A stretch of 57,857 nt of DNA from a virus (taxonomy: Duplodnaviria; Caudoviricetes). Positions 1-57,857 of this stretch are shown here, one piece after another (position 1 is the first letter of the stretch; every line of letters begins with the position of its first letter). Both the position numbers and the translations under genes were made by a program. The notes beneath the pieces were generated by a model. The model was not told where the DNA came from, did not search any database, and was given only the letters and a program-made list of their open reading frames with translations. The stretch lies in IMG/VR virus record IMGVR_UViG_3300043607_000048, positions 1 to 57,857 of that record. One strand, 5' to 3'.

Positions 1-1243
1 ACTGCCCTTTGTTCCGGCGCTTGTTCTGGATCACTGCACCGGTTTGGTCAGCGCCAAGGTTGTCCATGACAAACTGCCACTTGCCACCGAAATCACGATG
101 ACCGAAAGGCAGCTCAGGATTGAGCGGAGCGCCTTCGGGAACGAGAAGCTCCATGCCTTTCTTGTGATGGATTTGCGAAAGGCGAAACTGCGCCCGGTCG
201 AAGTCCGGGTTGTAATCGGAGCCGATACCTGCGGAGCCGCCCGCGCCGGTGGTGACCGTATTCTTATACGGCAGGATCACCTGATACCGGAAACGGTTGG
301 GAGCCGCTGCCGCTCCCAAGTCGGTGACGAAATTGAACCTGAGTCCCATCGGGTCCACGCGCACCATATAGTTGCCGATCTGCCCGGAGAAACCGTATCT
401 CCAGTATTTGGTGCTGTCGTCAAACTGCGTAAAGCGCCAGTTGCCAAGCACGTTCGGGTTATTGGCACCGCCAACGCCGGTCTGCCCGCCAAGGTGATCC
501 AGCTCCCAAGTGGTGTCCATGTCAGACACGAATTCGATGAAGGGAGAGGTATCCTTGAACGGATTTTTGCCCGCGTAACCGATGAGCATGAGCGGGTTGA
601 AACGCTTCTGGAGCATCTGAGGCACCAGTTTGAAAATACGGGTGGGGTGGGCAGAGCAGTCGAAGAAGATTTCTTCGTCGCCGTTAATGCCGCCCAAGGT
701 CCACGTGAACGTGAAAACGCCGTCCGTGCCGGTCACGCCGAAATTGGCGTTCGCAACTGCCTTGACCTTGCTCCAGAGGAGATGCCGCTTGCGGAGGAAA
801 TTGCTGCTGATCGCCGTGGTCGCGGGCTTCAAAATCTCAGAGATGATCTGAGAGATGTGTTGCTCGGCGGCGGTGATGTGCATGTCTTGGTCGTAGCACA
901 GCAACGGCGTAGCCCAACTCTGTTGCTCGGCGTAGTAGGTCAGCCGATCCGCGCCCCAACCGATTTGATGCTCGGTGAAGTCGCAAGGGTTACCAGTGCA
1001 ACCCGGGCCGTTAGCCACTTTGCGAGTCCATTGCTTGGTCGTGTTCGGCCACACGGAGCGAAAACGATCCTGCGTGATTTCAACGGGCGTGCCGTTGGGG
1101 GTTGAGCCGGTGGAGACATTGTAGAGCCAGCCGTCGCTGGGCCGGATGTCTTCCATGATCATTTCATCGAAGCGCGGGGTTTGATCCACCATTGCTTGGA
1201 TAAAATCGCAAGCCTGAATAATTCCTGATGTCGGGCAACTCAT
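1..1243 (-). CDS. Major capsid protein, 5' part (runs off the window start; absent from the ORF track)
   Basis: Manual translation from ATG at 1243 is open for 414 codons (MSCPTSGIIQACDFIQAMVDQTPRFDEM...DNLGADQTGAVIQNKRRNKGQ). It lies downstream of portal and scaffold and has its own promoter-like site. Identity rests on position and size. Confidence 0.8.
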   Translation of the reverse strand, partial: MSCPTSGIIQACDFIQAMVDQTPRFDEMIMEDIRPSDGWLYNVSTGSTPNGTPVEITQDRFRSVWPNTTKQWTRKVANGPGCTGNPCDFTEHQIGWGADRLTYYAEQQSWATPLLCYDQDMHITAAEQHISQIISEILKPATTAISSNFLRKRHLLWSKVKAVANANFGVTGTDGVFTFTWTLGGINGDEEIFFDCSAHPTRIFKLVPQMLQKRFNPLMLIGYAGKNPFKDTSPFIEFVSDMDTTWELDHLGGQTGVGGANNPNVLGNWRFTQFDDSTKYWRYGFSGQIGNYMVRVDPMGLRFNFVTDLGAAAAPNRFRYQVILPYKNTVTTGAGGSAGIGSDYNPDFDRAQFRLSQIHHKKGMELLVPEGAPLNPELPFGHRDFGGKWQFVMDNLGADQTGAVIQNKRRNKGQ

Positions 1244-1402
1244 AACAAAACGGTCTTCAAAAGCGGTTTCTGGTTACGAAAGTCGGCATCGTGGTGTCCA
1301 CGTGCTCTCTCGTTTTCAGTTTTTGAAGCGGCGTTGTCTTCGGCGACTGATCGCCTTTTTGGCCGTCGCTGCCCTGCCGCACTGGCAGAGCAACTATTGA
1401 GG

Positions 1403-1431
1403 CTTCTACTCCTGCTTTAGAAATCTGTCAA
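1403..1431 (-). promoter_or_regulatory. Sigma70-like promoter for the capsid gene
   Basis: Minus strand TTGACA (1431-1426), 17-nt spacer, TAGAAG (1408-1403); followed by a ~155-nt untranslated leader. Confidence 0.55.
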
Positions 1432-1435
1432 AGTA

Positions 1436-1732
1436 TTATTTGTCTTCCTTCTTCGGCATCGGGGTGTAGCCGTTCACCAAAGCCCACTTGTAAAGGCCAA
1501 TAGCTGAGTGGACTCCAGCGAATTTATTGAGCTTCGATCTGTGGTGTTCCACCGTTTTGAAGGATACTCCAAGGAGCCGGGCAATCGTGGTATTGGAGAG
1601 GTCATTGCAGATGAGCGGCAAAATCTCTTTCATACGGCGCGTCATACGGCGGCTCTTGTTTTTTTCTATCCAGTTGCGCTGTTGAATCTGCGCGGGCGAC
1701 AGGTGCCGATTCAAAATATCTACCATGCCCAT
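1436..1732 (-). CDS. Stand-alone LuxR/NarL-type HTH transcription regulator
   Basis: MTRRMKEILPLICNDLSNTTIARLLGVSFKTVEHHRSKLNKFAGV matches the LuxR C-terminal consensus (T.RE.EIL......SN.EIA..L..S.KTVE.HR); no receiver or ligand domain. Confidence 0.85.
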   Translation of the reverse strand: MGMVDILNRHLSPAQIQQRNWIEKNKSRRMTRRMKEILPLICNDLSNTTIARLLGVSFKTVEHHRSKLNKFAGVHSAIGLYKWALVNGYTPMPKKEDK

Positions 1733-1734
1733 AA

Positions 1735-3054
1735 CTATTTTGCTTTGGCCCGGATTGCCGCGAACAGTGACTCCCGGGCGCTGCCGGTCTTCGGCGCTGT
1801 GCTGCCGGGCAGTGTTCCATTGATCCCCGGAGTCGAGGCTTTGTAACCTTCCAGCTCTTTTTCTGCCGCCGCCAGCTTGGCCTGAGTGCGTTCCAAATCC
1901 AGTCGAACGGCTGAGAAAGCGGCGGCTCGTTTGCTGACCGCGACATGCCGCCTGATGATAAGCGAGCGCTGATCTGGAGTAAGCTTTGGATCGTTGGGAT
2001 TACCGCTCAGGGCTTCATCGACAAATTTGTAACCGTTCTCCAGTTTGGTATTCCAATCGGCATCGCCTTCCCGGGACTTGAAAAACTTCCCAACCTTTTC
2101 GTCGGCGAGGACGGCGGCAGATTCGCGCTCCCAAGTACCTTTGATCTGGCCGGTCAACTCATCGTGCATTTTTGTGTAATGCTCTTTGGCTTTTTGCTCC
2201 CGCTCGGCACCGGTCTTCTTAATCTCCTCCAGCTTGGTCATTTTGGATTCGAACAAGTTTTTGATTTCCTTCCGGTGCGCCATCACGTCATCGGCGAAGT
2301 CACCGAAGGCGGCAACGGCAACCTCCCGGGCCTTGCCTAATGGCATATTTACCAGCTCAAAAATATCCTGAGACGTCACCGCACGCGGCTCCCGGGTAGC
2401 GCCGTCAATCACGGAGATTTCAGACAGCTCCGACACTGCCCTTTTCCAAGCGCGCTCATAGTCGGCGTTCGCTTTCAAAATCTCCGGGTCGTACTTCTCG
2501 GCGTTGAAGTAGCGCAAATCATCTTCCATCTCTTTGACGCGCTTCTCGTAGGTGGTCAGGCGCTCCTCAGTCTCTTTGCGCTTGGCTTCCGGCATCGCGT
2601 TCTTTTCCAACTCCAGCGCCCGGGCTTCGGCGGCAACGGCGCGGGCCTTGAACTGGTCAACGAGCTTCCACGGGCTTTGCTTGCCTTTGGGATCGGCTGG
2701 AGCTGCGGCTGCGGCAGGCGCACCGGGCGCGGGTGGTTCGCCCGGCGCTGGCTCCGGTTCTGGAGCTGCGGGTTCCGGGGCTGGGTTTGGTTCCGCGCCC
2801 GGGCGAGGAGGCTCCGGGACAGGTGCCGCCGCCGCGCCTTTCGGTTTGGCGGGAGCGGGGTCGGGCACACCCGCTTTCTTCCGCATCTCGGAAAACATTT
2901 TGGCCTTGGCGCTGCCTTCCTTCGGCTGTGTCAAGCCGGGATTGCCTTCGGTGCCGGTCGGCGCTGGCGTGACGTGAATCTCTCCACCGGACGGCGGTGC
3001 GACTGAACCGGAGGCAGGAGGAGCGGCGGGTGGGGCTGGTATGGCGGCGGGCAT
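1735..3054 (-). CDS. Capsid scaffolding protein
   Basis: Pro/Ala-rich disordered N-terminus and long charged coiled-coil; located between portal and capsid genes. Confidence 0.65.
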   Translation of the reverse strand: MPAAIPAPPAAPPASGSVAPPSGGEIHVTPAPTGTEGNPGLTQPKEGSAKAKMFSEMRKKAGVPDPAPAKPKGAAAAPVPEPPRPGAEPNPAPEPAAPEPEPAPGEPPAPGAPAAAAAPADPKGKQSPWKLVDQFKARAVAAEARALELEKNAMPEAKRKETEERLTTYEKRVKEMEDDLRYFNAEKYDPEILKANADYERAWKRAVSELSEISVIDGATREPRAVTSQDIFELVNMPLGKAREVAVAAFGDFADDVMAHRKEIKNLFESKMTKLEEIKKTGAEREQKAKEHYTKMHDELTGQIKGTWERESAAVLADEKVGKFFKSREGDADWNTKLENGYKFVDEALSGNPNDPKLTPDQRSLIIRRHVAVSKRAAAFSAVRLDLERTQAKLAAAEKELEGYKASTPGINGTLPGSTAPKTGSARESLFAAIRAKAK

Positions 3055-3059
3055 AAAAA

Positions 3060-3365
3060 TTAAGCGTTGTGATCTAAGGATTGACTGGCGAGCTTCGGCA
3101 TGGACGGGGCAGGCTCGGCGAGCATTCGAAGCACGCCCATGATTTCAATAGCTCCCTGCAATTTGTAACCGGCTGCGGCTGCGCTGTTGCCGTCCTTTAC
3201 CTGAGTCGAAAGCATCCTCTGATACTCAAGCATCGTGAAGTGAACACCGCGCTCAAACTGCGGCGAATCTACGAGGGTCCGGTGGAGGGAGATGTTGTCG
3301 GCCTTCTCTCGGAATTGATCACGGGGAGTAGGATTTTTGATGGGCGCTACATTTGGTGAGGGCAT
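3060..3365 (-). CDS. Small helical head-module protein
   Basis: 101-aa ORF ending 5 nt before the scaffold start; typical post-portal position. Confidence 0.55.
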   Translation of the reverse strand: MPSPNVAPIKNPTPRDQFREKADNISLHRTLVDSPQFERGVHFTMLEYQRMLSTQVKDGNSAAAAGYKLQGAIEIMGVLRMLAEPAPSMPKLASQSLDHNA

Positions 3366-3399
3366 GGCACATTAGCTGTTGTTGTTGTTGCGCAGACCT

Positions 3400-3627
3400 T
3401 CAATAGAAAATCTGCTTGTGCTTTATCGCCACAGATTGGTTGGCTTGCAACCCTTTTCTTCCAGAGCCGTGCGAGCGCGCCGGTGGTTTACCGGGCTTTC
3501 CGGGCAGCTTTGCCTTCATCATCCGGCCCAAAAGTTTGAGCATCGGCTTGGCCTGATCCCGGTTGGCAACGTGAACGTGAGGAGAGGAGGGCAGGTGTCC
3601 GGGTCGGAATGGCTCTTGGTCTGGCAT
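3400..3627 (-). CDS. Small basic hypothetical protein
   Basis: ATG at 3627 overlaps the upstream stop (TGATG); Lys/Arg/Pro-rich. Confidence 0.45.
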   Translation of the reverse strand: MPDQEPFRPGHLPSSPHVHVANRDQAKPMLKLLGRMMKAKLPGKPGKPPARSHGSGRKGLQANQSVAIKHKQIFY

Positions 3628-3770
3628 CACTTCACCCAAAACTGTTTGGCGCAATTTTTCGCCGGTCGCCCGGCCTTCGGCTTCTTCTTGAAGATACGAT
3701 CGTACTTGGGATTCCGGTCAACCATTGCCTGAGGAGCTGTCCGGGGAGCCGATGATGTTGTTGCGTTCAT
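3627..3770 (-). CDS. 47-aa basic hypothetical protein (not in ORF track)
   Basis: MNATTSSAPRTAPQAMVDRNPKYDRIFKKKPKAGRPAKNCAKQFWVK; start and stop both overlap the neighbouring genes. Confidence 0.45.
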   Translation of the reverse strand: MNATTSSAPRTAPQAMVDRNPKYDRIFKKKPKAGRPAKNCAKQFWVK

Positions 3771-5056
3771 TCGATTGCTGCTGCCGGTTCTGGCACTTTT
3801 GCGTCTGTTATATGAATCCCCTCTTTACGCGCCGTGTCAATCTCTTTGAGGACACCGGCCAAATCTTCAACCTTCGCGTCCAGACCATCCGGCAGTTGGT
3901 CGGCCATCCACTTAATCACGTCCAGCACTTCCTTGGGACTATCGCCAATCGCGCAGAGCCAACCCAAATCACCGCCGCGCAGCTCGCTCGGCGGGAAGCT
4001 GTAACATCCGTCAATCATCGCACAGTTGGAAAACCGGCAGCTTCGGCGTATCGACTCCGGGATTGGTACCACGTCCCAGCAATCTTTCTCGGGCTTGGTG
4101 GAAACCATCGTCTCAATCGAAAACTTTGCCACCGGCTCCGGTTCAACCAGCTCACCGTTTGCACCGGACCAAATAATCTCCGGGTAGTTTCCCCAAAGCA
4201 ATTGTTGAGAGGCTGAGGACGGCAACCCGCCGCGTACAGTCGCGTCAATGAAGTAAGCTTTATCCCCCTTGACGCGAACCTCCATTGACCAAAATTGCCG
4301 GTACTGGTGAGACTTCAAGAATGGGGTAAATGCCTCCATCACGTGGAGAGTTTCCTCAGGCACGTCTTTGCGTTCGGTGACCGCGCCGAAGTAGCTTTTA
4401 TCTTTCCACTCCAGACCGTTGAGCATCACGCCCGGCCATTGGCCGTCAATGCAGTAGGTGTCACCTCCAAGCTCAATGTCGGTGTCGATAGAATTGAAAA
4501 CGAGAAACCTCATCTTGTTCTGGACCGGCCCCAACCAGACCGCCATCGCATCCAGCCAGCAAGAATCCTGAGTATAGGAGCGCCAGTGGAACGTCTCCAT
4601 GTCTCCCCGGTACCGGGAGACTTTTATGTATTTGTCCTCTTTGTAACGGAGATGGAGCCGCAAGGATTCGATCCCGCGCACTTCCTGATAGCCGGGCACG
4701 TCCAGCTCCAGCTCCTTCACCATCTGCATGAACGATGATCGGTTTAGCTCCAGAACGTCACTCGCGCCGGTACCCCACACCGGTTTTCCCATCGCGGCAA
4801 TGTGGCGCTGCAACCCGGAGTGGTTCACGTCCGGGAAAATGAAAAGGTCAATCTCATCGAACAAAGGCCAGAAGTCCCGGACCTGTTCAATGTTGGGAAA
4901 GCCGTCACCTACGCACGCCGTTCGAACGCTGCACGGGGTCTGCTCGCAAGGCTGTGAGAATATTACGCGCTTGCACTCCTCGGCCATTCGGAAAGCTACC
5001 GGCAGGAAAAGCCCGGAGTCGATCACTGCACACGTTACATCAGAGACGGGTTTCAT
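3767..5056 (-). CDS. ATP-grasp ligase distantly related to PurD/GARS
   Basis: GKPVWG...LELNR...F...ELELDVP...YIKV..RG...F and IELGGD elements fit the GARS-like ATP-grasp fold; the PurD signatures GSGGREHA and GPNTGGMG are absent. Confidence 0.7.
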   Translation of the reverse strand: MKPVSDVTCAVIDSGLFLPVAFRMAEECKRVIFSQPCEQTPCSVRTACVGDGFPNIEQVRDFWPLFDEIDLFIFPDVNHSGLQRHIAAMGKPVWGTGASDVLELNRSSFMQMVKELELDVPGYQEVRGIESLRLHLRYKEDKYIKVSRYRGDMETFHWRSYTQDSCWLDAMAVWLGPVQNKMRFLVFNSIDTDIELGGDTYCIDGQWPGVMLNGLEWKDKSYFGAVTERKDVPEETLHVMEAFTPFLKSHQYRQFWSMEVRVKGDKAYFIDATVRGGLPSSASQQLLWGNYPEIIWSGANGELVEPEPVAKFSIETMVSTKPEKDCWDVVPIPESIRRSCRFSNCAMIDGCYSFPPSELRGGDLGWLCAIGDSPKEVLDVIKWMADQLPDGLDAKVEDLAGVLKEIDTARKEGIHITDAKVPEPAAAIE

Positions 5057-5104
5057 TCGTCGCAATCTTCCGGCGCGTCTTCGTCGTCGGTCCAGTACCA
5101 GCCC

Positions 5105-5569
5105 TCAGGCATTTGGTGTGGCGAACTCGCCAAATACTTTTATGGCTATTCGGTTGTAAGCGCTGGCGGCTTCCTTTTTGGTGTGGAATAGCCCTATGTA
5201 TTTTCCGCACACTGTTACCTGCCACTTTTTTCCAGCCTTGTGACGGGTTACGCCCTTAATTCCCGATGTGTTGTTACGGCTTATATTTTTATTGGCCTGA
5301 CTCTGCCTGTGGGTCGCTGGCCGCAAATTTTTGCGTTGGTTATTCAAACCGTTACGGTCGCGGTGGTCGGTGATCTTGCCGGTCGGAAGCGGCAATATAA
5401 GGCGGTGCATCCGAATGAATTTTTTCTTGCCGTTTTCCCGTTTTGAAAGGCTGGCGTACCAAACACCTTTTGTGAAAACAGCCTGCCACTTCCCCATCGA
5501 GTTTATCCGGTCGAAGTCCGAGTCATCTACTAGCGCTGACTTTCCGTGAGTTAGTTCTATGGTCTTCAA
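5105..5569 (-). CDS. HNH-AP2 homing endonuclease
   Basis: ALVDDSDF, MHRLIL, TDHRDRNGLNNQRKNLR (HNH) and SGIKGV..WQ..YIGLF..EAA.AY....FGEFA (AP2). Confidence 0.92.
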   Translation of the reverse strand: MKTIELTHGKSALVDDSDFDRINSMGKWQAVFTKGVWYASLSKRENGKKKFIRMHRLILPLPTGKITDHRDRNGLNNQRKNLRPATHRQSQANKNISRNNTSGIKGVTRHKAGKKWQVTVCGKYIGLFHTKKEAASAYNRIAIKVFGEFATPNA

Positions 5570-7860
5570 TCCTCAATGCTTTTCAGGCGATTATGGCGAA
5601 TGTCCTGCTGTGCCTCAATCTCCTTTTGTGCAAGTTCCGCCTGATGCTTCTCCTCGTCCTGACGTTGCTGTTGCTCAAATTTGATTTGGTTTTGAGCGGT
5701 TCTAAGGGCATTCGATTGTTTGGAATTATCCGCTTTGACCTTCGCGGCGAGCATTGTTGCTTGGATTTTCGCGGCGTCTTTTGGATCAAGTTTACCATTG
5801 CCTTGCTGTTGTTGCTCTTGGGCCTTTTTGAGCATTTCCTGCTGGCGCTGGGCCATTGCCTTCACTTCGTTCATTACCTTGCCCAAAGCGTCTTGCAGCT
5901 TTTTAACAACCTGTTTTTCGTCCGGGTCTTTTGCGAGCTGCTGAATGTAAGCGGTCGCGTAGGTGTTCGCCGTGGAGAGTCCCAACACATCAGCCGGGGT
6001 GCCAACGCCTCCCTCTTTCATTATTTGGTTCACCTTGTTCTGCATCATCTGGATAGTCTTGCCAGCGACTTCGACGGCGTTCAAACCATCCTTCGGCGTG
6101 ACCGGCGTGCCCGTCATCAGCGTGCCAAACAATCCCTCAGTGTCGTGGATGGAGTTGGATATTTGAGGAGTCTCCGGTACCAGCTCCTCGGCCTGCGCGG
6201 AGTCGTCGGTGATCGCCAACACTGCGGAGCGGAGAATCATTCGCTGCGGGTCCGGGTCAAATTTATCGCGCCACTCCATGAGCTGCTGGGCAATGGTCAT
6301 CTCCAGAGTTTTATTGCCGCCGCCCATGATCCGCTCGCTTTCGATGTCCCAAACCTCGGGCACCAAAAGCTTTTCCGGTACCCCCTTCTTCAACATCTCG
6401 GCGCGAGCTGCACGCACGTCTGCGTCTTTCGAGTTGGGCCGCATAAAGCGCCGGAAGATTTCGATGTACTGGTGATTCTGGTATTCGTACGACTGACTCA
6501 GCCCGGCTGAAACCATCGCTTGCATGGCATTCATTTCGGCCATGACTTGAAATTTGGTTTTCTCCGTGCTCTCCCCGGAAAAATTCTGTTGCTGCGTGTA
6601 AGCGCTTCCGTTCTGCGTGATCAGGTTAGCGTTTTCGGTCAAACCGAGTTGGACTAGTCCCTCGTTGGGTTGCCAACGTTCATCCCTCGGGATCGGGTTC
6701 ACCGTCTCATCAATGAAAGCTTGGTTGTACAGCTGCACGTTAAGCGCTCGCTGAACATCGTCCATCGACTTCACCCGGAATAACTGCATCAGGGTTTCGA
6801 ACACCGCCTCTTGCATCTTGCACCGGAGCCGGTTTTGCAAATGGCAAACGCCGTAGAGGAGAAAGCCCAACGATCGTACTGAGTGATACCGGAATGGGGC
6901 CACGGCTGACAGGTCGGCGAACTGACAATGAAACAGCTCCTCCCGGGTATTGGCGAAACTGCGAGCGCCACCGTTATACAGAAATTTCCCCTTGGAGAAA
7001 TCCATCTTGGCGTTGCGGGACCATGAGACAACCCCGGCCTGATAGTTGCCGCTCCAGTCATCAAGGATCATCCGTCGCCGCCAACCTTCTTTGTCCTTCT
7101 GATCGCTCCAAAAGTAAAAGTCAAAGGTGTCGATGGTGGGCACCGAATCACCGGAGTAGAAAGTCCCGTCGCCTTTGATCCGCTCCGCAATTTTTTCCGG
7201 TGACCAAACTTCCGGGTAATTGTTTCCAAAGAGGGCGCTGGATTCCTTGTCGATATACTCAATCGCGGAATTCACCACTTCCATATTCCAACCCGGGTCC
7301 ACGTGCGGCCCGCGTGTGAGCTTTATCAATTCGGTCGCGGTGAAGCTGCGCATGACGGCGAAGAAAGGGAGATTTTTGAAAGTCAGGTGGGTGTTGGCAG
7401 GTATCAGGATGTCCTCAATGCCGCGAGGATCGGGGCACCAAGTTTCATTGTCCTCCCATGTGGCCGGGCCGATCCCGTGAAGGATGTCGAGAGCGAACTG
7501 GGAGCGCAACGTCTCCATGTAAACCAGACTTTTCTTCATCCGGCGATTGATCGCGGTGCTGACGATGGAGCCGTATGACTGGCGCTTGTGCCGCGCTCCC
7601 GTGTCGGTGCGCGCCGTGAAGAATTTGCCGGGCTTCTGGAACGCGTTGGTGAACTGGGATCGGGCGTCGTGCGCCAGCCGGGTGCTCTCCAGAAAGTTTA
7701 CGTTGACCGAAATGTGGTTGTCCTGAACCTCCGTGTCGCTGTAAGGGGGAACACCGTTGAACAAATCGTTTATCCGGGCGCGGTTCTGTCCCCGGTAGTA
7801 GTCGGCTTGCTTTAGCATCCAGCAAACGCTGGAGACGTCATCGCCGTTTTTAAACTCCAA
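5566..7860 (-). CDS. Portal protein
   Basis: ~764-aa helical protein with a Gln/Lys-rich coiled-coil C-terminal tail, as in P22-type portals; upstream of scaffold/capsid. Likely start is TTG at 7860, overlapping the upstream HNH stop. Confidence 0.75.
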   Translation of the reverse strand: MEFKNGDDVSSVCWMLKQADYYRGQNRARINDLFNGVPPYSDTEVQDNHISVNVNFLESTRLAHDARSQFTNAFQKPGKFFTARTDTGARHKRQSYGSIVSTAINRRMKKSLVYMETLRSQFALDILHGIGPATWEDNETWCPDPRGIEDILIPANTHLTFKNLPFFAVMRSFTATELIKLTRGPHVDPGWNMEVVNSAIEYIDKESSALFGNNYPEVWSPEKIAERIKGDGTFYSGDSVPTIDTFDFYFWSDQKDKEGWRRRMILDDWSGNYQAGVVSWSRNAKMDFSKGKFLYNGGARSFANTREELFHCQFADLSAVAPFRYHSVRSLGFLLYGVCHLQNRLRCKMQEAVFETLMQLFRVKSMDDVQRALNVQLYNQAFIDETVNPIPRDERWQPNEGLVQLGLTENANLITQNGSAYTQQQNFSGESTEKTKFQVMAEMNAMQAMVSAGLSQSYEYQNHQYIEIFRRFMRPNSKDADVRAARAEMLKKGVPEKLLVPEVWDIESERIMGGGNKTLEMTIAQQLMEWRDKFDPDPQRMILRSAVLAITDDSAQAEELVPETPQISNSIHDTEGLFGTLMTGTPVTPKDGLNAVEVAGKTIQMMQNKVNQIMKEGGVGTPADVLGLSTANTYATAYIQQLAKDPDEKQVVKKLQDALGKVMNEVKAMAQRQQEMLKKAQEQQQQGNGKLDPKDAAKIQATMLAAKVKADNSKQSNALRTAQNQIKFEQQQRQDEEKHQAELAQKEIEAQQDIRHNRLKSIED

Positions 7861-8341
7861 GGGAAACCTCCTCTGTGAAATTTGGTCTGGCAAACTCTCC
7901 GAAATGTTCTCTCGCTGCGGAGTCGTAAACCAACGCTCCTTCCCGGGCATTGGTGAAATACCCAAGGTGAATCTTGCGTTTGTTTACACTGATAGAAGCT
8001 TGAAACTTGTCAGCCGATTTTGACCAAAACACTCCTTTGAACGGTGACGAGTGTTTTTGGTTCCTTCTGTTTTGTCCGTTCTGTGACCGAGTAGCAGGCC
8101 GCAAATTATGCTTTTGGTTGTTGAGTCCGTTTTGGTCCCGGTGGTCTGTGTGCGGAAGGTCGTGCGGCAGAATGAAGCGGTGCATGGGAAGCGTGTACTC
8201 TTCGTCACCGATCTTGACGGTCCTTACTGCGTATCCCCGATGCTTCTGCCGGATGTAGCGCCATTTGAGTTTCGAGACGCGTTCAAAATCCTCGTCATCC
8301 ACCAAAGCAAACTTACCTTTTGTTAGGGGCACCTGTTTCAC
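7850..8341 (-). CDS. HNH-AP2 homing endonuclease
   Basis: LTKGKFALVDDEDF, MHRFIL, TDHRDQNGLNNQKHNLR, FKGV...IHLGYF....A..YD..A..HFGEFA. Confidence 0.92.
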   Translation of the reverse strand: MKQVPLTKGKFALVDDEDFERVSKLKWRYIRQKHRGYAVRTVKIGDEEYTLPMHRFILPHDLPHTDHRDQNGLNNQKHNLRPATRSQNGQNRRNQKHSSPFKGVFWSKSADKFQASISVNKRKIHLGYFTNAREGALVYDSAAREHFGEFARPNFTEEVSLGV

Positions 8342-8351
8342 TGACAGGCGA

Positions 8352-8942
8352 TTACTCCCGTTTGCGCATTATCGCAAGCTCTTTCGAAAAGTGGATCGCG
8401 TCCACGTCGCCAGCTCCAGCGTGAATGTTCCCAACGAATGCGAGGAGCCAAGCCTTGGCATCGGCAGCAACGTTAAGGTCTTCAATCTCGTAGATACCGC
8501 CCGGTTTCACGCTCGGCCAAAGGAATCCAAACGTGGTGATGATGTCGCTGGAGATATGGGAGCCGTCATCAATGATGATGTCCCACTCGTTTCCATAGTC
8601 GGCTACAAAGCACTTCCAAAAAACTTCGCTGGTCTGATCCCCGCAATTGAACACGTATCGCGGGACTTCGGTTGAAAAGGGGGTGTTGTACGGGTTCGTG
8701 TCGTGAACGATGTCAACGCCGTGAACTAACGCCTTTGGGAAATACTCCAGCCACGTGCGCGCTGACTCGCCGCCGCCGATTCCGATTTCCAAAATCTTAA
8801 TTGCCTTGTAGCGCACCGGATCAAAGAACCGTTCAAGGTGTCGGCAATAGTCGTGAGGCTTGGCGTACGTGCGCGTGAACTGGCTGGCTTTATCGGTCTG
8901 ATGCTCAATCGCAATTTGGTCGAGCGTCTTCATTCTTTCCAC
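8352..8942 (-). CDS. Class I SAM methyltransferase, MycE/TylE-like sugar O-methyltransferase type
   Basis: TDK..H.Y, ILEIGIGGGES, GVDI, GDQ, DIIIDDGSH and GGIYEIEDL motifs. Confidence 0.8.
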   Translation of the reverse strand: MERMKTLDQIAIEHQTDKASQFTRTYAKPHDYCRHLERFFDPVRYKAIKILEIGIGGGESARTWLEYFPKALVHGVDIVHDTNPYNTPFSTEVPRYVFNCGDQTSEVFWKCFVADYGNEWDIIIDDGSHISSDIITTFGFLWPSVKPGGIYEIEDLNVAADAKAWLLAFVGNIHAGAGDVDAIHFSKELAIMRKRE

Positions 8943-9250
8943 AGCTCCATAGGTACACTTTTACCAGCGAGCGCGTGACGGCAATCTGTTTGGTAATTCA
9001 GAATGCCGCTGGTGATGACTACGTGACAATCGCTCTCTTTCCCATCGGTGAACATTATCCGCAATGACGGACTTATTGTTGGGCACATGGGGTTCCCGTC
9101 GTAACACCAAACCACGGGTGCCGTTGGAGCTGGAGGAGGAGCGTTTATGAACGGGACGCAATGCGCCCGATTGCAGCCGGGGCACCAAAAGCAAACATGG
9201 CTATGACTGCCGGGAGCGTGCTGCGGATAATGGACTACCCAGCCATTCAC
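8930..9250 (-). CDS. DUF6527-like Cys/His metal-binding protein
   Basis: CPGC..H, W.YDGN..PTISPSL, CH..ITSG, DC.H.LAG pattern. Confidence 0.65.
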   Translation of the reverse strand: MNGWVVHYPQHAPGSHSHVCFWCPGCNRAHCVPFINAPPPAPTAPVVWCYDGNPMCPTISPSLRIMFTDGKESDCHVVITSGILNYQTDCRHALAGKSVPMELWKE

Positions 9251-9849
9251 AGTTTCTTAATCACAAAGGTGAAACCGTTCCCTACTTTGTCATCGGCTTC
9301 CTGAGTGGCGACTACTTCACAGCCGCCGATGTATTTGACTGCCTCCAGAGCATCCTCCAAATGCCAGACCGTGTGATGAAACAAAACCCAAGTGTGGACG
9401 GTCGGAACGAGTCCAACCATGTCCGGTGGCAAATACCTTCCCTCGTGCCGGTAAATCAAATCCTGCAATTTGGTTCGGAGCCGTCCCTTATCGAACGTGC
9501 GTTCTGGATGCGGGAAAATCGTAAAAACCAATCCGCCCGGCTTCACTACCCGGAGCCATTCCTTGAGCGCGCCCAACGTATCCCAATTGTGCTCCAGACA
9601 ATGCGAGCTAACTACGAAATCCCACTGGCCGGTTTCAAACGGTAGTTTGCAGCCATCGGCGATGACATCGACTCTGGCAGTCTCACCGCAATGCTCCATC
9701 TCCTCCTTCTTCCAAGACGTGTCGAGGCTATCGGTCCAATCAACGTTGAGAGTGTCCAGACCAAAAGGGTTGTGGGCTGAGGCTCCCATTTCAATTCCCT
9801 TCAATCCGGTGAGGAGTGAGTTTGCCAGTGCGCTAGTCGGTGATTTCAT
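9247..9849 (-). CDS. Class I SAM methyltransferase (Methyltransf_11-like)
   Basis: GIEMGA, ADGCKLPF..WDFVVSSHCLEH, LKEWLRVVKPGG; probable ATG at 9849. Confidence 0.85.
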   Translation of the reverse strand: MKSPTSALANSLLTGLKGIEMGASAHNPFGLDTLNVDWTDSLDTSWKKEEMEHCGETARVDVIADGCKLPFETGQWDFVVSSHCLEHNWDTLGALKEWLRVVKPGGLVFTIFPHPERTFDKGRLRTKLQDLIYRHEGRYLPPDMVGLVPTVHTWVLFHHTVWHLEDALEAVKYIGGCEVVATQEADDKVGNGFTFVIKKL

Positions 9850-10918
9850 CAGTGCGCCACTTTGCCCGGTCCACGATATGGAAGTAAAGATTTGTCCGGT
9901 AGAAAAGACACTGCTTGCAAATGGAGTGCCCGGTCCTCTGCTCAATCATTTGGTCAGGAGTCGTGTCCAAATAATCTCCAACTGTGATCCTGCGGTCGGC
10001 AACGCACGCGCACATGGACGTCTTGCCGTCATGCCGGATAAACGTGAACATTGATCCAGCTCCCACCGGACAGACTTCGCGCATCGGGTGATGGGTGTAC
10101 AACTCCCGGGCCTGATCGGGCGGGATTTTAAGGCGCTGCATCGTGTCGATGTAGGTCTGGCCAACGGGCGGCAGCGCGGTATTCCAGTCGGGCCTGCCTG
10201 CCTGAATCTCAAACGGAGCTGCCAGCGGGTCTTTGGATCGGCAATACTGGATCGCGTTCTCCATTGAGATTGCCCGGGCGAGCGATGTGAAAAACTCAAT
10301 GCCTAAACCGGTAGCGTATTCCTTCATCAGCTCAATCTCATGGCCGTTGTCGTTATACACGTGGTAATTGACCGCGATTCTTACCTTGGGATTCAGCTTC
10401 GCGTTGGCTTCCGCGATGGTCACCATGTTGGCCATCACCTTTTCGATCTTACCGCCCGCGTGCCCCTTCTCGTAAACCTCCTGAGTAAACCCGGAGAGCG
10501 AAATGATGATCATGTCGGGCTGCTCGGCGAGCGTTTCGTCAACGCGCTGGATGAAATTCAGGTTGGTGGAAAACTCCGGGTGCAGACCGCGCCGTTTGAT
10601 CGCGGCGATGCACTCAGGTAACCGGGGATGCAAAAACGGCTCGCTGTTGCCGTAGAGGAACACAATCGCGTTCGGATTCTCGGAGGCAATCTTGTCCAGA
10701 ATCTTCTCCATCAACTCAGGCTCCATGACCCCGGTCAGGTGATCGTAACCTTTCTGGTTACCTTTCGTGCAGGTGGGGCAATGCAGGTTGCAAACGGAAT
10801 TAACCTCCAAGAAGTAGCGCCACGATTTTAGCCGGGTGTGCTCCATCGCAATTGCCCCGCCGCTCTCGGCGAAAGGGATCGCCGCGTCATCATAAGCTTT
10901 CTGCATCTCTGCCGTCAT
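9833..10918 (-). CDS. Radical SAM enzyme with C-terminal SPASM/Twitch-like Cys cluster
   Basis: CNLHCPTC (CxxxCxxC), YGNSEPFLHP, STNLN; C-terminal CPVG...DG..SMCAC...CKQC. Confidence 0.9.
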   Translation of the reverse strand: MTAEMQKAYDDAAIPFAESGGAIAMEHTRLKSWRYFLEVNSVCNLHCPTCTKGNQKGYDHLTGVMEPELMEKILDKIASENPNAIVFLYGNSEPFLHPRLPECIAAIKRRGLHPEFSTNLNFIQRVDETLAEQPDMIIISLSGFTQEVYEKGHAGGKIEKVMANMVTIAEANAKLNPKVRIAVNYHVYNDNGHEIELMKEYATGLGIEFFTSLARAISMENAIQYCRSKDPLAAPFEIQAGRPDWNTALPPVGQTYIDTMQRLKIPPDQARELYTHHPMREVCPVGAGSMFTFIRHDGKTSMCACVADRRITVGDYLDTTPDQMIEQRTGHSICKQCLFYRTNLYFHIVDRAKWRTDEITD

Positions 10919-10930
10919 AGGCTCACGCTA

Positions 10931-11608
10931 TCACGATCCGATTGGCCCGGCATAATAATTTTTGATGAACGGCAGGCGCGGGCCGTTGCCAAGGATTACC
11001 TCAGCCTCATACCTGCTCTCCAATGAACCGATCCCGGAATCTTTGATGCGGCGGCGGGTGAAGATGCTGGGGATGGTTGAAAAGAATTCCGATCGTACCC
11101 AATAGAAGTTTCCCGCGAAATAGTGCTGAGAGTGATCCCAACCCTGCCCGGTAAGCCAGTGGCACCCTACCGCTTCGTAAACAGAAAGGTCGGCGACACA
11201 ATGCCGCCAGTGCGTTACGCAGTAGTGCATCATGCGCCTTCGCCAGTTGCCCGCGAACGTGCCGTAATCGCTGCCCTCGGCGTGAGTCGATCCTTTGCAG
11301 TGAAAGTACAGGACCGCCCATTGCGGGTGAGTCTTAACCCATTTCTCCATCATCACCAGCGTGAGATTTTCAGAGCGGCTGTCCAAGCCGTGGTAAGTGA
11401 CCTGCGCTTTGTCCGGGAGCAATCCCTGAGCATATACTTTGCTCTCCTCCCCGCCGTTCACGCCAATGTGAATCTCCTGAGCGGCTTCCTCCAGCCCGCT
11501 CTCTTTCATCATGGCCATCTGCTCATGGACAACGTTTAGCGCGTTGGGTACCGCATCGTTGCCGATCTGGAAAAGGCAGTGATAGAAGACGGCAATGGGC
11601 AGGGGCAT
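10931..11608 (-). CDS. Putative glycosyltransferase-like protein (HxKG...GNFxW type, RgpF-related)
   Basis: IAVFYHC, VLYFHCKGS, W...M, HYFAGNFYWVRS, RYEAE; start overlaps the upstream stop (TAATG). Confidence 0.55.
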   Translation of the reverse strand: MPLPIAVFYHCLFQIGNDAVPNALNVVHEQMAMMKESGLEEAAQEIHIGVNGGEESKVYAQGLLPDKAQVTYHGLDSRSENLTLVMMEKWVKTHPQWAVLYFHCKGSTHAEGSDYGTFAGNWRRRMMHYCVTHWRHCVADLSVYEAVGCHWLTGQGWDHSQHYFAGNFYWVRSEFFSTIPSIFTRRRIKDSGIGSLESRYEAEVILGNGPRLPFIKNYYAGPIGS

Positions 11609-12288
11609 TATTCGCAGTGATAATACGGCGGGCACGTGAGCCGGTCGCCGATGATGATATTTTCTTGGGAAGCGTTGTGGAATCCGCCGCGCATAGAGTC
11701 GCAGTCGTGGAGCGGCTTCACTTCATTCCAGCCCGCAATCCAAACGGGCTTTTGCTGCCTGAGCGTCCACGTGGTCAAACCTTCCGGGCCGTGCTCGTAG
11801 GGATAACGCTGGGCATTGTTGGTGACGCGCAACGGATGATCGTTGACTAGCTTCGGCGAACACCAAAATCCGGTAGTTCGAACATGCGGGAACACGTTGA
11901 AGCGTGAGTCACCTTGGTTCCCGGTGCATCCGTAAAGTCCATCGCCGTAGGTTTGATAAACGTTCACGATGCGAGCCAGCCAGTGCGCGCCGCGAAAGTA
12001 GCTGTTGCCACCACAGAAAACCATCAGGTCACACGGCACACTCCTTGCCGCCAACTGGAATCCCCCGATGTCGAATCCGCTATCGTCGTGCTCCAGAAAT
12101 TGGCAGTTGGGCATAGACTCAAACAGGAACCGGGTTTGATCGTCGGCCTTGCCGCCGTTGCAGATTATCACCGAGTCGTGGACGTATCCGGCAGGGTGCG
12201 CGTTGTAGCTGGCGATGAATTTTATTGCCCGGTCAAGGTGACCGTTACCTCCGTTCTCGGGGTAGATGAAAACTACAGCGACTTTCAT
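11608..12288 (-). CDS. Putative RgpF-like glycosyltransferase
   Basis: GT-A-like N-terminus, DDSGFDIGGF, PHVRTTGFW, RYPYEHG motifs. Confidence 0.55.
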   Translation of the reverse strand: MKVAVVFIYPENGGNGHLDRAIKFIASYNAHPAGYVHDSVIICNGGKADDQTRFLFESMPNCQFLEHDDSGFDIGGFQLAARSVPCDLMVFCGGNSYFRGAHWLARIVNVYQTYGDGLYGCTGNQGDSRFNVFPHVRTTGFWCSPKLVNDHPLRVTNNAQRYPYEHGPEGLTTWTLRQQKPVWIAGWNEVKPLHDCDSMRGGFHNASQENIIIGDRLTCPPYYHCE

Positions 12289-12923
12289 TCCCCGAAATCT
12301 CTAAGGGAATGTTGGTCCCTTGCCAATGCTTCTTCTATCGGAATCGCGTGCCAGTGTTTGAGCGAGTACGCCCCGGCCCATGTAACTTGAAACGGTTCAA
12401 AGCCCAATCGCCAGCTCCAGAGCGCGATACTCTGAGGGCCGTGCTCAAACGCGTATCTATCAGCGTCGGATTCAAGATAGGGATAGCTCGCCAGCATCTC
12501 CCGGGGGAGCCAGAAGAAAGTGGTCCGTATGTGCGGCGTAGGCTCCTGAAAGGCCCATGCCCCGTAAACTGCCGGGCCGATGTGCAGGTAGGAATTCACA
12601 ATCACGTCCAGCCAACCGGGCTTCCAAAAGTTGACGTGTGATCCCATGCAAACCATCAGGTCACAATCAATCGCCTGAGAGGCAAGGTAGAACGCGCCCA
12701 AATCCTTTGCCCAATTGTTGTGCGAATGGAATACCGGCGAGAGCGGCTCAAACCATTGCCGGGCTTCTTTAACTGAGGCGGTGCCGTTGACGATGACGTG
12801 AAGCTCATGGTCGGCGGCACCGCCCGGATGCTCCATGTAGCTCTCTACGAATTTACGGGCGGCGGGGCAATACTTCGCGGGATCGACTGTCGGGAAAACG
12901 TAAACGAGCGCAACGCGCATCAC
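12285..12923 (-). CDS. Putative RgpF-like glycosyltransferase, paralogue of 11608-12288
   Basis: Shared motifs HP.G..H, DLGAF, CDLMV, PHIRTTFFW, RYAFEHGP. Confidence 0.55.
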   Translation of the reverse strand: MMRVALVYVFPTVDPAKYCPAARKFVESYMEHPGGAADHELHVIVNGTASVKEARQWFEPLSPVFHSHNNWAKDLGAFYLASQAIDCDLMVCMGSHVNFWKPGWLDVIVNSYLHIGPAVYGAWAFQEPTPHIRTTFFWLPREMLASYPYLESDADRYAFEHGPQSIALWSWRLGFEPFQVTWAGAYSLKHWHAIPIEEALARDQHSLRDFGE

Positions 12924-13018
12924 TCACGGAAAAGGTTAGACTCTGTGCCTACGACCGCAGTTTTTACATTTCATAAATTATTTCTCTGCGTATTCGTTGG
13001 TCGGAGGGTGGAAAATGG

Positions 13019-13354
13019 TCAATGATTGGTGCCGTCCTTCAACCCTCGGTTATACCAAGTTCGGTTAATGGCGTCGATATACCCACCGCATTTGGAGCAC
13101 CGCCACTTGCAGTCGAATGTTTGTTGATGATGTGTAGGATTCTTTATTGGCTTTTTGGTGTGCCGGTCCAGCGCGATAGAAAAATCGTGGCCGGCGCAAG
13201 ATTCCAGTGCGGCAGTGTTGGCCAACACCTGTTGCAGAATTTGTTCGGATACGGTTTTTGGAATGCCTACCATCTCTGCGACTTCGTGGATTGTTTTGGC
13301 CCGTTTATTCGGTATTCCTTTTGGTAGGCTCACGGCGTTTGGCTCCTTTTCCAC
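13019..13354 (-). CDS. Hypothetical protein with C..H / CxxC zinc ribbon
   Basis: CAGHDF...CSKCGG; part of an overlapping gene chain. Confidence 0.55.
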   Translation of the reverse strand: MEKEPNAVSLPKGIPNKRAKTIHEVAEMVGIPKTVSEQILQQVLANTAALESCAGHDFSIALDRHTKKPIKNPTHHQQTFDCKWRCSKCGGYIDAINRTWYNRGLKDGTNH

Positions 13355-13506
13355 GGATAGGTTATTGGACCACTGACGCCAACGTAGGTGGACAGGTCGC
13401 CGCTTCGATGGTCAACCGCTTCGGTTAGATTCCATGTGTCGGGCAGGCTCAAGCAGCCGGTGCAAAGCACGCAAATCGACAGAACGACGACAAGAGAGGG
13501 GGTCAT
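13330..13506 (-). CDS. Small putative lipoprotein
   Basis: MTPSLVVVLSICVLCTGC: hydrophobic signal with lipobox-like TGC; ATG at 13506 overlaps the upstream stop. Confidence 0.5.
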   Translation of the reverse strand: MTPSLVVVLSICVLCTGCLSLPDTWNLTEAVDHRSGDLSTYVGVSGPITYPWKRSQTP

Positions 13507-13760
13507 GGCGTTTGGGGTCCGGCCAGCCATTTGAGGTGGTATAGGATCGATCGCAGGTCCGCTTCCCCATCTTCACGTTGCTCCTGAACGTATTTCCGCA
13601 CGTTCTCCAGCACTTCGGCGCGGATTTCCTGCACGATGGGAACTAGGCATTGCTCAGAGTCAATGCCGCCCTGTTTTTCTGATAGTTCGATTAGCTCGGA
13701 AGCCCAATCTTCTGCCGGTTTAAGTCGTATGGATTCACTCATAATGGATGTAGTTTTCAT
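13503..13760 (-). CDS. Hypothetical protein
   Basis: Helical ORF with ATGA overlaps to both neighbours. Confidence 0.5.
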   Translation of the reverse strand: MKTTSIMSESIRLKPAEDWASELIELSEKQGGIDSEQCLVPIVQEIRAEVLENVRKYVQEQREDGEADLRSILYHLKWLAGPQTP

Positions 13761-14116
13761 TGCTTCCTGATTAGTTTTGCTGCTTGGTTAAGAGCGTCTT
13801 CGACCTTTCCGCCTAGTGTTCCTCGCCCTTTGCATTTGCTGCACTTTTTAAATCGAACGGACGGCGTAAGCGCCTCGTTGTGATATAGCAGCCGTTGTCC
13901 GTGCCCTTGGCAATGTGGGCAGAAGTTGGATTGATGATGCGGACATAAGTGGGGTGCACCGTCAATTATTTGTGTTTTGCACTTGGGCACGGCGCAGAAG
14001 TGATAGTCTGACCTCGGCAATTCAGCCCGCCGCAATGTCACGCTGACGCCATTAGGGACGGTTGGAGAATAATCGTGGATAGGTGTGACCTTGATGGATT
14101 TATTCACTTCGCTCAT
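13757..14116 (-). CDS. Zinc-finger protein with DnaJ-like CxxCxGxG repeats
   Basis: CPHCQGHG and CSKCKGRG plus an additional C/H cluster. Confidence 0.55.
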   Translation of the reverse strand: MSEVNKSIKVTPIHDYSPTVPNGVSVTLRRAELPRSDYHFCAVPKCKTQIIDGAPHLCPHHQSNFCPHCQGHGQRLLYHNEALTPSVRFKKCSKCKGRGTLGGKVEDALNQAAKLIRKQ

Positions 14117-14229
14117 AATCTTTCTTTAGTTTGACTATCACGAGATTCCCCGCACATACAGATGTTCAGGTAATCAACGGGAATACCCAAACTCTCCGCC
14201 ACAGCCACACGCATTTGTTCAGCGGTCAT
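14113..14229 (-). CDS. 38-aa hypothetical protein (not in ORF track)
   Basis: MTAEQMRVAVAESLGIPVDYLNICMCGESRDSQTKERL; fills the gap exactly with overlapping start and stop. Confidence 0.4.
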   Translation of the reverse strand: MTAEQMRVAVAESLGIPVDYLNICMCGESRDSQTKERL

Positions 14230-14951
14230 CACGATCCTGCCAGCTCTCTAGCTATCCAACATCCGGGGACGGCGCGGAGCTGTGAGAGGGTTTCGTCGGA
14301 GACTTCGCGCCGGATATATTCCAGCGGGACGTGAACCTTTAGCTTCATCGGGCAGAGACAGACTCCGCACACGTTTAGCTTTTCGTCGTTGGGCGTGGTG
14401 AGATTTCGGCCCTTGGCTTTGTCGAGCTGGCGGCGGATCGCTTCGGAGGCGGGCTTTGTAAACCAAGCCGTGAAATCGCCAGCCGTATTTTGAGGACAGG
14501 CTACGCACACTGAGGAGCGCGATGTTGAAACCTCGGGAGAAACAGCCGGGGCTTCCGCGTCCAGCCATTCATTCAGCGTGCGAACGCCTGCCCAAATCTT
14601 TTTCAAGCTACCTGCCGCAGCAGCTAGTGCGCTTGGGCTGCTCGGGTTCTGGCTCGGATGACCGAGAAAAGGGGGAGGGTCGGGCTGACCTCCCTCAGCC
14701 ATTACGTATTGAGCGAAACCTCTCTGGAGACACACGGCGGCGTTGTACTCATCTATCCGGTCCATCATGCCGCCTATCGACAAATCCCACTGGAGTTGCG
14801 CCTGCACTCGCGGGTTGGCGTTCAACAGATTGATCACCGCTCGGGCGATAAAATCCATTGAAGAGTAAGGAGGCGCGCTCCATTTGAGTTGCGGGATATA
14901 AAATTGCAGTCCGTTTGGAATCTGCATCTGGCGGTTTTTTAGTCGAGCCAC
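14229..14951 (-). CDS. Cys-cluster hypothetical protein
   Basis: R..VCVACPQN...CGVCLCPMKLKVHVP...CW metal- or disulfide-type motif. Confidence 0.6.
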   Translation of the reverse strand: MARLKNRQMQIPNGLQFYIPQLKWSAPPYSSMDFIARAVINLLNANPRVQAQLQWDLSIGGMMDRIDEYNAAVCLQRGFAQYVMAEGGQPDPPPFLGHPSQNPSSPSALAAAAGSLKKIWAGVRTLNEWLDAEAPAVSPEVSTSRSSVCVACPQNTAGDFTAWFTKPASEAIRRQLDKAKGRNLTTPNDEKLNVCGVCLCPMKLKVHVPLEYIRREVSDETLSQLRAVPGCWIARELAGS

Positions 14952-14978
14952 GGGCTGGTTTCTATCAGGGTCCGGGAA

Positions 14979-15701
14979 TCATTGCAACTGCACACCGCGC
15001 CAGAGACGTAGGGCCATCGTTTCCTTGGCTGGCATCACCGGCCCGAAATCGCTCACCATCGTGCCGTTTGTCCAGTAGCACGGGCCAAAATTCGTCATCA
15101 GTGGCAGGCCGTTCGAATAAATGATCGAGACAAATTGGGCGTTGTTGAACCAGTTGGTGACGGTATATTCGTCCTTCCAATCCGCGCCGTTGGTTGAGCT
15201 TTGGAACGTCATCACCGCCGTGTCCCAGTCGTTGAGCTGGGTGATTTTCCAATCTGGCATTACGAGCGCCGGGCCGTTGGTGTCCATGCCGAAGACGAAA
15301 TTTGGATTCGGCGGCGGGTTGGTGACTGGCGGGTTTCGAGTTGTCGGCGGCAGGCTCGGCAGCTTCTTGCAGAGCTTCCAAAGCCCGTAAACGATGATCG
15401 CGCCGACAATGAGGATCGCGCAACCAGCGAGCACCGCCGAATCTTTTTCAGGAGGAGGAGGCGGCTGTTCCCCGGCCTGCGCCGGTGCCAGCGCCAGCGC
15501 CCCGCACAGGATCAGCGCCACAATGGCTTTGCTTTTTATCAACGCCGCCAGCGCCATTGAGAACGCCAGCGCATTCATCAGCATGAAGCCGTAAATGACA
15601 ATCCGATAATCGTTAAAGCACGAAAGGACGGCTAGAACGAGCGCGTAGAACAGTGTCCCGGCAAAGAATTTCCACAGGGGTTTAATCGAAGGGGTTTTCA
15701 T
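14979..15701 (-). CDS. Multi-pass membrane protein with soluble C-terminal beta domain
   Basis: About four hydrophobic segments, Pro-rich linkers, FQSSTNGADW motif; ATG at 15701 lies downstream of a promoter-like site. Confidence 0.6.
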   Translation of the reverse strand: MKTPSIKPLWKFFAGTLFYALVLAVLSCFNDYRIVIYGFMLMNALAFSMALAALIKSKAIVALILCGALALAPAQAGEQPPPPPEKDSAVLAGCAILIVGAIIVYGLWKLCKKLPSLPPTTRNPPVTNPPPNPNFVFGMDTNGPALVMPDWKITQLNDWDTAVMTFQSSTNGADWKDEYTVTNWFNNAQFVSIIYSNGLPLMTNFGPCYWTNGTMVSDFGPVMPAKETMALRLWRGVQLQ

Positions 15702-15779
15702 ATTGACTCGTTTCTTACACCCGGCGAAAAGATTTTGCAAGTAAAATGTTGACATGCAAGGCTTACATGATTTACAGCT
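15702..15779. promoter_or_regulatory. Divergent promoter region with operator-like inverted repeat
   Basis: Plus strand TTGACA at 15749; minus strand TTGCAA-17-TAAGAA; inverted repeat CATGCAAG-G-CTTACATG at 15753-15769. Confidence 0.55.
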
Positions 15780-16046
15780 GTGCCCGTGATCGTAAAAAAT
15801 AAAGCTTTGTGCGAGCATTGCGGCGGGACCGGGTTCATTTGGAAAGTCGATACCAAGTCACTTACAGCGACTCGGCTGGAGGCTGGTCTAACGCTCCGTG
15901 ATATGGCGCAAAGGGGTGGAGTTTCTCACTCCTATCTCCACGATGTTGAAAACGGTCATCGGCACTGCACATTGCGCGTAGAGGAGATGTATTCGAATTT
16001 GGTCAGCATCCGTAAACAAACAACCAAAAAGAAAGGTAAGCGATAA
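15780..16046 (+). CDS. XRE/Cro-type HTH regulator with N-terminal CxxCxGxG
   Basis: RLEAGLTLRDMAQRGGVSHSYLHDVENG matches HTH_XRE; CEHCGGTG. Confidence 0.85.
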   Translation: MPVIVKNKALCEHCGGTGFIWKVDTKSLTATRLEAGLTLRDMAQRGGVSHSYLHDVENGHRHCTLRVEEMYSNLVSIRKQTTKKKGKR

Positions 16047-16324
16047 TGCCTCCACAACCAGAAGACCTGCCCGGCGTAGAGGGCGAAGGGGTCAGTCAGC
16101 AAAAGAGAATCAAAGCGGTCGAAGAAGCCTTCGGCGATTTGCTCGCTCACCGCGCCAAGCGCATGAAGGCGGGAGAGAATGAGCAAGCCTCCTCGGCTGT
16201 CCTGACGGCGCTCTTTCACAAGCACAACCTCAAACATTACTTTTACGATGACGTGAAGTACATGCTGCAAGGGAAAGAGAAGATCATCAAAGCGCCCAAA
16301 GATGTTGACGTTGACGGCGAGTGA
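16046..16324 (+). CDS. Hypothetical protein
   Basis: TAATG coupling to the HTH gene; protein-like composition. Confidence 0.6.
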   Translation: MPPQPEDLPGVEGEGVSQQKRIKAVEEAFGDLLAHRAKRMKAGENEQASSAVLTALFHKHNLKHYFYDDVKYMLQGKEKIIKAPKDVDVDGE

Positions 16325-16328
16325 TTTA

Positions 16329-16625
16329 TGCGGGGGCGGTCGGCGTGAGGAGCGTGCGTCACTACGCCGTTCGCTGGCTGTCTCCGCGCCAGAATTCTTA
16401 TGATGCGAAAACGCCAGTCGGCAACGGCTGGCTGAGTAGTGTGAAAACCTCAGTGTCAGTAAACCCTAACAACTCAGTGGCGGTGATTTTGCTCGGCGGG
16501 TGTAACGCTGTGTTTGATGCCCGCCCACGGCCCGGCGTGACAGCAACCGGGAACTATTTTAGCGTGAGCGGTGGACTGGACCCCCATTCAAATCCTTTGC
16601 CCGGTACCCTCCGGGACGCTTGCGT
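16329..16625 (+). ncRNA. Candidate structured non-coding RNA region
   Basis: Consecutive G.U-rich stems (GCGGGGGCGGTCGGCG/CGCTGGCTGTCTCCGC; GCCAGTCG-GCAA-CGGCTGGC; GCGTGAGCG/CGCTTGCGT) between two clear genes. Confidence 0.45.
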
Positions 16626-16637
16626 GATTTCAAAACT

Positions 16638-16952
16638 ATGAAACTGGATCGTAACTTAAACCTGAACGGGCGCGGCAAGTACGCGCTGATCAAACTGCGT
16701 GAGGTTCACCATCTCGTTGAAAGCGCAAACTCTCACTGCACGCCGATTTACGAGCTGCCCGTTCACGTGGTTGACTTCGGCAACAGTCCGGGGACTGATT
16801 TCTTCGTGATCCGGCTCAAAGACAAATACGCGGCGAAGGCGCTCACAGCTTACGCCTGCGCGGCGGCTGAGGATGATCCTGAGTATGCTGAGGAGATTCT
16901 GGAGCTGGCGCGCCGGGCTGAACTGCACCCTGACAAAAAGAAACCTGACTAA
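16638..16952 (+). CDS. Phage hypothetical protein
   Basis: GRGKYALIKLR...FFVIRLKDKYAAKALTAYA; ATG at 16638. Confidence 0.6.
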   Translation: MKLDRNLNLNGRGKYALIKLREVHHLVESANSHCTPIYELPVHVVDFGNSPGTDFFVIRLKDKYAAKALTAYACAAAEDDPEYAEEILELARRAELHPDKKKPD

Positions 16953-16956
16953 TCCC

Positions 16957-17124
16957 ATGATCATTAAACCGATCCGTAACTCCAAAGACGGTTTTAATAG
17001 AGCAACAGCGGTCAAAAAGGCTTGGTCGGAAGAAAGCTTTTTGAGCCTACTGTTAAGTTGCTACGCCTGTGAATTGCTGGAGAAGATCGAACGCAATACA
17101 CGGCATAGAAAGGTTAAGAAGTGA
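16957..17124 (+). CDS. Hypothetical protein
   Basis: ATG 4 nt after the previous stop; stop overlaps the next GTG. Confidence 0.4.
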   Translation: MIIKPIRNSKDGFNRATAVKKAWSEESFLSLLLSCYACELLEKIERNTRHRKVKK

Positions 17125-17399
17125 CACAAACCCGCGTCCTTCGTCTCGTAAAAAACTTGGTGGCGCTCCAGCCGATGCGCCGGTTTCGCTCCGAGTCAGG
17201 CATCCTGTTTGACATGGGCCGAAACGATGACCGGCTACAATGGCTCGTCATCAACATGAGCGAGCGCGCTTGGCGGCAGGGCAACGTCAAAAACGGTGAC
17301 TTGGTGATCGTGCAGAAAAGCGCCGAACACGTGCATGAATTCCCTGACGGGATTATCCTGACTGATGCAAAGAACATCCTCTTGGTGGTCGGACAGTAA
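17121..17399 (+). CDS. GroES/Cpn10-like co-chaperonin
   Basis: 92 aa; LRLVKNLVAL, mobile-loop SESGILF, VKNGDLVIV and terminal NILLVV fit the GroES pattern. Confidence 0.6.
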   Translation: MTQTRVLRLVKNLVALQPMRRFRSESGILFDMGRNDDRLQWLVINMSERAWRQGNVKNGDLVIVQKSAEHVHEFPDGIILTDAKNILLVVGQ

Positions 17400-17567
17400 A
17401 GCGAGGGAAGATGAGTTGCGGGTCGCTGAGGAGTATAAAACTCGCACCGCGATTGAGCGATTCAAAAATCGCCTGACAACCGCCCGATCAATGGAGCGCC
17501 GTCACCGCTACGGCAAAAAGATTCGGCAGCTACAGGCAAAGCTCGGTTACCTTTTGATCAGCAACAC

Positions 17568-17795
17568 ATGAGTGAGCAGGAGTACGATCGCGTTGTCAGG
17601 TGTCACCCGGAGCTGAGACTGCCGGAATACTGGAGACTCCACACCGATTTCAGGTTTAAGCTGATGGGCATGACTCCAGAAAATTTGATCGCCGGTCGCA
17701 GCGCGGCATTGATCGCCCGGGACGATCCATCAACTCCACTCAGCTCTTGGGAACGGCACGACTTAACTCCGCTCGGTGACTACAAAATCGTGTGA
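17568..17795 (+). CDS. Hypothetical protein
   Basis: Overlapping start/stop gene chain. Confidence 0.5.
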   Translation: MSEQEYDRVVRCHPELRLPEYWRLHTDFRFKLMGMTPENLIAGRSAALIARDDPSTPLSSWERHDLTPLGDYKIV

Positions 17796-18163
17796 GCCTG
17801 CAACTCCCCCTCATGAACACCCGGGGCATGTCGAGCGCCCGGGAGATGCGCAAGCTGCGCCGGGATCGGGAAGTCGAGCGGCTGAGGATAGAGCGCAAGG
17901 CCAAGGTGGTTTGCGCGGTCCAAAACTGGACTGAGGACGGCCTGCATTTCCCCGATGAAGACCGCAACTTCACCGTCTACGTTGGCAAATGCTGGATGTG
18001 CGGTCGGGACGGTGGTCACTGGCTCGCCAAATTCAAAAAGCCAACCGGCATCGTCTACCGAATCATCTGCAACAACGACAAGTGCAAAAACATGACGTCG
18101 GAATTGCCATCCTCCAAACTCGCCATCCAAAACTGGAAGGTCACTCAAGCGCTCCACAAATGA
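17792..18163 (+). CDS. Protein with Lar (restriction alleviation)-like zinc ribbon
   Basis: CWMCG...YRIICNNDKC...LAIQNW resembles the Lar CxxCG..C..C..AI..WN pattern. Confidence 0.55.
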   Translation: MSLQLPLMNTRGMSSAREMRKLRRDREVERLRIERKAKVVCAVQNWTEDGLHFPDEDRNFTVYVGKCWMCGRDGGHWLAKFKKPTGIVYRIICNNDKCKNMTSELPSSKLAIQNWKVTQALHK

Positions 18164-18453
18164 ACACCCTTGAAAAGTTAAAAAGCATTTTAGAAATTCT
18201 ATCGGCTGTGCAAATTCAGATCAAGGAGGAGCGTGAGCTGCACATCATGCAACTGGCGGCAATCTCCACGGCATCAATCCAGAACACCCGACAGAGCGCC
18301 AAGGCCCGCATTGATCAGTCCAGTCCCTACTGCACTCAGGCGTATCTGGATGTCTGCCGCGCCGTGGACCGGGAGATGCAGCATCGTGAGAATCTGGAAG
18401 CCGTGAACGAGGAAGCCGCTCACAAAGCGATGGAGAAAGATTTTAACACGTGA
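18160..18453 (+). CDS. Hypothetical helical protein
   Basis: ATGA overlap at 18160 (MNTLEKLK...). Confidence 0.55.
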   Translation: MNTLEKLKSILEILSAVQIQIKEERELHIMQLAAISTASIQNTRQSAKARIDQSSPYCTQAYLDVCRAVDREMQHRENLEAVNEEAAHKAMEKDFNT

Positions 18454-18656
18454 AAGACTGCCCCATCTGCGGCGGGGGACACCCGCGTAAAGGTCCGTTC
18501 CGGTACCGTGTCATCGGTCGCTTCCATGATCGGTCCGATCCTCAGGAGCTTGCCTCCAGCCAACATGAGCGCGGTGCTAAGGAGTTGCTCGAAAAGTTAA
18601 AGAGCTGGCCCGCGATTGATCCTGACTCGCTCACCATCAACGATTCCTTAGCGTGA
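18450..18656 (+). CDS. Small CxxC protein
   Basis: CPICGG; coupled start. Confidence 0.5.
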   Translation: MKDCPICGGGHPRKGPFRYRVIGRFHDRSDPQELASSQHERGAKELLEKLKSWPAIDPDSLTINDSLA

Positions 18657-18880
18657 AAGCTGTGGTGATCGAATGGCGCTGCAAGAGCCGATGGAAATAT
18701 CTTCCAACCGGTGACCTGAAATGGACCCGCTTTGGAAAGTCACCGGCCAACGTGGTGCGCGCTGCCGTGCGGCGGCTGAACAAGGGTGACAGCGTTTTCG
18801 AATACCGGATAAAGCCGCCCAAAGAAACCGTGCCGCTCTCCCCGGCCTGCCTGCCGCACTGTGACAACGATCCTTATTGA
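18653..18880 (+). CDS. Hypothetical protein
   Basis: GTGA overlap with the upstream gene. Confidence 0.5.
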   Translation: MKAVVIEWRCKSRWKYLPTGDLKWTRFGKSPANVVRAAVRRLNKGDSVFEYRIKPPKETVPLSPACLPHCDNDPY

Positions 18881-18883
18881 ACC

Positions 18884-19537
18884 GTGAGCCAGTGGATACT
18901 TGAAACTCCGTGGTACTGGCTTCCGCCAACCAAGATTAAAAAACTTATGAGCAACAACCAAATGGGCGCAGTCGCCGCAACCGCCGCCATCGCGCAAGAG
19001 CCGGTCACTCAAACCGTTCGCTTCTCCATCACCGGCGACACGGAAACTGATTTCATCGCCGCCATCATGGCCTGCTTTGAAGCGATGCGCTCGGAGCCGC
19101 ATCCCGCTCCGTCCACCGACAGCAACCGCATGGCGCAACGCGTCTGTGAATATCTCGCCGGGCGCTTCAAGGCTCAGGCTGAGGACAATGACAGAAGGGC
19201 GGATCGCCACAGTGAACCCGCAAACGATCAGCTCCGTGAATTGGCGCGCCAGCTTCGGGAGCAGGAGCATCGGGATTCTGCAAAAACTTGGGCGGGCAGC
19301 GCGGAGAGCCGCGTGACCAAATCCGAAATGGAACGGGCATCAACTCACGCAAAATCCTTGTACGAAAAAGTCAGGAGCAAGCCCGACATCAGCCCCGCTC
19401 AATCCGGCACCCATTCGCCGTCAATCATCCGGCCTGACTCTGCTGCTCCCTCAGATTCACCGCTCGGCTGTCCCGGAGACGGCTCCGTGCTCAAAGGACC
19501 GCCTCCCGGTGACTGGCTCGTCGCTGACAAATTCTGA
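18884..19537 (+). CDS. Hypothetical protein
   Basis: Last gene of the plus-strand block; its 3' end overlaps the convergent gene by 139 nt. Start uncertain. Confidence 0.5.
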   Translation: MSQWILETPWYWLPPTKIKKLMSNNQMGAVAATAAIAQEPVTQTVRFSITGDTETDFIAAIMACFEAMRSEPHPAPSTDSNRMAQRVCEYLAGRFKAQAEDNDRRADRHSEPANDQLRELARQLREQEHRDSAKTWAGSAESRVTKSEMERASTHAKSLYEKVRSKPDISPAQSGTHSPSIIRPDSAAPSDSPLGCPGDGSVLKGPPPGDWLVADKF

Positions 19538-20082
19538 CCGCGCAACGGAATCTCAGGAATTTCCCCATTTTCCTCTGGCCGCGAGACTGGACTACTTTCC
19601 GGGATCACCGGCGAATTTAGCCCATCCAGTACTCGAGCCGCTCCCGCCGCATCCCCATTGTCCAGCGCCTTCACGTACGCCGCCTCTCCCGGCAACGGCG
19701 CGCCGGTACCACCACGCTGTCTCTGCTTTCGCTTCCGGGCACGATCAGCCGCACGCTTCTGCTCCGCGTTGTTTATCTCCAAATACTTTGCCCCGTTCAC
19801 TACCTGATAACTGAACTGCCCCAACCGCACCAGCCGCCGCCCCTCACTCTCCGGTGTCCTGCTCTTGGGATCAGGCGCGCAAAGTTTACCAATCACCCGC
19901 TCAATTACCTCCTCCTTCTCCCCGATCAAAATGCAAAGCAGCTTCGGGTTCAGCTCCACCTGCGCCCCCACTGTCGCGTCACCCCGCATCTTCGTGATTA
20001 TGTAAGTCCAAACCGCAAACATCGGACTGCCCGCCCCCATCATGCTCCCCTCGTACATGCTCTCAAAAACTCTACCGTACAC
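19399..20082 (-). CDS. Replication initiator-like protein (N-terminal winged-helix type)
   Basis: GTG after GGGAG; YGRVFESMYEGSM...PDPKSRT..EGRRL..YQVVNGAKY followed by a basic R..RKRKQR helix, the layout of phage replisome organisers. Confidence 0.55.
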   Translation of the reverse strand: MYGRVFESMYEGSMMGAGSPMFAVWTYIITKMRGDATVGAQVELNPKLLCILIGEKEEVIERVIGKLCAPDPKSRTPESEGRRLVRLGQFSYQVVNGAKYLEINNAEQKRAADRARKRKQRQRGGTGAPLPGEAAYVKALDNGDAAGAARVLDGLNSPVIPESSPVSRPEENGEIPEIPLRGQNLSATSQSPGGGPLSTEPSPGQPSGESEGAAESGRMIDGEWVPD

Positions 20083-20383
20083 AGAAAGCTCCCTTCCAAT
20101 GCCGCCCGGCGCGCAACACACTCTCCGTCTTCGTCTGCCCCACCAAATTCTCACACCCCACCCGGCTCTCTACCTCCAGCCTCCCAGTCACCAATATCCT
20201 CACCCGATCCCAAAATCCTACCTCGCACCGCGAGACTACCGTCAACACGTCCACCCACTTCGACGGCAGCTCCGGCACCGGGCACGGTCGCCAAGGACAA
20301 AGCCGCCGCATTACCCGCTCCTTAAAACCCGGCTTCTCAGGCTGCGAAAATTGCCAGCTCCCATGCAAATTTGATGTGTCCAT
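20072..20383 (-). CDS. Hypothetical protein
   Basis: ORF overlapping the initiator start; FWDRVRILVTGRL. Confidence 0.5.
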   Translation of the reverse strand: MDTSNLHGSWQFSQPEKPGFKERVMRRLCPWRPCPVPELPSKWVDVLTVVSRCEVGFWDRVRILVTGRLEVESRVGCENLVGQTKTESVLRAGRHWKGAFCVR

Positions 20384-20650
20384 TTCTTACTACTTTTGTC
20401 ACGCTATGTCACACTGTCAACCGGAATCAACGTGACATCCCGGAATCTGCGGAATCACCCGGACGTGTCGCAATCGTCACGAAATGTCTCCCCTCAGAGG
20501 CAGAGGCATACTCAGGGGGAGTACAGAGGGGGATTTCACAGCGCCCGCACACCCAATTTCACGGGCTGAATCACCCCGGAAACGGTTTAGATAAAATGGG
20601 GGGTTGTGAAAAGGAGGCCCGGTCGCTCAGGTCCCCCCGGGGGTGGGGTC
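20384..20650. other. Candidate origin / packaging-terminus region
   Basis: Non-coding; repeated GTCAC and CGGAATC words; CCCCCGGGGG palindrome near 20634-20643; visible switch from C-rich to G-rich plus strand. Confidence 0.45.
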
Positions 20651-21049
20651 CGTGGGGACGGTCCCGTCCTGCGAAAGAGATTCCTTTCCTTTTTGTTCGG
20701 TCGTGGTCGTTGGCGGTGTCTCGCTGGGTGCTTCGAAGGTGATGAGTGAGGCAAGCTCTATCGGGTGTCTGGAGCGCGAACGCTTTAGCGCTTTGGCAAG
20801 CTGCACGGGGTCAAGGTCAGGCCGCAACTGCCCGGGAGAAGGAACACCGCGCCAAACCCGGATAGCGTCTCCAAGCACGGCATAAGCACGGGCAATGGTG
20901 GAGCGGACGACTGGCGTAGTTTTCCGGTCGCAGGCGTCTCTTACGAGCAAGTCCATGATGAGTCGGGCGTTGGAAACGATTTTGGCTTCGGATCGGTTTG
21001 GGCGTTTGCGTGGGGGTCGTGGCTTTGGGATTGGAGCGAGGGTATTCAT
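20627..21049 (-). CDS. Basic helical protein, possible terminase small subunit
   Basis: 140 aa with basic N-terminus, helical core and disordered tail ending at the CCCCCGGGGG site. Function inferred from position only. Confidence 0.35.
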   Translation of the reverse strand: MNTLAPIPKPRPPRKRPNRSEAKIVSNARLIMDLLVRDACDRKTTPVVRSTIARAYAVLGDAIRVWRGVPSPGQLRPDLDPVQLAKALKRSRSRHPIELASLITFEAPSETPPTTTTEQKGKESLSQDGTVPTDPTPGGT

Positions 21050-21139
21050 AGTGCGAGCGGTGGTACGTTGTTGAGCATCACCATTTGAGTAAGGTGTAGG
21101 GGCAATTAAGCTTCTGCAATACTGAAAGGCAAATTAGTT

Positions 21140-21304
21140 ATGCAATTCGAATTCATGTTTACGGTGGCGGGGCCGGTGATGGCCAAGGTTTGGGTGATGG
21201 AAGGCAGGTACCGGATGACTACGTTGGTGCCGGTGATGGAGTTGGAGCGGTTGAATGGAAAGGTGTGGGGCTGGTCGCACCTTGGGAAGCGGGGTGCCAA
21301 GTGA
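21140..21304 (+). CDS. 54-aa early protein (not in ORF track)
   Basis: MQFEFMFTVAGPVMAKVWVMEGRYRM...KRGAK; follows the leader motif and its stop overlaps the next GTG. Confidence 0.55.
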   Translation: MQFEFMFTVAGPVMAKVWVMEGRYRMTTLVPVMELERLNGKVWGWSHLGKRGAK

Positions 21305-21606
21305 GCGAGGTTAAGAGCGGTTGTCAGGTGCGTGCGGAGCGACTGACGGCAAAGACGTTGCGCATCTCGTACAATTACTGCGGCATTTGTGGTCATACGC
21401 CGAAGACAAATGCTGATGAGCCGAACTATGCTCCCATTCGTTGGTGGGACTGTGACGATGGGTGGAAAATTGGGACGTTGTGTCATTGGTGCCATGATGA
21501 GGTTGCCAACGCGGTACCTAAACCCGGTGATTTTGCTTTCGAGCGAACTAACGGGGTGATGGATCAGAGTGATACGGATGAGGATGAGACGATGGCGCTT
21601 GAGTAG
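21301..21606 (+). CDS. Zinc-binding early protein
   Basis: CGICG...LCHWC; probable GTG at 21301. Confidence 0.55.
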   Translation: MSEVKSGCQVRAERLTAKTLRISYNYCGICGHTPKTNADEPNYAPIRWWDCDDGWKIGTLCHWCHDEVANAVPKPGDFAFERTNGVMDQSDTDEDETMALE

Positions 21607-21686
21607 TCGCACGTTGAGCCGCTCGGGTTTGATTCCCGGGCGGTTGACCGTGGGCAATTCCGCTCACAAGAAACTGAAAGGAAATT

Positions 21687-21998
21687 ATGACAGCGTTTGA
21701 GATTAAGTTGGCGCGTCGGTTGGCGGCGTCGGATGAGGATTTGAGCCGGTACAATGATGACGTGCTCTTTGGGTGCGCGTGCTCGGATTTCGTTCACCCG
21801 GTCAACGTGTCGCTGGGGACTGTGGCTAAGCTGATGCGGTGGCAGTACGTTTGTTTCGACGGGTCGTGGGATGAAAACCTGTGGAATGAGGAGCTGTGGG
21901 TTTACAAGCGGCGAATCAGGATTGACGATATGAACACCGGTGAAGTCCAGACTTACTTGCGCGATGGCGTGCTCGCTGCGCTAAGGGGGAACGCGTGA
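21687..21998 (+). CDS. Hypothetical early protein
   Basis: ATG directly after the leader motif. Confidence 0.65.
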   Translation: MTAFEIKLARRLAASDEDLSRYNDDVLFGCACSDFVHPVNVSLGTVAKLMRWQYVCFDGSWDENLWNEELWVYKRRIRIDDMNTGEVQTYLRDGVLAALRGNA

Positions 21999-22393
21999 AG
22001 CTGATCGAACCTGTCATCATCACGCCGCGTCTATTGCCCGGCGTGAAAGTGGGGGATGGGTTTGTGTCCATTGAGTACGCCCGGCGTGATGGGCGCGATG
22101 GGCGCACGCGTTTTCAGTGGTACGTGGATTTGCCCGGGGGAAAGGAATTCGCTGGGGATGACCTGCAAAGCGGTTGCCAAGGTGGCTGCTTGCAAGGTGG
22201 GCTTGAAACCCTGCTTACGTTTCTCTCGGCGGCGGGGGATGCGTACGGCTTCACTCTCCGAACGGGCAGAGAAACGGAAAACTCGGAGCTGTTTCCGCAA
22301 GAGGTTGTGGAGTGGGCGTATCAATTCTGTGAGGAGCTGTCGTGGCTTCAAATGGAATTGGATGAGTCTGACGGTCTATTGATTGAGGAGTGA
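21995..22393 (+). CDS. Hypothetical early protein
   Basis: GTGA coupling; GDDLQSG...LLTFLSAAG...FP..VVEWA. Confidence 0.65.
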   Translation: MKLIEPVIITPRLLPGVKVGDGFVSIEYARRDGRDGRTRFQWYVDLPGGKEFAGDDLQSGCQGGCLQGGLETLLTFLSAAGDAYGFTLRTGRETENSELFPQEVVEWAYQFCEELSWLQMELDESDGLLIEE

Positions 22394-22468
22394 GTTTCGA
22401 GCGTGGCGCGCTTTCGGGCGCGTCCCTCTCGGCATTCAATAACGGGTGTCGTTAACTGAAAGGAAAAT

Positions 22469-22768
22469 ATGTTTACTCGAAAAGATTACATGGATGGACG
22501 GGTTACCCATGAACAGTACTACGGGCAGTACGTCACGCCGGGTCTGGTCAAGCTGGTCGTGGATCGGTTTGGGCTGGATCGCCTGTGTGCGTGTCCTGCC
22601 GGTGATCACTTCAACTCTATCCCTCTTTCAAGCTGGGATATGTTGACCCGGTGGATCGGTGTGAAGTGGGCACCGGATGACGGTGATTCATTGGCCGGGC
22701 GCGTGTGCATCCTGAAAGCGGCTGCGCGTGCGGCGGTTGCCGGGCATTGTGCTGGGGGTGCCAAGTGA
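22469..22768 (+). CDS. Hypothetical early protein
   Basis: After the leader motif; TRKDYM..THEQYYGQYV...FNSIPLSSWD..VCILKAAA. Confidence 0.65.
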   Translation: MFTRKDYMDGRVTHEQYYGQYVTPGLVKLVVDRFGLDRLCACPAGDHFNSIPLSSWDMLTRWIGVKWAPDDGDSLAGRVCILKAAARAAVAGHCAGGAK

Positions 22769-22974
22769 GCATCTTCAAACGCGGCAATCCTGATCCCGTG
22801 AGTGATCGGGAAAAGGTTCACAAAATCGTGCCGGTCGTCGGCGTGCATCGTGAGCACGCGCTTTGCTGGAATGGAGCTTTCCATTGTTGGTTTACGGAGA
22901 AAGATTCCGAAGTGACGTGTCGGGCGTGCTTGCACGTGTCCGAGGGTGGAAAGCCGGGGGAAGTCAATCCATAA
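22765..22974 (+). CDS. Small His/Cys protein
   Basis: GTG overlaps the upstream stop; H...HALC...VTCRAC. Confidence 0.5.
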   Translation: MSIFKRGNPDPVSDREKVHKIVPVVGVHREHALCWNGAFHCWFTEKDSEVTCRACLHVSEGGKPGEVNP

Positions 22975-23087
22975 TCGTTCGCGGGATGGAGAAACGATAA
23001 GCTTCACCTATGGCCAAGCATCACCCCTTGGCTATAGTAGAAGCCGATCAATGACGGTCGGTGGTTTACTGAAAGGAAAAGCAAGTT

Positions 23088-24146
23088 ATGAGAATTGGTG
23101 AGTTTGAAGATTTCTTCCGGCGTGCGCTGGTTAAGAAAAAGCGTGTCCTGACACTCGGCAAGCCCGGCGTCGGGAAAACATTCGTGCGCGAATCAGTGTG
23201 CAAGGCGCTGGGGTACGATTACATCGGGGTGACTGCCCCGTTAATGTCCCCGGTGAAAATCGGCGGCTACCCCCGTGCGCCATTGGTCGAGGGCGGGGAT
23301 GCAACTCATGCGCTGTTTGACGGGATCGCCCGGGCATTCCGCGCAACGAAACCTACCCATCTCCACATTGACGATTTGGGCATGGCGAACGGCGAAACCC
23401 TGAAAGCCATTGTTGACCTTGTGCAGTTTGGCAGGATCGACAATCGCACGCTCCCTGATTGCGTGGTCGTGGGCGCGTCATCAAATGACGTGGGGCACGG
23501 TGCTGACGTGCAGGGCATGATTGAGCCGCTCAAAAGCCGGTGGAATACCATCGTTGAAGTCGAGTGCTTCATTGACGATACGGTTATCTACGGACTGAAC
23601 AAGGGATGGCCAGCGTGTTTGCTCGGCTACCTTCGAAACGACAATGAAGCGCTCCATGATTGGAAACCTTCGAAGTCGATGAAGATTGACGGCGCGTGTC
23701 CCCGGGGATGGGAATACGTTGCGGAATGGATCAATGACGGCTTCGATGATCCTGAGGTTATCGCGGGTTGCGTCGGCAAGGGCCGGGCGACTGCTTATCT
23801 GGCCTACCGGGGTTTGGTCAACCAGTTGCCGGACATTAACGCAATCATGGCCGATCCTGAGGGCGCGCTGGTACCGGAAAAAGCTGACGTCAAATACTTC
23901 GTGGCGATGGCGCTCGCTTCGAAAATCAAATGCGGGACGTTTGGCCCGGCGTTGCGATACCTGAACCGGTTGCCGCAACCGTTCCGGGCATTCTCGGTGC
24001 GGGACGCTATCAAAGCGGAGTCAGCTAAGAGCAAGGCCGGTACTCTCCCGGACAACTATAAGCCGATCCACTTTGACCGTGACTATGTGGCATGGAGCTG
24101 CACAAAGGACGGTCAGGAGGTTGTCAGCGCTGCCAGCACCAAATGA
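23088..24146 (+). CDS. MoxR-like AAA+ ATPase
   Basis: Walker A GKPGVGKT, Walker B LHIDD, ASSN sensor, PLKSRW Arg finger, CPRGWE. Confidence 0.88.
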   Translation: MRIGEFEDFFRRALVKKKRVLTLGKPGVGKTFVRESVCKALGYDYIGVTAPLMSPVKIGGYPRAPLVEGGDATHALFDGIARAFRATKPTHLHIDDLGMANGETLKAIVDLVQFGRIDNRTLPDCVVVGASSNDVGHGADVQGMIEPLKSRWNTIVEVECFIDDTVIYGLNKGWPACLLGYLRNDNEALHDWKPSKSMKIDGACPRGWEYVAEWINDGFDDPEVIAGCVGKGRATAYLAYRGLVNQLPDINAIMADPEGALVPEKADVKYFVAMALASKIKCGTFGPALRYLNRLPQPFRAFSVRDAIKAESAKSKAGTLPDNYKPIHFDRDYVAWSCTKDGQEVVSAASTK

Positions 24147-24376
24147 AACCGCTAACGGAATCGGAGATACGGCAATGCCGGTACTGGTCTGCGCTGGTCC
24201 GGTCAGCTATGCAACTCGGGTTAGTTGATAAGTTTTGCCGATCCCGGGTGTTCGTTGACTGGTCAATGAGCGAAACCGGTTGGCGGGTCGTGAGAGCGCT
24301 AGGCGCTAGTGATCCCGCATTGCTAAAGGCGTTGTCCGAAGTGAGAGCGGCATTTCCCGTTTCTAAAAAGTGGTGA
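24143..24376 (+). CDS. Hypothetical protein
   Basis: ATGA overlap at 24143. Confidence 0.45.
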   Translation: MKPLTESEIRQCRYWSALVRSAMQLGLVDKFCRSRVFVDWSMSETGWRVVRALGASDPALLKALSEVRAAFPVSKKW

Positions 24377-24462
24377 GCTAGAGCGTGGTTGCCCGGTGTC
24401 GTTTGCCGGGCAATCCCTCTCTGTTCACAATGACGTGAGCGGATTACTGAAAGGAAATTATT

Positions 24463-24696
24463 ATGGAGCAATGGCAAATTGCTTGGGATAACGGTCACGC
24501 TTCCGGCGTGTTCCCGGTTATCTTCAAAACCAAAACAGAAGCCAGCAAGTACGGCGCGAATTGGAAGCGTGACATGGTGGCTTTAGAAGCTGATCCGAAA
24601 GAGCGAGCTGAGGCCCGGCGCGCTTACCAGTGGGAAGTGATCCCGTGGACGGTTCACCCATCGGGCCGGGCGGGTAACTCTCAATGGGGATACTGA
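24463..24696 (+). CDS. Hypothetical protein
   Basis: ATG after the leader motif. Confidence 0.6.
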   Translation: MEQWQIAWDNGHASGVFPVIFKTKTEASKYGANWKRDMVALEADPKERAEARRAYQWEVIPWTVHPSGRAGNSQWGY

Positions 24697-24697
24697 C

Positions 24698-25936
24698 ATG
24701 AACGATAAAACTCGAATGAAGCGAATAGAGCGCGCTCAAATGCGGGTGCTGTTCACGGTGCCGTTTTTCGCGCCGGGAGTGGTCAAGCTGCCGGTGGAGT
24801 TTGACGACAAGGTTGAGACGGCTTGCACCAATGGGGAGCGAATCCTTTTCTCTCCAGCGTTTTGTGACAAGCTCAGTGATCAGGAATTGGTGACCGTCCT
24901 GTGTCATGAGGTTTGCCATTGCATGTTTGGACATCTCTGGCGCGCTCCCGATCCCTGCAATTGGGACGTCTGGAATCAGGCAACCGATCACGCGGTCAAC
25001 CTGATGCTGAAAGAATTCAGCGCTGGGGTGATGGCAAAGGGTCTGGCCGATCCGTTCCCGTTCCCGCAACCGGAGTCGAATTACTGCATAGACCCTCAGT
25101 TCAAGGGCGTGGCCGAAGAAGCCATATACACCCGGCTTAACGTCCAGAAGCCCCCGGGCGGGTCTGGCGGGGGTCAAGGGCAGGCCGGGAGTGGAAAAGC
25201 CTCTCCTAGTGGCAATCCCGGCACGGGCCAAGGGCAGGGAAAGCCATTTGGTCAGATTGAAAAGCCCGCAAACCCGGGTCAACCGGGCGCAACCCAGTCA
25301 ACCAGCAAGCAGTTGCAGAATGATTGGACGGCTACCCTGCTCCAGTCGGCAAAGCTGGCGGCGGGTCAGGGTGATTTGCCCGGCTCCCTTCAACGTCTTG
25401 TTCAGGATATTGTGAATCCCAAAATTGATTGGGTGCAGGTGCTTCGGTCGTGGTTGCGGGAGCAATGCGCCGATGACTGGAATTGGCAAGCGCCAGCGCT
25501 GGAGCTGGAAGGCAGCGGGTTCATCATGCCGTCCCTCAAATCTGAGAAGATGGGGCCGGTCGTGTTTGGGTCAGATTGGTCGGGATCGACGTTCGGGGAG
25601 TTGGTCACCAAATTCCATGCGGAAAAAGTGAACTGTCTGAACGATATGCGGCCAAGCAAGCTCATAGACATCGGCTTTGATACCCGAGTCGTTTGGGAAA
25701 AGGAATATACGCCCGGTGACGTGATTGACAGTCACGTTGCCGGGGGCGGCGGTACGTCGTTTGTGGACGTGCTGAGGCGGTGCTCGGAATTGATTCCGGC
25801 ACCTAAGTGCGTGGTGATCCTCACTGATCTGATGGGTGAATTTCCGAAAGAAGCTCCCCCGTTCCCGGTCGTGTGGGTTGTCTACGGTGGTTTGGACAAC
25901 GCCCCTTTTGGGCAAGTGATTAACGCCGATGAGTGA
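24698..25936 (+). CDS. Metallopeptidase plus vWA protein (DUF2201-like), partner of the AAA+ ATPase
   Basis: TACTNG, HEVCH (HExxH), WNQATDHAVN; MIDAS-like DWSGS, GGGGTSF, LTD. Confidence 0.85.
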   Translation: MNDKTRMKRIERAQMRVLFTVPFFAPGVVKLPVEFDDKVETACTNGERILFSPAFCDKLSDQELVTVLCHEVCHCMFGHLWRAPDPCNWDVWNQATDHAVNLMLKEFSAGVMAKGLADPFPFPQPESNYCIDPQFKGVAEEAIYTRLNVQKPPGGSGGGQGQAGSGKASPSGNPGTGQGQGKPFGQIEKPANPGQPGATQSTSKQLQNDWTATLLQSAKLAAGQGDLPGSLQRLVQDIVNPKIDWVQVLRSWLREQCADDWNWQAPALELEGSGFIMPSLKSEKMGPVVFGSDWSGSTFGELVTKFHAEKVNCLNDMRPSKLIDIGFDTRVVWEKEYTPGDVIDSHVAGGGGTSFVDVLRRCSELIPAPKCVVILTDLMGEFPKEAPPFPVVWVVYGGLDNAPFGQVINADE

Positions 25937-26111
25937 AGCATCACCAAAAGGTAAAGGTATGCAGCATAGACTATGCTGGGCGCGCAACGTGGTGAAGAAG
26001 TTTGAAAGTGAACACTGGGAAACGTGGGATGAGGCGCGCCGGGCAGTTGCCCGAGAACGTTACGAGCGAGCTGTCGCGCTGATCCTGTACGACAAGCTGA
26101 AAAACTCTTAA
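25929..26111 (+). CDS. Hypothetical protein
   Basis: Overlapping start; ends just before a structured leader. Confidence 0.45.
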   Translation: MSEASPKGKGMQHRLCWARNVVKKFESEHWETWDEARRAVARERYERAVALILYDKLKNS

Positions 26112-26229
26112 CTCATTCAACCGCTAGGTGGTTCGGGTCAGTCGGTGACGGCTTTCCTTGCGGCATCATATAGCGGTTGACTGAGCCGGTCAGGAATTAA
26201 CCTGAACGGAATTACTGAAAGGAAAATAA

Positions 26230-27099
26230 GTGAATAGTTACAAGTTAAGTGAGAGAGCGGTACTGATGCAACTGAGCGCCGGGATGCCGGGCAAGCATCG
26301 TAAGGATCGGCAGTTGTCCGATCAGGTGAAGTCTGACAAAAACCTTGGTTCCCATTCCGGGTCGTGGATCAAAAACAAGTATCCTGAGTCAGCGCTGGAG
26401 CCGATTGAGAAGCTGGTAACGGCTGCGCGTGCGTATCACGGTGCGGTCACTCTGCCGTACGCGAACGGGATCGGGATTCTACCGGCTGCGCTGATTGCGG
26501 AGTACGGTGAGAAGATGCGGGAATTCGCCGGGCGGTTTGAAAACCTGCGCGATTCTCACTTCCGGGCGAAATACCCGGAGTTCATTGAGTGGGCGAAGAA
26601 GGAGCATAACGGCACGTTCGATGCCAGCGATTATCCGGAGGTCGATGAGGTTTGCAAAGCGTTCTACTTTCGGACTGAGCCGGTGCCGGTACCCGATGCC
26701 GCGCACTTCGAAACAACCGTCAAGAGCTTGCTCGGTGTCGATGCTGATAGCGTCAACATGCGCGTGCAGGATGCGATGGAAGAAGCTCAGAAAGAGCTGA
26801 TGCGCCGATTGATTGAGCCGGTCAAAGCAATGGCGGTGAAGCTGGCAGAGCAACCGAAAGAGGGAAAAGACTCCCCGGTGTTTCGTGATTCGCTGATCGG
26901 CAACGTGAAAGAGATTGCCCGGCTTGCGCCGAAGCTGAACATTGCCGGTGATCCCGCGATTGACAGCTTTGTGAAAGAGATGTCAGCGCTGATCAGCTAT
27001 GACGCTGATGCGCTCCGCAAGTCTCCTAACGCGCGGGAAAAGGCGGCGGAAGATGCCCGGGTGATTCTGGCGAAACTGGAAGGATACAAAGGATTCTGA
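26230..27099 (+). CDS. DUF3150-like helical protein of AAA+/vWA modules
   Basis: After the leader motif; TLPY..GI.ILP, F...DYP, FRDSLIGN, LNIAGDP. Confidence 0.6.
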   Translation: MNSYKLSERAVLMQLSAGMPGKHRKDRQLSDQVKSDKNLGSHSGSWIKNKYPESALEPIEKLVTAARAYHGAVTLPYANGIGILPAALIAEYGEKMREFAGRFENLRDSHFRAKYPEFIEWAKKEHNGTFDASDYPEVDEVCKAFYFRTEPVPVPDAAHFETTVKSLLGVDADSVNMRVQDAMEEAQKELMRRLIEPVKAMAVKLAEQPKEGKDSPVFRDSLIGNVKEIARLAPKLNIAGDPAIDSFVKEMSALISYDADALRKSPNAREKAAEDARVILAKLEGYKGF

Positions 27100-27105
27100 A
27101 CATTT

Positions 27106-27178
27106 GGGGGCCGGGGGTAGGGAGTCGGAAACGGCTCGGAGTAACTCCTAAGACGTAAACGTGACTATCACGGTCCCT
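27106..27178 (+). ncRNA. Multi-branched RNA element with GAAA tetraloop
   Basis: Closing stem GGGGCCGGGGGTAG/CTATCACGGTCCC enclosing GAGTCG-GAAA-CGGCTC, GGAG-TAA-CTCC and ACG-TAAA-CGT. Confidence 0.55.
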
Positions 27179-27189
27179 TTTTAAATTTT

Positions 27190-27450
27190 ATGGACACAAA
27201 CGAAAATCAACCAAGCCAGCATCAGGCCAACAAGGTGCTGCGCGTGTTCAAAGGTGAGCGCATGAAATACACGATGCGGCTTCACAAGCTTGACGGTACG
27301 ATCGTGGAATTTCAGTGTAACGAGATGCCCAAGGTGGAGTGGAACGATTCCCTTCGTCGGCCATTTCTTTCAAATCGGGACTGGTCCGGGCACCCCATTA
27401 CGGAATGGGAGCCGGGCATGATCCTGCTCGGTGAAGAAAATCCGAAGTGA
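27190..27450 (+). CDS. Hypothetical protein
   Basis: Single ORF between two structured elements. Confidence 0.6.
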   Translation: MDTNENQPSQHQANKVLRVFKGERMKYTMRLHKLDGTIVEFQCNEMPKVEWNDSLRRPFLSNRDWSGHPITEWEPGMILLGEENPK

Positions 27451-27456
27451 CCTTTT

Positions 27457-27652
27457 GTGTGTTTGGTGGTGGTGCCTGAAGTCGGAAACGGCTCGGGTCA
27501 CGTTGGCGAGTACGCCGATGAAAACCAAACATACTCCTCATTCTTATGCCCGGGTGCTTCTAGTCGGCAACGGCTGGGGCCAATCTAAGATTGTTCCGCA
27601 TCGCGGCTCTACGCGGGCATAAGACTGAGCCTGCCAGCATGAAGCTGGCGGG
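27457..27652 (+). ncRNA. Two tandem multi-branched RNA elements plus leader hairpin
   Basis: Stems GTGTGTTTGGT/ACCAAACATAC and TCTTATGCCCG/CGGGCATAAGA, each enclosing AGTCG-GNRA-CGGCT; then CCTGCCAGC/GCTGGCGGG. Confidence 0.6.
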
Positions 27653-27673
27653 TTAACTGAAAGGAAACGTTAG

Positions 27674-27907
27674 ATGAATACGATAGATGAAGCCTTTGTA
27701 AAAAAGGTAGAGGCCGCGCACTTCCGCACGGTCCACGATACGGGCGCAAATGAGAATGCGCTTTTGATCTGGAACATTGTCCGGGAACACGTGGGCTTGC
27801 CTTGGCTTAAAAAGTCGGACCTGCCGGTGTACTGCGAGACGCATGACACTTACCATTTGTTCCGGGACGGCTACGGCTGCAAACCTAGAACGGAGAGTGT
27901 CCAATGA
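27674..27907 (+). CDS. Hypothetical protein
   Basis: ATG after the leader motif. Confidence 0.6.
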   Translation: MNTIDEAFVKKVEAAHFRTVHDTGANENALLIWNIVREHVGLPWLKKSDLPVYCETHDTYHLFRDGYGCKPRTESVQ

Positions 27908-28125
27908 ATCCGAAAAATGATCCGTTGGTAAAATCTCTCCGCAAGACGTATAGGGAGAGCGCCGTGGGGCAAATCGAAACCCTGATAAAAGAGGAGCGCC
28001 GGTGGAAATCGAAAGAGACGCTGGCCAGCAACAAGCTGCGAGCGGTTCGGGATAAGATTGCCCGGGCGGCGGTCGTGCTGGCCAAGGGTGCCGATGCCCG
28101 GGGCGAAAGGGGGCAAATCCTGTGA
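27904..28125 (+). CDS. Hypothetical coiled-coil protein
   Basis: ATGA coupling. Confidence 0.55.
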   Translation: MNPKNDPLVKSLRKTYRESAVGQIETLIKEERRWKSKETLASNKLRAVRDKIARAAVVLAKGADARGERGQIL

Positions 28126-28421
28126 AAGAGCTTACTGAAATTGAAAAAGCCGCGATGCGGTTGCAGTCTGATTTTCAGGTCAAGATTGCGGAGCGTGCGG
28201 AGCGCGATATTAAAGGCTGGAAGAAACGCGTTACGCGAATGTCGTTCATCATGGACCTTTGCAGCGTGCCGGATTTGGATTTGCCCGCTCTGCTTGCTGC
28301 GCCAGCATTCGATTTCGCGCATGATGTGTGCGGTATCGTTCGGCACATGGATCGCGGTCATTATCCCGGAACACTAACGGACTGCTTTGTTCCTCGGTTT
28401 TCACGCGGGGGTGAGAAGTGA
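28122..28421 (+). CDS. DUF6874-like phage protein
   Basis: MDL...LDL..LL.A..FDFAHDVCGI.RHMDR...L..CFVPRFS. Confidence 0.65.
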   Translation: MKELTEIEKAAMRLQSDFQVKIAERAERDIKGWKKRVTRMSFIMDLCSVPDLDLPALLAAPAFDFAHDVCGIVRHMDRGHYPGTLTDCFVPRFSRGGEK

Positions 28422-28762
28422 GCCAATCATTCAACTGCCATTGCCCGGAGCGGCAGAAGCCGATTGAACGGCGCAACTGGGGCGTGAGTCAGCGTTACTC
28501 CCGGTGCTCCGCGTTTGACGGCTATCAAACAAAGTCCAGCGATTGGTCGTGCATCGTGTGTCTGTCGTGCAACATGACGGGCCGCACCAAAGCCGCGTAC
28601 GTGTCCCACCTGCCAGACCTGAGGCTTGGTGAGGGCGCGCAATGGGAATACGCCACACCGCAACCGCTCAGAGCGCCAACGCCGGAACAAGCCTGCTCGT
28701 TCTGCAAGCTGCCGTCACACCGCACGGAGAATTGTCCGTACATCCAGCGAGGTCCAAAGTGA
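28418..28762 (+). CDS. Cys-rich protein with C-terminal CCHC zinc knuckle
   Basis: CHC, CLSC, and CSFCKLPSHRTENC (CX2CX4HX4C). Confidence 0.6.
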   Translation: MSQSFNCHCPERQKPIERRNWGVSQRYSRCSAFDGYQTKSSDWSCIVCLSCNMTGRTKAAYVSHLPDLRLGEGAQWEYATPQPLRAPTPEQACSFCKLPSHRTENCPYIQRGPK

Positions 28763-29214
28763 AGCGCGGCAAACATCAATTCGAATTGCCCGCTGCCGGG
28801 ATCGGCTCGGTGTTCAACCTGTCGAGCGAGCGCGGCGATGATCCATTCCGTGTCGAGCGCGAGCGCTGGGAGCAATCTGAGCGTCATCGTGAAGCCCGGG
28901 AGTATGCGGCCAAGATGCAAATGCAACTGGAGCAATGCCCGGGGTTCATTGGTGCCGATGCTCCTGAGAGCGACACCGGGCGCGGGCGCATCGTCATTGA
29001 TCCGGTCCGGGTCACTGAGGCGCACGCGTGGCTCAAGCGCCGGTTTCATACCAGCGAGAACCTTGAACTATCTGACAACGGCTTGTGCATAGAGCTAAAG
29101 CCGCGTGTCCGTAGTAAAAGCGTTTGCGCAAATCGAGGTAAGAGATTACCTGTTAGCTTCGAACGGCCAACTCAGTTTGAGCTGGGCCTGAATACTGAAA
29201 CGGAAATTGTCTGA
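28759..29214 (+). CDS. Hypothetical protein
   Basis: Probable GTG at 28759 overlapping the upstream stop. Confidence 0.45.
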   Translation: MKRGKHQFELPAAGIGSVFNLSSERGDDPFRVERERWEQSERHREAREYAAKMQMQLEQCPGFIGADAPESDTGRGRIVIDPVRVTEAHAWLKRRFHTSENLELSDNGLCIELKPRVRSKSVCANRGKRLPVSFERPTQFELGLNTETEIV

Positions 29215-29232
29215 AATATTCTTCTTCTTTTA

Positions 29233-29337
29233 GAGTTGGGACGGTGTTGGATCAGCGCGAGCGGTTCACCGTCTTTTTTGAATCCGGGCCTAATCAGTCA
29301 CCGGCTTCTTTCCTACGGAGTAGCGCCGTCCCAACTT
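29233..29337 (+). ncRNA. Long-stem structured element upstream of 29358
   Basis: GAGTTGGGACGGTGTT pairs with AGCGCCGTCCCAACTT (G.U pairs on the plus strand). Confidence 0.45.
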
Positions 29338-29357
29338 TCATTTCTAAAATTTAACTC

Positions 29358-29606
29358 ATGAAAAATTTAGGTAAACAGATTGTAGTTGTGGACAACGGTT
29401 TTGTTCACGTTGGAGATTGCTCTTTGAACGATGGGCTGCTTTGCATTGAAAATGCCAAGAACATTCGGAAATACGGTACGTCACAAGGGCTTGGTCAACT
29501 GGTGGCTGGGCCAATGAAAGAAACGGTTGCTGATGAGATGGGCACTCTCTTGGTTCCATTGGCGCGGGTTGTGTTTTTTCTTCGCGTGGTGGAGGGCTGG
29601 AAATGA
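29358..29606 (+). CDS. DUF6948-like small beta protein
   Basis: IVVVDNGFVHVG...NAKNIRKYGT..GLGQL..GP; adjacent to a Gly-repeat ORF, as is usual for this family. Confidence 0.6.
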   Translation: MKNLGKQIVVVDNGFVHVGDCSLNDGLLCIENAKNIRKYGTSQGLGQLVAGPMKETVADEMGTLLVPLARVVFFLRVVEGWK

Positions 29607-29971
29607 CTTTTAATTTCGGCGACGGCGACGGCTCCGGCTCCGGCTACGGGCCCGGCTCCGGCTCCGGCTCCGGCTACGGCGACGGCGACGGCTACGGCTA
29701 CGGCGACGGCTACGGCTACGGCTCCGGCTACGGCTCCGGCTCCGGCTCCGGCTACGGCTCCGGCTCCGGCTCCGGCTACGGCTCCGGCTCCGGCTCCGGC
29801 TACGGCTCCGGCTACGGCTCCGGCTACGGCTCCGGCTCTACAATTGCTCGTCACGACTGCGATATTTTAATTAGTCGAATTCTTTTAGCACAGCACATGG
29901 GAACCGCCGCCCTGTGTGGGATGAAAACCAATGGCGGATTATTGAAAGGAAAACGTTTAGCAAAAATATGA
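29603..29971 (+). CDS. Gly-X repeat protein (G[SYD])n
   Basis: ATGA overlaps at both ends; ~37 Gly-X units. Confidence 0.5.
   Translation: MTFNFGDGDGSGSGYGPGSGSGSGYGDGDGYGYGDGYGYGSGYGSGSGSGYGSGSGSGYGSGSGSGYGSGYGSGYGSGSTIARHDCDILISRILLAQHMGTAALCGMKTNGGLLKGKRLAKI
29618..29839 (+). repeat. Hexamer tandem repeat GGC(TCC/TAC/GAC)
   Basis: Directly visible array. Confidence 0.95.
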
Positions 29972-31104
29972 CTCCACAACAGCAAGCCAGTAATCAGCAA
30001 GCGCGCCCTGCGCCGGTCACTTCAACTCGCCCCGCTGGGGGTGCCGCTCCCAAAACCGATTTCGAGCGCCTGATGGATGAAAAGGTGATGATCTATTCAC
30101 CCTTCGGCGCGCCGGAAAAAGACACGATCAAACTCACGGTGAAAATCGTGCAGGATTTGATTGCCGTTCCCACCAAGAGCGGCAAGACCTGCTCTGAGGC
30201 TGATGCCATTCGGTTTATGATGATGTGCAAAGCCAGAAGGCTAAACCCGTTTGAGGGTGACGCGTATCTGATCGGGTACGACACTCAGAACGGGCCTAAG
30301 TTTTCTCTGATCACCGCGCACCAAGCGTTCCTCAAGCGCGCTGAGGTTCATGCGGAATATGACGGCATGACAAGCGGGGTGATCCTGCTGGATGACGGGA
30401 ACATCGTGGAGCGCGAAGGCGATTTCCATTTGCCGGGAGAAACCGTTGTTGGCGGCTGGGCAACCGTCTTTTTAAAAAACCGTTCGCATCCCACGACTCG
30501 AAAGATTCGGCTGGAACGGTTCAATACCAACATGGCGCAATGGGCGAAAGACCCTGCGGGTATGATCGTCAAATGCTCTGAGGCTGATTCGCTTCGCTCC
30601 AGCTTTCCGACACTGGTTGGAGGTCTGTACCTTGACGGTGAAATCGAAATGGATTTTGGAGACATCTCCAAGATTAACACGTCACGACCGCTCTTTGAGA
30701 AGTCAACGCCGCGCACGCGCAAGCCGGAAGCCGCCGCGCCGGAAGCTCCAAAGCCTGAGGCACCGCCTGAGAAACCTGCCGATGATGCTCCCGCGAGCGA
30801 GCCGCCGAACGAGCCGCTGTTTGACCGTGAGGAGGCTGCCCCTGAGCAACCCGCCGCACCTGCACCTGCGCCGGAGCAACCGTCCGGGTTCAATCCACTC
30901 AAAGCGCTCCGCAATCTCCTCAAGGCAGGTGGCTTCAAGGAATCCCACATGCTGGATTTCTGGTCAACGACTGGCGCAACCGATGGCAGTCACTCCTCAC
31001 TGGAGGAGGTCATGATGGCGCTGCCGCTGGTGGTCAGCTCCACGGTTGAAAACTTCTCGCCGGTCGCGGATAAACTCAAGGAACTGAAAGCGGGTGCCAA
31101 GTGA
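29968..31104 (+). CDS. bet: Bet/RecT-family single-strand annealing recombinase
   Basis: FMMMCKARRLNPF..DAYLIGY, YDGMTSG, VGGWATV, W.K.PAGMIVKCSEA.SLR.SFP..GLY..EI. Confidence 0.85.
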   Translation: MTPQQQASNQQARPAPVTSTRPAGGAAPKTDFERLMDEKVMIYSPFGAPEKDTIKLTVKIVQDLIAVPTKSGKTCSEADAIRFMMMCKARRLNPFEGDAYLIGYDTQNGPKFSLITAHQAFLKRAEVHAEYDGMTSGVILLDDGNIVEREGDFHLPGETVVGGWATVFLKNRSHPTTRKIRLERFNTNMAQWAKDPAGMIVKCSEADSLRSSFPTLVGGLYLDGEIEMDFGDISKINTSRPLFEKSTPRTRKPEAAAPEAPKPEAPPEKPADDAPASEPPNEPLFDREEAAPEQPAAPAPAPEQPSGFNPLKALRNLLKAGGFKESHMLDFWSTTGATDGSHSSLEEVMMALPLVVSSTVENFSPVADKLKELKAGAK

Positions 31105-32240
31105 GCGAAACCGTTATTGATCCCATTCGTAAGGGCTGGACGTCTGCCAGCAATGCCGCCGCTGATGCTGCGTGCCCGGGCCGTCACTTGGCGCAACGCG
31201 GCATCCCGGAGCCGCCGAAGTCTGCCGATGCGAGTCACGGCACGCTGATCCACCAAGCGCTTGCTGCTACCGGTGACGATGGCGTGACCCTCAAAAAGCT
31301 GTCACTGGAGCAACGTGAAGTATTCGACGCCTGCCGAGACATTGAAAAGCGCATTGTGTCGGGTTACTTGGGCGACACGAAAGACCCGGTTCGCGTGTGG
31401 CGGCATGAGCGGTCGTGGACAAAGGTGCAGCCGCAAAACTACATGCACTCCGGTGAGGCCGATGTCATCTATCGCTGTGGCAACCGGGCGATAATTGCTG
31501 ACTACAAGACGCTGGCAGGTGATGTGCAGGATTCACCGCGCAACCTACAGCTCCGTGATCTGGCGGTGTTGGTCCGGGGCGCGCTCGTAACTGTAACCGA
31601 AGTGGCTACACTTATCATTCAACCGTTTGTGACGCATACCCCTGAGGTTTGCGTTTACGGCAAAGAGGATTTGGACAAGGCGCAAGCGGAGATGTTTGCG
31701 CGCATCATCGCGTCCAACGATCCAAACTCCCAACGCGTTGCCGGGGAAGCTCAATGCCAATTCTGTTTGGCGGCGAATGGTCACTGTCTGGAAAACCAGA
31801 AATGGGCGAGTCAGATTGCACCGCCGCAATTGCTTACCGTCATGGAGACACCGTTCGCTCTGTGGTCACCGGCGCAAAGGGCGCTGGCGGCGGCTGCGCT
31901 CGGCCCGGCGCTGGACCTGCTGGAGAAGCTCAAGGCGCATCTGAAAGAGGGTCTGGCTAAAGACGCTGAGTTTGTGCCCGGCTTTTATTTGAAGCCCGGC
32001 AATAAACGCGAGACGATCACCAACCCTCAGGAATGTTTCACGCGGTTTGCTGCGCTCGGCGGTACCATGGAGCAATTCATGGGTACGATCGCCGTTGGCA
32101 AGACGGCGCTGAAAGAGGCGGTCAATCAGGTGACCGGAGCAAAAGGAAAACCGCTGGACGCGGCGATGAACGCTCTCACGGTCGGCATCGTGGAAGTGAG
32201 CCAGAACGCACCCAGCCTTAAAAAGAAGGAGGATCAATGA
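31101..32240 (+). CDS. PD-(D/E)XK exonuclease (DUF2800/Cas4-like), partner of Bet
   Basis: SAS...CPG, A..GT.IH, GEADV...IADYKT, NLQL, GEAQCQFC. Confidence 0.8.
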   Translation: MSETVIDPIRKGWTSASNAAADAACPGRHLAQRGIPEPPKSADASHGTLIHQALAATGDDGVTLKKLSLEQREVFDACRDIEKRIVSGYLGDTKDPVRVWRHERSWTKVQPQNYMHSGEADVIYRCGNRAIIADYKTLAGDVQDSPRNLQLRDLAVLVRGALVTVTEVATLIIQPFVTHTPEVCVYGKEDLDKAQAEMFARIIASNDPNSQRVAGEAQCQFCLAANGHCLENQKWASQIAPPQLLTVMETPFALWSPAQRALAAAALGPALDLLEKLKAHLKEGLAKDAEFVPGFYLKPGNKRETITNPQECFTRFAALGGTMEQFMGTIAVGKTALKEAVNQVTGAKGKPLDAAMNALTVGIVEVSQNAPSLKKKEDQ

Positions 32241-32704
32241 GAAGAAAGCCGATGCAGAGTAATACGGTCAGTGTCCATTACAACGGAGTCGAAATCACGT
32301 ACCGGGAACGCGGAAACAAATGGGTATTTGATGTGCGCGGGCGTGAGCGCGAGGCTGACTCGCTGGAGGCGGCAAAGTTGATCATTGACAGACCGGAGCC
32401 GAAGGAGAAGCCGCCGTTTGATCGGTTCAAAGCGTGGTGGGTTAGTTATGGCGATGAGCCTGTGCTCGTGGAAGTAACCAGCGTTGCCCTTGTCACCGCG
32501 AGCTGGCGCAACAACAAAGAGGTTTGGATCACAGAGTATTCGAAGGAACGTAGGAAGGTGAACGCTGCCGACATCTATCCGTGCAACGCGCACAATGACG
32601 CGCTGATCGCGGAGATGAAAACCCTGAGCGCCCGGCAGCATGAGCTGGCCGAAGCTGAGGACGCTGCGAAGAAGAAACTGAAAGCGTTCAAGGTGCCAGC
32701 ATGA
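32237..32704 (+). CDS. Hypothetical protein
   Basis: Coupled gene chain. Confidence 0.6.
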   Translation: MRRKPMQSNTVSVHYNGVEITYRERGNKWVFDVRGREREADSLEAAKLIIDRPEPKEKPPFDRFKAWWVSYGDEPVLVEVTSVALVTASWRNNKEVWITEYSKERRKVNAADIYPCNAHNDALIAEMKTLSARQHELAEAEDAAKKKLKAFKVPA

Positions 32705-33033
32705 GCCGCCGCATCCTCTGCCTGAAATGCGGTGACGACGCGAAGCCGCATCCCGAAGATACCAAAATGGGCATCGGCTTCCGGCGCTGTTACATCTCCC
32801 TGCACGGTCGCGCCGGGCCGGATCACGGCGCAACAGTTATCACCGATACGTCCTCCACGTTCACACATATGCCGGATTATCACTGTGATCGCTGCAACGA
32901 AATCATCTCCGGGCAAATCGCGGTGTGCGTCACCACTACTCCTCCGGGCCGGGAGATTGGCCCTTGGGAGTATGAACACGGCAACGTGATCCCGGATGAA
33001 ACCGTCAACAATTATCGAAAGCTGTCCTCATGA
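32701..33033 (+). CDS. Zinc-binding hypothetical protein
   Basis: CLKC and CDRC. Confidence 0.55.
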   Translation: MSRRILCLKCGDDAKPHPEDTKMGIGFRRCYISLHGRAGPDHGATVITDTSSTFTHMPDYHCDRCNEIISGQIAVCVTTTPPGREIGPWEYEHGNVIPDETVNNYRKLSS

Positions 33034-33263
33034 GCTGGCGCAACGCTGGACACCGCTCAATTCTCCATCGCGGTTATCCCCGGATGGTCGTGCGCTTCAA
33101 CGCCGAAGGCAAAGGTACCGGCAAGCTGCTGTGCAATGAGCTGGAGTTTGTCCAGAACGAGATAGCTGCGGGACGGGTGCCGGATAAGACAATCGAAACT
33201 CTGGTCAAAGACGCTGAGAAAGCTTGGCCTGAACTGAAACCAAAAACTGAAAGGAAAAAGTGA
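33030..33263 (+). CDS. Hypothetical protein
   Basis: ATGA coupling. Confidence 0.55.
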   Translation: MSWRNAGHRSILHRGYPRMVVRFNAEGKGTGKLLCNELEFVQNEIAAGRVPDKTIETLVKDAEKAWPELKPKTERKK

Positions 33264-33538
33264 ACTGGTATTTTACAATCGCTGGTGGGCATACGCACGT
33301 GAGAGTTTTTTTAAACGGCGGCAAGTGCGGTGATCTGTGCTTCCGCAATGAGGAGTTTGAGCAAATCCAAGGAAAATCTACGGGGATAAACTTCTTGGCC
33401 GATGGCGAGCATCCGGTACCGGAGACTGGTCCCTGCGCGCACGATGAAGTGCGTTGGATGCCCGGCACAACTCGCACCGGGATCAAAGTCGGTCACTGCA
33501 TCGCCTGCGGTGAGCAAATCGAAATGGACCTGTCATGA
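33260..33538 (+). CDS. Hypothetical protein
   Basis: GTG after ACTGAAAGGAAA at 33246; C..H and CIAC. Confidence 0.6.
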   Translation: MNWYFTIAGGHTHVRVFLNGGKCGDLCFRNEEFEQIQGKSTGINFLADGEHPVPETGPCAHDEVRWMPGTTRTGIKVGHCIACGEQIEMDLS

Positions 33539-33681
33539 GCCTGTACGATGCTGCCCGGGATACGTGTCACTCAATGGGCCTGCCGTGGACTGATCGTAGA
33601 ACGGGGATCACTTACCCGCCGCCGCGTGCAAAGGTGCTGGAACGCCGCAAGCGCCGGGCCAAACAACGGAGGCGGAAATGA
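33535..33681 (+). CDS. 48-aa basic protein (not in ORF track)
   Basis: MSLYDAARDTCHSMGLPWTDRRTGITYPPP...RRRK; ATGA overlaps on both sides. Confidence 0.5.
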   Translation: MSLYDAARDTCHSMGLPWTDRRTGITYPPPRAKVLERRKRRAKQRRRK

Positions 33682-33827
33682 AGCTCCTCAAGCTTCTCAC
33701 GCTCGGCGCTGCGGTCGCTGGAGCCGCCGCAATGGCACCGGAGCGGCATCAGGGCGCGGTGATCGTCGGCCTGATCCTCGTTTTCTCCGGGCGTATGCTG
33801 TGGAGACTGTGGACGTTCAACGGATGA
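33678..33827 (+). CDS. 49-aa two-helix membrane protein (not in ORF track)
   Basis: MKLLKLLTLGAAVAGAAAMAPERHQGAVIVGLILVFSGRMLWRLWTFNG. Confidence 0.45.
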   Translation: MKLLKLLTLGAAVAGAAAMAPERHQGAVIVGLILVFSGRMLWRLWTFNG

Positions 33828-33835
33828 AACCTTTT

Positions 33836-33904
33836 GGGGTGTTGGCGGTTAAGTTGTGCGACAACAAGCGCACTCCTTTCGTTCGCCGCTAACACCCCTT
33901 TTTT
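33836..33904 (+). terminator. Long hairpin with T-tract (terminator or attenuator)
   Basis: GGGGTGTTGGCGG/CCGCTAACACCCC followed by TTTTTT. Confidence 0.5.
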
Positions 33905-34096
33905 ATGACCCGCAAAAAATGGAATCGGCTCAGGCGGCAGCGCCCGGAGCTGTTTTACGGTTTTGCTAATACTTGCTGGGAGAGGATGAATCCAAAAGCC
34001 CGCTGGTGGATCGTAAGGCAGTCCAAGCGTGACATGATTGCCCGGCTCACGTCATTCACCCTCAACGACAAAAAGCGTTTGCCGGAATGGGAATAA
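33905..34096 (+). CDS. Hypothetical basic protein
   Basis: ATG right after the hairpin. Confidence 0.5.
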   Translation: MTRKKWNRLRRQRPELFYGFANTCWERMNPKARWWIVRQSKRDMIARLTSFTLNDKKRLPEWE

Positions 34097-34149
34097 CTTG
34101 TGAACAACTCAGGATTGACCATTGCGCTCGACTGGGTTAAAACCCCACC

Positions 34150-34425
34150 TGTCAGTGATGGCCTAGACTGGCGATAGGGCTTGAAAAAATGAAGCAGTAA
34201 GAACAAATTCACTTTGCTCAGTGTGGCCGCAAGGCTGGCCTACTGCTTCAATCTTCAAGAAAGGTCGCCAGCACTGAGCGCTTCTTTTTAGCCTGCCCCA
34301 CTGATCGGCTCTGTACGCAGCAAGCTCTGCCTTCGATAGCGGCAACTTGGACAACCCTTAACAGGATGGAGTAGCAGCCTCACGCCCCGGTTACGGCTGC
34401 AAGCTACCTGCCAGCCATGAAGGGT
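34150..34425 (+). ncRNA. Candidate structured RNA / long leader
   Basis: Nested stems TCAGTG/CACTGA, CTGGCGAT/GTCGCCAG, CTTGAA/TTCAAG, TGAAGCAGTA/TACTGCTTCA with a GCC-GCAA-GGC loop; no convincing ORF. Confidence 0.5.
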
Positions 34426-34912
34426 GATGCGTGGGAAGGGGCGGCAAAATGCTTGGCTCCAACGAATGAGAAACAGGCCCGGACCTTGGTGCTGGTGTAA
34501 GCCAAGGGAAAGCTATCGCTTTCACCAACGAATGAGAAGTTTTATGCTTAATGTAATCGGCTATCCTCGGCGGTTGTCCGAGTTTGAGATGCAAGCGACA
34601 ATCTACAGCGCGTTGAGAGCTATGAAGGTCGATTGTCGCGGCTGCGTCCCGGCTCGGTGTGAAGATTTCGGGCGGCATCCGAAGTGCTATTTTGATTTAG
34701 TGGTGTTCGGCAGAAACAAAATGCCGGTCGTGATCGTTGAGGTAAAAGTGAGGCGTGAGAAGTCTCCTGAGGCCCGGTTAGGTTCCCGCCAGCATCGCCG
34801 GTATTCAAAATTCAACGTCCCGCTGGTTGTCTGTGATCGTGAGTCGAAGATTTTCCCAACGGTTGACCGAGTGATTGAGCTGGCTTGGAAGTCTGGAGGA
34901 ATCAGTTTATGA
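34424..34912 (+). CDS. PD-(D/E)XK restriction-endonuclease-fold protein
   Basis: SEFEMQA...FDLVVF...IVEVK...Q..RY; start uncertain. Confidence 0.65.
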   Translation: MMRGKGRQNAWLQRMRNRPGPWCWCKPRESYRFHQRMRSFMLNVIGYPRRLSEFEMQATIYSALRAMKVDCRGCVPARCEDFGRHPKCYFDLVVFGRNKMPVVIVEVKVRREKSPEARLGSRQHRRYSKFNVPLVVCDRESKIFPTVDRVIELAWKSGGISL

Positions 34913-35352
34913 AATCGGCCCGCACCGAGATGTTGCTACGTCCCTCAATGGAGGAGTGCATTGCCGCCGCCGCCAAGTGTGATCCTCCGATGCCTGCGGC
35001 TGAGGGCAGGAAATTCTTTTACCATTACGAGAGCAACGGCTGGAAGGTTGGCAAGGTGGTGATGAAATCTTTTGCCGGGTCAATGGGCGGGTGGCATGAG
35101 CGCTGGCTGGAGAGGACGGGTGGGAATTCTCCTCAGGGCAACGGGAACGGTGATCATGGGCCTGCCCCGATGACGGGCGCGCAACTGATGCTCAAGCAGA
35201 AGGAGTATGAGCGCATCCTTGCCCGGCAGAAACAGATTCGGGACAGCTACGATTCTCACGCGGATTGTATGCGGCCTTCGGATCGCGCTGAGTGGTTGAA
35301 GCTGGTAGCGCGGAAGAAGCTTTTAAAAGCGGAGCTGGGGATCGTGATATGA
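34909..35352 (+). CDS. Protein with the C-terminal domain typical of phage replication initiators
   Basis: RPSMEEC...KFFYHYESNGWKVGK..MKSF...W matches the P..EE..F..YY..NGWKVG..MK.W pattern. Confidence 0.6.
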   Translation: MKSARTEMLLRPSMEECIAAAAKCDPPMPAAEGRKFFYHYESNGWKVGKVVMKSFAGSMGGWHERWLERTGGNSPQGNGNGDHGPAPMTGAQLMLKQKEYERILARQKQIRDSYDSHADCMRPSDRAEWLKLVARKKLLKAELGIVI

Positions 35353-35543
35353 AACAAAGGACTGTCTCTATTAAATTTTGGCGTAAGAGTTGGTTAACGG
35401 TCGAGTTTCGGCCTGACGAGCGATGGCCGGATGCGTGGAGCAGCACCGGTAACGAGCGCGAGATTCGATTTCCAATTATTCCGTTTGTGGCTATCCGTTT
35501 GTTTTGGTGGTTGCGAGGTCGTTACGAGTTGGAGGCAGAGCTA

Positions 35544-35809
35544 TGAGTAAAAAAATTGGAATGCGGTTTCAGGCCATTGTGTGGTTTGATGAGGACGGGA
35601 AGCTGATCCTGCGAGAGTGCGATGCCTCTTGGGCAATCACTCCGCTCAAGGAAATTGCAACGCCTGAAATGCGCAAGCAGCTCCGCGAGTTCATTCTGGA
35701 AGACGTTTTCCGAGAGGGTGTAGTTGCTGACGATGACGGCGAAACGACTACAACAGTTTGCCCATCCACCGGCAAAATTACCAGAACCCCGCGCCAGACG
35801 GAGCCATGA
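35544..35809 (+). CDS. Hypothetical protein
   Basis: MSKKIGMRF...; start near the upstream stop, coordinate approximate. Confidence 0.45.
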
Positions 35810-36090
35810 GTAAACGCCTTTCAACCCGCAAGAAGATGTGCGAAACGTGCCCGTTCCGGCCCGGCAGTCCGTACTCGGATTTGGCCGATCACCTTGCTAA
35901 ACGGTCCATGAAAGAGGGACGCATCTGCCATTCAACGGGGGATAGCGTCATCGTCGGATTCACGGGCAAAAAAGAGCTGCTGTGTCGCGGGTCCAGAGAT
36001 TTGCAGTTGAAAATGTTTGCCGGGATGGGGTTCATTGAGGCGGCAACCGATGAAGCTTGGGACAAGAAATGTAAAGAGATGGGACTATGA
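35806..36090 (+). CDS. Cys/His zinc-binding protein (DUF6283-like)
   Basis: CETCPFR...ICHS...LCRG. Confidence 0.55.
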   Translation: MSKRLSTRKKMCETCPFRPGSPYSDLADHLAKRSMKEGRICHSTGDSVIVGFTGKKELLCRGSRDLQLKMFAGMGFIEAATDEAWDKKCKEMGL

Positions 36091-36284
36091 CTCTGAAACA
36101 GATTGAGCAATTTGAGCGCGAAAAGCGCGAGCTGGCCCGGCGCAACATTGAGCGGCAGCGTGCGGCTGGAGAGCAAGTTGAATTCCCTGACTCCGTGCGT
36201 AGCGCTGGCATGGTGATGGGGATGACTGATGAACAGCGTAAACAATGGTTCAAGAAAATGAGAGAGGAGTCAGGAGTTGAATGA
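36087..36284 (+). CDS. Hypothetical protein
   Basis: ATGA coupling. Confidence 0.5.
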   Translation: MTLKQIEQFEREKRELARRNIERQRAAGEQVEFPDSVRSAGMVMGMTDEQRKQWFKKMREESGVE

Positions 36285-36535
36285 CTGTCGATGAAGTAAT
36301 TAACGATGTGTTCCTCAAATCGGGCATATCACCGGAGCACGTGAAACGCGTGGAGGAGGAGGCAGCGAGGGTCGATCCCATGACCGTTGAATGGGGCCGA
36401 AACGAGCTGACTCCTGAGGATGAAGCTCACATGCGCGAGCTGATGAGCAAACTGCTAAAGCTCCCAAAGCCCGTGATTGCCGCGATGTTGAAAGACTGCC
36501 AAGCGCTGGCTCGGAGGCGGTCGGTTGTCAATTAA
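36281..36535 (+). CDS. Hypothetical protein
   Basis: AGGAG RBS and ATGA coupling. Confidence 0.55.
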   Translation: MTVDEVINDVFLKSGISPEHVKRVEEEAARVDPMTVEWGRNELTPEDEAHMRELMSKLLKLPKPVIAAMLKDCQALARRRSVVN

Positions 36536-36807
36536 GAAAATGATTTTTGCGAGCGCCATTAGGGCAGGTTTGGAGTGGTATCTCCTGCGGAGTCCTGTGA
36601 GGTTCCCGCTTGCGTTACGGGTGCTGCCTTTTTGTTCATTGTTGAGGCAGCGCCCGTTAATTTTCCGTTCGCTGGTCGGCACTTTTGCCGGGGCAGGTTA
36701 CGGTAACTGTGTGACCGTGCTCAAACCATGAACATCACCCGGCCCATCATCGCTCCTTTGGAGCAACGTGATCCAGCGAGCGGGATACTTAGCTGAAAGG
36801 AAAAACT

Positions 36808-37002
36808 ATGACGACTGAGCAAATTGTTGAATCGCAAATCAAAGGGCTGGTGAACGCGCTCACGCCGGAAGCGAAGGATAAAATTCTCGCCTGCGTGGTG
36901 GAGATTCGCGCCGTGATCGCCAAACACGGAGACATTGACGGCGTAAAGGTTGGTGACGTCTCCATCGCAATCATCGGCTCTGAACTGGCGGCACGATCAT
37001 GA
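36808..37002 (+). CDS. Hypothetical protein
   Basis: ATG after GCTGAAAGGAAA at 36792. Confidence 0.6.
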   Translation: MTTEQIVESQIKGLVNALTPEAKDKILACVVEIRAVIAKHGDIDGVKVGDVSIAIIGSELAARS

Positions 37003-37153
37003 AAGAGATTATTTGGTTTTGGCTGTTCATCCTGTTCGTGTTCGGCCTTGGCTTGTTTATCGGCTGGTTCATCGCCGCGTGCCGGTACCGGCGGCGTGAG
37101 ATTGAGCGGCTGGATTACTACAATCATCAACTGCGTGAGGAGCGCCGGATACT

Positions 37154-37582
37154 ATGAGCGATGAAGCACCGCCTGACGGTCCCAAGGACGATAACGCCCG
37201 GAGCGCTATGCAAGAGATTGCGCAACTGGTAGATGAACGGTTGCCGCGTGGATGGGGTTTCTTCGTGCTGGCGTGCCCCACCAACGGCGAGCCGGGCAGG
37301 ATAAATTACGTGAGCAACCTGCCGCGCAACTCCGTGATTAAGGTGATGAAGGATCAAATAAAACGGTTTAAGGACGGAGTATCGTTCAAACACATTCCAG
37401 ACAAGGGAATAAAAACCAAAGAGTGTCTCAAACACGGCTGCAACAAGGCGCGGCTGATTTTCTTAAACAAGGGAAAAAGCCTCCAGACACAAAACGGATT
37501 CTTGACCGCTGGCATCTCAGGCTACTACTGCCCGGTGTGCTCAGGGTCTTACGGAGCTGCCAATGAACGAGAAAGCGAGTGA
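37154..37582 (+). CDS. Hypothetical protein with C-terminal zinc ribbon
   Basis: GFFVL...INYVSN..R; YYCPVCSG. Confidence 0.55.
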   Translation: MSDEAPPDGPKDDNARSAMQEIAQLVDERLPRGWGFFVLACPTNGEPGRINYVSNLPRNSVIKVMKDQIKRFKDGVSFKHIPDKGIKTKECLKHGCNKARLIFLNKGKSLQTQNGFLTAGISGYYCPVCSGSYGAANERESE

Positions 37583-38105
37583 GGCATGGGCGCGCCGTGG
37601 GTTCAAGGTCGTCAACGGGGAACTGATAAGGATTAACCGAGATGCAAACGGACATGTTCACCAAACCGGCTCCAGCTCCGGTGATCCTAACGCTGGAGAT
37701 TCGGGGGAAAATTCCCAGCTTCAAGAACAACAAGATGCTGATACGCCCATCGGCCAAAGCGTTGCTGATGGCGCTGGCGCACGGCGATTTGTCGGCTGTG
37801 AAAGGCCAACTGATGGCGTACCTGAAAAAGCCGATCCTGATGATCACCAAACCGGAGTATCAGCAAGCTATGGATCGGATGATTGCCAGCATCGAGTCAC
37901 AATTACTGTGCGCTTCTCAAACCGGCTCAGGACAGACCTTTCCGGCAAACTCGACACTCTGCTGGATTGCATCGTGCGTGCCCGAAGACGATTGTTGGAC
38001 AAAGCTCCCGGAAATCCAAATCAGAGCGGAGCTGTGCGAACCGGGAAACGAGGGAGCAACCGTGGTGATCGAAAGAATCAACTGAAAGAGAAGGTGCCAT
38101 TTTGA
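37563..38105 (+). CDS. Outer ORF carrying the central RusA-like strand-helix motif
   Basis: RVTITVRFSNRLRTDLSGKLDTLLDCIVRA; start overlaps the upstream gene and stop overlaps the TTG of the next gene. Confidence 0.55.
   Translation: MNEKASEAWARRGFKVVNGELIRINRDANGHVHQTGSSSGDPNAGDSGENSQLQEQQDADTPIGQSVADGAGARRFVGCERPTDGVPEKADPDDHQTGVSASYGSDDCQHRVTITVRFSNRLRTDLSGKLDTLLDCIVRARRRLLDKAPGNPNQSGAVRTGKRGSNRGDRKNQLKEKVPF
37642..38085 (+). CDS. Nested ORF carrying RusA-like N- and C-terminal motifs
   Basis: LTLEIRGKIPSFKN...ITKPEYQQ and EDDCW..I.......EGATVVIERI; AAGGA upstream of the ATG. Confidence 0.65.
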   Translation: MQTDMFTKPAPAPVILTLEIRGKIPSFKNNKMLIRPSAKALLMALAHGDLSAVKGQLMAYLKKPILMITKPEYQQAMDRMIASIESQLLCASQTGSGQTFPANSTLCWIASCVPEDDCWTKLPEIQIRAELCEPGNEGATVVIERIN

Positions 38106-38386
38106 GCGACGTTAACAAATTCTATGACGGACAGGGGTTGGAAGGCGTTGAACACTTCGAAGCGCTGTGGGCTTTGCGCCATGTAATCGCCTTTAATGAG
38201 GATGAGCGCCAAACCGTGTTGCTGGCGCTCGCAGAGCTTTCAATCGCCCGCCCCGGGTGGGTGAATATGCTCAATGAGATTGCGCTGAAAATGGACAACA
38301 AGGATCAGCATGGGCACGCGGAGATGTTTGAAGGGTTCCGGCAGCTTCACGCCGGGCCGGTGACTGACGCGCTGAAAAACTCCTAA
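38102..38386 (+). CDS. Hypothetical protein
   Basis: Last plus-strand gene; stop overlaps the convergent stop at 38383. Confidence 0.55.
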   Translation: MSDVNKFYDGQGLEGVEHFEALWALRHVIAFNEDERQTVLLALAELSIARPGWVNMLNEIALKMDNKDQHGHAEMFEGFRQLHAGPVTDALKNS

Positions 38387-41300
38387 GGCTGCGCGTTCAT
38401 GAAGTCATAAAACTGGTCTAACAAATCCTGCCGCTCCTCATTCGCCCGCGTGTAAATCTCCAGCTCTTTATCTGAGAGCGATTGCTGAAAGAGATGCTCA
38501 TTCTGCCGTTTGCTTCGGGTGAAAGGTGACTTGGCCCAAAGCTTCATTGCTTTGATGATGTCCTTATCGCTGTGAGACTTTTGCAGCGCGGTGAAAATCT
38601 TCGATGCCCCGCCTGTGTCGCCGTTTCGGATCGCCGTCCTCAATTTCGAATAGCTCGGATCGTCCGTCATCACCTGCTCCCAACCGGTGTCTTTCTTCAA
38701 CCCCTCTTTCTCCATGAACTGGTCAGCGAGATGGTACACCTGATTCACGGCGGTTTGACCGGCCTGCACTTTGATGCCTGCGCCTGACGCGAGCAATTGA
38801 CGCGGCAACGCACCCGGAGGATTCGGAGCAATCTGATTCGGGAAAAGAGCGTGCCCGGCAGCGCGCAACGGCGTGCCAATGGTGATCGGAACCGCTCCAG
38901 CGCCCGGCGTGACCTGAGCAAGCCCGGCCCGGAGTCTCGCGCCGCTGGTGGAGTACCGGTACCCCATCGGGTCTTCGCCCTTCCAAAATATGTTGGCCAT
39001 CTTTCCCACCGGTCCAAGCCGGTTCTCGCCCATCTTCACGATCCTGTCGAACACCTGCGGCTTTGTTTCCCCCAGCCGGATGAAGTCATGCGTTGTCTCG
39101 GCGAAAACTGCCATCGGCGAAAGCCAGACACCTTTCTCACCAATCGGAATAAACGCGTCCCATTTGTGCCCCTCCTCCTCATTCTGCCAAGTGGGCTGCT
39201 TTCGCGTGATCAAATTGATGAGCTGCGTGAGAGCGAAGTAGGTTCCAAGGCCGGTCGCCATCATCTTGCCGGTGGTACCCAGCGCCGGGAGTCCCTTGCG
39301 ATACGGCAGCTCCTTGCCCATCAGCGCGGCGGCTCCGCGCAACGGCAGAGCGGCAATCCGTGATGCGGCGGTGATTTCTTTTCGGATCAAACCTTCCTGC
39401 CACATCGGCGCGAGCATTACCAATTGCCCAAGGCTGCGGAACGTGGCGCTCTTGAAAATCCCCTGCCTGCCCAAGTTGCCGTAAATCGTATTGATGTCTT
39501 TGATCACGTCACGCGCCAGCTTCGGCAAAGGAGTGCCGGGCTTCGCTTTGCTGGCCTGCTCCAGACTGCGCACGGCATTCTCAATCATCATGCCCGGCAA
39601 GAACCGGTCAAACAGGAACCGGTTGTAGGGTGAAATCGCTTTGTGGTAAGCCTCACCGATGAAAGGGATGTTCTGCACCGCATCTTTGTAAAGCGCGTCC
39701 GTTATTTTGGACGCGTTCAATCCGTGCCTGAGCAATTCGTCGGCGATTGCCTTGCGCGTAACTTTAACCTTGGTGCCTCCGGGTCCGGTCAGCTCCACTT
39801 CTCCCGTTGCCCAATCGGCTGCGGCTTTCGAGATGTAACCCTTGTCCACGGCAGCTTGCAGATCACCCGCCCGATACGAGAGCGCTGAGTGACCGCCGCG
39901 ATACCCCACCGGGTCTTTCCCACCAATCGCTTTTCCGTACTGCCCCAGCCGGGCCAAGTGGAAGCTATCCAGCAAAAGCAAAACGCCGTGCTTCAAAATT
40001 CCGGTCGCTGCCAGCGCTTCCTTGCCCAAGGGTAAATCCGCAATGACATCGGGCCGGATCAGCGTCCTCACCAAACCGGCATACCCGCGATGCACCGCAA
40101 TTGGTTTCGAGTTGGCGCGAGCAAACACTAATTCGTAATCCGGTGACGGCGATTGCCACACAGGCTCTTTGCTGGTGAGTCCCGTAGTGGGATCAACAAC
40201 ATTCTTCATCGCCATGTTTGGCTGGGTTGCCACTGCCTTGCCGGTCGCCGGGTCTTTGATCCCGGTGAGCGCCTGAGTCCAGAGCATCCGTTCAACGCTT
40301 CTCCTACCGGCCATGATGCGAGTCTGAGCCAGCTCGGCAACGTCCTGACTGGCGAGGTAGTACGGACCGGCAGCAATCGCATCGTAAGGATTCTGGAATT
40401 TCTTGGGCATCCGGTATTGAGTCCCCAGCAACCGCTTGCCCGCAAAGTAATCACCGTGGAACAAGCCCGGGATGTAATTGTCCCGCTCAACGGTCGTGGA
40501 GCCGTGCAGCTTTTCAAACTCAATGGCATCGTGGACTTCTTTCCGGTACGCCTGCGCGCCCTCCACAAAAGTACGATCGGTCCAATTGGTGTTGGCGTAC
40601 TCAACCCCCGCCTGCATTTCCTTCACCGCTTTCATCCAGCGACGTCCCTCTCGCCGCTTCAACGGATTCAGGTCTTGGGTCCATGACCGGGCCTTTGCCT
40701 CCGCGATGTCGAGCTTGGCGCGCCAGTCCACAATCTTGCTCTTGTTGGCCGTCCAGTTCCCGTGCGCGTCGGTTTGACCGGCAGCGATGTAGGCAATGGA
40801 GGCTTTCCGGCGCTGAGTCGCTTCGGCGGCGTTCGCACGTTGCTCCCGCGTCATCTTGCTAAATGGATTTAGGGAGTATTTCCAGCCGGGCGCGGTCTTG
40901 TCCGTGGACGCGAGTTTGATCGCCTCCCGGGCATTGAGGGCAATCTGGCCGGAAGCACTATCGGCACCATCAAGGAGCGCCGGAATCTCCTGCTTAACGG
41001 CGCGCCGGGAGAAGATGTCTTTGATGTCACCGGTGGAGATGTCCCATTGCTCCTTGGCGGCGGCTTTAGCCTTGTCGAATGCGGCGGGCAGGTCTTTGGC
41101 CGGGATTGTTCCACGTGGAGCAATTTTCTCAGGCTTGCGAAACTTGCGGCCAACGGCTCCCCCGGGGCGCTCTCCCCGGGCGTACGGGCTGATGTCGATG
41201 CCCCGGGCTTCCAGTTCCGGGCTGGGCCGGTCCACGGTGGCGCTGTAGCTGGGCGCTTCGTCCAGAGCAGCCTGCGCCTCCAGAGACAGCATGGGACCGC

Positions 41301-44300
41301 CCGGGGGTGGTACCGGGCGCTCTGCACCCACCTTGGGCGGTAAAGGCTCCGCTGGGACTGACTGGCGACCGAATCGGGGGGTTTTAAGCTCTACTCCAGT
41401 CTTCGAAGGGGCCGGTTCATCCGGGATGAAACCGAATGGGTTTGAGGGGCTGGGTTTGCCCGGCGTGGTGATCCCGGCGCGCTCCCGGGCGACTCCAGCC
41501 TCAGGCCCGGTAAAGGAGCTGGTTTTGATCCCCCGGGTGCCCTCAATGCCAGCGTCCCCGAACCAACCAGCAAACGCTTCGGGAGTGGTGAACACCTTTC
41601 GAAAATCCTCCACGGGATCGCGGAGCGTCATTTGGTGCGTCGGCTCGTAGCGCTGGAAAAGCTTGCTGTCGATTTTAACCGAGTTGCCCGCGCCCTCAGG
41701 GTTGGTCACAACCGGCCCGCGTCGTCCATCTTCCCATGCCGAAACAAGGATCGTGCGGTTATTGATTTTGTCCCGGAGCGCCAGCAACCCCTTGGTGAGT
41801 GATACCTTTTCACCCTTCACCCGGGCGTTGGCCGTCACCGCATCGCCGACAAGCTTTGGATCGGCGGCTTGGTCCGGGGTGAACGCTCTAAACTGGCGGC
41901 TCGTCTCAACGTTGGGCTGAGTGAATTCGCCAGTCTCCACTCCACCCTCACCGGGTATTGGCTCCGCTGGCTCAATGACAATAAACCGGCTGGCAATATC
42001 CTCCGGTCCCACTTCACTGCGGAAACTGGAGCGCTTTGGTTTTCCACCGGCCTGCTCGGCGAGCTTGTCATAGATCGCGCCCAATGCCGCCAGCCGCCGC
42101 TTTTGGTCGGGCTTCAAATCTTTGCTGGCGCGTGACTGCCTTCGTGCCGCTGCCTCGGTCTGCGCCTCGGTCTGCATCTCCAGCGCAAACTGATCCATGT
42201 TCTTTTGCTCCGCGTCCGGGATCGAACCAAGGAAAGGGTCTTTCTCCTGCGGCTTCAACGCCTGCGCCACGTCATCAACCAAACCCAGCTTTCCCAACAT
42301 GGCGCGCACGCTTTTGCCGGTGGCGGTGAGCAAATGTTTTTGGATCGCATCGGTCCACGGGTAGAACGCTTTTTCAGGAGTCATCCCGCCGCCGTATTTG
42401 CTCTGTAGCTCGCCCCGGAATTCTTCGAAGTTGGGCACGGCGTCTTTGGCGAGTGCCTCAGTTACGTGCTTGGTGGCAGTCGCCTCAATATCTTTGGCAA
42501 CCGGCGCGGCGAACACTTCACGCTCTTTACCTTTCTCACCGGCACCGAACTGCATCGGATCAGTAAGTGTGTCGGGCTTCTTTTTTGAAAACGCCGCTGG
42601 AGTCGAGCGCTGTTCCCAATCCGGGACCGCTCGCTTCATCGCGTCGGCGTTATTCTGGAAACGATCACTCTCCCGCTGGTAGCGCATTGCCTGCACCGGA
42701 CTGGTTGCACCCTTGGCTAAACGCCGGTACTCATCGGCCTGCTTTTCGCTGTCCCGGATATTGTCACCGATGCGCTCGGAATAATCCTTCTGGAACGCGG
42801 CGGGTTGCTCTTTGGTTGACAGCTCCCGCACGTCCTCAACTCCAACGCCGTGCTTCTGTGCAGCTTCTTCCGGGGACATGCCCGATCGTACTTCCTGCCC
42901 GGCATCAAGCAGCCGCAAGCCTTCATCGAAAAACTGTTTGCGCGCACTGCGCTGAGTCGTCTCCGCGAAAAGTTTCCCCAGCTCATCCGGTTTGGCTCCG
43001 CGCATCCGGCCCAAAGCTTCAACGGTTTCCTTTTCCTGCTGTTTGGCAAATTTCTCCAGCGTCTCCCGTCCAGCTTCGCCGTACTTCTTCGCAAGGTCGT
43101 AACCCGCGCCGGTCGCGCCCCGGCCCGTGGACTTTGCCCATGAGGCAAATTCATCTGGAGCCATCTCAGCAACGCGGGCGGCTTCCTTCTCAGCGCCCTC
43201 AGCGTTTTTATCGAACGCGGCGGGTGCCTGTCCTCCAGTGATTGCTGATCGGGCTGCTTTCAAATTGTCGTCCAGTTGCGAGAGGAGCCGCAAACCTTCG
43301 CCTGCCGCTCTGCTGCCCGCCATCTCTCGCACGTTCCGTACCATCCCTGAGAGCGCGTCCAAACTCTTTAGTGTCCAGCGCTCGCGCATCGCCGCTTCTG
43401 CAATCTCCGAAGTTGTGCCATTCATCAGCCGTTGCATACGGCGGCGGATCGCCTCATGTCCAAGCTGTGTGTCTGAGAATTGTACACCCCTGTCCTTTAA
43501 CAAGCCGCTCTGTGTCCATTTTCCGGTGTAGGCCCGATGCTCGGCAATCTGTTCGGCTTTGGTGAGCGTGTCCCAATACGCGGCAGCATCTTCACCCGGC
43601 ACGTTCCGGTGGATGTGCTCCTCCAGAACGCGCTGCGCAATGGCGGCAGGTCGGCGCTCCTCTGGAATCTGGAGCAACCAGTCGCGGAAATTCTGCTTTC
43701 GAATCTCCATCCCTTTGCCGGTCGGTCGCATGAACTGCCCGGCGAAAGGTTCATCAGGGCTTTCACCGCTGAACTGATCGACGACACTCGCCGGTGATCC
43801 TAACTTCTCCGCTTCGTCAATCGCCTGACGCTCGGCGGCGGCAACCTGCTCATCTTCGAACATCCGTTTACCGCCAAGCTCACCCTCTAATAAAATCCCT
43901 TCCGGTCTTTCTTTGGAGATTTCCGTTTGTGGCTGAATTCCCGCGCCACGCTCCGGGACGGGCACCCCTTCGGCGGGTGCTTGGCGTGCGCGCACATCCC
44001 CATATACCTTTGCTGACGGGCGGATTTGGCTGGCATTGATACCTTTCTGTATTGCGAGCGGCAGGCCGATGGTCGCGCCTGCGCCCAAGGTTGCGGCGAT
44101 TACGTCTGACGGCGTTTGAGCCTGTTCGATGGATTTAACACTCTCGGGAATTTGGGCAATCATCGGAAGCTGGAAGCTTCGCGCAACTGCCTCGGAAACC
44201 TGTGGAGCTGCTGCCTCAGTCACACCCAGCGCTCGCTGCACGGGTGGAGCACCAAGCGCCATCGGGATGATGTTCTCTCCCTTGGTCAGCTCTGAAATAT

Positions 44301-44742
44301 TCTCCGCTGCGAATTTTCCCGCACCGGTTTCGATGTCGCCCAACACTCCCTCATCTGGAGCCGTGGACAATCCCAACGGTTGAGCAACGCCGCTTTTGAA
44401 CGCGTCGGTGACCTGCTCCCCGGAGACTAACGGAGTGGTGAACGGCTTAAACCCCTGCGTGCCCTTCGGATAGACCCCAAACTTGGAGAGCAAATCAACG
44501 CCAAGCTGATTCGCCTTTTCGATTGCCGCGCCCGGATGAAACCATGCCCCGGCAACGCTCTCAGGAATCTCTGCCGTGCGCTGCAAAAAGCCTTCAACGT
44601 TCTGCCGCATGGACGGCGGCGGCTCAATCTGCTTTGTGGGAATGAACCGGTTTAGGTCGGACTGTAAACCTGCTGCGGAGTCTTCCGGCTGAAAGTCGAA
44701 ATCCTTCGCTGCCTCATCGTCGGCAACAAAATCTAGCGGCAT
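38383..44742 (-). CDS. Giant internal virion / DNA ejection (polyvalent-type) protein
   Basis: 2119 aa, last of three genes after the tail module; acidic FDF.P N-terminus, zincin-like LEEHIH...GHE, helical C-terminal region. Confidence 0.65.
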   Translation of the reverse strand: MPLDFVADDEAAKDFDFQPEDSAAGLQSDLNRFIPTKQIEPPPSMRQNVEGFLQRTAEIPESVAGAWFHPGAAIEKANQLGVDLLSKFGVYPKGTQGFKPFTTPLVSGEQVTDAFKSGVAQPLGLSTAPDEGVLGDIETGAGKFAAENISELTKGENIIPMALGAPPVQRALGVTEAAAPQVSEAVARSFQLPMIAQIPESVKSIEQAQTPSDVIAATLGAGATIGLPLAIQKGINASQIRPSAKVYGDVRARQAPAEGVPVPERGAGIQPQTEISKERPEGILLEGELGGKRMFEDEQVAAAERQAIDEAEKLGSPASVVDQFSGESPDEPFAGQFMRPTGKGMEIRKQNFRDWLLQIPEERRPAAIAQRVLEEHIHRNVPGEDAAAYWDTLTKAEQIAEHRAYTGKWTQSGLLKDRGVQFSDTQLGHEAIRRRMQRLMNGTTSEIAEAAMRERWTLKSLDALSGMVRNVREMAGSRAAGEGLRLLSQLDDNLKAARSAITGGQAPAAFDKNAEGAEKEAARVAEMAPDEFASWAKSTGRGATGAGYDLAKKYGEAGRETLEKFAKQQEKETVEALGRMRGAKPDELGKLFAETTQRSARKQFFDEGLRLLDAGQEVRSGMSPEEAAQKHGVGVEDVRELSTKEQPAAFQKDYSERIGDNIRDSEKQADEYRRLAKGATSPVQAMRYQRESDRFQNNADAMKRAVPDWEQRSTPAAFSKKKPDTLTDPMQFGAGEKGKEREVFAAPVAKDIEATATKHVTEALAKDAVPNFEEFRGELQSKYGGGMTPEKAFYPWTDAIQKHLLTATGKSVRAMLGKLGLVDDVAQALKPQEKDPFLGSIPDAEQKNMDQFALEMQTEAQTEAAARRQSRASKDLKPDQKRRLAALGAIYDKLAEQAGGKPKRSSFRSEVGPEDIASRFIVIEPAEPIPGEGGVETGEFTQPNVETSRQFRAFTPDQAADPKLVGDAVTANARVKGEKVSLTKGLLALRDKINNRTILVSAWEDGRRGPVVTNPEGAGNSVKIDSKLFQRYEPTHQMTLRDPVEDFRKVFTTPEAFAGWFGDAGIEGTRGIKTSSFTGPEAGVARERAGITTPGKPSPSNPFGFIPDEPAPSKTGVELKTPRFGRQSVPAEPLPPKVGAERPVPPPGGPMLSLEAQAALDEAPSYSATVDRPSPELEARGIDISPYARGERPGGAVGRKFRKPEKIAPRGTIPAKDLPAAFDKAKAAAKEQWDISTGDIKDIFSRRAVKQEIPALLDGADSASGQIALNAREAIKLASTDKTAPGWKYSLNPFSKMTREQRANAAEATQRRKASIAYIAAGQTDAHGNWTANKSKIVDWRAKLDIAEAKARSWTQDLNPLKRREGRRWMKAVKEMQAGVEYANTNWTDRTFVEGAQAYRKEVHDAIEFEKLHGSTTVERDNYIPGLFHGDYFAGKRLLGTQYRMPKKFQNPYDAIAAGPYYLASQDVAELAQTRIMAGRRSVERMLWTQALTGIKDPATGKAVATQPNMAMKNVVDPTTGLTSKEPVWQSPSPDYELVFARANSKPIAVHRGYAGLVRTLIRPDVIADLPLGKEALAATGILKHGVLLLLDSFHLARLGQYGKAIGGKDPVGYRGGHSALSYRAGDLQAAVDKGYISKAAADWATGEVELTGPGGTKVKVTRKAIADELLRHGLNASKITDALYKDAVQNIPFIGEAYHKAISPYNRFLFDRFLPGMMIENAVRSLEQASKAKPGTPLPKLARDVIKDINTIYGNLGRQGIFKSATFRSLGQLVMLAPMWQEGLIRKEITAASRIAALPLRGAAALMGKELPYRKGLPALGTTGKMMATGLGTYFALTQLINLITRKQPTWQNEEEGHKWDAFIPIGEKGVWLSPMAVFAETTHDFIRLGETKPQVFDRIVKMGENRLGPVGKMANIFWKGEDPMGYRYSTSGARLRAGLAQVTPGAGAVPITIGTPLRAAGHALFPNQIAPNPPGALPRQLLASGAGIKVQAGQTAVNQVYHLADQFMEKEGLKKDTGWEQVMTDDPSYSKLRTAIRNGDTGGASKIFTALQKSHSDKDIIKAMKLWAKSPFTRSKRQNEHLFQQSLSDKELEIYTRANEERQDLLDQFYDFMNAQP

Positions 44743-45704
44743 TACTTAACCAGTGTGTAATGGTGAGCGAGGGCATCGTCAAGCTGATCGGCGGGGATGC
44801 TCCCCACCTTACCGTCTGGAGATTGCACGCGAACGCGTTTACCTTGCGCGGCGGGAGCGGCTTTGGGCGCTGGAGGATTCTCCAAATCGTCAATTCTCTT
44901 TCGCAGTTTGTCGGCCTGAGCCTTCAACGCTTTGAATTGGTTTTTCTTGGTGTCCTTCCATTTGGGATCGGCTTTACCATCCTCACTCAAATCAAACTGG
45001 GAATAGTCTGACGAAAGTTTCTCCAAATCCTTCTCATTGCGGTGCAGCTCCATCAGTGTTTGGTTATCGCTCAACCCGCTGGCCTTTGCAGTCTTCGGAG
45101 TTGCCCAATGCGCCGGTACTTCATCGGTCGCCTGAACAAAGGCCGATCCCTCAGGCACCCGGGGCGGTTGCGGTGTTGCTGCCGGGCGCTGAGGTCGCGG
45201 CGGGAAACGAATATCTCCACCACTGCTCTGCAACGTGCTCAACCCGCTGGGCATCGTGACTTCCTGCCAGCTCTTCGGCTGCTTCTGTTCCATCGTGCGC
45301 GCCCGGATCGCGGCGGCAGCTCCGGTGTTGGCTGACATCGCCGGGCCAAACTGGAGCATCGCATCGTTAGGGTCCATTCCCCCAGCGATTGCAGATTGAT
45401 ATTGCTGGAACGCCTGATGCTTTTTAGCAGCCTCCGAAGCGGCGAGACTGAATTTCTGTTCGGCGAGCGCCTGATCCCGCGCCGTCATTTGCTCCTGCTT
45501 TGCCGCCTGCACTTCTTTGAACCGCATTAGCGCGTCCTGCTGCTGTTGCTCCTGAGCCTGCTGCGCTGCGCGTGCGGCCATCTGTTGCTGCCGGAATCGC
45601 TCCTCAGCCTGTTGCTGGCCAAGTTGCACGCCGATCCTCATTCCTTGCGCCATGTGTGTAGCGGGGTCGGCTGCTTGAATCCAAGGAGGTATTTGGCCGG
45701 GCAT
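44742..45704 (-). CDS. Internal virion / ejection protein
   Basis: Gln/Ala-rich coiled-coil; C-terminal RVRVQSPDGKVGSIP; TAATG coupling. Confidence 0.55.
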   Translation of the reverse strand: MPGQIPPWIQAADPATHMAQGMRIGVQLGQQQAEERFRQQQMAARAAQQAQEQQQQDALMRFKEVQAAKQEQMTARDQALAEQKFSLAASEAAKKHQAFQQYQSAIAGGMDPNDAMLQFGPAMSANTGAAAAIRARTMEQKQPKSWQEVTMPSGLSTLQSSGGDIRFPPRPQRPAATPQPPRVPEGSAFVQATDEVPAHWATPKTAKASGLSDNQTLMELHRNEKDLEKLSSDYSQFDLSEDGKADPKWKDTKKNQFKALKAQADKLRKRIDDLENPPAPKAAPAAQGKRVRVQSPDGKVGSIPADQLDDALAHHYTLVK

Positions 45705-45709
45705 AATGG

Positions 45710-46681
45710 TTAGAATCCGTACATCGAATCCATCGACTCAGGATCGTAATACTGCTGGTCTGCCGCACCGCCTTGGTCCCCGTAGATGCTCGCCAAGTAA
45801 TCCGAGTCTGGAGAAGTCATGTCAGTGCCCGGCACCGCCCCACTGTTCATGTAGGTGTTGCGCCAATGCGCGTAAGGATCAATCTCCGGGCTGGTCGCTC
45901 CCCCGCCGCTCGGACCATACACCTGCGCCGGTCCATACTCCGGGCTGGTGAGCGGTGGAGTTGCAAACGCTGGACCGCCATGCACCGGCAAATTGAATCC
46001 ACCAACGGGACTGCCGCTCACTCCGGTACCGGCGCGGAGCGCATCCAAGTTTGCGCGTGCGGCGGCGGAAGGTACCGGCGCGTTTCCCAACACCTGAGCG
46101 AGATATGCCGCCTCTTGCTCCTGCCCGGGGCTGACGAGCATTGAGGAGGGATCGAACGCGGGCGCTCGCGGGACGCTTCCCATCAGCGAATTCAGCGCGC
46201 TCAATCCCTGTTGTTTCATTCCAAGCGAAGTCAACCCGAGGGAGCGGAGATAGCTCGCATTGGAAAAGGGTGACATCGGTCCCATGCCCGCCCCGGCTCC
46301 CATCTCTGCCGATTGCTGTTGCAACTGGGTGATGACGTCTTGGGGCACCTGACCGGAGAGCAACTCATTGATGTTTCCGGTGGCCGATCCAATTGACCCG
46401 CTCACTCCGGGGATTTCCGAATTCAGAGCAGAGATGACTCCCGCGCCGGAAGCGCTGCCGGTACCGGTCGCAAGGCCGTAAAGGTTTTGGAGGTTCCCGA
46501 GATTCCCGCCAATGGCTGTGCTCGCGGTCGTCGTCGGGTTGGGTACCCGGGGAACGCCGCCGTAAGCTGGATCGTAGTGGTTGGGTGATCCGGGCAGGAA
46601 AGCAGAACCGCCGCCAGTGGGGGCACCGCCGCCGCCAACACCGCCGCCGCCAAACCGAGTAATCAAATCCATTGCCGCCAT
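45710..46681 (-). CDS. Gly/Ser/Ala-rich ejection (pilot-type) protein
   Basis: Composition and position as first of the ejection trio. Confidence 0.5.
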   Translation of the reverse strand: MAAMDLITRFGGGGVGGGGAPTGGGSAFLPGSPNHYDPAYGGVPRVPNPTTTASTAIGGNLGNLQNLYGLATGTGSASGAGVISALNSEIPGVSGSIGSATGNINELLSGQVPQDVITQLQQQSAEMGAGAGMGPMSPFSNASYLRSLGLTSLGMKQQGLSALNSLMGSVPRAPAFDPSSMLVSPGQEQEAAYLAQVLGNAPVPSAAARANLDALRAGTGVSGSPVGGFNLPVHGGPAFATPPLTSPEYGPAQVYGPSGGGATSPEIDPYAHWRNTYMNSGAVPGTDMTSPDSDYLASIYGDQGGAADQQYYDPESMDSMYGF

Positions 46682-46685
46682 AAAA

Positions 46686-47750
46686 TTAAATCATGCCGAT
46701 GCGAACGCGCTCTAACCGGGCGCTACCGAAGGGAGAAAACTGGATCGCGGGATTATTCTTTCCAACGTAGTGAACGAGCTGCCCGTTCAAAAACTGGATC
46801 GCCGCTTTGTGCCGGTTGAAGGATTCCGTTTTGGCTTCCATGCCGTCAATACCCGCCATTCGCATCGACTGCCCTTCCTCAATGAGCGCCTCCAGACTTT
46901 GGATCAAAAGGTAATCGGTGTCCGTGGTCGCCGGTACCAGCTCCAGCTTCACGATTGCTCGTATGGGGATCGCTTGCGGAGTGATGCAGCCTTGGCTCAC
47001 CGGGCACGTGCAAGGGAGCGAGTTGAAGTAATAGCGTTTGTAATTCGCTACCTGCTCGCTCGGCTCCATCGTGAGGATCAAAGTTTGGGTGCCGGTGGTC
47101 GCGTCCACGGCCATGATCTGGATAGCGCCCACCGTGACATCTTTCTGGATGCCGGTCAGGCGGTTGAAAGCGTTGAGCGAAGTTGCGAACGGTGAGGCCA
47201 GCGTGACGTATTCGCCGATCACTTCATTATTTCCGTCCTGACTGTAAACCACGTTTCCGTTTTGGTCCGGGCCTTGGAACAAAACCCTTCGGGCGGATTG
47301 GATGTCGGCGGGATCGAGAGCGAACACCTGCAAATAAAACGGGAAGGTCGGCGGGTCAATGAACGCCACGGCATCATTGCGCGTGAAAGCGGTGGTCAGG
47401 CAATTGTGATTGAACTGCTGCCCGCAAATCTTCGGGAGCCTGCCGTTGCCGTAGCGGAGATACTCGTAGAACTGATTGTTTAGCTGGATGGGCCGGTTGC
47501 AGACATCAGCGAATTCGATGCGCGCCACTTCACGCGGGAGAGTCACGTAGGGCGTGAGTCGGGATGCTGTCATTAAGATTTCTGCCCATCCACCAAACCA
47601 ACCTTCGTCCCCCGCCTCCTTGGCGTAGAGCAACCGCTCTTGGACTGAGTTTACGAAATTACCAACGCTGACGACATCCTCACGGCAGAGTCCAACCAAA
47701 CCCGGACCCCTGCTCATTCGGAAATCAAAGAGTCGAAGTCTGTTAGGCAT
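46686..47750 (-). CDS. Probable head-tail adaptor (tail tubular A-like)
   Basis: Helix / beta / helix layout with TTDTDYLLI..LEAL near the end; tail-module position. Inferred. Confidence 0.45.
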   Translation of the reverse strand: MPNRLRLFDFRMSRGPGLVGLCREDVVSVGNFVNSVQERLLYAKEAGDEGWFGGWAEILMTASRLTPYVTLPREVARIEFADVCNRPIQLNNQFYEYLRYGNGRLPKICGQQFNHNCLTTAFTRNDAVAFIDPPTFPFYLQVFALDPADIQSARRVLFQGPDQNGNVVYSQDGNNEVIGEYVTLASPFATSLNAFNRLTGIQKDVTVGAIQIMAVDATTGTQTLILTMEPSEQVANYKRYYFNSLPCTCPVSQGCITPQAIPIRAIVKLELVPATTDTDYLLIQSLEALIEEGQSMRMAGIDGMEAKTESFNRHKAAIQFLNGQLVHYVGKNNPAIQFSPFGSARLERVRIGMI

Positions 47751-47783
47751 CTGATGTGTTTATCGGCTCAATGGCTAAAATAG

Positions 47784-49694
47784 TCAAAAGCTTTCGATGG
47801 TGACGCAATCCGGTCCCGCCCCAACTCCTGCGGTTCTAATGTACGTTCCTTGGGGCAAATCGCCCGTTGCTTTAACCCCTCCCCAAATGATTTGATCTGG
47901 CCCTATACCGATGCAGCGTATTTGGAACGTCCACGGATTTGAGGGTACAAAGTCCAATGAAATTCTTGGCGCGTTGTCTCCCAAAACCCCGGCGTGAATT
48001 TCAAACCCGGCGAAACTTCTAGCCGGTATGATGACTGCGGAGGGCTGAGGGCATCCAGTTCCCGAGAGCCAGTATTTAAGGTTTGCTGCGCCGGTGGTGC
48101 ATTTGACCGGCAGCGTTCCGTCCCATAACGGTTGACCGGTTTGCGGTGTGCATCCCGGGCACGCTCCAATCGCTGCCGTAAACGCGGCAAAGTCTTTTAC
48201 CCTCAGTTGTGCCGGTGCTGCCGGATCGAACACCGCCGATACCGCATTACCGGCATCTGCGCAACATGTCGCCGTCTGGTTGTTGACGATAGAGAGGAAC
48301 GTTGGGCCGGGTCCAAAGAGTTGCGTATAGGTACCGGAGGGATCAACGGGATCAACCTTGGCCAGAGTGTAAATCGCCGCCGTGACGTTGCAGAAAGAGT
48401 CAGCGATGGTCAAAAACCATGTCGCACCGTTAAATTGCAAAAAGGTTAAGCATCCCGATGCCTGCCACGCTCCAGCCGGGTAAAGCACGTTTTGATCTGC
48501 CGAAACAGCAAACCCAGCCATAGACTGACCGATGAAGTATTTGATTGGAAACCCACCGTTAAAGGAGTCCAAATCAAATATGCCATCCCATGCTGGGAAC
48601 GCTGACGGCACTGCACCGCCCAATGCCAATTCCGGTCCCCACAAAGCGACACACGTTGCCAAATCACAAATCCGGTAACCGATTTTACCAGCTACCGCTT
48701 GCGTGTATGCCTTGGAGCATGTTCGGCCCGCGCTGTCGGCAATCTGAACCGTGTAGGAGTACGAAGATGCAACGGTCGGGGTGCCGCTTAGAACGCCTGC
48801 GGTGGAGAGCGTCAAACCGGTGGGGAGCGCCCCTGATGTGGTCGTGAACGTATAAGGGCTGGTGCCGCCTGACGCTGTGAAAGTAAAGGTGAACGCGACT
48901 CCGGTGTTAGCTGACGGGATTGCGCTGTTCGTAAATCCTAGGACAAAAAGCGTGAACGACTTCACCATGAAGTTTCCACGACTGTTCACCACTCGGATGC
49001 TGAAAGCGTAATTTCCGGGCAGGGTCGGAGTACCAGACAAAAGGACCGTGGAGCCGCTTGACGATAACGTTATCCCCGGGGGCAGGCTCCCGCCAACGAT
49101 AGAGTAAGTAAACCCGGTGCCTCCGGTAACGGTAACGGTCGCGCTGAAAGGTCTGCCGACACATGCCGCCGTGTTGGAGAGTGATCCAAAGCAGACTTTC
49201 AAAATCTGCGCCTGCCGACATGCGTAGCTCAGTGCCTCCCGGTCGGCCAAGATTTGTGACTCGGCTACGAAAGCTCCAGCCGCAACCTGAAACGTGAACG
49301 ATGACCCATCTGGGCAAATCGCCGCGCATTGCTGGAGCGTGCTCAGGAAAAGAGGATCGCCTGATGGAGTCGTCGGCGTACCGGGAGTGCCGCCATCCGG
49401 TACCTGCGTGCATCGCTGGCCAAGCCGCGCAACACAAAGATCAGCCTCCTCCTGAGTAGTCCCTACGCACGTGATCACTCCGTTTTCCGTTTCACATTCA
49501 GCGCTCCAGTTGCCTCCGGGTGTCGGGCCAACGCCGCCCGGGCCAGTACCTCTGCCGGGAAGGATCGAGCCGGGACCGCTCCCGTACGCGAAGAAGTGAT
49601 TAACGTCTGGCGCTTCGGAACTGAGATTCTGGAACGGGTTAGCGTCATCCAGACACGGCGCTTTTATGGGGCAAGGCAATTTCATCGTGCGCAA
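47784..49694 (-). CDS. Cys-rich virion protein with tandem putative Ig (He_PIG) domains
   Basis: GSLPPGITLS...LSGTPT..G.Y.F and GALPTGLTLS..GVLSGTPT repeats. Confidence 0.7.
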   Translation of the reverse strand: MRTMKLPCPIKAPCLDDANPFQNLSSEAPDVNHFFAYGSGPGSILPGRGTGPGGVGPTPGGNWSAECETENGVITCVGTTQEEADLCVARLGQRCTQVPDGGTPGTPTTPSGDPLFLSTLQQCAAICPDGSSFTFQVAAGAFVAESQILADREALSYACRQAQILKVCFGSLSNTAACVGRPFSATVTVTGGTGFTYSIVGGSLPPGITLSSSGSTVLLSGTPTLPGNYAFSIRVVNSRGNFMVKSFTLFVLGFTNSAIPSANTGVAFTFTFTASGGTSPYTFTTTSGALPTGLTLSTAGVLSGTPTVASSYSYTVQIADSAGRTCSKAYTQAVAGKIGYRICDLATCVALWGPELALGGAVPSAFPAWDGIFDLDSFNGGFPIKYFIGQSMAGFAVSADQNVLYPAGAWQASGCLTFLQFNGATWFLTIADSFCNVTAAIYTLAKVDPVDPSGTYTQLFGPGPTFLSIVNNQTATCCADAGNAVSAVFDPAAPAQLRVKDFAAFTAAIGACPGCTPQTGQPLWDGTLPVKCTTGAANLKYWLSGTGCPQPSAVIIPARSFAGFEIHAGVLGDNAPRISLDFVPSNPWTFQIRCIGIGPDQIIWGGVKATGDLPQGTYIRTAGVGAGPDCVTIESF

Positions 49695-51793
49695 GGAACA
49701 TTAACATACATACCCCGTTTAAACTCGCTGGCGTGCAAAAAGAATCCGCGCACGCGGCAGCTTCCTTTGATTGTCAGACGGCACTGAAATTGGTGAGCTT
49801 CATTCGAAGGCCGATCCATCTGCGTATCACAAATCGTTGGAGGATTAGGGAAGCCGATGGTCTGCCGGTACCCAAGACCTTGCTGTTTTAGGGGTACCGG
49901 ATACTGGAGCGGAGCCGGGCAAATCGGTGGGATGTTTTCCTGACAATCCCGGGCGCTACATTCCTTCCACGCAATCCACGGGATGTAACAGGAATAGCCA
50001 TCGGGCCGGTACTCCAGTGTGAATTCTACGGTGCCAGAGAGCCGATCAATCCACAGCTCGCCCCCCTGCAACTTCTTCATGGAGAAATCGTCACCCCAGT
50101 TGAACGCCGGGAATTCGATTTGCCACGTGATCCTTTTGTCGTCTGTCTCCACTAATCCAGCCTGCGTGAATTCCCAAAGCCAAATTCCGCCGTCCACACT
50201 GGACACGATAATTGCAAACGCTCTTTGCAATCCGCCAAAGTCGGCGGTGAACATCTGGAGTACCTGCAACCCCTCGTAGTGCCCCTCCCACACGGAAGCC
50301 AAATTGCTTTTCGGTTCATTGAGCGGCGTGAAGTCGAGCGGGAGGATCGCATCGTGGACGACTCCCTGACTGATCCGGCGCGGCAGCGCGCTCTGGAGCA
50401 TCCGGTTATTGAATTCGATACCTGTCGCAAACGAGAGTAGCGCCCGGTCGTTGAACTGGATGATTCGGTTTTCAGGATTGGAGATGGGCGTATTGCCGGG
50501 CTGTCCAAAATAACGAGTGGCGATGATCAGGCTCCGCACGCTCGGCTCCAGCGCTTGGTAATAAAGATCACCATTGACCGGCACCACACACCGATCCCCG
50601 GTTGCTCCGTTGGTGAGCTGCACAACCGTTTGCAGAGGAGCGTTGGTGGAGTTGGCGTTAATCCAGTCAGCGCGACTCACCGGCACTTTCAAAGAGTAAA
50701 TCTGTTTTCGAGTGGAGATGTAGAGCAACCCCTGCCCCAGTGACGCATCCAAATTGGCGGTGTGAGCGAGCGCCCGGATATTCCCGCCGTCGCTGGGAAT
50801 GTGGAAGCCGTCCCCGCCAAGCGCCAGCGGGTTCTCTGTCACCTTCAAAATCGAGTCCGTGAAATTATACGGCTTGGTCCCGGAGCTGGTGTTGCCAACG
50901 ATGTCTCCAGCGGTGTACGTGCGCTGATCCCCGAACACGTACCAAATGCGCTGCATGTAGTAATCCATCGCGTAACCGGCAGGCAGCTCTGAAACCTTCG
51001 GCGGTGCGGTCGCCACGGTGATCAAAACCAAATCCTGATTTGCAGCGCTCACCGCATACGCGGCATTGTTCGCGGAAGTCATCGTCATGGTCACCAATGT
51101 TCCCGCCACGGTGTTGACCAAGAATTGTCCCGTTTGCAAAGTCGTGCCGTGGTTCTGAATCACTACAGTGCTGCCCACTGGTGGGGTGGTCGTCCAGTTG
51201 AGCGCGAGCGTACCGCCCAACGCCGGTACAACAAAACTCGGCTGGTTGTTGGTGCTGATAATCTGCGGGCCTGAGTTTGGGCTGGAGTTGGGGATGAGTC
51301 CGTTTGATCGCCTGAGGGTCGTGCCGTCCCAAAACAAAGGCAGCGTCACGCCGTCGCCAGCTTGAATGACAAGGAATTGCTCTCCCTGACAAAAGTAACC
51401 GTGATCGACGTTGGTTGGATTCTTCAACCCGGATGCCGCGCTGAGATTGGTCGGCGCTGATCCATCCGGGAGCGCTTTATAGATCACTCCTCCCACCGAA
51501 AATATAAAGTAAGGATTGCCGTCCAGTGGTCGGTAAAGGAAGCCGCCTTGGTAGCCGATCGTACTCACAAGGGCTGGGTCCAGTATCCCGATAAGCTTGT
51601 AGAGCTGGAGCCATGCCGCACGCGGCTCAATGCCTCCATCCCGCACGCTGCCGTTGATAAGCCAAGCCAATTGATCACGCCGCAAGCCGTTGGGGTTTGC
51701 CTGAGTCGCTACCGTGGTCGGCTTTAGCGAGTCAACCCCACCTTGGAAATTGAGGGAGCCATCGGTTTTTATTGGCGAGCCGTTGTCTGCCAT
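49682..51793 (-). CDS. Tail nozzle / stabilisation protein (P22 gp10 / T7 gp12-like)
   Basis: 703 aa, beta-rich; N-terminal F.GG..S...L.N...R.G...R pattern and terminal FQCRLTIKG. Confidence 0.6.
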   Translation of the reverse strand: MADNGSPIKTDGSLNFQGGVDSLKPTTVATQANPNGLRRDQLAWLINGSVRDGGIEPRAAWLQLYKLIGILDPALVSTIGYQGGFLYRPLDGNPYFIFSVGGVIYKALPDGSAPTNLSAASGLKNPTNVDHGYFCQGEQFLVIQAGDGVTLPLFWDGTTLRRSNGLIPNSSPNSGPQIISTNNQPSFVVPALGGTLALNWTTTPPVGSTVVIQNHGTTLQTGQFLVNTVAGTLVTMTMTSANNAAYAVSAANQDLVLITVATAPPKVSELPAGYAMDYYMQRIWYVFGDQRTYTAGDIVGNTSSGTKPYNFTDSILKVTENPLALGGDGFHIPSDGGNIRALAHTANLDASLGQGLLYISTRKQIYSLKVPVSRADWINANSTNAPLQTVVQLTNGATGDRCVVPVNGDLYYQALEPSVRSLIIATRYFGQPGNTPISNPENRIIQFNDRALLSFATGIEFNNRMLQSALPRRISQGVVHDAILPLDFTPLNEPKSNLASVWEGHYEGLQVLQMFTADFGGLQRAFAIIVSSVDGGIWLWEFTQAGLVETDDKRITWQIEFPAFNWGDDFSMKKLQGGELWIDRLSGTVEFTLEYRPDGYSCYIPWIAWKECSARDCQENIPPICPAPLQYPVPLKQQGLGYRQTIGFPNPPTICDTQMDRPSNEAHQFQCRLTIKGSCRVRGFFLHASEFKRGMYVNVPCAR

Positions 51794-51873
51794 CTTGAAT
51801 GTGCTGTACCCTTATCGTTAGATTCCCACAAGTGAAAACGAATCGTAAAGGTTTCCCAAAATCCGGTCCCAAT

Positions 51874-53739
51874 ATGGAAAAGCCCGGTTCCGGCAGAAAG
51901 ATAGAGCTTTACGGTCTTTGGTGGAGAGAAGAAGCGCACCCGGTCAGCATCGAGCTGGCGATGATCGCAAAGGGAGGCGAGTGGGAAAAAGCGCTTGGTG
52001 GGAAAGCGGGCCGGGGCAACCTTTTCCATTACAAAAAGGCTATCGAACTGATTTGGCCAGACATCAAACAGCATCGCTGGTTTGAGTTGTTCCTGAGCAA
52101 CTGGCTAACCCACAAATACGTGGGCGTGATGGGGCCAAAGAATTCCGGCAAGTCAGCGTGTGCGGCCATCTTCCATTTGGTGGACTATTACGCGTTCCCC
52201 ACCTGCACAACGGTTTTGATTTGCTCCACTACCAAGGAGCGGCTGGAGGATCGCATTTGGGGCGACATCAAAAAGCATCACGGATTGGCGCTCCGAAGGT
52301 TCCGATGGTTGCCCGGGCATTTGATTGAGGGACGTCAACGGCTGGTAACCGATGACCGGGATCAGGACGATGACGGCGCGGGCAGGGATTTCAGAAACGG
52401 CATGATGGGTGTGCCGTGCAAAAAGGGAAATCAGTTCGTCGGCGTCGGCGACTTTCAAGGGATCAAAAACAAACGCGTGCGGCTCTGTGGTGATGAGCTG
52501 GGCGCGCTGCCCAAGACGTTCATTGACGCTATCGCCACGCTGGATGAGCAAGGTGACACCAAAGTAACCGGCATGGGCAACCCGGCGCAAACCACTGACG
52601 CGCTCGGAATCCTCTGCGAGCCGCATGTCTCCATTGGCGGCTGGGAAGGCGGCATAGATCAGACTCCAAAAACCAAAGTGTGGCGCACGCGATTTGAGGG
52701 AGGCATCTGCATCCAGCTCCCCGGCTCCGACAGTCCCAACATGGACGCTGATCCCGCCGATCCGGTTCCGTTCCCGTTCCTCATTACGCGCAAGCAAATG
52801 GAGAACGATGCTTTGACGTGGGGCAAAGACGACTGGCATTACACGATGTTCAACGAGGGCCGGATGCCCCGGGGTCAAGGTAGCCGCCGCGTCATCACTC
52901 GCCAGCTCTGCCTCAAGCACGGCGCGATGGAGGCACCCATCTGGAAGGATTCGAACCGCACCAAGATCACGGCGCTGGATGCCGCGTATCGTTCTGTCGG
53001 CGGTGATCGTTGCGTGTTCCTGACAATTGAGTTTGGAGAAGAAGCGGAGTCGGAGCCGGGCGAAATGTTGCTGGAGTCCATCATCAGCCAGACAAATCCC
53101 AACCGGGAGAAGCGGCAAATAATGGCGCTCCTGAACGTGGAGATTATACCGATCAAGGCCAGCGACTTCGAATCCCCTGAGGATCAAATCGTCATGTACG
53201 TGCGCAAGCAGCATGAGCTGATGAACCTGCCGCCAGAGAATCATTTCTTTGACGCGGGCATGAAGACTTCACTGGTAAGCGCGTTCGCACGTGACTGGTC
53301 CCCAATGGTCAACTCTATCGACTTCGGCGGGAAACCCACTGAGCGGCAGGTGTCCTCTGACATTGACGTGAGCTGCCGGGACTACTACTCCAAATTCGTG
53401 ACGGAGCTGTGGTACAGCGTTCGCCTGATCATCGAGGCTGGCCAATTCCGGTCCATGACCGAAGACGTGATGCTGGAAGGCTGCGCCCGGGAATGGAAGA
53501 CGGTCGGCGCGAACAAGATCGAAGTCGAAACCAAGGAGGAGATGAAGTTAAAGACGGGCCGATCCCCGGATTTGTTTGACGCGCTCGTTTGCGCCGTGGA
53601 GGGTGCGCGCCAGAAAGGTTTCAAGATTCAACGCATCTCCAATAAGGAACACCGGGAAATTGATCACCGTTGGAAATCCGAGATGCGGGACAAAGCCCGG
53701 GCCTGCTGGAAGTCTGGATCACTCAACCACAAACCCTAA
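51874..53739 (+). CDS. terL: Terminase large subunit
   Basis: Walker A GPKNSGKS, Walker B LCGDE, motif III GMGNP, RNase H-like ALDAA..GGD and RSPDLFDA; probable ATG at 51874. Confidence 0.88.
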   Translation: MEKPGSGRKIELYGLWWREEAHPVSIELAMIAKGGEWEKALGGKAGRGNLFHYKKAIELIWPDIKQHRWFELFLSNWLTHKYVGVMGPKNSGKSACAAIFHLVDYYAFPTCTTVLICSTTKERLEDRIWGDIKKHHGLALRRFRWLPGHLIEGRQRLVTDDRDQDDDGAGRDFRNGMMGVPCKKGNQFVGVGDFQGIKNKRVRLCGDELGALPKTFIDAIATLDEQGDTKVTGMGNPAQTTDALGILCEPHVSIGGWEGGIDQTPKTKVWRTRFEGGICIQLPGSDSPNMDADPADPVPFPFLITRKQMENDALTWGKDDWHYTMFNEGRMPRGQGSRRVITRQLCLKHGAMEAPIWKDSNRTKITALDAAYRSVGGDRCVFLTIEFGEEAESEPGEMLLESIISQTNPNREKRQIMALLNVEIIPIKASDFESPEDQIVMYVRKQHELMNLPPENHFFDAGMKTSLVSAFARDWSPMVNSIDFGGKPTERQVSSDIDVSCRDYYSKFVTELWYSVRLIIEAGQFRSMTEDVMLEGCAREWKTVGANKIEVETKEEMKLKTGRSPDLFDALVCAVEGARQKGFKIQRISNKEHREIDHRWKSEMRDKARACWKSGSLNHKP

Positions 53740-54416
53740 TCACGGTGCTCAATGCCCGTGACGTTATCCCATCGCTGATCCCGGAGGTAAAAGGTAGGGA
53801 GCGGATTTTGCGTCGGCCAATTCGTGTCGGTAGTCCACTGCTTGAAGTTTGGAGACGACTGTAGAGAGTACATCCCTGCGTTGCTTTGCAGCCGGTAGAA
53901 AGCAGTCGGCAGATCGGCAATGTAGGTGCTGTTGGTTTCCCAATTGTCATTGGTTCGGGCGCTCACTCCCATGCTGATGAAGTTGGTCCGGGGTTGTGGC
54001 CAGCGCACGACTGGCGACATCTGGCTCTCCCATCCATCGGTCGCAACTATGGACACGGCAAACTCGTAAAAGCCCGGGTGCCAGAGATTGCTCACCGTTG
54101 CCCAAGTATTGGTGGTGAGGATATTGGTGTAGAAGCTCGGCAGCATGTTGCTGCGCACGTGGAGCGAGTAAGTGAATCCCGGAGATGACTGCCAAGCCAG
54201 AGTGATGTGGTAAGGTCCAAACCACGGCGGTCGAACTATAACGAGCGGTGCTGCCGTAGGTACCGGCGGCATCAAAACCGTATTGGTGGGAGCAACCTTT
54301 TTTGGAGCCGGTATTTTCTTAATCTGGTTCGCTTGGTCCCGTGGAGAACGAATGACCGCACCAGTAAGAACCAGTGCGGCCATAGCGAGACTAACGATTG
54401 CGGTGCGTCGGAACAA
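53736..54416 (-). CDS. Secreted or membrane-anchored FN3-like protein
   Basis: Signal-like N-terminus; ITLAW..S...Y...VSNL...YEFAV...G.ES..S; tail FYRL..LQSSPNFKQW. Confidence 0.6.
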   Translation of the reverse strand: MFRRTAIVSLAMAALVLTGAVIRSPRDQANQIKKIPAPKKVAPTNTVLMPPVPTAAPLVIVRPPWFGPYHITLAWQSSPGFTYSLHVRSNMLPSFYTNILTTNTWATVSNLWHPGFYEFAVSIVATDGWESQMSPVVRWPQPRTNFISMGVSARTNDNWETNSTYIADLPTAFYRLQSNAGMYSLQSSPNFKQWTTDTNWPTQNPLPTFYLRDQRWDNVTGIEHRD

Positions 54417-54417
54417 T

Positions 54418-54816
54418 TTACGGCGTCGGTGTTGGGGTCGGGAGGTCGGGGATCAAATCGTCCACGACTTGCGCCTGAGCTTTGACTGCCGCCACAGCGT
54501 CAACAAGTTCCTGACTGGGCGTGCCGCCAGCGGCAATGACCGCTTCCAAATCCGTGATTTTCTGCAACGCCACTGCCTGAGCTTCTTCCAGCGCTTTGAT
54601 TTCAGCGGCGGTTTTCTGTTGCTGCGCTAGCACAGCCTTTAGGTCGGCGGCTAATTCTGTTTGAGTTGCCATGAGTCTTTTCTCCATTTCGTGAAGGTCG
54701 AATTTAGTTGCCAAGCCTGAATGTGCCTTCACCCAATCATGCTCACGCTCCCGTTGCTCCCTGCCCCTCTCTAATTCGTGGACAAGACGGGAAATTGATT
54801 CAATCAAACGATCCAT
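54418..54816 (-). CDS. Coiled-coil protein
   Basis: Heptad-rich Ala/Leu/Gln helix. Confidence 0.55.
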   Translation of the reverse strand: MDRLIESISRLVHELERGREQREREHDWVKAHSGLATKFDLHEMEKRLMATQTELAADLKAVLAQQQKTAAEIKALEEAQAVALQKITDLEAVIAAGGTPSQELVDAVAAVKAQAQVVDDLIPDLPTPTPTP

Positions 54817-54819
54817 GCC

Positions 54820-54999
54820 TTACGGGATCAACACCCGCATGTTCCGGTTTACGGTGATCGTCGCCCAAGGCGATGACACGGTAACGGAAACGGCATTCGT
54901 GTCTTTCCCCAAAGCTTCAACGAGTTTGGTGATGTTTGTAGTGGAGCAACCGCACAGTACGATCGCGGCAGCGATTATGAGGGCACATTTTGTTTTCAC
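54820..54999 (-). CDS. Small lipoprotein, possibly o-spanin-like (not in ORF track)
   Basis: MKTKCALIIAAAIVLCGCSTTNITKLVEALGKD...; lipobox LCGC; TTGCCA promoter-like site upstream. Confidence 0.6.
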   Translation of the reverse strand: MKTKCALIIAAAIVLCGCSTTNITKLVEALGKDTNAVSVTVSSPWATITVNRNMRVLIP

Positions 55000-55038
55000 G
55001 GCGTTTACTTATGACCTATCCCGCGCCCGTGGCAAGAG

Positions 55039-55239
55039 CTATTCTTTAGCCTTCCACTTCCTAACAATACTCCAAAATGACGCCAATCCAACAGCGATGC
55101 CCACAACTAGGGATGCGTCCTTCAGCCATGCCTCTATATTTTGCTGGGAGATTACCGATCCCATTGTGACAGAGCCAATACCCACAGCCCCTTTTATCAG
55201 CGCCGTTTTCATGTCACGATTGTGAAGGAAGTTTGTCAT
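55039..55239 (-). CDS. Putative holin
   Basis: Small, two hydrophobic segments, basic C-terminus RKWKAKE. Confidence 0.55.
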   Translation of the reverse strand: MTNFLHNRDMKTALIKGAVGIGSVTMGSVISQQNIEAWLKDASLVVGIAVGLASFWSIVRKWKAKE

Positions 55240-55297
55240 CGGTCAAATTTATCGGGCTTTCTCAGACCGCACAGTAGGGTTTTACCTTAGTTGGTGC

Positions 55298-55630
55298 TTA
55301 CCCGTATACGACTACCTCAACCGGCGTGTTCGACAATTCGCCATCCGATAAATTGCCGTCTTTGTCCTGCGTAACCAAAATCAGCGTGTCGTTGTCCTGA
55401 CGGTAAAGGGTTACGAGCATCCCGGGTTCTTGCCATCCATCAACAGTGCTCCCGGCATTGCACATCAGGAAAGTTTTTTCAGCCGGGAACGCAGCCGATT
55501 TTTTTCCCGAATAATGCCCTTGTGATTCTCGGACCCAAAGGATTCCGACGATGCCGTCTTCAAGCACTGTGACTTCCGGGTTAGCGATGGAGTTTTGGCT
55601 AATGAGAGCGCGATATTTTTTGGTGTTCAT
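55298..55630 (-). CDS. Small beta-rich structural protein
   Basis: KKYRALISQ...P...VLE...W.R...G.Y...PVEVVVY; follows the fibre gene. Confidence 0.5.
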   Translation of the reverse strand: MNTKKYRALISQNSIANPEVTVLEDGIVGILWVRESQGHYSGKKSAAFPAEKTFLMCNAGSTVDGWQEPGMLVTLYRQDNDTLILVTQDKDGNLSDGELSNTPVEVVVYG

Positions 55631-55643
55631 TTAATAGGTTTAC

Positions 55644-56837
55644 TCAGTTTGTTAGTACGGTGTTTCCTGCCCCGATCAAAATTCCTTTGTCAACTAAACC
55701 GGCAGCATCCGGCGCGGTGTTGGTTCCTCCAGCCAGTGCATAGATACTGACCGTGGTGCCGGAAGCAACTCCGCGTCTGAGGATACCATCTATTCCTGTT
55801 CCGGCTGCGGAGTTTCCAACTGCGATTCCGCACCCTGAAAAATCTAAAGTGGCTCCGTCCGTAATGACAAATGACGGCATGGAGACGTTGGCTAGAGCTG
55901 GGCTTGAGTCTAAATCCATGTTCCCCCCCAAAGTGGTAAACGCGGGGATCGAAAACGTGGTGAGCGCTGGACAACTGGTTCCGCTAATGTCTCCCCCAAC
56001 GGTAGCCAGAGAGGGAAACGAGAGAACAATGAAAGGCGCACCGTTAAACAGCCAGTCCGTACCAATGCTGTTAAGACTACCCGCTGAGATGCTCGACAGC
56101 GAGGCAGAGATTAGGTCCATTATTCCACCAATGGAGGTCAAGCTGGTGACACTGATCGAGTTTATGAAGTTTGCTCCAGAAAAGGAAAATGCTCCACCTA
56201 CAGTCAGCAGTGAGTTGGCGGTTAAAGAAGTGATAGCCGAAGTGTTGAAATTAAAATCAGTTCCCACTGCCGCCAGACTGCTAATATTTGCGGCGGTGAA
56301 AAGTGTGTTCTGAGCCAAGAAACTTCCAAATACCCGCCTCAGTAACGGCATCGTCAAAGTGACGTCTGGTGATCCCGCAAGGGTCAAATTTCCATACGCC
56401 AAAATCAATGTTGGCAAGGTCAACGTTAGTGGAGCGAAGTCCCGGGAAACGCCAACTGACGATGTGAACGCTGAACAGGTGGAACTGCACGCCCTGACTT
56501 GGTATTCCCAATGCGTGTTTACTGCCATTGCCGCAACATCTGTGAATGTGTGTGTGGTACCGGCGACTGACGAGTAGAGAGCAAATGCCCCACCGTTCAC
56601 CGATTTCCAAATCTCATTGGTTGTAGGGACGTCTGAATTTGTCCAAGTCACGATGGTGTTCCCGGCAACCGAAGCGTTAGAAATATCAATGCTGCCGGGA
56701 ATAGCCGGTCCGGTTGGAACATTCGCGTACTGACAGAGGAGATAAGTCTTTATCGACTGCCCAATTGGCCCGCGTGTGCAGTCATTGAAGCACCGGGCCG
56801 CATTGCCGAGCGTGGAAGGATCGCAACTGATCGCCAT
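55644..56837 (-). CDS. Fibre/decoration protein: CDPS module + FN3 + L-domain/LRR-like solenoid
   Basis: N-terminal CDPSTLGNAARCF; WTN..EIWKS...YQVRA (FN3); ~22-aa L.S(V/I)GG repeats. Confidence 0.65.
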   Translation of the reverse strand: MAISCDPSTLGNAARCFNDCTRGPIGQSIKTYLLCQYANVPTGPAIPGSIDISNASVAGNTIVTWTNSDVPTTNEIWKSVNGGAFALYSSVAGTTHTFTDVAAMAVNTHWEYQVRACSSTCSAFTSSVGVSRDFAPLTLTLPTLILAYGNLTLAGSPDVTLTMPLLRRVFGSFLAQNTLFTAANISSLAAVGTDFNFNTSAITSLTANSLLTVGGAFSFSGANFINSISVTSLTSIGGIMDLISASLSSISAGSLNSIGTDWLFNGAPFIVLSFPSLATVGGDISGTSCPALTTFSIPAFTTLGGNMDLDSSPALANVSMPSFVITDGATLDFSGCGIAVGNSAAGTGIDGILRRGVASGTTVSIYALAGGTNTAPDAAGLVDKGILIGAGNTVLTN

Positions 56838-56838
56838 G

Positions 56839-57189
56839 TCATTTGTTTACGATTTGGCAGAGCAAATAATTCTGCACCGCCAATTGTTCTCCGGTTGGTA
56901 TGCAGTCCAGAAAACACCGCGCATTGTTGGCCAGCGTTGACGGGTCCATACTGCCGCCCGCGATGAGCGCCAAGAGGTAGGTCTGCACCGCCATTTGATG
57001 CCCGGGCGGGATGCAAGAATCGAAGCAGGTCGCCGCGTTCGCCAGTGAAGAAGGATCGCAATTTACTGCCATAAGATTTGAAAAGTTACAGAGCAGGTAG
57101 CTCTTGACCGCCGCGCCCATTCCGCGAACACAGTCGAGCTGGCATCTGGCCAAATTCGCCAACTCCGAAGGATCGCAAGTCAAAGGCAC
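56839..57189 (-). CDS. Protein of three tandem ~38-aa Cys-rich repeats
   Basis: (C)DPSxLANxAxCxxxC...AVxxYLL three times. Confidence 0.7.
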   Translation of the reverse strand: MPLTCDPSELANLARCQLDCVRGMGAAVKSYLLCNFSNLMAVNCDPSSLANAATCFDSCIPPGHQMAVQTYLLALIAGGSMDPSTLANNARCFLDCIPTGEQLAVQNYLLCQIVNK

Positions 57190-57201
57190 CGGGAGTCATC
57201 G

Positions 57202-57510
57202 TTACCCATACATCGAATCCGGCGCGCCACTTCCGCCCGCGCCCTCTGGAGCCTCTGGAGCCATGCCCTCTTTCGGCGCTCCTTCATCGTCGGCTTTTTC
57301 GGGCGCATAAGAGACTTCGTACTCCTTTTCATGGATCGCCTCAATTTTCACAACCATTTCGTCCCCCACCTTCATGTCCGGGCACACGTCCCGGTTAATC
57401 AGGTAGGTCTGCCCGCTCTCGGCGGCTTCTTTACGATCCTGCTTTTCGGCTGCGGGTTCGGGAGCCATTGAGGGACCGCCGCCGCCGTACATGTCTTCTT
57501 CTCCGGGCAT
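57202..57510 (-). CDS. Small acidic protein downstream of the capsid gene
   Basis: Acidic termini around a short beta core (MKVGDEMVVKI..YEVSY). Confidence 0.6.
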   Translation of the reverse strand: MPGEEDMYGGGGPSMAPEPAAEKQDRKEAAESGQTYLINRDVCPDMKVGDEMVVKIEAIHEKEYEVSYAPEKADDEGAPKEGMAPEAPEGAGGSGAPDSMYG

Positions 57511-57544
57511 AGGTTGTATTTACGTTTTGTTGTTGTAGGAGCAT

Positions 57545-57580
57545 GGCCCCTGCCGGTCAACAACTTTCCCGGCAAGGGCC
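57545..57580 (-). terminator. Hairpin after the capsid stop (terminator or stabiliser)
   Basis: GGCCCTTGCCGG/CCGGCAGGGGCC on the minus strand; no clear U-tract. Confidence 0.4.
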
Positions 57581-57608
57581 AATTCCTTAACCGCTATGTG
57601 CCCTCGGG

Positions 57609-57857
57609 TTAAAGGTCAGAAGCCGGGGTCTGCGGCATAGCCGTGGGCGGCTGAGGCACCGGGCCGTCTGTCGCGCCGGTCGGAACACCCATGCCAAACG
57701 CAGCCGTAGTGTACAAAGGATTGTACGCGGAGGGCGGCGGGCAAGCGGGCAATCCGCTCTCGTAATTCTGAGAGGGGTATCCCGGGCTGGTGTTACAGGT
57801 CGAGATTTCCGGGATGCAGAACTGTTCTCCCCGGTGGAAGTACACTTCCAGAAACTC
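57609..57857 (-). CDS. Major capsid protein, 3' part (enters from the window end)
   Basis: Open from the last base: EFLEVYFHRGEQFCIPEISTC...PASDL*; same strand as, and plausible continuation of, 1243->1. Confidence 0.7.
   Translation of the reverse strand, partial: EFLEVYFHRGEQFCIPEISTCNTSPGYPSQNYESGLPACPPPSAYNPLYTTAAFGMGVPTGATDGPVPQPPTAMPQTPASDL

Follow-up and report, generated by a model that had tools for sequence, protein, structure and literature searches.

A repeated GNRA-capped hairpin in folded intergenic spacers of an uncultured phage, a possible sense-strand recognition tag

The gene block and its repeated hairpin

The window analysed here, a stretch of 57,857 nucleotides, is the complete 57.9-kb genome of an uncultured phage from soil and sediment. 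A search of GenBank phages for relatives found none; one close relative, here called G001, is syntenic with the source phage, the terminases being 80% identical at the amino acid level and the DNA approximately 65–84% identical. Plus-strand genes form a block from approximately 15780 to approximately 38100 that harbours, between its genes, all five copies of the hairpin described below. The divergent junction carries a single promoter-like site (15771–15800), and the first copy is located approximately 600 nt downstream of it. Genes have clearly been gained and lost often in the spacers: G001 lacks a 77-aa gene (27674–27907), and both G001 and L051 carry inserted HNH genes.

A preliminary description of this DNA listed five AGTCG-GNRA-CGGCT hairpins with an invariant stem and a loop that varies only within GNRA. 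Using the pattern AGTCGGNRACGGCT, we recovered five exact matches on the plus strand of the window and none on the minus strand (Table 1); searching the whole record likewise gave five forward and zero reverse matches, and a backwards control gave none in either direction. None of 100 dinucleotide shuffles contained any match, the expected number being 0. The window holds 27 GNRA hairpins with a 5-bp stem on the plus strand and 15 on the minus strand, and AGTCG/CGGCT is the sole stem among them that is used more than once. At the RNA level, all five copies have the stem AGUCG/CGGCU, with the loops GCAA, GUGA, and GAAA. The copies form two identical pairs that share the loop plus two to three flanking bases, copies 1 and 5 having a 16-nt identical stretch in common and copies 3 and 4 a 17-nt stretch. 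The third stem pair is a U.G pair that would become A.C on the other strand, in agreement with the earlier statement that it is valid only on the plus strand. The plus-strand fold is 9–18 kcal/mol more stable than the minus-strand fold in six of seven modules tested; the exception is the copy-1 region, where the minus strand folds better. Dispersed repeats of the REP or MITE type were considered and rejected because all copies lie on one strand, have only 14–17 nt in common, and sit within unrelated closing stems.

All copies had been described as intergenic, and this too is what we find. Conserved open reading frames overlap none of the five copies; for the frames that do overlap hairpins (16321–16641, 27431–27622, and 27457–27588), tblastn found no counterpart in G001, in contrast to the genes on either side. 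At the gathering score, Rfam 15 gave no match in the whole window, and at an E value of 10 or less the six weak matches in 15800–28200 (E 2.6–7.1) all miss the hairpins; a tRNA search gave no match either. The hairpins belong to a phage lineage without cultured relatives, and no catalogued RNA family fits them.

Table 1. Positions of the hairpin copies, the folded modules around them, and the genes of candidate ligands
Feature	Position	Strand	Description
Hairpin copy 1	16416 (start)	+	Loop GCAA; exact pattern match
Copy 1 with extended stem	16413–16432	+	GCC-AGTCG-GCAA-CGGCT-GGC; own stem extended to 8 bp; within 313-nt spacer 16325–16637
Hairpin copy 2	26140–26153	+	Loop GTGA; exact pattern match; tip of IGR2
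Hairpin copy 3	27123–27136	+	Loop GAAA; exact pattern match; first arm of IGR3
Hairpin copy 4	27480–27493	+	Loop GAAA; exact pattern match; in first arm of IGR4
Hairpin copy 5	27562–27575	+	Loop GCAA; exact pattern match; first arm of IGR5
Module IGR2	26112–26185	+	Rod-like fold; dG −35.1, z −4.65; minus strand −23.1
GC hairpin and cassette after IGR2	26186–26229	+	Second small GC hairpin 26186–26209, then cassette ATTACTGAAAGGAAA
Module IGR3	27106–27183	+	8-bp + 5-bp closing stem, four-way junction, three hairpins; closed fold 27106–27178; dG −33.0, z −3.92; minus strand −15.7, z +0.41
Module IGR4	27457–27534	+	11-bp closing stem, three-way junction; dG −37.6, z −5.94
Module IGR5	27537–27629	+	11-bp stem, four-way junction; dG −44.8, z −5.15
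GC hairpin and cassette after IGR5	27630–27673	+	Second GC hairpin 27630–27652, then cassette AACTGAAAGGAAA; ATG at 27674
48-aa peptide, ligand proposed earlier	33535–33681	+	Arg-rich C-terminus; ATGA overlaps with neighbours
63-aa protein, candidate ligand	33905–34096	+	N-terminal 16 residues MTRKKWNRLRRQRPEL form an Arg-rich motif

Folded modules in the spacers

Copies 2–5 are each embedded in a larger fold, as had been noted for four copies within long closing stems of unrelated sequence. The regions housing them have z-scores of −5.1, −3.4, and −6.5, and the individual modules have z-scores of −3.9 to −5.9. The 313-nt spacer of copy 1 shows no significant structure (z −0.9; −0.7 in the per-module run). 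In four modules the long stem starts 0–6 nt from the upstream stop codon; in IGR2 the fold begins directly after the stop codon at 26109–26111, and IGR5 instead follows IGR4, with which it is arranged in tandem. Closing stems measure 11–15 bp and the GNRA arm 5–9 bp, so that a helix of approximately 20 bp or more is obtained only if both stack.

IGR2 and IGR5 have the same base, CUCA-U...C-UGAG, which in IGR2 contains a U.C mismatch and is followed by a 10-bp stem and then an irregular stem. After both modules a small GC hairpin is followed by a conserved ribosome-site cassette, ACUGAAAGGA; the GTG start of a 289-aa gene lies at 26230, directly after the cassette region of IGR2. The cassette sequence ACTGAAAGGA has seven exact occurrences, all on the plus strand. 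IGR3 has a U-run after its closing stem and so resembles a terminator. Intrinsic (Rho-independent) terminators were nevertheless rejected as a general description of the modules since a U-run follows only one of the five and there is no regional enrichment. The shapes of the modules range from a rod to three-way and four-way junctions; they have no common geometry that would relate the hairpin to a putative site of cleavage.

Conservation of the hairpin and candidate ligands

G001 has hairpins at three orthologous spacers, and the three copies with orthologs in this genome, therefore, predate the split of the two phages. Both IGR3 and IGR4 are without a homologous module in G001, indicating that these modules are recent. 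Across the eight hairpins of the two genomes, the core of G-C, U.G, and C-G pairs (GUC/GGC) is invariant, and 38 of 40 stem cells are paired. Three of the five pairs, the U.G pair included, never vary, and the remaining two show one double compensatory change each, from A-U to C-G and from G-C to C-G. The stem covariation score was reached by 23 of 500 shuffles, covariation within a 5-bp stem being thin because only two genomes carry the motif. The G001 ortholog of copy 1 keeps GUCG/CGGC, with the loop UCAC and a covarying lower stem, and differs from copy 1 at four of 14 positions. Given this one non-GNRA loop and two hairpins with an unpaired outer position (U/U), the tag is looser in G001. 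Unlike the hairpin core, the long stems that enclose the hairpins are free to vary in sequence, and the internal architecture of the modules differs between orthologs.

The base found in IGR2 and IGR5 is part of a more widespread hairpin family, CUCA-U...C-UGAG, with nine instances in seven records. Its members have stems of 10–13 bp with differing sequences, a stop codon directly 5′ in six of nine instances, and a mismatch at stem position 5 in eight of nine, IGR2 and IGR5 among them; IGR3 and IGR4 have no such mismatch. In more distant relatives, plainer hairpins without the motif occupy these sites, suggesting that the tag is dispensable for basic module function. Judged from these comparisons, the GUCG-GNRA-CGGC helix appears to be an add-on that is specific to the source phage and its closest relative.

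The preliminary description also named an Arg-rich peptide (33535–33681) as a possible ligand of the hairpin. We found no support for this proposal: the peptide has no homolog in G001 or in a collection of 5.8 billion proteins, and its gene sits in a window-specific segment (33263–33905) that G001 lacks, yet G001 keeps the hairpins. A protein of 63 aa, encoded downstream, is a better candidate ligand, although its binding is putative. Its MTRKKWNRLRRQRPEL motif, which contains Trp, is invariant in all 11 family members found, while these are otherwise only 43–57% identical overall, which hints at a target shared by all the phages concerned. The gene is conserved in G001, and among the DNA compared it is present only in the window and in G001. 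The protein has no match in PHROGs and no detectable similarity to known antiterminators.

Interpretation and comparison with known systems

Because the sequence and not just the pairing is constant, with five identical stems in unrelated surroundings, we read the hairpin as a recognition tag. Specifically, we suggest, giving it somewhat less than an even chance, that the five hairpins are a sense-strand tag in folded spacers that control processing, stability, or termination. The RNA helices, each with a core of G-C, U.G, and C-G pairs and a GNRA cap, would be built into the spacers of one long co-directional early transcript, a single message in which the spacers would act as punctuation: a long stem at the upstream stop codon, then a variable branched top and, at IGR2 and IGR5, the small GC hairpin and the ribosome-site cassette. 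Judging by their build, the modules most likely determine the points at which the message is cut, stabilized, or, at one site, terminated, and the tag would be read by one trans-acting factor that tunes module activity. Such a factor could be an RNA-binding protein of phage or host origin; a tertiary RNA partner is less probable. Several observations count against this reading: the tag is looser in G001, the modules differ in shape, copy 1 has no significant larger fold around it, covariation within the stem is thin, and more distant relatives make do with plain hairpins. The earlier idea of a repeated protein-binding RNA tag is, in this respect, retained for its plus-strand specificity, intergenic placement, and core conserved beyond the needs of pairing, but is not supported with regard to the ligand first proposed.

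Several other readings compete with that of a tag controlling module activity. An unlikely one is antitermination of the boxB/N type, in which nut-like tags on the nascent early RNA would let a small Arg-rich phage protein drive read-through of terminators. The 5-bp stem with its GNRA-class loop fits such tags, as do a stem that is identical within the phage but differs in the related phage, a loop that varies, the position of copy 1 relative to the only promoter-like site, the long stems followed by U-runs at IGR3 and in an element at 33836–33904, and the invariant Arg-rich, Trp-containing motif of the 63-aa protein. Other observations speak against it. In lambda-type sites, boxA (CGCUCUUA or UGCUCUUUA) stands a short spacer upstream of the hairpin; with the pattern YGCTCTTWA and up to one mismatch (42 hits versus 30.6 expected), no boxA-like sequence was found within 100 nt upstream of the five copies, and the plus-strand match nearest to copy 1 lies inside a gene, approximately 200 nt before it. 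There is no enrichment of terminator-like sites (20 observed versus 22.6 expected), and searches of PHROGs and Pfam linked none of the early proteins to an antiterminator family. Four of the five sites fall within 1.5 kb in the middle of the operon, two of them 82 nt apart, unlike a nut layout; the loops are true tetraloops, unlike the pentaloop of lambda; and the hairpin was found in only two records, whereas the invariance of the Arg-rich motif suggests a target shared across the phages of that protein family. The antitermination role put forward in the preliminary description is, therefore, not one that we favor. It is similarly improbable that the hairpin is a purely structural cap, serving as a very stable folding nucleus or for tetraloop docking within the module that contains it. 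That the five copies are identical could then reflect recent copying of 16–17 nt between spacers rather than selection, as the two identical pairs of copies, the recent origin of IGR3 and IGR4, and the gain and loss of genes in these spacers would allow, and GNRA loops stabilize stem-loops (PMC1540722). Yet for a structural role any paired stem would do and a U.G pair would not be needed, whereas the GUC/GGC core with its wobble has stayed invariant since the split from G001 while neighboring stems changed at most positions, and 14–17 nt is short for homologous copying. That paralogs within the window are identical while orthologs differ points instead to selection by a common reader.

We regard it as quite improbable that the modules are stand-alone small RNAs or decoys, that is, 70–95-nt units excised or separately transcribed that act in trans by, for example, titrating a host factor or defence protein. 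Their compactness, long closing stems, strong structure, lack of a match to known RNA families, and tandem arrangement at 27457–27629 would suit such a role; but no promoter-like or terminator-like signals were found flanking the modules except for the U-run after IGR3, the modules adjoin stop codons and ribosome sites, a placement typical of cis elements, and their internal architecture is not kept between orthologs. Sites in one orientation are also known at the DNA level, as in the stoperators of mycobacteriophages. A DNA-level signal, whether a hairpin formed in single-stranded DNA for priming or replication or a binding site for a protein that is asymmetric, would suit a 14-mer that lies between genes in one orientation only and contains an imperfect inverted repeat, but here it is very improbable. 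The conserved T.G, the GNRA-restricted center, and the flip from G-C to C-G argue for RNA pairing and not for base-specific reading of a duplex; the surrounding folds depend on G.U pairs and lose much of their stability on the opposite strand; and the sites are clustered in the middle of the operon and not at a promoter or origin-like region.

The closest points of comparison are in phages T7 and lambda. RNase III sites, named R0.3 to R1.3, determine where the early mRNA of T7 is cut and stabilized. RNase III substrates typically span two helical turns, a length that coaxial stacking can supply, and internal loops can confine cleavage to a single strand so that protective 3′ hairpins remain (PMC1540722). 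The signals of T7 and the modules described here are both structured hairpins between cistrons of a co-directional early operon, all five of our copies lying between plus-strand genes. A U-tail is absent from four of five modules here. The conserved mismatch in the stems of IGR2 and IGR5 may correspond to such an internal loop, and stacking of the closing stem on an arm would bring the helix to about two turns; the expected outcome would likewise be cut and stabilized monocistronic pieces, cleavage here being putative. The modules differ from the T7 signals in having tops branched into three-way or four-way junctions rather than simple two-tier hairpins, a mismatch 4 bp from the base rather than in mid-helix, and an invariant GUCG-GNRA-CGGC helix, an element for which RNase III substrates have no requirement.

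In lambda, the spacer and a single position of the boxB loop are all that distinguishes nutL from nutR (PMC2724277). The phage studied here shares with these sites the 5-bp stem and GNRA-class loop, with the stem constant and the loop varying within the phage, and a small Arg-rich protein encoded in the same operon. It differs in having no boxA-like sequence within 100 nt upstream of its copies, a 4-nt loop where lambda boxB has 5 nt, five sites instead of two, sites that are mostly clustered and embedded in larger folds, and no enrichment of terminators; the candidate 63-aa protein also lacks detectable similarity to known antiterminators. That the tag, with its obligatory U.G pair, and the 63-aa protein form a pair switching unusual large-loop terminators and processing sites in the early operon is a doubtful proposal, to which we assign a low probability. 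If true, the pair would need no boxA and would work like N and boxB of lambda, having arisen independently.

A repeated hairpin in the spacers of a plus-strand gene block

The record is complete (CheckV 100%), and its plus-strand gene block has minus-strand blocks, including structural genes, on both sides (see table). We searched the 57,857-base window with the pattern AGTCGGNRACGGCT, which matches exactly at five sites, all on the plus strand, and in none of 100 dinucleotide-preserving shuffles; the whole-record search gave five forward and no reverse hits, and the backwards control none on either strand. Among the window's GNRA hairpins with 5-bp stems (27 on the plus strand, 15 on the minus strand) AGTCG/CGGCT is the sole stem that is reused, and relaxing the loop with one mismatch allowed added just five unrelated sites against 4.6 expected. 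The repetition is real and non-random. Contigs from four DNA runs covering 15900-28100 are essentially identical to the window, and none differ at or near the hairpins.

All five hairpins lie between plus-strand genes. Tblastn against the close syntenic relative G001 matches the neighboring genes but none of the ORFs overlapping the hairpins. The preliminary description, which had reported plus-strand copies with an invariant stem and loops confined to GNRA, all intergenic and four of them within long closing stems of unrelated sequence, is borne out on each of these points, the four being copies 2-5 in the folded spacer modules IGR2-IGR5.

Positions of the hairpins, spacer elements, and associated genes
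Feature	Position	Strand	Description
Gene block	~15780-38100	+	Products: XRE-type HTH, MoxR-like ATPase, DUF2201 metallopeptidase/VWA, DUF3150-like 289-aa protein, RecT, exonuclease
Hairpin copy 1	16416	+	Exact pattern match, loop GCAA
Hairpin copy 2	26140	+	Exact pattern match, loop GTGA
Hairpin copy 3	27123	+	Exact pattern match, loop GAAA
Hairpin copy 4	27480	+	Exact pattern match, loop GAAA
Hairpin copy 5	27562	+	Exact pattern match, loop GCAA
IGR2 module	26112-26185	+	Rod, hairpin copy 2 at tip
IGR3 module	27106-27178	+	Four-way junction, then U-run
IGR4 module	27457-27534	+	Three-way junction
IGR5 module	27537-27629	+	Four-way junction
Gene-start cassette ACTGAAAGGA(A)AA	21673, 22455, 23068, 24446, 26214, 27656, 33246	+ only	Seven exact matches
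Second spacer hairpin family, window	22394-22468, 24377-24462		GAGC(A/G)NGG, GC hairpin, (U)CCCUCUC, then small hairpin and cassette
Second spacer hairpin family, relatives	G001 (reverse-complement) ~54530-54620, ~51250-51330; L054; L060		
Free-standing HNH endonuclease genes	G001 (reverse-complement) 52765-53196; L051 2477-2872		Between DUF2201 gene and stop-codon hairpin
Terminator-like "large-loop" element	33836-33904	+	14-bp closing stem around small hairpin, then six U; z -4.5
63-aa protein	33905-34096	+	N-terminal 16 residues MTRKKWNRLRRQRPEL, Arg-rich

Folding gave z scores of -5.1 (26110-26232), -3.4 (27098-27192), and -6.5 (27449-27676), and only -0.9 for the 313-nt spacer with copy 1. 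In six of seven modules the plus-strand fold has a stability advantage of 9-18 kcal/mol over its reverse complement, the exception being the copy-1 region. No known family occupies the hairpins: the whole window matched nothing in Rfam at gathering thresholds, and at E<=10 nothing overlapped any hairpin. No tRNA or tmRNA was found in the window. We also considered by eye, and dropped, ribozyme cores (hammerhead or other), CsrA GGA loops, mimicry of CRISPR repeats, and a GAAA 11-nt receptor, for which a CCUAAG/UAUGG pair is visible in IGR3 but the flanking helices are missing. The RNA-level reading of the hairpins is well supported.

The 313-nt non-coding spacer (16325-16637, plus strand) shares the blocks GAGUAG, AAACCCUAACAAC, UUUAGCGYGAGCGGUGGA, and GACGCUUGCGUGAUUUC with G001, and the gene downstream of it differs between the two genomes. 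Elsewhere, a 15-mer, GGGTGCCAAGTGAGC, is identical at 21292, 22756, and 31092 (plus strand), in each case at the 3' end of a gene (...Gly-Ala-Lys-stop), and the exonuclease gene starts with a GTG at 31101 within it. A long tandem hexanucleotide repeat (GGCTCC/GGCTAC units) lies within a 122-aa ORF (29603-29971, plus strand) that would encode a Gly-Ser/Gly-Tyr low-complexity protein. On the minus strand, the structural block has an ORF of 2119 aa (38383-44742) that matches no Pfam or PHROG model, and two methyltransferase-like ORFs (one match below the Pfam cut-off) are grouped with a radical SAM ORF at 8352-10918, a possible module for modifying nucleic acids or metabolites.

Conservation of the hairpin in relatives

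Neither megablast of 15500-28500 nor tblastn of the terminase (against 50,697 records) matched any GenBank phage, so that this lineage has no cultured relative. In IMG/VR the terminase search identified 12 contigs. One of these, G001 (56,377 bp, with terminal repeats; terminase 80% identical in aa), aligns syntenically with the window when reversed, with a DNA identity of ~65-84%, and G002 and G003 are far more distant. Single-protein IMG/VR scans with the 289-aa and 412-aa proteins returned nothing; alignment-based scans with the 289-aa and DUF2201 proteins returned only G001 and two short contigs from IMG/VR and 11 loci from metagenome contigs. [quoted passage not shown]

The preliminary description had called for a search of both strands and of related phages. 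The exact motif is absent from the IMG/VR relatives G001-G005, and AGTCGNNNNCGGCT with up to one mismatch does not exceed the backwards-control level in them; G001, however, carries variants in the corresponding spacers: CGUCG-GUGA-CGGCG in IGR2, UGUCC-GAAA-GGGCU in its single spacer for IGR4/5, and UGUCG-UCAC-CGGCU in IGR1, the last differing from copy 1 at 4 of 14 positions. Over the eight hairpins of both genomes 38 of 40 stem cells are paired, the central three pairs (G-C, U.G, C-G) are invariant, and one double compensatory change is seen in the outer pair and one in the inner pair. The covariation control is modest, as expected for as few as eight sequences, with the observed score reached by 23 of 500 shuffles. 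A covariance model, another check that had been suggested, was run over 247 kb of the window and relatives and found no further convincing copy: only the eight training hairpins exceed 20 bits, and the next best (18.9 and 17.9 bits) are coding-region matches in G002 and the contig L054. The exact-stem match in G002 was rejected as chance because it sits inside a 188-aa ORF, and the L054 match also lies within a gene.

GTCSGNRASGGC had no match in G004, G006, and G007, and no GTCS-GNRA-SGGC occurs in G002-G004, G006, or G007 or on the partial contigs L050, L051, L056-L060, and L063. Among the records searched, only the window and G001 carry the motif. An IMG/VR scan with ACTGAG-N18-45-ACTGAAAGGA gave at least 106 loci; among the matches listed, none has the hairpin, and at least five loci with two or more cassettes are from unrelated phages. 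Judged from these comparisons, three of the five sites are older than the split from G001, since which the closing stems have been altered at most positions with pairing kept, and the GUC/GGC core and its wobble are unaltered.

Spacer architecture and gene exchange

IGR2, IGR5, and two G001 modules belong to one hairpin family that also occurs in the more distant relatives found with the 289-aa and DUF2201 proteins. Its nine instances in seven records share a 4-bp base, CUCA/UGAG (once CUCC/GGAG), a position-5 mismatch in eight of nine (U.C seven times, G.G once), and another 10-13 pairs that differ widely in sequence; in six of the nine the upstream stop codon is immediately 5' of the hairpin. 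The top is a short stem-loop in distant relatives, and the elaboration with a GNRA hairpin is found only in the window and G001. On the 3' side follow a small GC hairpin and the cassette (A)UUACUGAAAGGA(A/C)AAA right before the start codon. In the window the cassette ACTGAAAGGA(A)AA usually has on its 5' side a small GC hairpin with a loop of about CAAUNAC, and both also occur in G001 and the distant relatives L050, L051, L054, and L056-L060. The sequence (A)AGCAUCAY was noted toward the apex of several spacer hairpins (21074, 23017, 25937, 26166); AGCATCA is not enriched overall (six on the plus strand, nine on the minus strand).

G001 lacks the 77-aa gene at 27674-27907 and the modules IGR3 and IGR4. 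At the equivalent junction, G001 and L051 carry inserted HNH genes that the window does not have. These spacers are junctions of gene gain and loss. A regular grammar of stop-codon hairpin, small hairpin, and fixed ribosome-site cassette runs across an uncultured lineage of soil, sediment, and freshwater phages, to which one branch added a sequence-constrained GNRA hairpin.

Candidate ligands and comparison with known RNA signals

RNA signals often cut, stabilize, or allow read-through of phage early operons; we know of none of this kind outside a few model phages. The five copies are identical within the window, copies 1 and 5 sharing 16 nt and copies 3 and 4 sharing 17 nt, in contrast to the orthologs, which differ. 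Conservation beyond pairing together with uniformity within the genome is the pattern expected of a binding site for one reader, and the GNRA hairpin would then be recognized by a single trans-acting factor. The alternative is recent short-patch copying. We consider that the hairpin probably serves as a recognition tag, and that the modules resemble signals for intercistronic processing or stability.

The preliminary description had also proposed antitermination. The lambda nut site, as outlined in one account, consists of boxA (CGCUCUUA), a spacer, and a boxB stem-loop bound by the ARM protein N (PMC2724277). In the window, the 100 nt upstream of each copy contain no boxA-like sequence. Four of the five copies fall within 1.5 kb, and neither promoter-like (11 vs. 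7.9 expected) nor terminator-like sites (20 vs. 22.6) are enriched. A boxB/N system is the weaker reading. IGR3 and the separate large-loop element, which has the same design and lies directly upstream of the gene for the 63-aa Arg-rich protein, both have long stems followed by U-runs, so termination control at particular sites is possible.

The 48-aa Arg-rich peptide (33535-33681) that had been suggested as ligand is translationally coupled to its neighbors. The segment 33263-33905 containing it is missing from G001, and the protein collection holds no homolog. The better candidate is the 63-aa protein, which belongs to no PHROG family, is confined to the window and G001 among the genomes and contigs compared, and has two conservative changes in G001. 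Its first 16 residues do not vary among 11 of 11 family members (the remainder is 43-57% identical to the window's protein), in a set found by a word-based search that favors matches sharing words. This invariance could equally reflect not the hairpin but a target that all these phages have in common.

RNase III substrates are described as typically spanning two helical turns, a length that stacked short helices can provide, with internal loops that can limit cutting to one strand so that protective 3' hairpins remain (PMC1540722). The modules here may reach that length, depending on helix stacking. We regard the element as an uncatalogued variant among the intercistronic RNA signals of phages, with a sequence-constrained GNRA hairpin and an inferred function. 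If it has no reader, it is a clear example of structured spacers rebuilt while genes swap at the same junctions. If a dedicated reader exists, the pair would offer a handle on gene timing in this phage lineage and would form a compact, orthogonal system of RNA tag and peptide comparable to lambda N-boxB.
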